Of a stretch of DNA of 26,586 bases, positions 1-26,586 are shown piece by piece. The translations under genes were made by a program, and so were the position numbers. The notes below the pieces were generated by a model. It saw nothing but the letters and a program-made list of their open reading frames with translations. It ran no database searches and was not told the origin of the DNA. This DNA comes from an archaeon (GTDB lineage: Archaea; Iainarchaeota; Iainarchaeia; Iainarchaeales; 0-14-0-20-34-12), in assembly GCA_038046645.1 (NCBI GenBank), contig JBBSVU010000022.1, positions 1 through 26,586 of the forward strand, written 5' to 3'. How positions within the stretch are numbered: position 1 is the stretch's first letter; each line of letters starts with the position of its first letter.

Positions 1-2
1 CT

Positions 3-47
3 GTGAGCTTTCATCTACATCTTAAAAGATGTAGGTTTCCCGCTCAC
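3..47. mobile_element. IS200/IS605-type terminal hairpin module (mini-element, or the end of a larger IS running off the window)
   Basis: Outer inverted repeat GTGAGC(3-8)/GCTCAC(42-47) encloses the hairpin CTACATCTT-AA-AAGATGTAG followed by GTTTCC. It introduces the TGA that ends the adjacent ORF mid-motif. Same architecture as 13034-13082. Confidence 0.6.
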
Positions 48-1000
48 ACGGCTAAAACTTTTTTACCGTTTATTATTTCAGAATTTGAAACTGTTAAAGG
101 CGAGTCAGCATCAATAATTATGGCTTTTGGTGCCATTGCCTTTATGTTCTTTTTTACCAAATCAATATCTTCTTTTTTAGCAGAATCTTCCTTGTTTATG
201 ACTGCGACATCGCACATTCTTGCATTTGTTTCGCCTGGATGATATTTTAATTCATGGCCTGCCCTTAAAGGATCAAATACTACAACCTGAAGGTCTGATT
301 TATAAAATGGAGTATCATTATTGCCGCCATCCCAGATGATTACATCAGCTTCCTTTTCTGCTTCCCTCAGGATTTTTTCATAATCTACACCAGCATAAAC
401 TACCATGCCTCTGCTTGTGTATGGTTCATATTCTTCCATCTCTTCAATCGTGCATTTTTGCTTCACCATGTCCTCGTAAGTGGCAAATCTCTGCACTGCT
501 TGCTTCACTAAATCGCCATAAGGCATTGGGTGCCTTACCGCAACAACCTTTTTTCCTAATTTTTTTAAGGATGCACAAATAGCACGGCTTACCTGGCTTT
601 TTCCAGAACCAGTGCGTATTGCGCAAACAGAAATTACAGGCTTATTGCTTTTTACCATTGTTTTTTCCGCGCCGATTAAAACAAAATTTGAGCCTGCAGC
701 ATTGCATCTTGAGGCTAAATGCATAACAGTTTCATGCGAAACATCAGAATATGCAAAAATACATTGCTCTACGGAATATTTCTTGATTAAATTTTCCAAT
801 TCGGATTCATCAAATATGGGAATTCCTTTAGGGTATAATTTTCCTGCCAATTCTGCAGGATATTTTCTGTCATTAATGTAAGGAATTTGGGCAGCAGTAA
901 ATGCTATTATTTCATAATCAGGATTATCCCTATAAACTGTATTGAATACGTGAAAATCACGGCCTGCAGCACCCAAAATAAGAGTCTTTATTCTTGACAA
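44..1000 (-). pseudogene. P-loop NTPase of the cyclic 2,3-diphosphoglycerate synthetase-like / arginine synthetase (ArcE)-like family, apparently interrupted after codon 318
   Basis: N-terminal ILGAAGRDFHVFN, P-loop AIRTGSGKS, RHPMPYG, TIEEMEEYE, WDGGNND and YHPGETN are family motifs. TTG start with GGAGG RBS. The ORF stops at GKKVLAV, where the family normally continues EDGPTLTHG. Confidence 0.75.
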
Positions 1001-1095
1001 AAAATCCCTCCGTAATGCGAAAATATTTCAGAAATATTAAATATTGGAAATACAAAAGATTTAAATAACTAAAATATATTAGTTAATCTGAGCAT

Positions 1096-1563
1096 ATGGG
1101 TATTTACGATAATAATTTAGGGATAAAATTGCCGTCTAAGGGCATTTTATATGCAATATTGGCAATTCTGGTTTTGGTTATCCTATGGCTTGCCTTGACT
1201 TCTGTGATGAATTTCTTCAAGCCGCAGGCATTGCAGTTTTCTTTATCGCAGAATGAATTGCAAGCAAGCGGAGAGGACACATCAACCTTGACAGTTATTC
1301 TGACAAATGTTTCTGAAGAAACCAAAAAGAATGTGAATATTGAGATAACTGCATCAATTCCTGGCACCATCCTGATTAATTCCAAAAATGTGCTTTATGA
1401 AAATGTAAGCCCGATAGCAAAAAAAGAATCAAGGCAATTGGAATATGTGCTAAGGGCAAATCCTGCAAATGAAATGCTTGCTGGAAACTATACTTTATCA
1501 ATTAAGGCCAAGATGGACAAGGAAGAATACACCAAAGAATTTTCAGTTAAGGTTGTGAAATAA
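1096..1563 (+). CDS. Membrane-anchored hypothetical protein with a probable Ig-like beta-sandwich domain
   Basis: One N-terminal TM helix (ILYAILAILVLVILWLAL) followed by alternating beta-strand patterns (TLTVILTN, AGNYTLSIKA). Confidence 0.75.
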   Translation: MGIYDNNLGIKLPSKGILYAILAILVLVILWLALTSVMNFFKPQALQFSLSQNELQASGEDTSTLTVILTNVSEETKKNVNIEITASIPGTILINSKNVLYENVSPIAKKESRQLEYVLRANPANEMLAGNYTLSIKAKMDKEEYTKEFSVKVVK

Positions 1564-1577
1564 CTTTTCGCCCTAAA

Positions 1578-1859
1578 TCAGTATCTTATCGCAAAATCCT
1601 TGAATTCTTTATCTGCATTTTCAAACTCAAAAGTTACTGAATCAACCATTGAAGCCTGTGGGCCTTTTTTTAACTGTTTGAGAAATTCGTTCAGTTTTTC
1701 TTCTGCTCCTTGCGCTATTGCTTCAACAGAACCATTTTGCAGATTTCTCACAAAGCCTTTCAAGCCTAAAGAATCTGCTGCTTGCTTTGCAAATGCCCTA
1801 AAAAATACTCCTTGAACTCTTCCTGAAACAATTATGTGCACTCTTTTAATGTTCAGCAT
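1578..1859 (-). CDS. acyP: Acylphosphatase
   Basis: Signature VSGRVQGVFFR and GFVRNLQNGSVE; 93 aa. Confidence 0.96.
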   Translation of the reverse strand: MLNIKRVHIIVSGRVQGVFFRAFAKQAADSLGLKGFVRNLQNGSVEAIAQGAEEKLNEFLKQLKKGPQASMVDSVTFEFENADKEFKDFAIRY

Positions 1860-1910
1860 AAGGCATCAATGCCCATAAAGATTTAAAAATTGAAAAACCA
1901 TATTAAATGC

Positions 1911-2390
1911 ATGGGCAAAAAAGATGATGAACGATTAATGAAGTTAGCAATTGAAAAAACAAAGGATGGCATAGCAAAAGGGCAAACCCCATTTGGCGCA
2001 TGCATTGTAAAAAATGGGAGAGTAATAAGCTGTGTTCATAATGTTGTGTGGAAAAGTACTGACATAACCGCACATGCAGAGATTCATGCAATAAGGGAAG
2101 CATGCAAAAAATTGAAAACAATTGATTTATCTGGTTGCATAATTTATTCTACCTGCGAACCCTGCCCAATGTGTTTTAGTGCATGCCACTGGGCAAATAT
2201 TTCTAAGGTAATTTACGGCGCAAAAATAAGTGATGCAAAAAAATACGGATTTAATGAATTAACTGTTTCAAACAGGGAAATGAAAGAAAAAGGCAAAAGC
2301 AAAATAAGGATAATTGGGGATTTTCTTAGGGATGAAAATGTAGAACTTTTCAAACTATGGGCAAAAAATAAAGATAGAAAAACCTATTAA
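1911..2390 (+). CDS. Zinc-dependent nucleoside/guanine deaminase (CDA/TadA fold, GuaD-like)
   Basis: PFGACIV, TAHAEIHAIR (HxE) and CEPCPMC (PCxxC). The ATG at 1911 is preferred over the upstream TTG. Confidence 0.9.
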   Translation: MGKKDDERLMKLAIEKTKDGIAKGQTPFGACIVKNGRVISCVHNVVWKSTDITAHAEIHAIREACKKLKTIDLSGCIIYSTCEPCPMCFSACHWANISKVIYGAKISDAKKYGFNELTVSNREMKEKGKSKIRIIGDFLRDENVELFKLWAKNKDRKTY

Positions 2391-2975
2391 TTAACCGAGT
2401 ATGCCTACTTTGATGTATGCAATGCCCATCGCGATTAGCAACAAACCCATTACCTTTGAGAAAATAAGTATTATTTTATCGCCAAGAAGATTTTTTGCCA
2501 GAATCGCATTTCTTAAAATAACCCATGAAAGGAATAATGCTGCGATAAGCGATATTAGGACAATATAGACACTGTGTTCTTGCACCAAAACAACAATGCT
2601 TGAGATTAAGCCAGGGCCTGTTAATAGTGGAGTAGCAATTAATACAGCTGCAGAATCCAAAGAATCTGATTTTTTGCCATTGTGGTTTGAGAATGAAAAA
2701 CCCAAAACATTTTCCAAACCAAGCAACCCTAAAACTATCCCTCCGGCAATCCTAAAATCTGAAAGCGTGATGGAAAGAACATTTAAAATTGCTGTGCCCG
2801 AAAAAACAAAAATTAAAGCCAGGATACCGGCAATTAAAACTGCCTTATTTGCTGTTTTTGCCAACTGCTCTTTGTTATGCCCTTGTGTTAACGCCAAAAA
2901 AGAGGGAAGGCTGGCAAATGGGTCCATTATGATAAATATAGTAATGAATGAAATCAAAATTGAGGCAATTTCCAT
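2391..2975 (-). CDS. MarC family membrane protein
   Basis: FIIMDPF, FRIAGGIVL, ATPLLTGPG and KVMGLLLIAMG; multiple TM segments. Likely start is the ATG at 2975. Confidence 0.92.
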   Translation of the reverse strand: MEIASILISFITIFIIMDPFASLPSFLALTQGHNKEQLAKTANKAVLIAGILALIFVFSGTAILNVLSITLSDFRIAGGIVLGLLGLENVLGFSFSNHNGKKSDSLDSAAVLIATPLLTGPGLISSIVVLVQEHSVYIVLISLIAALFLSWVILRNAILAKNLLGDKIILIFSKVMGLLLIAMGIAYIKVGILG

Positions 2976-3065
2976 GAAATATAGTAGATAGAATAGGTTT
3001 ATAAATTTAAGATTTAGAATTATATCAAAAGACATTAATTAAGGACCATAGTAGGTCGGCTGATT

Positions 3066-3377
3066 ATGATTCTAGCATATATTCCGTGCAAGGACGAAGA
3101 AGAAGCAAAAAGAATTGGCAAAAAACTGGTTGAAGGAAAAATTGCTACATGCGCAAATATTATTCCAAAAATGACAAGCTATTATATTTGGCAGAAAAAA
3201 TTGCGGGAAGAAAATGAGGCATTATTGATATGCAAAACAACAGAAAGGAAGATGAAACTTCTTGAAAGCAAGGTAAAAAAACTCCATTCTTATTCTGTGC
3301 CATGCATTGCTTGCATAAAAATTGATAAAATGAACAAGGAATATGAAAGATGGGCAAAAAAACAGCTATTATCCTAA
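3066..3377 (+). CDS. cutA: Divalent-cation tolerance protein CutA
   Basis: ATCANII, SYYIWQ, EALLICKT and LHSYSVPCI motifs; 103 aa. Confidence 0.93.
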   Translation: MILAYIPCKDEEEAKRIGKKLVEGKIATCANIIPKMTSYYIWQKKLREENEALLICKTTERKMKLLESKVKKLHSYSVPCIACIKIDKMNKEYERWAKKQLLS

Positions 3378-3451
3378 GAAAATTCGGCTAGAGACGAACT
3401 CTAATTCGTTAAAATGCCAATATTTAAATTCAGTTTGAGCATGTCTAAGGT

Positions 3452-4033
3452 ATGGCAGAGCAGAAAAAGCACCGAGCTATTACTATTTATGGCAGGGGCG
3501 GCCAAGGGGCTGTGACAAGTTCAGAGGTATTAGCCATAGCTGCCTTTTACGATGGCAAAAAATGCCAAGGATTTCCAAGTTTCGGGGTTGAAAGAAGAGG
3601 AGCTCCGGTAACTGCCTATGCAAGGATAAGCGAAAAGCCAATAAGGATAAGACAGCAGGTGTACAAGCCAGATTATGTTATTGTGCTTGATCCTTCATTA
3701 ACTAAAGCAATTGATGTGGGTGCAGGGACAAATGAAAATAGCACAATACTCATTAACTCGGACAAAAAACCTGCGGATTTTAAACTGAATACAAAAGCAA
3801 AGATTTACACAGTAAATGTTACTAAAAAAGCAATTGAAGTAATTGGTAAACCTTTTGTGAATATTGCAATGCTTGGATTTTTTTCATATGTTACAAAGGA
3901 GATAAGTTTGGAATCTTTGAAAAAAGCGGTAGATGAGGCATTTGAATCAAAGCCAAAAATAGCTGAATTGAATAAAAAAGCAATTGAAGCAGTTTTTGGC
4001 GCTTGCAAGGATAATGTTTGTTTGAAAAATTGA
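3452..4033 (+). CDS. porC: Pyruvate:ferredoxin oxidoreductase gamma subunit
   Basis: GRGGQGAVT, FPSFGVERRGAPVTAY and PDYVIVLD; first gene of the POR cluster. Confidence 0.93.
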   Translation: MAEQKKHRAITIYGRGGQGAVTSSEVLAIAAFYDGKKCQGFPSFGVERRGAPVTAYARISEKPIRIRQQVYKPDYVIVLDPSLTKAIDVGAGTNENSTILINSDKKPADFKLNTKAKIYTVNVTKKAIEVIGKPFVNIAMLGFFSYVTKEISLESLKKAVDEAFESKPKIAELNKKAIEAVFGACKDNVCLKN

Positions 4034-4042
4034 AGTGAAAAT

Positions 4043-4327
4043 ATGGCTGAGCAGAAAAAAGAGAAAAAGATTTCAGTTGGCGCAATAATAACTGAGATTG
4101 GCTCTACCCTAAACAACAAAACCGGGGGTTGGAGAACTGAAAGGCCAGAGATTGACCAAGCAAAATGCATAAAATGCGCAAACTGCTGGATTTTCTGCCC
4201 GGATTCTGCAGTCTACAAAGATAAAGATGGAAAATTCCAGATAAATTACGATTATTGCAAAGGCTGTAGCATTTGCTCAAATGAATGCCCGGTAAAATGC
4301 ATAGCAATGAAATTGGAGGAAAAATAA
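4043..4327 (+). CDS. porD: Pyruvate:ferredoxin oxidoreductase delta subunit (2x[4Fe-4S])
   Basis: KTGGWRTERP, CIKCANCWIFCP and YDYCKGCSICSNECP. Confidence 0.95.
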   Translation: MAEQKKEKKISVGAIITEIGSTLNNKTGGWRTERPEIDQAKCIKCANCWIFCPDSAVYKDKDGKFQINYDYCKGCSICSNECPVKCIAMKLEEK

Positions 4328-4354
4328 ATAAAATAATTAAGCAAATAAAATAAG

Positions 4355-4502
4355 TTATAGCAAAAGACTTTAATTTTGAGACTTTTATTGTCTTTTGCTA
4401 GATACAAATTAAATCCAAAGGATTTAATTGTACACTTAAAGCTTGCTTTAAGTTGTAGTAAAGGATTATATTATGGCCAAATATTTATGTCCTTTACTAT
4501 AA
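4355..4502. other. Array of four adjacent hairpins inside the POR operon (structured RNA or MITE candidate)
   Basis: Inverted repeats at 4358-4400, 4403-4432, 4434-4453 and 4456-4499, bounded by TTATAG/CTATAA. Confidence 0.6.
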
Positions 4503-4547
4503 TTAGCAAAATTTATTAATAATTAATCACAAAATCTGATGATGTTT

Positions 4548-5696
4548 ATGGTTCAAAAGGTAATTGAAGCAAGCAATGCAGTTGCTGAAGCCGTAAGGTT
4601 AAGCAGGGTTAAAGTAATTCCTATGTATCCAATAACACCACAGACGCACATAGTTGAAAAATTGGCTGAAATGATTAATAATGGCGATTTGGAAGCAAGC
4701 ATGATTCCGACAGAATCAGAGCATTCTGCTGCTTCCGCGCTTTTTGGTGCACAAGCTACTGGGGTTAGGACATTTACTGCCACAGCATCACAAGGATTAG
4801 CATATATGTTTGAAATGCTGCCAATAATTTCAGGCAATAGAATGCCTTGCGTGATGGCAGTTGCAAACCGAGCATTATCCGCCCCAATAAATATCTGGAA
4901 TGACCATTCTGATGCTGTTTCCGCTAGGGACCAAGGATGGCTGCAATTATATGTTGAAAGTTCGCAGGAAGCATTAGATACAACAATACAGGCATATAAA
5001 ATCAGCGAGAATTTTGATGTTTTATTGCCAACAATGATTTGTTTGGATGGCTTTACATTAAGCCATGTGTATGAAATTGTTGAAATGCCTGAGCAGGAAA
5101 AAGTGGATAAGTATCTGCCAGCATACAAGCCATTTGTGAAATTGGATCCTGAAAACCCAGTTACTATTGGGCCGGTTGCTTTCCCTGACACTTTTATGGA
5201 ATTCAAATATGAACAGCAGAAAGCAATCAATAATTCAGCAAAAATAATTGAAAAAGCAAATGCTGATTTTGAAAAAATATTTGGAAGAAGTTATGGAAAT
5301 GGATTGCTTGATTTGTACCGAATGGAAGATGCAGAATATGCTATTATTGGCATGGGTACATTATGTGGGACGGCTAGAAAAACTGTTGATAAGTTAAGGG
5401 AACAGAATAAAAAGGTTGGATTGATAAAAATAAGGTCATACAGGCCATTCCCTGCAGAACAATTAATTAAAGCTGCAAAGAATCTGAAGGGAATTGCTGT
5501 AATTGACAGGCATATTTCATTAGGGAATAATGGCCCATTGTTTGAGGAGGTAAGAAGTGCAGTATATGGCAATGCAAAGGATATATTTGTGAATGGATTT
5601 ATTGCAGGCTTGGGCGGAAGGGATATTACAATTGAGCATCTGAATAAAGCTTTGGAAATGACTATGAAAAAGGAAAATGGGGTGTGGTTATTTTGA
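4548..5696 (+). CDS. porA: Pyruvate:ferredoxin oxidoreductase alpha subunit
   Basis: YPITPQT, ESEHSA, TATASQG, NRALSAPINIWNDHSD, DGFTLSH and GLGGRDI. The start could be 4539, 4542 or 4548. Confidence 0.96.
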   Translation: MVQKVIEASNAVAEAVRLSRVKVIPMYPITPQTHIVEKLAEMINNGDLEASMIPTESEHSAASALFGAQATGVRTFTATASQGLAYMFEMLPIISGNRMPCVMAVANRALSAPINIWNDHSDAVSARDQGWLQLYVESSQEALDTTIQAYKISENFDVLLPTMICLDGFTLSHVYEIVEMPEQEKVDKYLPAYKPFVKLDPENPVTIGPVAFPDTFMEFKYEQQKAINNSAKIIEKANADFEKIFGRSYGNGLLDLYRMEDAEYAIIGMGTLCGTARKTVDKLREQNKKVGLIKIRSYRPFPAEQLIKAAKNLKGIAVIDRHISLGNNGPLFEEVRSAVYGNAKDIFVNGFIAGLGGRDITIEHLNKALEMTMKKENGVWLF

Positions 5697-6613
5697 ACCA
5701 GCCAAATGTAGGAAATGGAATGATAAGGGCAATGCCTGAGGAAGAATTCTTTGTTTCCGGGCACAGGGCTTGCGCAGGATGCGGTGCAACAATTTTGCTA
5801 AGGCATATTACGAAAGCTGCAGGAAAGGATACAATAATAGTGAATGCAACAGGCTGCATGGAGGTTGTTTCAACACCATACCCTGAAACCTCTTGGCGCT
5901 TGCCTTGGATACATGGGGCTTTCCAGAATAATTCTGCCATAGCTTCTGGGATTGCTGAAGCCCTAAAAATTCAGGGAAAGAAAACTAAAGTAATCTGTAT
6001 TGGGGGAGATGGCGCTACATTTGATATTGGCTTTGGAACATTAAGTGGAGCCTTAGAAAGAGGGCATGATTTCCTGTATATTTGCTATGATAATGAAGCC
6101 TATCAAAATACTGGCGTGCAGAGAAGCGGCGCTACACCTAAGTATGCAAATACAACAACAAGCCCTGCAGAGAAAAAGGTGCATGGAAAAACTGAGCTCA
6201 AAAAGCCCTTGCCTTTAATTATTGCAGCGCATAGAGCGCCATATGTTGCCACGGCATCTGTTTCACATATTCCTGATTTATACGCTAAAATAAAAAAAGC
6301 ATTGAGCATTGAAGGCCCAAAATACTTGCAAATATTTGCTACCTGCCCAACTGGATGGTATTCCGATATTTCAAAAAGCATTGAGATTCCAAGGATGGCT
6401 GTGCAGGCTAGGGTATATCCGTTATATGAAATAGTGAATGGAAAATTGAAATTCACTGTTGAAGTAAATAATCCAATTCCAGTAAAGGATTATCTGAAAA
6501 CGCAGGGAAGATTTAAACATTTGACTGAAGAGGAGATTGCCGAAATACAAAAAAATGTTGATTCCGAATGGAACAAATTAAAAACACTTGAGAAACTTGA
6601 GGGCATTTTCTGA
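5684..6613 (+). CDS. porB: Pyruvate:ferredoxin oxidoreductase beta subunit
   Basis: GHRACAGCG, TGCMEV, TPP motif GGDGATFDIG...YDNEAYQNTG, and CPTGW. Exact start uncertain (5684-5732). Confidence 0.96.
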   Translation: MVILNQPNVGNGMIRAMPEEEFFVSGHRACAGCGATILLRHITKAAGKDTIIVNATGCMEVVSTPYPETSWRLPWIHGAFQNNSAIASGIAEALKIQGKKTKVICIGGDGATFDIGFGTLSGALERGHDFLYICYDNEAYQNTGVQRSGATPKYANTTTSPAEKKVHGKTELKKPLPLIIAAHRAPYVATASVSHIPDLYAKIKKALSIEGPKYLQIFATCPTGWYSDISKSIEIPRMAVQARVYPLYEIVNGKLKFTVEVNNPIPVKDYLKTQGRFKHLTEEEIAEIQKNVDSEWNKLKTLEKLEGIF

Positions 6614-6679
6614 TTTTTTTTGAAAATTTAAAGAAATCTGCTAGGGAAACAAATATAAAATTGTGCAAACGTAATATCT

Positions 6680-6747
6680 ATGGCAGAAGGGATTCTTTTT
6701 CTAAAAAGAATCAACCAACTCTCTTAGCAGCACCTTCTGCCATTTTT
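6680..6747 (+). ncRNA. Candidate small structured RNA (or terminator-like element)
   Basis: 11-bp terminal stem ATGGCAGAAGG/CCTTCTGCCAT, inner hairpin GATTCTTTTT-CT-AAAAAGAATC, 3' T-run, and a TATA-like AATATAAAA about 25 nt upstream. Confidence 0.35.
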
Positions 6748-6818
6748 AACGCTAATTCTGGTGAAGCTAAATATTATAAATGCCAAGAATACAATAGTTC
6801 TACCGCAAGGTGCAAGAT

Positions 6819-7115
6819 ATGGTTAAAAGAAATAAAAAGTTTGAAGATTCAGAAAATGATAAGGAATCTGAGGAAGAATTCCTTGATGAGGAATATGATT
6901 CTAAGGATATTGACGAGAATTACTCTGAAGAGGATAAAGCAGATGAGAGCGGAGAATACATAAAAGGCTATAATGAAGAATTATTAACCTGTGATTTTTG
7001 TGGAAGGGATATTGACCCAGACCAAGCAATCTTAAAAGAAATAGATGATGAAGAACATACATTCTGCTCAGAGAGATGTGCAGCTAATTTTAAAAAAGAA
7101 CACAGAACCGAATAA
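6819..7115 (+). CDS. Small acidic protein with a C-terminal TRASH/YHS-type metal-binding motif
   Basis: D/E-rich N-terminus, then CDFCGRDI...HTFCSERC (CxxC...FCSxxC). The ATG at 6819 is preferred. Confidence 0.8.
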   Translation: MVKRNKKFEDSENDKESEEEFLDEEYDSKDIDENYSEEDKADESGEYIKGYNEELLTCDFCGRDIDPDQAILKEIDDEEHTFCSERCAANFKKEHRTE

Positions 7116-7220
7116 TCAAATGCTTACAATGAGCAATAAAGTACAGCAACAGTGGATTCAGCGACATAGCTACATTAAACTAGTTAATTGAACTGATTTA
7201 ACACTTAAAAAAGAAAAAAA

Positions 7221-7340
7221 TTATGATGAATCAAACAAGGAAACTTCCAAATCCTCATCGTCCAAATCGTTCAATTCCAGGACTTTCTGCATCATCCTGT
7301 CCTTTACAAGTTCTTCTTCCCTTTTTTTCTCCCGAGTCAT
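7221..7340 (-). CDS. Small protein, 39 aa (MTREKKREEELVKDRMMQKVLELNDLDDEDLEVSLFDSS)
   Basis: Translated by hand; too short to appear in the ORF track. AGGAGA RBS 4 nt before the ATG, TATA-like element near 7371-7380, T-run after the TAA. Confidence 0.65.
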   Translation of the reverse strand: MTREKKREEELVKDRMMQKVLELNDLDDEDLEVSLFDSS

Positions 7341-7411
7341 GCTATCTCCTAAACTTGGGAAAGAACGAAACCTTAATATAGGTTATCTTTAGCATAAAAA
7401 TAAGGCAGAAA

Positions 7412-7687
7412 ATGAATGAAGCTGATAAATACTGGGAAAAGATACAGAACATAAGGAAAAAAGAGGCTATTTCAATTGGCAGAACCCTTATTATTGCATT
7501 GCTTGTTTCGGTATTGCTTATCCCGTTTCTAATTTTGCTGCTTGATGAAAATATTTCATTTGCAATTTACTTCATAATTATGACTACAAACATAATCTGG
7601 ATAATAAAGGATATTATGGAATATGAAGAGAATATTTTTAAGGTTAGAGAAAAAATAAGGGATGCTAATTTAGATAACAGTCAATAG
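7412..7687 (+). CDS. Hypothetical membrane protein (2 TM)
   Basis: Two hydrophobic segments flanked by charged helices; 91 aa. Confidence 0.7.
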   Translation: MNEADKYWEKIQNIRKKEAISIGRTLIIALLVSVLLIPFLILLLDENISFAIYFIIMTTNIIWIIKDIMEYEENIFKVREKIRDANLDNSQ

Positions 7688-7708
7688 GGCAAATGGTTTA
7701 AAGCAGCA

Positions 7709-7750
7709 TTTATAAATCGTTATAGATAGTTATAGTATATTATAGGTGAT
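7709..7750 (+). promoter_or_regulatory. Promoter/operator of the RelBE-type module
   Basis: TATA box TTTATAAA at 7709-7716, three TTATAG direct repeats at 10-bp period (7720, 7730, 7740), SD GGTGAT at 7745-7750. Confidence 0.6.
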
Positions 7751-7753
7751 ATA

Positions 7754-7993
7754 ATGACACAGACTTCAATACAAATACAAACAGGGCTCAAAAAAGAATT
7801 GGACTGCTTTAAAGAGCATCCAAGAGAAACTTATAATGATACTATACAAAAATTAATATACATCGTAAAAAATGTAGAGTCCAATCCAAAACTAAGCAAA
7901 CAAACATTAAAGGAAATAGAGAAAGCAAGAAAAAGGATTAATTCCGGGCAATATTTCGGCTCAGAGCAAATAAAGGCAAAATTAGGAATATGA
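7754..7993 (+). CDS. Putative antitoxin (RHH-like N-terminus) of a RelE-type TA pair
   Basis: TSIQI...KEHPRETYNDTIQKL and C-terminal EQIKAKLGI; directly abuts the RelE gene. Confidence 0.8.
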   Translation: MTQTSIQIQTGLKKELDCFKEHPRETYNDTIQKLIYIVKNVESNPKLSKQTLKEIEKARKRINSGQYFGSEQIKAKLGI

Positions 7994-8254
7994 ATGTCTT
8001 ACTTAATAAAATGGGACAAAAAGGCACTAATTTTTCTCAGCAAACTAGACAAAGATATGGCAAAAAGGATTTTTGACAAAATTGAGAAATCAAAAGAAAA
8101 TCCCAATTATTTTTATGGCGAATTATCAAACAGCACAGCGTCAAAACTGAGGGTCGGGGATTACAGGGTTGTTGCCGATATTAGCCACACAACACAAGAG
8201 ATTCGCATTTTGCTAATTGGGCACAGAAAGAATGTTTATGATAAAATGCAGTGA
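7994..8254 (+). CDS. relE: RelE/ParE family toxin
   Basis: KLRVGDYRVVADI and IGHRKNVYD; 86 aa. Confidence 0.9.
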   Translation: MSYLIKWDKKALIFLSKLDKDMAKRIFDKIEKSKENPNYFYGELSNSTASKLRVGDYRVVADISHTTQEIRILLIGHRKNVYDKMQ

Positions 8255-8260
8255 ATCAAA

Positions 8261-9211
8261 ATGAAAAAAACATTTTTGCCAGAAAAATTTATTGAAAAAT
8301 ATTCTGCAATATTGGGCAAAGATTCTGAGAAATTCTTCAAAAGCTGCTGCACAAAGATTCCAAAAAGCATCTGGGCAAATTCATTAAAAATAAATCCAAA
8401 ACAATTGGAAAAAATCCTGAAAGAGAAAGGCTGGGGAGTAAAGCAATTACCCTTCCATAAGAATTCATTTTTATTAGAAGGGGTAGAAAAACCAGGAGAC
8501 AGCGAGGAATTCAGGTTGGGATTATTTAACCTTCAGGAAAAGGCTTCCATGCTTCCAGTGCTTGTTTTGGATCCGAAAGAAAATGAAAAAATCCTTGATT
8601 TTACTGCCGCCCCGGGTTCAAAAACACTGCAATTGAGCTGTATTGTGGGAAACAAAGGAAAGATACTTGCAATAGAAAAGGAATTCACAAGATACAAAAG
8701 CCTGAATTTTAATATTAATAAATTTGGGATGGAAGATGTTGAAACAAAATGCATGAATGCACTTGCATTCAGGGAATGCAATGTTTTTGATAAAGTATTA
8801 TTAGATGCGCCCTGTTCAAGTGAAGGCTTGGTAAGAAAGGAATTTGATACATTAAAACACTGGTCTTTGCATTTGGTTAAAAGAAAATCAAAATTGCAAA
8901 AAAGGCTGATTTTGAAAGCATTTGATGCACTGAAGGAGAATGGAATACTTGTTTATTCTGTCTGCTCGCTTTCCCCTGAAGAATGCGAAAATGTTGTTGA
9001 TTTCCTGCTGAAGAAAAGGCAGAATGCAAAAACAGAAAAGATAAAAATAAAGGGAATAAAATGCGGAGCAGCTATTTTAAAATATGGTGAAAAAGAATTC
9101 AACAAGGAAGCAAAAAATTGCTGCAGACTATGGCCGCATGTGAATGATACACAGGCATTTTTTATTGCTAAAATCAGGAAACTAAAACAAGAAAATGAAA
9201 ATGGTTATTAG
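8261..9211 (+). CDS. RsmB/NOP (Nol1/Nop2/Sun) RNA cytosine-C5 methyltransferase
   Basis: QEKASMLP, LDFTAAPGSKT, FDKVLLDAPCSSEG and LVYSVCSLSPEECE (both catalytic Cys motifs). Confidence 0.93.
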   Translation: MKKTFLPEKFIEKYSAILGKDSEKFFKSCCTKIPKSIWANSLKINPKQLEKILKEKGWGVKQLPFHKNSFLLEGVEKPGDSEEFRLGLFNLQEKASMLPVLVLDPKENEKILDFTAAPGSKTLQLSCIVGNKGKILAIEKEFTRYKSLNFNINKFGMEDVETKCMNALAFRECNVFDKVLLDAPCSSEGLVRKEFDTLKHWSLHLVKRKSKLQKRLILKAFDALKENGILVYSVCSLSPEECENVVDFLLKKRQNAKTEKIKIKGIKCGAAILKYGEKEFNKEAKNCCRLWPHVNDTQAFFIAKIRKLKQENENGY

Positions 9212-10002
9212 AAATTTAATGGAATTGCCTTCGGAATCTGTGTTCTTTTAAATTCGGAATTTTTAATTAAGCTAATTATTTTTTTAACTGTTTTTGGGTC
9301 AAATCCTGCTTTTATAATCTCTTTTTCAGATTTCTTTTTATCCAAATATAAATCTAAAATTTTATCCAAAATAGGATATTCTGGCAAAGTGTCTTGGTCT
9401 GTCTGGTTGTGTTTTAATTCTGCCGAAGGCTTTTTATCAAAAATCCTTTTGGGAATGATCTCTTTTTTATTTCTTTTATTTATGTATTTCGCAAGTTCAT
9501 AAACCTGCATTTTGTAAAGGTTGCCGATTGGTGCAAGAGCGCCAGTAGCATCGCCATATAGGGTAAAATATCCTGCCATAATTTCAGATTTATTCCCTGT
9601 TGCCAAAACAAGATAATTGGATTTATTGGAATATGCCATCAAAATATTTGACCTGATCCTTGATTGCAGGTTTTCCTCTGCTTTTGAGATTTCTTTTTTA
9701 TCAAGGATTTTTAATTCCCTTAAATAGGAATCAAAAAGGTTGTGTATTGGAATAATTTCATAACCTATGCCTAAATTTCTTGCTAGAATTTTTGAATCCT
9801 CAAAATTATGGGAAGCAGTAAACTTGCTTGGCATAAACAATGCAAGCACATTTTCTTGGCCAAAAGCCTCTTTCGCAATGCATGCACAAACAGCAGAGTC
9901 TATGCCGCCGGATAACCCTAAAATTGCCTTTTGGAATTTATGCTGCTTGGCATATTTCTTTAGGTATGAAACAATTTGCAGGAATGTTTTTTCTGAATCC
10001 AT
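9208..10002 (-). CDS. nadE: NH3-dependent NAD+ synthetase
   Basis: LGLSGGIDSAV, ENLQSRIR, TGNKSE, GYFTLYGD, KKPSAEL and QTDQDTL. Confidence 0.96.
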   Translation of the reverse strand: MDSEKTFLQIVSYLKKYAKQHKFQKAILGLSGGIDSAVCACIAKEAFGQENVLALFMPSKFTASHNFEDSKILARNLGIGYEIIPIHNLFDSYLRELKILDKKEISKAEENLQSRIRSNILMAYSNKSNYLVLATGNKSEIMAGYFTLYGDATGALAPIGNLYKMQVYELAKYINKRNKKEIIPKRIFDKKPSAELKHNQTDQDTLPEYPILDKILDLYLDKKKSEKEIIKAGFDPKTVKKIISLIKNSEFKRTQIPKAIPLNF

Positions 10003-10106
10003 AAAAATAAACAGCAGGAAAGGAATTAAATAAGGATTTGTAACTAAGATTTAAAATAGCTTTTTTGGCCTTTTCATAAAATCATAAACAATTAGGATCA
10101 ATTATT

Positions 10107-11393
10107 TTATGATTCAGGTTCTGCGCCATATACTTTTCTTAAAGCCTTTTGTGCTGCTTCAAGAGGTTCTGACTCAAGACCTAATGCATTCAAAAAATCT
10201 AACGCTGCATCAAAATCTGCTGGCTCAGCTTCATTTATTCTCCTTGTTATTAGTTCACAAAAATTAACAATCTCTGGGCGAAGTGCACTAACCTCTACTC
10301 CAATCTGTTCTGCAGCATTACGTCTGAATTGCATTATAAAGGCCTCACTAAGCTCTTCGAAACGCCTTTCCCTTGGAGGCATATCTCTCTCTAGCTCTCT
10401 CCTACTAGATTCATCTCTTTCTTCTGCTGCTTCTTCTCTGCCAGCACCTCTTTCTTCTCCTGCATCAAAGGAATCTCTTTCTTCTGCTTCCCTGTCAGAA
10501 CCTTCTTCTCTTTCATAAAAATCATCGGATTCACGTTCTGAACCAGCACGTCTTGAATCAGCAGGTTCTGAACCACTATGGGCTGCTGCCTCTTCTCTAT
10601 GTTTTCTTGCCTCTACTTTTCTTTCCAAGGCATCAATTGTTCGCAATAATTTAGCCCTTCTTGAATCAAGCTTTAATAATTCAGAGTTAGCCCTTTCAAC
10701 ATTAGTTTTTATTTGTGCAAGCCTTATAGCTTCTCTTTGCCTAATCCTTTGCTGGAAATAACCTGCATCTTTTATGTGCGCTTCAATCCTTTCTTTTGCC
10801 GTAGTAATTGCTGCTTCCCTTTCTGTTTTTACACGTTCTAATTTATCTGCCTTTGCTTTGGCGCCTGCAACTCTTTTCCCTCTCCAATTAGTCCTAAAAT
10901 TTTTAAGAAGCCATAAATCTTTTGCAGCATCTAACCTTCTTTGCTTATATGCATGAATAGCTTGCGCTTCTGAAAGCCTTACTTCTGCTGCAACTAATTT
11001 TGGATTTAATTTAACCTCAATTTTCTGTTGCTGGGCAGATACTTTTCTTGCAAATCTAGCAACTTTTTTTGCTGCTCTTTTAACGCCGAATTCTCTGGCA
11101 GCACTCTCAGAAGCTCTTTTAGCAATCTCAGTATCAGTGTGCTCTGCTACAAATTGCTGCAAACGCTCAATCCTTGAATTTGTTTTGCCTAAAGCCAATC
11201 TTGCAGCATTCAATCTGCCTTCTGCAGCAATATATCTTTGATAACCTAACCTAATGCCTGCCCTAACAGGCAAGCTAACTGCTTTAAAAAAACCGCCAGC
11301 TTTTCTTGCAAAAGGGGAAATCCTTTCACCCAAAGGTTTTCTTTGTGATTTCCTTGCTATCCTCCTTAGAAGATTAATTCGGATTGGCGGCAT
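10107..11393 (-). CDS. Hypothetical coiled-coil protein with a very basic N-terminal two-thirds and an acidic E/R-rich C-terminal region
   Basis: Long open frame with A/R/K-rich helices, then EREEGSDREAEERD-type low complexity. Likely start is MPPIRINLLRR at 11393. Confidence 0.75.
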   Translation of the reverse strand: MPPIRINLLRRIARKSQRKPLGERISPFARKAGGFFKAVSLPVRAGIRLGYQRYIAAEGRLNAARLALGKTNSRIERLQQFVAEHTDTEIAKRASESAAREFGVKRAAKKVARFARKVSAQQQKIEVKLNPKLVAAEVRLSEAQAIHAYKQRRLDAAKDLWLLKNFRTNWRGKRVAGAKAKADKLERVKTEREAAITTAKERIEAHIKDAGYFQQRIRQREAIRLAQIKTNVERANSELLKLDSRRAKLLRTIDALERKVEARKHREEAAAHSGSEPADSRRAGSERESDDFYEREEGSDREAEERDSFDAGEERGAGREEAAEERDESSRRELERDMPPRERRFEELSEAFIMQFRRNAAEQIGVEVSALRPEIVNFCELITRRINEAEPADFDAALDFLNALGLESEPLEAAQKALRKVYGAEPES

Positions 11394-11588
11394 AAAAATC
11401 ATTATTTGCAAAAATCATTTATTGGCAATATACTAATATATGCAAAAGGAGGTATTAAAACCTATTTATTAACTGAATAACGTTAAATAAGTTAGAATTG
11501 AAATGAATCTTTTAATATTTGGCATTTTAGAGATATTTAACATTTAGAGCTTGTTTAAATCTTAAGGTATTTGGCAGTTAGGATCAAG

Positions 11589-12887
11589 TTAAATTTTAGG
11601 ATACCTAGCTTTTGTGCCAAGGTATTCTTCTATGCGCAGAAGCTGATTATATTTACACAGGCGGTCTGTGCGGGCTGGAGCGCCAAACTTAACAAATTTG
11701 GATTGCAATCCGACAGCCAAATCAGCAATAAATGTTTCTTCTGTTTCTCCGCTTCTGTGCGAAACAATAATCTCCCATTTTGCTTTCTTTGCAAGCTCAG
11801 CTGCCTGCATTGCCTCTGTCAAAGTGCCTATTTGATTTACTTTTAAAAGCAGTGAATTGCAGGCTTTTTTAGAGATTGCTTTTTTTATCCGCAAGGGATT
11901 TGTAACGAGAAGGTCATCGCCGACAATCTGCACTTTTTTTTCAAATTCCTTAGTGAATAATGAAAAAAATTCCCAGTCCTCTTCTGAAAAAGGGTCTTCA
12001 ATTGAAATAATCGGGAATTTTGAAATCAAATCCTTGTAATAATCAACCATTTCGTTTGCAGAATATGACCTATATCCTATTTTGTATTTTTGCAAGTCTT
12101 TATTGAACAATTCTGAAGCAGCGCAATCCAATGCAAAGGCAAAATTATTTTCATAACCCAAATTATCAATTGCCTTTGAAATGAATTCCAAACGTTTTTC
12201 TGCATTAGGCAATTCCTTTGGGGCAAAACCGCCTTCATCGCCAATTAAGGCAGCTGATGGGCCAAATGATTTTTTCAATAATGCTTTTAATTCATGATAA
12301 ACCTCGGAAGAAATCCTTAATGCCTCGGAAAAAGATTTTACATTCACAGGCACAATCATGTGTTCCTGAATATCATTATCTATGCCTGCGTGCTTTCCTC
12401 CATTTATCACATTTAAAAATGGAATAGGCATATTGAAATAATTAGGCTTTTTTGCATGTTTGTTTTCTAAAGAATTGGAATAATCAAATAAATATTCAAA
12501 CAGCTGCTTGTTTTGCGAGGCAGCTGCTGCTTTTGCACATGCAAGTGAAACAGCAAGGATTGAATTTGCGCCCAAATTACTTTTATCTTTTGTGCCATCC
12601 AATCTGCGCATTAAAGAATCTATTTTTTCTTGGTTTGTGCAGCTTAATCCCTTTATTTTTGGTGTAATTATTTTTGTGATATTTGAGCAGGCTTTTTTTA
12701 CTGATTTACCGCCATATGCTTTGGAATTATCCCTTAGTTCAAAGGCTTCAAAAGAGCCTGTTGAACAACCAGAAGGAACACTTGCACTAAAAAACCCGCA
12801 TTCTGTTTTTAATTCACATTCAACTGTCGGATTGCCCCTTGAATCAAGGATTTCGCGGCCTTTTAAGGAAAGGATTTTATCACACAT
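11589..12887 (-). CDS. eno: Enolase (phosphopyruvate hydratase)
   Basis: REILDSRGNPTVE, PSGCSTG, NGGKHA, GDEGGFAP, SIEDPF, VGDDLLVTN, LLKVNQIGT and SHRSGET. The true start is probably 12887; the track extension to 12965 runs through non-coding DNA. Confidence 0.97.
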   Translation of the reverse strand: MCDKILSLKGREILDSRGNPTVECELKTECGFFSASVPSGCSTGSFEAFELRDNSKAYGGKSVKKACSNITKIITPKIKGLSCTNQEKIDSLMRRLDGTKDKSNLGANSILAVSLACAKAAAASQNKQLFEYLFDYSNSLENKHAKKPNYFNMPIPFLNVINGGKHAGIDNDIQEHMIVPVNVKSFSEALRISSEVYHELKALLKKSFGPSAALIGDEGGFAPKELPNAEKRLEFISKAIDNLGYENNFAFALDCAASELFNKDLQKYKIGYRSYSANEMVDYYKDLISKFPIISIEDPFSEEDWEFFSLFTKEFEKKVQIVGDDLLVTNPLRIKKAISKKACNSLLLKVNQIGTLTEAMQAAELAKKAKWEIIVSHRSGETEETFIADLAVGLQSKFVKFGAPARTDRLCKYNQLLRIEEYLGTKARYPKI

Positions 12888-12912
12888 TAGGCACAAGAAA
12901 GAGCAAAAAAGA

Positions 12913-12953
12913 TTTAAATAGAACGATTGTTCTGTATATAGAACGATTGTTCT
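12913..12953. promoter_or_regulatory. Shared TATA box plus two tandem palindromic operators upstream of the MNT-HEPN module
   Basis: TTTAAATA at 12913-12920, then AGAAC-GATT-GTTCT at 12920-12933 and 12940-12953 (an identical 18-mer at 20-bp period). Confidence 0.65.
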
Positions 12954-12954
12954 G

Positions 12955-13091
12955 TGACGCTCCATGGGCTGAAGCCCATGGCGTCTTTATATTAGTGGGC
13001 TTCAGGCGGAAGCCCAATACAGAAAAAAATGAAATGGGTGCGCTCCTCTCCAACCTGAAGGTTGGAGCTTCCGCGCACCCATGGAGCGTCA
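12955..13091. mobile_element. 137-bp non-autonomous hairpin element (IS200/IS605-derived MITE/PATE-like)
   Basis: GC-rich island with a perfect 14-bp terminal IR TGACGCTCCATGGG/CCCATGGAGCGTCA. Internal hairpins CCATGGGC-TGAA-GCCCATGG, TGGGCTTC..GAAGCCCA and CTCCAACCTGAAGGTTGGAG. No TSD. Confidence 0.75.
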
Positions 13092-13099
13092 GTGATAGT

Positions 13100-13648
13100 A
13101 TGTTTGAAAAATATGGGGGAGTAAAGGTATTGGGGTTTATTACAAGAAACCCATACAATGAATTCTATCTTAGGGAGATTGCAAATAAATGTTCGATGGC
13201 CCCAAGCAATGCAAAAAGAATACTTGACTATTTGTGCGAAATAAATATTGTTTCAAGTACAAAAAAGGCCAACTTAGTCATGTTTAAAGCAAATGTTAAT
13301 TCACCGCTTGTTAAACAAATAAAAATATGCTATTCTTTGAATAATATTATGGGAAGTTCATTGATTGAGAAAATTAAGGAAGAACTCTCTGCTATCTCAA
13401 TAATCTTATTTGGAAGCACAAGCAAGGGTTTGGACGATGAAAACAGTGATATAGACCTTTTGGCAATAACTAAAAATCCAAAAAAAATTGATCTAAGCCC
13501 ATATGAAGAAAAGATTGGTAAAAAAATAAACCTAATTAGTTATTCTTTTAATGAATGGCAGAAAAAAGCAAAGGAAGACAAACCTTTTTATGAGAACATA
13601 ATAATGGCTGGAATAACCTTACATGGGGAAACCCCTGTGGTTTTATGA
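13100..13648 (+). CDS. wHTH + minimal nucleotidyltransferase (MNT) antitoxin
   Basis: EFYLREIANKCSMAPSNAKRIL (HTH) and ILFGSTSKG...SDIDLLAI (GS/DxD). The true start is the ATG at 13100; the track extension to 12839 is spurious. Confidence 0.9.
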   Translation: MFEKYGGVKVLGFITRNPYNEFYLREIANKCSMAPSNAKRILDYLCEINIVSSTKKANLVMFKANVNSPLVKQIKICYSLNNIMGSSLIEKIKEELSAISIILFGSTSKGLDDENSDIDLLAITKNPKKIDLSPYEEKIGKKINLISYSFNEWQKKAKEDKPFYENIIMAGITLHGETPVVL

Positions 13649-14076
13649 ACTTTGAGGATTGTTTGGAAAAGAGATTGCTAAGGAAAGAAAAATCAGACAT
13701 TGAAAAAGCAGAACTTTCTCTGAAAATTTCAGAAGAAAGGATAATTGATGCACAAATTGCAAAGGATGCTGAATTATATTCAGCAGTTATTGTATTGGCC
13801 TATGCTGCAATGTTCCATGCTTCCAGGGCTCTTTTATTCAAAGAAGGATATGTGGAAAAAAGCCATATATGCCTGATTGAATTTGTAAGGAGATTCTATG
13901 TGGATAAAGGAATTATTGAGAAAAAGTTTATTCCCATATTAAACAATGCCAGAGAAGAAAGGCATGAAGTTTTGTATGGTTTGACCAAAAGAGAGACAAG
14001 GGAAGAAGCAGAATATATTCTCAAAGAAGCTGATGAATATCTAAAAAAAATAAATCTGATTATAAATAAAAAGTAA
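13645..14076 (+). CDS. HEPN domain toxin
   Basis: AYAAMFHASRALL, EKSH and REERHEVLYG; ATGA overlap with the MNT gene. Confidence 0.9.
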   Translation: MNFEDCLEKRLLRKEKSDIEKAELSLKISEERIIDAQIAKDAELYSAVIVLAYAAMFHASRALLFKEGYVEKSHICLIEFVRRFYVDKGIIEKKFIPILNNAREERHEVLYGLTKRETREEAEYILKEADEYLKKINLIINKK

Positions 14077-14121
14077 AAAATTAAATATAGGGCAAATTTG
14101 AGGGATTGGGGCAAATCTGAG

Positions 14122-16689
14122 CTATCCAAACAGTTCAGAGACCCAGTCTGAGAAGTCTGAAGCGCCTTGCTTCACCTTTTTCCAGGCATAGGAATATTCT
14201 TCAGAAACCTCATCTGCCTGGGATGATGCTATTGATTTTAATTTCTTCCAGGCATATTGATACTGGTCGCCAACATCATTAAAATAATCCTTGGTATAAC
14301 CATACCATTTTGAAAATACCGAGCACATGCCAGATAACTTATCAGAACAGGAAGTATAATACTCCTTTATTTTAGAACCTAGATGAGAGAATAACCCTGC
14401 TGAATCCTCTGCACTATCCGGCTCGCCATGGGATGCATTCCATTCGCTTATCCAGTCTGAGATTTTTTTGCAGGCTTCTGTCATTGTGGATGTTTTTGTA
14501 CCGGTTTTGCAGTCTTTATAATAAGCCTCAAGCCAGTTTGTTATTCCATTTACTGTTGCAGTAGCAGCAGTACTTGAAGGGCTTATTGTTAAGGCAGTAT
14601 TTGTTTTTTCAAGATAGAATAAATAATCATAGGCTTTTTCATCAACACATGCTAAGCATTGTAAAACTGAAGAACATTGCTGGCATTTTGCAGACGGTGT
14701 TGGCCCGGGTTCTGGATTTGGGATTGGCTCTGGGTTAGGCAGTATTCCGCCTCCTCCTTGTAATAATATCTTTGCAGAGATGACCCTCCAAGGGTAACCT
14801 GCCTTTCCAGGGTTTGAATAAGCAGAAGACATAATTAGCTTTATCGTTTTTGTGCTTTCGTCTACTTCACATTTAGATATTCCGCCACCACAACCCCAAT
14901 TATGGCCTGCTGCAGCTGCTACCTCTGCCACACTTATGCATTGATTTTCTAAGCCTTTTACCAATGCTTGCATATGCTTCGCAGTGCAATTGCCTTTATA
15001 TTTCTCATTTAATCCTTTTTTAATGCATCCAGAAACATTGCCTGCGATTGCTGCTTTTATATTGGTTCTTGAATCATCCCATTTGGCCCAACAACTTGTA
15101 TTACCGCATTTACAGCCAGAACAACTTCCTCCTTTATCTGGGCAGTGATATTTTATGGAAACCTGCATTAATCCGCAGGAATTCATCCCATCCCCACCTA
15201 AATTTTGATTAAATCCTGTTTCAATCCAGGCTACTGCACCCAAATAATATTCTGGCTTGTTGTAAAAAACATCATAACCGACAATATCATTTAATGCAAC
15301 ACCTTCTTCTTTCATAATATTCAAAATATACTCTCCGGTTTTCTTGTCTGTTTTTTTGCGGTAACTCGCTGCATTTGAAGCAGAATACATCCTATGGTCA
15401 TGCGAGCCGCCAAATTTCTGCTCTAAATAAGTATCCCCTACCTTGCCTTCTTGGCCTGCCTTTAATATCAATCCAACAGTTTCTGAACCCTCAAATTGCT
15501 CGCCATTAACTGCTGCTACTGAAATCACAGTATAAACATCTGGCTGACCTGCTGAAGGGAATTCGCATTGCACTGATTCAACTGTCGGCAATGCTCCTGA
15601 AGCTCCTGCTGCTGCAGCTGCTGATCCTCCAGAAGGGCTATCACCACCTGCTGTGCCTTCTACACTTGATGCAACAGCAAGGCATTTACCTGCAAAAATA
15701 TCGCCAGCATCATCATATTTATGCGAACATTTATTGCTGGAACAGTGGCTGTTTAGGAAACATTCTTCACCTTCAGCTAACTTTTTTCCACAGTTGCCTA
15801 ACATAGGGTTAGAATATTCTTTTTTTACTTTATCATATTTGGTAAAAACAGAATTTATGCAAATTCCTGAGCTACAATCACTTCCTACCCAGCATTTTTC
15901 AGCATCATTTAATTTTTTTCCACATTTACCGGCAACATAACCTGCTTGTACGCCAGCAATTGATTTAGTAGAATGATTTCCTAGGCAAACAAGGCTTTTT
16001 GATGAATCACATTCTGCATTTTTTGAACATGCACTGCCTTCACCCTTGACCGAACCAGCCTGAGCTGCATCAATCGCAGTTGCGGCTTTTTTTGCTGCTT
16101 CATCAGCTAGCACTTTTTCCAATAATGCAACATCTGAAAATCTTATTTCATTAACAATTAACTGCTTGAATCCTGCGCTTAGCGAATCCCAGGTAATATC
16201 AAATTGCTCATAACTTATGCTAGGAGTAAAACCAGAACCGTAATTAAATTTAAACTGCATATCTTTATTGGTCCAGTAATCCCACACCGTAAAACTGGAT
16301 TTATCATTCAAAATCCTAGGCATATCAAATTTTATTATCTTAACCTTTGTTGAGCCTTTTATGACATAAACATTAATCCTGTTTGACTGGGTAAGGCTGC
16401 CTAAATTTGAAGGTATGGCAATTGTTTGCGCAATATCATAGGTTTGGGAAGGGCATACAAAACTAAGGCCTGCAAAAGAGCATTTCTCAACCTTAATTTG
16501 AATATTCTCAATCAATGGCCCGCCTTTTGTCGGAGTTGGCTCTGCACTGGCTGCTGGATTTGATCCTACTGCAGCAATAGGCGCAACAGCGGTTGTTACT
16601 ACACCTAAAGCACCGCCAGAAGTAACTGCAAAAGCTGAAGAAAAAATAAGGATTAAGAAAATTAATGTAAGATATTTATGCAAAGCCAT
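14122..16689 (-). CDS. Secreted multidomain protein: Cys-rich repeats + lysozyme-like/lytic transglycosylase domain + Pro linker + Trp-rich helical tail
   Basis: Signal peptide (MALHKYLTLIFLILIFSSAFA). Three C-x5-C repeats. SLT-type motifs AVAWIETGF, GLMQVS, DSRTNI, AAGHNWG and GYPWRV. PNPEPIPNPEPGPTP linker. Confidence 0.8.
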   Translation of the reverse strand: MALHKYLTLIFLILIFSSAFAVTSGGALGVVTTAVAPIAAVGSNPAASAEPTPTKGGPLIENIQIKVEKCSFAGLSFVCPSQTYDIAQTIAIPSNLGSLTQSNRINVYVIKGSTKVKIIKFDMPRILNDKSSFTVWDYWTNKDMQFKFNYGSGFTPSISYEQFDITWDSLSAGFKQLIVNEIRFSDVALLEKVLADEAAKKAATAIDAAQAGSVKGEGSACSKNAECDSSKSLVCLGNHSTKSIAGVQAGYVAGKCGKKLNDAEKCWVGSDCSSGICINSVFTKYDKVKKEYSNPMLGNCGKKLAEGEECFLNSHCSSNKCSHKYDDAGDIFAGKCLAVASSVEGTAGGDSPSGGSAAAAAGASGALPTVESVQCEFPSAGQPDVYTVISVAAVNGEQFEGSETVGLILKAGQEGKVGDTYLEQKFGGSHDHRMYSASNAASYRKKTDKKTGEYILNIMKEEGVALNDIVGYDVFYNKPEYYLGAVAWIETGFNQNLGGDGMNSCGLMQVSIKYHCPDKGGSCSGCKCGNTSCWAKWDDSRTNIKAAIAGNVSGCIKKGLNEKYKGNCTAKHMQALVKGLENQCISVAEVAAAAGHNWGCGGGISKCEVDESTKTIKLIMSSAYSNPGKAGYPWRVISAKILLQGGGGILPNPEPIPNPEPGPTPSAKCQQCSSVLQCLACVDEKAYDYLFYLEKTNTALTISPSSTAATATVNGITNWLEAYYKDCKTGTKTSTMTEACKKISDWISEWNASHGEPDSAEDSAGLFSHLGSKIKEYYTSCSDKLSGMCSVFSKWYGYTKDYFNDVGDQYQYAWKKLKSIASSQADEVSEEYSYAWKKVKQGASDFSDWVSELFG

Positions 16690-16700
16690 AATCTCAACCG

Positions 16701-18665
16701 TTATTTAACCTCAATGCCATTTGCTAATTTGAAGCTGTCAAAATCAACCGGCTCATTGAAATCAATCTCAAAGTTATATTTGCCTTGTTCCAAATCAGTT
16801 ATTTTTAGGGCATATGTTCCGGTACTTAATTTTATCAGGCTTGAGTAAGCATAAATATACTCTTCCGTTTTAATGTCTGCACCTTCGCCCTCTATTTTGT
16901 AAACCTTTAATGCAGTTTGGAACAACCCCTCAAGCTTTTTAGTATCGGCAATAATATCCCCTAATAAATCATAATCATTCTTTGTGCATGGCTTTACCTT
17001 GCAGCCTTTTTTCTGCTCTGCCTGCGCTTTAAGCGCATTTACTATGTTTGTGACATCTGCTTCATATTTACTATCTCTTTTTGGATCGCATAGCCCAATC
17101 TTGGAAGTCATTTTTACATTATCAAAAAACTCTTCTCCATTGCAATTCCCTGATTCACATTCAGTGTTAAAATAACACATCTGACCAATTGCTCTTTTTG
17201 CGCTGCAGATTCCTGTAATTATATTTTTATCATTTATTTCATGTGTCGGTGCAATAAATTTCCCTTTTTTCCAGCGTGGCCCATAACAGATAAGGCCTTT
17301 CTCACAATCATTGTCTGTCAAGCAAGGATCCTCTGCACTACCTCTTGAATCGGCACAATATCCTGCCCTAAGGTCACTTAGATAAACGCCATTAAATTTA
17401 GAGTAATATAGATTTTTGCAAAAATTGCTTGCACAATCAGCATTAGCATGGCAATCTATTCCAGAATTCAACTTAACTGAGCATCCACCGTTATGGAATT
17501 CAGAAAGCAAGCTTGTTTTTACAGTCTTTTTGGAATGATAGGAACCAATACAATCAGGTTTTCCGTTCTCTTTTTCGCAATCTGCATCCTTTGAACATTT
17601 GGTTGTGCAGCCTAATTCCATAATCCAAATTTTGCTTGCAGAATCAGTATCACAGCGCTTGTACTCAACCCCTGAAGAAGCATAAATGCAATTTCCGTAT
17701 GCTTTGCTGTCTGAAGCCCTTTTCTTTGTTATATTGCATTTGGTGTTAAAGCCATATCCGCAAGAAGTGTCTGAAGTGCAGAAACATTTCCCTGAAACAC
17801 AAATTGATGACACGCCGTATTCGGCAACCGTCCCGCCTAACAATGATTTGCAGTCATCATCAGTATCGCAGGAATCTGGCACAATAAGTTTGCAAACTCC
17901 TTTTGCATTCTTTTCAGCATAACTTTTTATGTCACAAATCACAGTCCTCTGCTGTTTATCTTCCAAGCCCTCTTTTGCACAAGCTGAATCATTAACACAA
18001 GCGGCATTAGGTGCACTGACCTTTTTTAAAATATTACTTGCTGCATTATTTGCAGCCAATTTATTAAGGAATGCTACGCTGACATCTACTTTTAAAATAT
18101 CCAAAGAATTAGAACCATGGGTATCATGCAAATACGTAACTAAAATATTGCCATTGTCAAATTCTACTGGCCCGATTTCAGCATCATCAAAATCCTCGCC
18201 ATGCCCTTCAGCTATTGCATTGCCTTCGGAATCTTCAATAACATAATCAGTTATATTGTCTATTACCCCTACAAGGCTATTTGCTGAACATCTTGCAGCC
18301 CCTTTATAGGTAAGATAATTAGTTGCATCGCCTAGTCTGGATAAATAAAACTTATAATAACTCACTGGGCACCACTTTAATTCATCTGGTTCTATCCAGA
18401 AAAAAGGAAATTTTTTACCTTTAACAATTATGCCTAATTCAATTTTATCTTCACCGTTAAGCTCTGGATTATTTAAAAGGCCTGTATCGCCAATGAAGGT
18501 AACATAAGTATCGCCCCAAAGTGGCTGGGAAAATGATGTACTGCTATTTATGCCTGACCTATCTACATAACTCACATATGCATCAAATTTGGTGGATTTT
18601 GCGCTAATGCTTAATGAGATTAAAACAATAAATGCAAACAAAAGGATAATTTTTTGAACGTTCAT
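16701..18665 (-). CDS. Secreted Cys-rich repeat protein
   Basis: Signal peptide (KIILLFAFIVLISLSISA) and about seven C-x5-C modules (CVNDSAC, CDTDDDC, CTSDTSC, CSKDADC, CHANADC, CLTDNDC, CYFNTEC). ATGA overlap with the upstream gene. Confidence 0.8.
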   Translation of the reverse strand: MNVQKIILLFAFIVLISLSISAKSTKFDAYVSYVDRSGINSSTSFSQPLWGDTYVTFIGDTGLLNNPELNGEDKIELGIIVKGKKFPFFWIEPDELKWCPVSYYKFYLSRLGDATNYLTYKGAARCSANSLVGVIDNITDYVIEDSEGNAIAEGHGEDFDDAEIGPVEFDNGNILVTYLHDTHGSNSLDILKVDVSVAFLNKLAANNAASNILKKVSAPNAACVNDSACAKEGLEDKQQRTVICDIKSYAEKNAKGVCKLIVPDSCDTDDDCKSLLGGTVAEYGVSSICVSGKCFCTSDTSCGYGFNTKCNITKKRASDSKAYGNCIYASSGVEYKRCDTDSASKIWIMELGCTTKCSKDADCEKENGKPDCIGSYHSKKTVKTSLLSEFHNGGCSVKLNSGIDCHANADCASNFCKNLYYSKFNGVYLSDLRAGYCADSRGSAEDPCLTDNDCEKGLICYGPRWKKGKFIAPTHEINDKNIITGICSAKRAIGQMCYFNTECESGNCNGEEFFDNVKMTSKIGLCDPKRDSKYEADVTNIVNALKAQAEQKKGCKVKPCTKNDYDLLGDIIADTKKLEGLFQTALKVYKIEGEGADIKTEEYIYAYSSLIKLSTGTYALKITDLEQGKYNFEIDFNEPVDFDSFKLANGIEVK

Positions 18666-19261
18666 CCGCACACCTCTTCAAGTGCCATAAAGCTTGATTT
18701 CATTGATTCGAAATCCTGATTTGCAAAATATTCCATTTTTCCCAAATACTCAAAATTTAAAGATTTGATATCTGCATCATCTTTATATTTTGAGGTTAAT
18801 GTATCCAACTTAGATTGTTTCAATGCAATCATTGGCAAAATATCTTTATACAACGCAAGGAAATCATCCTTGAACTGGAGCAGATTGCAGGAATCATCAG
18901 TTATTGCCAATTCTGCCTCTTCTGACTTTATTAATAATAATTTATTCTGTTTTAGTTCATCGGCCAAAGAGGAATAAACATCTGCCAATAATGCAACCTT
19001 TTCTTCATCCTTGCATTTTGATTTCAATGAAGAAAGCTCAGCTTTTATTGAATCTAAATCTGCATCCTTAATCTTGGTTACTTTATCTGATTCATATGTT
19101 TCTAATGAGTAAATATCAATGCCTTTGCCGGAAAAAGCAGCTGTTAAATCTGAGGTAGAAACAGTGCAAGGCTTTGCTACTTGCTGCTCTTCCTGCTGAT
19201 TAATACAGCCAGATAAAAAGATTAATATAATAAAGAATCCTAAAAACCACTTAATTGACAA
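18662..19261 (-). CDS. Putative lipoprotein, helical
   Basis: MSIKWFLGFFIILIFLSGC lipobox-type signal; TTG start preceded by SD GGTGAT. Confidence 0.8.
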   Translation of the reverse strand: MSIKWFLGFFIILIFLSGCINQQEEQQVAKPCTVSTSDLTAAFSGKGIDIYSLETYESDKVTKIKDADLDSIKAELSSLKSKCKDEEKVALLADVYSSLADELKQNKLLLIKSEEAELAITDDSCNLLQFKDDFLALYKDILPMIALKQSKLDTLTSKYKDDADIKSLNFEYLGKMEYFANQDFESMKSSFMALEEVCG

Positions 19262-19344
19262 AGTATCACCATTTCCAGTTAATTATTGATTTATTAGAAT
19301 ATATAAGAATATATATTAATGAATATAAATAGCTTTGCATCAGG

Positions 19345-19962
19345 TTAGCTGCTTCTTTTTAGCAACTCAAGCAATTGCAGCTTCTTAAGCTTGTACTGCC
19401 TTGGGGTAATGTTGAAATAATCAAAATCCTTGAAGGAATTTATGATGTCAAAAAGATGCCTCTTAAATCCTAGTATCTTATATTTTTCCAATATGCCTGC
19501 ATATTGCTTAAAGTCAAAGTGGCAATTAAGGAGAATGGAAATAATGTCAATCCTGTCTTTCAACCCTTTGCTTGAATGTGCCCGGTCCTGCTCTGCCTGC
19601 TGTTTTAATAGGATAAGATATTCTGGTTTCAGAACCTTAAATCCTTGTACTTGATTAACCTGTTTGATCAGATCCTCTGTCGGAATTATGAATTTAGAAT
19701 AATAAGGAACATAAATATCTATATCGATTTCATCAATAATTATTTCGTATTTGTTAAGTTTAACATTCTTCTTAAGGGCATAATTATTCCTTATCTTTTC
19801 AAGCTCAGTAAAATCAACTATCAGATCAATATCCCTAGATTTATTTGTTTTAGCGTAAAGGTATGCTGCCCAGCCGCCAATAAGGACAAAATCAAATTTT
19901 CTTTTGAAATCCTGCAGAACTTGCCAACTCCTTTCAGTTACAATATCATTCCAAAATTCCAT
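19345..19962 (-). CDS. Nucleotidyltransferase, AbiEii-like toxin
   Basis: FVLIGGWAAYLY, SRDIDLIV, LILLKQQA and KGLKDRIDI; overlaps the upstream HTH gene. Confidence 0.8.
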   Translation of the reverse strand: MEFWNDIVTERSWQVLQDFKRKFDFVLIGGWAAYLYAKTNKSRDIDLIVDFTELEKIRNNYALKKNVKLNKYEIIIDEIDIDIYVPYYSKFIIPTEDLIKQVNQVQGFKVLKPEYLILLKQQAEQDRAHSSKGLKDRIDIISILLNCHFDFKQYAGILEKYKILGFKRHLFDIINSFKDFDYFNITPRQYKLKKLQLLELLKRSS

Positions 19963-20536
19963 TTATTCTCAACTCCAGCGCTTTAATAAAGTCAGAAGAA
20001 TACCATTCCCCTAAATTCCAGATATCAACAAAGGTCTGGGCCAAAGAAGTTATCTTGCCATATCTTTCCATGGCCGCATCTTTTAAAATCACAAAAAGAT
20101 TTGGCTGCCCACTTTTACTTGGAAACCTTTTTTTTATTTCATCCAAGGAATCTGCATAAACATACACTTCAGAATAATCAGCAGGCACTTCTTTGAAACT
20201 AAATTTGTATGCAGAATATGCGCCAAATAAGCAATTTGCAGGGATATTTTTTTCAATCTCAGAAATAGAAATATCGACCCTTGTTTGATACACCACATCC
20301 TTAGCCAAATTTCTTACACTTGCCCAATACAGCAAAATTTTTTTTGGATTAGTAATTTTGAGATTCATCGGATTAACTTTAATTGCATTCATTCTCCTTA
20401 ATGGCTTAAGGGCAAGGTTTACTGTGGATAAAGACATTCCAAGCAAGCTGCTTAATTCTTTCTGCGTCAGCAAAAAATTATTCTTCTCCAATGCCTGGAA
20501 TAAGAGTTCTCGATATACTAATTCTACCTTATTCAT
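19946..20536 (-). CDS. wHTH transcriptional regulator, AbiEi-like antitoxin
   Basis: TQKELSSLLGMSLSTVNLAL (HTH), KILLYWA, FGAYSAY and AQTFVDIWN. Confidence 0.8.
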   Translation of the reverse strand: MNKVELVYRELLFQALEKNNFLLTQKELSSLLGMSLSTVNLALKPLRRMNAIKVNPMNLKITNPKKILLYWASVRNLAKDVVYQTRVDISISEIEKNIPANCLFGAYSAYKFSFKEVPADYSEVYVYADSLDEIKKRFPSKSGQPNLFVILKDAAMERYGKITSLAQTFVDIWNLGEWYSSDFIKALELRINGILE

Positions 20537-20558
20537 AAACGATACTTAGGGCAAAGAA

Positions 20559-20586
20559 TATTTAAAGGTTTCGATATTTATCGAAA
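20559..20586 (-). promoter_or_regulatory. TATA box and palindromic operator of the AbiE-like module
   Basis: TTTAAATA (minus strand) at 20559-20566; perfect IR TTTCGATA-TT-TATCGAAA at 20569-20586. Confidence 0.6.
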
Positions 20587-20695
20587 GGTACAAATAATCT
20601 GTAGATTAAGGAATATGCACCCCCAAAAAGGGCTTACAGAGCTTAATGCAGAACATATTCCCCCATAAAATTATTTTCATCAACCGGATTTGCCA

Positions 20696-20824
20696 GCTGC
20701 CCCGCTTCAGAATAAAAAAAGGGTTCACATAATGAAAAGTTTTGTAATGGTCTTTGAAGTGGATGAAAACAAAAAGATTGTAAGGATTTTGGATCTTAAC
20801 CACCACGATAATATTTACCGCTAA
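20696..20824 (+). pseudogene. C-terminal remnant of a RelE/YafQ-like toxin
   Basis: Hand translation AAPLQNKKRVHIMKSFVMVFEVDENKKIVRILDLNHHDNIYR* resembles the RVH...FVL...DHHDxIY end of archaeal RelE-like toxins. In-frame TAA at 20666-20668; no antitoxin nearby. Confidence 0.65.
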
Positions 20825-20903
20825 AATCAAAAGAAAAGAAAAACCATGGAAGTATTTAATTAACCTTCGTTTCTAATTTTGTTGGCAAGAATTGAGGGAG
20901 ATA

Positions 20904-21800
20904 ATGAGGCTTTTTGCGGGCAGCTCAAACATTGAACTAGCTGAAGAAATCACTAATTCTTTAAAACTAAAGATAAGTTCAAGCGAATTTGAAAGATTTT
21001 CAGACAGGGAATGCATTGTAAGGATTAAGGAAGAAATTAAGGGAGAAACAGTTTATCTAATTGAAAGCACTTGCAACCCGGTAAATGAAACCGTGATGGA
21101 ATTATTAATAATGGCAGATGCCTGCTTGAATAATGGTGCGCATAAAATACATGCTGTTATTCCGTACTATGGATACAGCAGGCAGGATAGAATTAGTATT
21201 CCTGGGGAGCCTGTTACCACAAAATTGATTGCAAAGCTGATTGAAGCTTCAGGCATTTCAAGTGTTACAACAATGGATATTCATTCAAAAGCAACTACTG
21301 AAGCATTTAATATTCCATTCAATGATTTGCATTTTACAAACACTTTAATCAGGTATCTGGAAGGCAAGATAAAAAAAGGGAAAAAGGATTTTATGATTGT
21401 TGCGCCAGACCATGGTGCTTTGGAAAGGGCAGAAAGGATTGCAAAAGCATTGGGAATTGACTCAACATATATTGAAAAGAAAAGAAGCAAGGCAGAAGCT
21501 ATTTCAACAATGGAACTAATGGGAAAGGTAAAGGGCAAAAATGTTGTATTGGTTGATGATTTGATTGGCACAGGCGGGACAATAATTAAAGCAGCAGAAT
21601 TATTGAAGAAGGAAGGTGCAGAAGAAGTATCTGTTGCAGCTACTCATGGAGTATTTGCAAATGATGCAATTGAACGCTTGAATAATTCTTTGGTGAATGA
21701 TATAATTGTTTCAAATACAATTCCGCAGAGAAGAAGGGTAGATAAATTAACTGTCTTAAGCGTTGCTGAAGAGTTTGCTGATTTTATAAAAAAAATTTAA
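20904..21800 (+). CDS. prs: Ribose-phosphate pyrophosphokinase
   Basis: FAGSSN, PYYGYSRQDR, MDIHS, VAPDHGA, LVDDLIGTGGT and ATHGVF; RBS GAGGGAG before the ATG at 20904. Confidence 0.96.
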   Translation: MRLFAGSSNIELAEEITNSLKLKISSSEFERFSDRECIVRIKEEIKGETVYLIESTCNPVNETVMELLIMADACLNNGAHKIHAVIPYYGYSRQDRISIPGEPVTTKLIAKLIEASGISSVTTMDIHSKATTEAFNIPFNDLHFTNTLIRYLEGKIKKGKKDFMIVAPDHGALERAERIAKALGIDSTYIEKKRSKAEAISTMELMGKVKGKNVVLVDDLIGTGGTIIKAAELLKKEGAEEVSVAATHGVFANDAIERLNNSLVNDIIVSNTIPQRRRVDKLTVLSVAEEFADFIKKI

Positions 21801-22178
21801 CTATTTGATAAACAAAATATTTGGAAATCCTCGGAAAGCTTCATCCCCAGTAACAAACACCAAATCATTTTCTTTGGCAAGAACATATCCAATACAATCA
21901 GCATAAGAAAAATTCTTGGAATAATTTTGCTTCTTAAATTCAGCAATCTTTATCAAATCATTTTTGGCAATATCTATAATCTTTGGCTCCAACATAGATA
22001 ACAAACGAATAACTTTGTCTTTAGGGAACTGCTTTAATAAGGCATAAGCTAGCTCTGCAAGATTGACCATAGAACAATAAACAGTTTGACCTGCAAAGCA
22101 AGAATAATTTTCATTGCCTTTTATTATTTCATACAGCGCGTATGTGTCCAAGAAGTTTCTTGTCTCTCCTTGCATCAT
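21801..22178 (-). CDS. vapC: PIN domain (VapC-type) toxin
   Basis: FLDTYALYE, NLAEL, FSYADCIGY and FVTGDEAF (PIN acidic residues). Confidence 0.9.
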   Translation of the reverse strand: MMQGETRNFLDTYALYEIIKGNENYSCFAGQTVYCSMVNLAELAYALLKQFPKDKVIRLLSMLEPKIIDIAKNDLIKIAEFKKQNYSKNFSYADCIGYVLAKENDLVFVTGDEAFRGFPNILFIK

Positions 22179-22386
22179 CTTCCCTCATCAAATCCTTAAC
22201 CTTCTGTGCACTTAGTTTTAGAGTTTTTGCGGCCCCAAAAACTTCTTTTGACAAAACAGGTTCTTTTGTTTTGATCTCTATGACTATGCATTGGCGTTCC
22301 CTGATATTTGCTTTTTTAACTATTTCTGCAGGCAATGTAACCCCTAAAGAATTGCCCCATTTTCTAGTGGTAGTAGTAATTTCCAT
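22129..22386 (-). CDS. vapB: AbrB/MazE/SpoVT-type antitoxin (VapB)
   Basis: TRKWGNSLGVTLPAEIVKKANI; overlaps the PIN gene. Confidence 0.9.
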   Translation of the reverse strand: MEITTTTRKWGNSLGVTLPAEIVKKANIRERQCIVIEIKTKEPVLSKEVFGAAKTLKLSAQKVKDLMREDDARRDKKLLGHIRAV

Positions 22387-22395
22387 CTAATCACT

Positions 22396-22419
22396 AAGAT
22401 AATTATATCTAATTATCTT
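22396..22419 (-). promoter_or_regulatory. Palindromic operator of vapBC
   Basis: Perfect 10-bp IR AAGATAATTA-TATC-TAATTATCTT lying between a TATA-like element and the vapB start. Confidence 0.65.
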
Positions 22420-22420
22420 T

Positions 22421-22903
22421 TTAAACCCTTCTAGCCACAGTTGGGACTTTTACTGCTTTACGCACAGGTCTCACACCTGCAGCAGGAGGATTTTCAAAAT
22501 AATAAAGAGCAGCGTTTGCCGTCCTAGCAAGCCTAAAGTCTGCAGAATGCAGTGCTTTTGAGATAATGGTTCTGGCATTTCTCCTTGTTCTTCCGCTTAA
22601 TTTGTGGGAAATATCAGCTAGGCCCAACAAGGCAGCCCTTTGAACGATTAAATCTTCTTCAAGCGCCAAAGGCCTTAGCATTGAGAATATTCTTTCTGCA
22701 TGTTTGGAACCAAATTTGCTTTTACCATATTCTGCCAAAGCAATAACTGCAGCCCTTCTTTGCCTTCTATTCGATGAATTTAATTCAGCAGAAGCCTTAT
22801 CAAAAAAATCCTGCTTATCATTAACCTTTGATTTTCCGCGCCAGATTCTTTTTATTGCAGGCAGAATTTTTATTCGCTTTAAAAATGCAGGCAATCTGGG
22901 CAT
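22421..22903 (-). CDS. Basic HEAT-repeat-like protein
   Basis: LNSSNRRQRRAAVIALAE, EEDLIVQRAALLGLAD and LHSADFRLARTANAAL resemble HEAT/PBS-lyase repeats; Arg/Lys-rich MP- N-terminus. Confidence 0.7.
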   Translation of the reverse strand: MPRLPAFLKRIKILPAIKRIWRGKSKVNDKQDFFDKASAELNSSNRRQRRAAVIALAEYGKSKFGSKHAERIFSMLRPLALEEDLIVQRAALLGLADISHKLSGRTRRNARTIISKALHSADFRLARTANAALYYFENPPAAGVRPVRKAVKVPTVARRV

Positions 22904-22974
22904 ATATAATCAACAAAATAATTAATCAATTGAATGAAAATAATAAGGAATTGAATAATATAAACTTTAGCAAC

Positions 22975-23074
22975 AGCCATAAAAAAGCAAATAAGCATTA
23001 CAACAAACCTACTGCATTCTTTGAATAGCCATAAAAAACAAATAAACATTACAACAAGCCTACTGCATTCTTTG
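22975..23074. repeat. Tandem duplication (~52-bp period) spanning the stop codon of the large gene
   Basis: Copies at 22975-23023 and 23027-23074 differ by two substitutions and one indel. Confidence 0.9.
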
Positions 23075-26000
23075 TATTATTATTGGCCTTTTAATGTCTG
23101 TAGTTTCAATTAAAATTGTCGGAGAGTTACCCTCCTCAATCAAGCTTACCCTTACTGCATTATTTCCCATTTGGGATGCAGGCACTTCCCTGACAATGAA
23201 ATATCCAACAGCTTCAGGGTCAAAATCTGTTAATACAATAACATCTTCACTCAATCCTTTTGCAAAAGAGACTGATGAGAATGGCTGTTGTTGCCCAAGC
23301 AGGCCAAACTGATGGACACCCTTATCTGTTTTAGACCATACCAAAAATTGCTGTGTATTGGATCCGCCAAATAACACACTTGGTTTAGAGGCTGCGGCTG
23401 ATTCAACCTTTGCTGGGGAAGGCAGTGCCCTAGTCTTGCTGGTATATTCCACAGGCACAGCAGTATCATAACCACTTGCTTTTGCAAGGTCATCTGCAAT
23501 AGCCTCAGGTGCAAATTCATCTATTATTATTTCATTGCCTATTTTTTTGCCCAAAAATTTTCCTTCGCTTCTCCTTAGAAAACTAATATCCCAAGATACC
23601 TTGCCTGCATTTTGGCCTTTTGTGATTAATGAAGGGGTATCTCCCCTAACCCAACGCTGTGCCTCTTCCCATGCTGCCTTGTTTACCCTTAAGACAGTTT
23701 CATTATCAGTAAAAACAACATATTCTGCTGTTGAAGGTTTTCCTGCTGCATACTTTTTAAAGAGCGTATGGAATGTTTTGCTATCACTAACTGATATTAA
23801 TTGAGCATCTAAAGTCTCTAAACCTGTCCATTCTGAATTCGCTTTCAGTACAGAATCTTTTATTGCTAAATCTAGCCTATATTTTTGGACAGAAACGCCT
23901 GCTTCTGTTTCAATTGCTGTATTACCAACAAATGCTTTCATCTCTGGAAGCTTTTCTGTTTTGTTAAAAGATGAAGCTAATTTCATATCTCTTTCAACTG
24001 CATCAAGCACAGCTAGCGACTTACTTGTGGTTGTAGAAGCTGCTTGTGGCAGGTCACCAATAACAATATCAACAGGTTCTCTCCATAAGGAGCCTTTTAC
24101 ACTCATAAAATATTTTTCATCAACAGTAACTAATCCTTTATTCCCCCCTTTAACTCCGGCAAAGAATCTGACTTCAGGGCCTCTTGCAGTTATATCAATA
24201 ACATTTATGTTTCCTTTTAGAGAACCTTGAAGTGCAGAAGGTATTTGTTCTTGTGCTACTGTTGCCGGATAATTTGAGGCTAATTTTCCTTCTAAGGATA
24301 TTTCAGAGACTTTTATTGGCGAAATTGCCCCTTCTGCCTTTGAGCCAACCTTAACCACTGTTGCAACTGTTGTTGTTTTTTCCATGCCTAAAGCAGCACG
24401 CAGGTCTTTTGCATAAGGTGCAGGAGATACTTCCAAAATGTCTATTGCTTTCTCTACTATTGTTTCTGCTTCTTTCTTCGGATAAAACAAACCGTGCTTT
24501 TTTAAAACCTGGACAATATCATCCGGAAGATCATAAAGCGCATTAGAAAGATTTTTCCCAAACAACCTAGAATTGAAATACGCACTGCCTTCATCAACTA
24601 TTGTATTAAGGCTTGCTGCCCTACCGTTAGGCATAATTCTTACTGCTGGCACTTTATAGCCGCTTTCTACAAGCAAACTTTCTACCTCAGGAGTAATATT
24701 AGAGGTTTTCAATCCAGCAAAAGGATAATGCAAATTAGTTTCATAAATGCCTTTTTCCATTAAATTAGCATATATCTGCTCAACAAGTTCTGGATGATTT
24801 CCATATGCCTCTAAAATTTCTGCTTGTGCTTCTGCAGGAAGACTGGCAAATCGTGCATGAGTTAATTCATGACCTACTGTTCCAGTTAAGCTTTCAATAA
24901 ACTGAGCCTCGCCTCCCTGTGTCCAAACATGGCTTCCTGTATACACTCGCAGGGTTTCACCTGATCCTCCTATGCCTTTACTAAAATAGCCACCCGCGTT
25001 AGGGTCTCTAGTCCCTAACTCTACAATACCTTTAAATCCTGGGACATCTGCTTCAAAGCCAGCAACTACTGAAGAATCAAAAGTTCTTCTTACTGCAGAC
25101 AATGCTTCCTTTTGGGCAGTCTGAGAAAACCTTTCTGCCCTAGCAATTAATCCTTGCGGCAAACCTGCATTATTTGCAGCATTTGAAAAAGCCAAGGGAT
25201 TGCCTGAAACAGCTGCTAAATTTTCAACTGTTTCGGGGGCTAAACCTGCTTGTGTTACTGCAGTAACAGGTTCAAGCGATTCTTCTATGGATTCAACTGC
25301 TTCAGCAAAATTTTTAATTTCTGGGATTTCTGAAACCTTCAGTTTAGATAATTGTGCTGCTTGATCCATTATTGCTTCAAGCTCCTTCATAATTTCAACA
25401 TCCTGCGAAGCTGCAATGCCATTTTTTTCAAGATAAGAAAATGCCTTTCTTAATAATTTGGATTTTGCAACTAATTCACTTAATGTTTTAGGATCTTTTG
25501 GAACTGCCAAATAGCCTCTGCCCGTATCAAACAACAAACTTTTTTCCAGATCCCAGATTTTCATGGTTCTTCCTGCAATTGTGGCTTCATAATTTGGCAA
25601 TTGGGCAATAGCGGGAATTTCGTTTGGCGCAATGTCTAAAATAAAATGTAAAAAAGAGCTTTGAGCTGATTTTGCTTTTAGTATCAGTTTATTAACATTC
25701 CAAGTCCTGTATGCCATAATGGGCTTTGCAGTAATCCTTGCTGCCAAATCATCAAAAGGGCTATTTAAGATTGATTTAAGCTTACCTAATTTTGATACAT
25801 CTTTTGCTGCATCACTTGCTTCAACCAGAGGAAGGGATTTTCCTGCTGCAGCCAATCTTTGAGCCCTTGTTGCATAGACTGATGCCTTTGCACCTAACTT
25901 TACAAAAAATCCCACGCCCATAGTAATTAATGTCATCGCAGCCATTTCTGTGTTGGTAAAGCCTTCAAGCACTGCAAGGTATTGTTCAGATTTTTGTTTG

Positions 26001-26586
26001 CTTGTCAAAACATAGATATCTGCCTGCGCTACCTTTCCGTGCTTGGTACCTGAATACGCATCTTTAATGTGCGAATAATTAGCCAAGGCCTTCTGCCACA
26101 AACCATCAATTTCCCTTTTCTTTGCAATCAAATAGGCCATCTCAGCCAGTTTTTCTTTGGGCAGTTCTTTTTTATCCAATGCTGCTTTATACTGCTCTGC
26201 CTGCACATTCAATGTTGCATTATTTAATGCAAGGGAAATAAGATTATCTTTGGAATCATCAGTTTCTGATTTTGGCATTTCCACATTTTTATAATAAATA
26301 GTCACCTTTGCTTTATTTTCCTGCTTTGAAATCATATCTGCATTCAAAACTAGGCCGGGGAAATTTTTTGAGGCTATTTCAAAATTGTCAATCTCAATAG
26401 GGATATCTTCTAAAGCAGCCTGCGCTTTTCCAGATGGGTCTGCTGCAGTTGGTGCTTGCTTTATTGTTTCATCAAATGTTTTTTGTTTTCTTTTACTAAT
26501 ATATTGCAACTCTGCCTTTATCCCTGATTCCGGATGCTCCTCTGAAAATTTAAGTATTTCATCATACAAATCCAGAAGGCTTTTTC
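23060..26586 (-). CDS. Large protein (>1170 aa, 5' end outside the window) with a zincin-like metallopeptidase motif
   Basis: The frame is open to the window edge (..KSLLDLYDE). TPR-like helices, hydrophobic segment MAAMTLITMGVGFFV, then AGGYF...GHELTHARF...DEGSAY. Confidence 0.8.
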   Translation of the reverse strand, partial: KSLLDLYDEILKFSEEHPESGIKAELQYISKRKQKTFDETIKQAPTAADPSGKAQAALEDIPIEIDNFEIASKNFPGLVLNADMISKQENKAKVTIYYKNVEMPKSETDDSKDNLISLALNNATLNVQAEQYKAALDKKELPKEKLAEMAYLIAKKREIDGLWQKALANYSHIKDAYSGTKHGKVAQADIYVLTSKQKSEQYLAVLEGFTNTEMAAMTLITMGVGFFVKLGAKASVYATRAQRLAAAGKSLPLVEASDAAKDVSKLGKLKSILNSPFDDLAARITAKPIMAYRTWNVNKLILKAKSAQSSFLHFILDIAPNEIPAIAQLPNYEATIAGRTMKIWDLEKSLLFDTGRGYLAVPKDPKTLSELVAKSKLLRKAFSYLEKNGIAASQDVEIMKELEAIMDQAAQLSKLKVSEIPEIKNFAEAVESIEESLEPVTAVTQAGLAPETVENLAAVSGNPLAFSNAANNAGLPQGLIARAERFSQTAQKEALSAVRRTFDSSVVAGFEADVPGFKGIVELGTRDPNAGGYFSKGIGGSGETLRVYTGSHVWTQGGEAQFIESLTGTVGHELTHARFASLPAEAQAEILEAYGNHPELVEQIYANLMEKGIYETNLHYPFAGLKTSNITPEVESLLVESGYKVPAVRIMPNGRAASLNTIVDEGSAYFNSRLFGKNLSNALYDLPDDIVQVLKKHGLFYPKKEAETIVEKAIDILEVSPAPYAKDLRAALGMEKTTTVATVVKVGSKAEGAISPIKVSEISLEGKLASNYPATVAQEQIPSALQGSLKGNINVIDITARGPEVRFFAGVKGGNKGLVTVDEKYFMSVKGSLWREPVDIVIGDLPQAASTTTSKSLAVLDAVERDMKLASSFNKTEKLPEMKAFVGNTAIETEAGVSVQKYRLDLAIKDSVLKANSEWTGLETLDAQLISVSDSKTFHTLFKKYAAGKPSTAEYVVFTDNETVLRVNKAAWEEAQRWVRGDTPSLITKGQNAGKVSWDISFLRRSEGKFLGKKIGNEIIIDEFAPEAIADDLAKASGYDTAVPVEYTSKTRALPSPAKVESAAASKPSVLFGGSNTQQFLVWSKTDKGVHQFGLLGQQQPFSSVSFAKGLSEDVIVLTDFDPEAVGYFIVREVPASQMGNNAVRVSLIEEGNSPTILIETTDIKRPIIIQRMQ

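Follow-up and report, generated by a model that had tools for sequence, protein, structure and literature searches.

The operon examined here is, at what we judge to be about even chances, one copy of a cassette of the Iainarchaeales in which an anchor gene stands ahead of genes for variable secreted proteins, and in which a short tag likely tethers a cargo, here one with a lysozyme fold. The preliminary description of the window (the whole stretch of 26,586 nucleotides analyzed) had placed three co-oriented ORFs at 14122..19261 and read them as an operon with secreted or anchored products. This layout is borne out, with all three ORFs on the minus strand: the ATG of P0002 overlaps the upstream TGA of P0003 (ATGA), 11 nt separate the P0002 stop from the P0001 start, and the whole operon is syntenic in the same-genus genome G001, between the same flanks (Table 1). 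The three operon genes share 44/25/27% identity with their G001 counterparts, as against 73-91% for six flanking genes. The suggestion that this is not a described system also stands: in none of the searched libraries did P0001-P0003 match a described family. What that description missed were the conserved elements, namely a family of anchor proteins and a tag of 30 residues.

Table 1. Coordinates of the operon, its predicted parts and its neighbors in the window.
Feature	Position	Strand	Remarks
MNT nucleotidyltransferase and HEPN pair	12839..14076	+	convergent on the cassette; confirmed by Pfam; outside the conserved system
P0001, tagged cargo gene	14122..16689	-	855 aa
Aromatic-rich C-terminal tail of P0001	14125..14592	-	residues 700-855; missing from the G001 orthologue
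Tag of P0001	14605..14703	-	residues 663-695; C-x2-C-x5-C-x2-C helical hairpin
Pro-rich linker before the tag	14698-14739	-	P0001
Lysozyme-fold (GH23/SLT-like) domain	14746..15417	-	P0001, residues 425-648
GHNWG motif	14893-14907	-	lysozyme-fold domain of P0001
GLMQ motif	15163-15174	-	lysozyme-fold domain of P0001
Glu490	15220-15222	-	catalytic-position Glu of P0001
Cys-repeat region of P0001	15682..16029	-	residues 221-336; two strict module copies
P0002, middle gene	16701..18665	-	654 aa; variable, no tag
Cys-repeat region of P0002	17088..17999	-	residues 223-526; two strict module copies
P0003, anchor gene	18662..19261	-	199 aa, TTG start; member of an unannotated Iainarchaeales family
HTH and DUF6036-like nucleotidyltransferase pair	19345..20536	-	upstream flank; outside the conserved system

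P0003 begins with an N-terminal hydrophobic segment that includes a lipobox-like LSG-C motif at residues 16-19, followed by a domain predicted to be helical, in which Cys125 and Cys198 are an invariant pair. The lipobox is present in 1 of 52 anchor relatives, most of which carry a plain N-terminal membrane segment. Members of the family occur in 96 of 196 Iainarchaeales genomes, with 1-4 copies each. We found no match to this family in Pfam, NCBIfam or PDB searches and no Pfam family common to 19 anchors; its weak matches are to helical proteins only, and a search of Atlas features and structures with the anchor returned sub-threshold neighbors only. The gene after the anchor encodes a hydrophobic N-terminus in all 52 cases in which there is such a gene (50 of them within 100 nt), and in 33 of the 52 this gene is untagged, as in this window. 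By sequence, 53 genes that follow an anchor fall into 26 clusters.

The tag is the most conserved part of P0001, with 97% and 61% identity in two comparisons in which the whole protein reached 85% and 17%, respectively, and it is confidently modeled as a helical hairpin (pLDDT 82.5). Our first model found it in 47 of 196 Iainarchaeales genomes and a larger model in 72 of 215 genomes of the phylum; among the matches listed, every one was from the Iainarchaeales. Searches of Pfam, NCBIfam and PDB gave no match to the tag family, nor did Foldseek with the tag model against PDB at E <= 0.001. In 48 tags the outer Cys pair was kept entirely in 38, lost entirely in 8 and reduced to one Cys in only 2, and this joint loss fits nested disulfides. 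The tag is mostly near the end of the chain (<=20 aa from the C-terminus in 36/47 proteins) and is single-copy in every protein examined, and no membrane segment occurs past residue 60 in 64 of 67 tagged proteins. With the tag masked, 47 tagged proteins separate into 17 clusters, and one tagged form, at 95 aa, is a signal peptide plus tag and nothing else. Inspection by eye suggested a degenerate tag in P0002, but iterated profiles detected none in the middle proteins. Word-based searches gave 12 proteins for the tag and 14 for the anchor, and all those with an organism name were assigned to Diapherotrites or "archaeon", which is weak evidence that both elements may be restricted to the phylum.

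Do anchor and tag belong together? A same-strand anchor lies within 10 kb of a tag in all 14 training genomes, in 9 of 33 held-out genomes (0.45 expected) and in 9 of 25 genomes found later (0.14 expected), the last figure representing 9 of the 10 that have any anchor; in held-out genomes the two are thus close together far more often than chance predicts. Conservation of the neighborhood, which the preliminary description had put forward as a check, is found both as synteny in G001 and as co-location across the order. The pairing of the two elements is nevertheless not strict: no anchor was called in 10 of the 47 genomes with a tag, the first model finds no tag in 59 anchor genomes, family f10 has anchors in 20/38 and tags in 0/38, and one tag of this very genome (C16:2144) is without an anchor within 10 kb. 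A complex prediction with residues 28-199 of the anchor and the tag gave a score of 0.02, which says nothing either way.

Outside the tag, the tagged proteins are mostly unrelated. Of 63 scanned, 19 had a Pfam match and 12 of these were peptidoglycan (wall) hydrolases, of the families SLT, Amidase_3, M23, GH3 and glucosaminidase; this count leaves out six hand-picked neighbors, one of which (L060:1708) combines Amidase_3 with a weak tag. The enrichment is weak (12/63 versus 1/29 untagged cassette genes, p 0.056, with kin that are not independent) and, because 44/63 tagged proteins have no Pfam match, evidence of an attack on walls extends to a minority of the cargo. Domains of the PKD, fn3 and Ig types are present as well, and some proteins consist of PKD and tag only.

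In P0001 the signal peptide is followed by an N-terminal domain, Cys repeats, a Gly/Ala linker, the lysozyme-fold domain, the Pro linker, the tag and an aromatic-rich tail. (PHROG tape-measure matches of P0001 were set aside as compositional, stemming from the linker and aromatic tail.) Profile and fold comparisons support a lysozyme-fold domain with an invariant Glu at the catalytic position, for which we predict enzymatic activity, and so uphold the lysozyme-like assignment of the preliminary description. The domain profile matches c-type lysozymes (E 1.4e-5), and Pfam SLT is above cut-off in 4 of 5 family members (the orthologue P0004 scores 26.4 bits against a cut-off of 21.3), P0001 itself giving no match to SLT in Pfam. 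The first 38 rows of a fold search (VIA) are lysozyme-superfamily chains, led by a g-type lysozyme at Z 7.8 (<8; rmsd 3.5, 147 aligned), with MltF at 7.0 and MltC at 6.5, and the same list also contains a GH23 chitinase and a GH124 cellulase. The domain model is of moderate quality (pLDDT 63.8, with <50 in the active-site loop) and Foldseek with it against PDB gave no match at E <= 0.001. Glu490, F493 and SCG[LI]MQ are invariant in 5/5 family members, and Glu490 ends a helix ahead of S/T-x-F and GLMQ, as expected of a GH23/SLT lytic transglycosylase. Glu490 aligns with Glu35 of lysozyme and the invariant Ser504 with Asp52, the second catalytic Asp of c-type lysozyme (GH22), a residue that the domain therefore lacks. 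The A-Y-N-x-G motif is that of GH23/SLT, and the site reads AYNSG in the orthologue and GHNWG in P0001. Relatives of the domain carry fused Amidase_2 or M23, and it is the best conserved part of catalytic size (92% versus 80-87%). It belongs to a divergent Cys-rich subfamily: a search of 1.84 billion representatives gave 8 proteins at E <= 1e-10. SLT as such occurs in 58 of 196 genomes of the order, many SLT genes seem to lie outside the cassette, and family f31 has SLT in 7/7 with no anchor or tag.

The Cys module reported for both large proteins is real: its strict form (G-x-C-x2-4-K/R-x1-4-G/A-x2-3-C-x5-C-x-S-x2-C) occurs exactly twice in each of P0001 and P0002, which have 34 Cys each, compared with an average of 0.0005 copies in shuffled Cys-rich regions. 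Its supposed likeness to Dickkopf/EB survives as a lead, in that the C-x5-C spacing is shared and the nearest Atlas models of P0002 (pLDDT 0.50) are Dickkopf_N/EB clusters, mostly of Myxococcota, but the TM values of 0.17-0.24 are below the bar and there is no Pfam match, making this a resemblance only. The idea that the Cys knots define the system is not supported. P0002 consists of a signal peptide, an N-terminal domain at residues 49-210, the repeat region and a C-terminal domain; its G001 orthologue shares domain 49-210, is missing region 223-526 and has 5 Cys and no repeats. The repeat profile matches only 1 protein in the neighborhood set from other genomes, and one further ORF of this genome also has 2 module copies. 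Cys-rich secreted proteins are common in the genome, P0001 and P0002 ranking 9th and 12th for Cys content among its 104 secreted-looking ORFs. No domain common to the middle proteins was detected by phmmer or hhalign (best probability 6%).

How might such a cassette work? All three proteins would be exported by Sec and fold with disulfides; as for the Dsb/PDI-like oxidases to which the preliminary description pointed, neither DsbA-type (PF13462) nor VKOR (PF07884) was found in this genome, which is 89% complete. The anchor would remain in the membrane, and the amphipathic tag helix may dock, without a covalent bond, on a partner at the surface, for which the helical bundle of the anchor is the simplest candidate. 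Cys repeats and linkers may act as rigid spacers that keep the enzyme off the cell. The single-Glu active site would then act as in lytic transglycosylases, on the wall of bacteria touched by the archaeon. The cassette likely displays bacterial-wall-cutting tools on the archaeal surface, and the display is probably aimed at bacteria. We are more tentative, and on balance doubtful, about a bolder version in which the phylum has a display system of its own, with no sequence kinship to cohesin-dockerin: the disulfide-stapled tag plugs into the anchor bundle as its socket, peptidoglycan-degrading enzymes and adhesins are exchanged on it, and the Iainarchaeota are contact-dependent predators or episymbionts with a lineage-wide polymorphic weapon cassette.

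Is the anchor really the partner of the tag? The tag could instead dock on Ig-repeat surface proteins encoded by a conserved operon, leaving the anchor as a chaperone or a tether for the product of the next gene. This operon is often tail-to-tail with a tagged gene (at 32/58 tag loci the distance is within 3 kb, and at 18 of these the fetched stretch contains no anchor). Ig-like Pfam matches occur among its members, together with sub-threshold S-layer and choice-of-anchor matches, and a beta-sandwich with a small helical tag is the cohesin-dockerin layout. We consider this rather improbable. The Ig homologues of this genome lie on a different contig than the window (C8, 19.3-23.9 kb), where the closest tagged gene is ~15 kb away, and the adjacency of Ig operon and tag may be ancestral gene order. 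A slightly less probable alternative dispenses with a tether to the producer altogether and makes the tag a new cell-wall or glycan-binding module that steers released enzymes to bacteria. It would explain why the tag adjoins catalytic wall-hydrolase domains, much as LysM or PG_binding_1 are described as doing in modular hydrolases (PMC12352652), but it sits poorly with a tag that is single-copy, is present on proteins made of signal and tag or of PKD and tag, is conserved far above its cargo and shows genetic linkage to a membrane protein.

We think it unlikely that the cassette encodes a surface coat of variable make-up or a set of adhesins (an S-layer accessory) whose lysozyme fold acts on chitin or an archaeal glycan, or merely binds sugar. 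The 44/63 tagged proteins without an enzyme family, the PKD, fn3 and Ig domains and the chitinase and cellulase in the fold list are all in keeping with such a coat, and fast divergence would also fit escape from viruses. Yet the tag, or the polypeptide itself, is shared with amidases and M23 peptidases, enzymes that cleave the peptides of peptidoglycan, and the lysozyme domain is the best conserved part of catalytic size and keeps its Glu. A match to a curated S-layer or pilus accessory family, a possibility the preliminary description had raised, was not obtained for P0001-P0003 (0 families in Pfam and NCBIfam). Least probable of all, and in our opinion very unlikely, is the complex which that description favored, a fixed heterotrimer in which shared Cys knots form an adhesin and join both large proteins. 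Tight coupling of the three genes, the shared repeat and synteny in G001 argue for it; the repeat-free middle protein of G001, the single hit of the repeat profile in the neighborhood set of other genomes, the abundance of Cys-rich secreted proteins and the free swapping of the large genes across the order, with its 26 clusters, argue against it.

By analogy, the tethering cassette is best read as a swappable-cargo display like cohesin-dockerin or WxL/csc, without homology to either. In cohesin-dockerin systems of the cellulosome type, secreted proteins that are otherwise unrelated end in a small module behind a Pro/Thr linker, and a membrane-anchored protein adjoins. The cassette has the same arrangement, with binding predicted, but its tag, a helix hairpin stapled by disulfides, has no duplicated calcium loops and its anchor is helical rather than a beta-sandwich. 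A dockerin family was matched by 0/48 tags, the PDB profile search gave no dockerin either, and there was no sequence match to cohesin. The WxL/cscABCD clusters of Gram-positive bacteria, as described in PMC1534035, have Sec-exported members only and a shared non-covalent module; the cassette resembles them as an all-exported operon with a membrane-anchored member and variable cargo, and differs in being archaeal and disulfide-based with a 30-residue module. The three proteins, anchors and tags gave no match to the WxL or CscA-D families.

Wall hydrolases of DPANN have already been published; of the anchor-and-tag cassette we found no description in the literature searched. Large extracellular murein-transglycosylase proteins (fam00969) are reported from Woesearchaeota and Pacearchaeota (PMC8204110) and GH23 from Lake A MAGs (PMC9723730). 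As these are described, P0001 shares with them a secreted lysozyme fold, one catalytic-position Glu, GLMQ, large size and a proposed contact with bacterial walls. Compared with fam00969 by description, it comes from another phylum and from a divergent Cys-rich subfamily, and it is linked with an anchor and a tag, neither of which is mentioned for these proteins in the consulted parts of either paper. Archaeal modular peptidoglycan hydrolases, in the account of PMC12352652, are likewise secreted, with domain shuffling and a patchy, arms-race-like distribution. That survey demanded a known cell-wall-binding domain, so P0001, which has none, would escape its count; "Iainarchaeota" and "SLT" are not in its main text. 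Published support for DPANN living on bacteria consists of murein transglycosylase genes, to which the cassette adds a lineage-wide structure, in which several unrelated families of wall hydrolases bear a common tag and adjoin a single family of anchors. The tag is also a handle for listing the cargo of an uncultured phylum, its many carriers without a known family being candidate new wall enzymes or adhesins. A 30-residue tag and a 170-residue anchor are of a size that suits a direct binding test and, if confirmed, the pair would represent a display mechanism new for archaea, and a small module for tethering proteins.

The operon had also been described as bracketed by toxin-antitoxin modules. 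The MNT-HEPN half of this bracket is sound, but no library tested gave the name AbiE to the upstream pair, which has an HTH protein and a nucleotidyltransferase whose DUF6036-like match falls below cut-off. The bracket is kept in G001 but is inconstant at other cassette loci, and we rejected it as a defining feature. A promoter and terminator scan of the locus, of bacterial type, stayed at chance level. The interval 13068-21900 matches one public contig without a difference (possibly the source contig itself), and sequence pieces from three other studies also match the locus.

We conclude that the three minus-strand genes belong to an anchor-and-tag cassette, a hitherto undescribed form of modular surface display that recurs across the order and has a putative binding step at its centre. 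The preliminary description was right in what it had observed: three co-oriented ORFs joined by an ATGA overlap and an 11-nt gap, and a Cys module common to the large proteins P0001 and P0002 (34 Cys each, with two strict copies apiece against 0.0005 in shuffles). Its interpretation, a complex of a Cys-knot adhesin with a lysozyme-like enzyme, held only in part and is here redirected to the cassette. The Cys richness of P0001 and P0002 is ordinary for their genome, where a Cys content of 3.5% or more occurs in 16 of 104 secreted-looking ORFs and the two proteins come 9th and 12th. Both have a signal-like N-terminus and no later membrane segment, and neither they nor P0003, the first gene product, matched Pfam, NCBIfam or PADLOC. 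The window is one entire contig of a 1.17-Mb genome (35-36% GC, 89% complete) and agrees with public contigs; the nearest relatives of its proteins sit in records named Candidatus Diapherotrites archaeon, which places the lineage in Iainarchaeota (DPANN), and the runs containing the stretch are DNA runs, from groundwater wherever a label is given.

The lysozyme-like domain proposed for P0001 was borne out by profile matches to c-type lysozymes in the PDB (best E 1.4e-5). This domain (residues 425-648) has two paralogues in its own genome and two in G001, a same-genus genome with an orthologous locus; Glu490, SCG[LI]MQ and a final Tyr are kept in all five aligned members, of which only P0001 lacks a Pfam SLT match. 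Glu490 aligns opposite Glu35 of lysozyme, and because Ser504 replaces the second acid, the domain would be a single-Glu enzyme. Its AlphaFold2 model is middling (pLDDT 63.8, domain residues 74-111 under 50) and gave nothing significant in Foldseek; the first 38 rows of a wide VIA fold search were all lysozyme-superfamily chains (Z 7.8 with rmsd 3.5 over 147 aligned residues for g-type lysozyme; 7.0 for MltF; 6.5 for MltC and for SltB1), with one chitinase and one cellulase lower down. Few proteins make up the subfamily (36 at E ≤ 0.001, 8 at 1e-10), and two members are fused to Amidase_2 or M23 domains. Five lysozyme-like genes occur in the genome, counting two ordinary SLT genes, and SLT is present in 58 of the order's 196 genomes. 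The lysozyme fold with its Glu is shown, and the enzyme by itself adds a new member to an already known kind: published work includes murein transglycosylases in DPANN (PMC8204110, PMC9723730) and bacteria-killing modular hydrolases from archaea (PMC12352652).

What does P0001 share with proteins of other families in the order? Matches there were limited to residues ~650-700, which hold a module that we call the tag, C-x2-C-x2-[IV]-x-Q-C-L-A-C-[IV]-D-x-K-F-V-x2-[VI]-F, after a Pro/Thr-rich linker. A 9-row model detected it in 47/196 genomes of the order, and a 48-row model in 72/215 genomes of the phylum, all within Iainarchaeales among the matches listed, with none in families f10 (0/38) and f31 (0/7). 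In 36 of 47 proteins it lies ≤20 residues from the C-terminus, and these proteins form 17 clusters once the tag is masked; it also occurs on a 95-residue protein consisting of a signal peptide plus tag. No other part of P0001 is as well conserved (in a close relative, 97% identity versus 85% for the whole protein; in G001, 61% versus 17%), and the tag had no match in Pfam, a PDB sequence search or a fold search. In its model (pLDDT 82.5), a turn joins a short helix to one of 17 residues. The inner Cys pair is invariant; the outer pair is complete in 38, absent in 8 and halved in 2 of 48 tags (3, 15 and 1 of 19 later tags), and because it is lost jointly, nested disulfides fit better than a four-Cys metal site. 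In the window's own genome, a secreted metallophosphoesterase-like protein bears the tag immediately behind the signal peptide, and no anchor lies close by.

Two paralogues of the anchor, P0003, occur in the genome, and the second tagged lysozyme gene has one of them upstream. The anchor family occurs in 96/196 genomes (1-4 copies each), with Cys125 and Cys198 invariant in a 19-row alignment and no Pfam family common to its members; an N-terminal hydrophobic segment is found in 51/52 anchors and the window-type lipobox in just one. We observed a cassette with two conserved families, tag-anchor linkage and exchange of cargo. A same-strand anchor lies within 10 kb of the tag in all 14 genomes behind the anchor model and in 9 of 33 outside that set (0.45 expected), of which just 10 had a same-contig anchor, many contigs being short, and four of the nine were congeners of training genomes. 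The larger tag model added 25 genomes, 9 of which have an anchor ≤6 kb upstream (0.14 expected); 10 of the 25 have any anchor, including these 9. Typically the genes run anchor-middle-tagged or anchor-tagged, or in tandem repeats of these orders. The gene after the anchor was secreted-looking in 52/52 cases (18 tagged, 33 untagged, 1 another anchor), in 50 of them within 100 nt, and 53 anchor-following genes fall into 26 clusters with no detectable domain in common.

The operon is syntenic in G001, which keeps the same gene order between the same flanks; its three proteins are 44%, 25% and 27% identical to those of the window in aligned parts, against 73-91% for six flanking genes. The middle protein of G001 contains 5 Cys but no repeats, and the last one has neither the N-terminal domain nor the tail; the Cys repeats would therefore behave as exchangeable spacers. 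The G001 middle protein also has a glycine-rich, glycine-zipper-like hydrophobic stretch (~45-90) missing in P0002. A paralogous run in the window's own genome comprises an ordinary SLT gene (383 aa), an anchor paralogue (211 aa) and a Cys-rich 1428-aa protein, which has a long unannotated region in common with a 1310-aa lysozyme paralogue.

What, then, is the cargo? No Pfam match at E ≤ 0.001 was found in 44/63 tagged proteins from other genomes; of the 19 matched, 12 are wall hydrolases and the others carry PKD, fn3, Lon_C or coiled coil. SLT occurs in nine of the 12 (once also with M23; five SLT cases come from one genus), and the rest have Amidase_3 alone, GH3 + Amidase_3 + M23, or a glucosaminidase below its cut-off; tagged hydrolases are spread over six or more of the order's families. 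Hydrolases among untagged cassette genes number 1/29 (p 0.056, kin not being independent). One tagged protein, ≥1766 aa long, would combine three distinct wall-degrading activities (M23, GH3, Amidase_3) in one chain. Because 64/67 tagged proteins have no membrane segment beyond residue 60, they may be either released or non-covalently held.

We suggest that cassette proteins would be exported by Sec and folded with disulfides (DsbA and VKOR families, sought as the disulfide oxidase, were not found in the 89% complete genome), that the tag would tether cargo to the producer surface, most simply on the anchor, that Cys repeats may push the enzyme outward, and that the substrate would be bacterial peptidoglycan. 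We put the chances of this combined reading, surface tethering of an enzyme aimed at bacterial peptidoglycan, at about even, and regard direct tag-anchor binding together with an antibacterial role as doubtful. Does the tag instead have its partner in an Ig-repeat protein operon? Such an operon, found ≤3 kb from the tagged gene in 32/58 loci, is an alternative candidate and, together with the 10 of 47 tag genomes without a called anchor (37 have one) and family f10, where 20/38 genomes have anchors and none a tag, it counts against strict tag-anchor pairing. The Ig-repeat operon encodes three conserved secreted proteins (~180-290, 600-700 and 720-920 aa), in many genomes faces the tagged gene tail-to-tail, and gives sub-threshold matches to S-layer and choice-of-anchor models.

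The layout of the anchor-and-tag cassette would work like cohesin-dockerin display, yet fails its sequence tests. It would also work like csc/WxL clusters (PMC1534035), yet fails those sequence tests too. No description of tag or anchor was found in the literature searched, which covered few subscription papers.

Features of the window, of its genome (contigs C8, C16) and of fetched stretches of genomes (L-numbers)
Feature	Location	Strand
P0001, tagged lysozyme-like cargo (855 aa)	window 14122-16689	-
P0002, middle protein (654 aa)	window 16701-18665	-
P0003, anchor (199 aa)	window 18662-19261	-
ParE-type toxin-antitoxin-like pair	window 7754-8254	
MNT-HEPN pair	window 12839-14076	
HTH + nucleotidyltransferase pair	window 19345-20536	
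MazE-PIN pair	window 21801-22386	
144-nt element	window 12953-13096	
HELTH-containing ORF	window 23060-26586	-
Arg-rich N-terminus, acidic tail	window 10107-11411	-
Arg-rich N-terminus	window 22421-22903	-
Tagged metallophosphoesterase-like protein	L012:1504-1602 (C16:2075-3235)	
G001 middle protein	L013:6158-7399	
Paralogous three-gene run	C16:9780-15882	-
Tagged M23 + GH3 + Amidase_3 protein	L085:1281-6578	-
Ig-repeat operon	L062:9929-14615	
Ig-repeat operon	L054:4373-9208	
Ig-repeat operon	L050:2668-7991	
Ig-repeat operon	C8:19259-23888	

The 27 kb of the window hold four toxin-antitoxin-like pairs. Between the enolase and MNT genes lies a 144-nt element with three 100% identical copies (on contigs C8, C9 and C16) and several diverged ones (75-92%); its ends are break points of public contigs, and it resembles a MITE or a small dispersed repeat. 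A Cys-free ORF of at least 1174 residues, with a HELTH (HExxH) motif and no match in Pfam or PHROG, runs past the contig end. Two further proteins have strongly basic, Arg-rich N-termini, and the one with an acidic tail has several paralogues at the equivalent place in G001.
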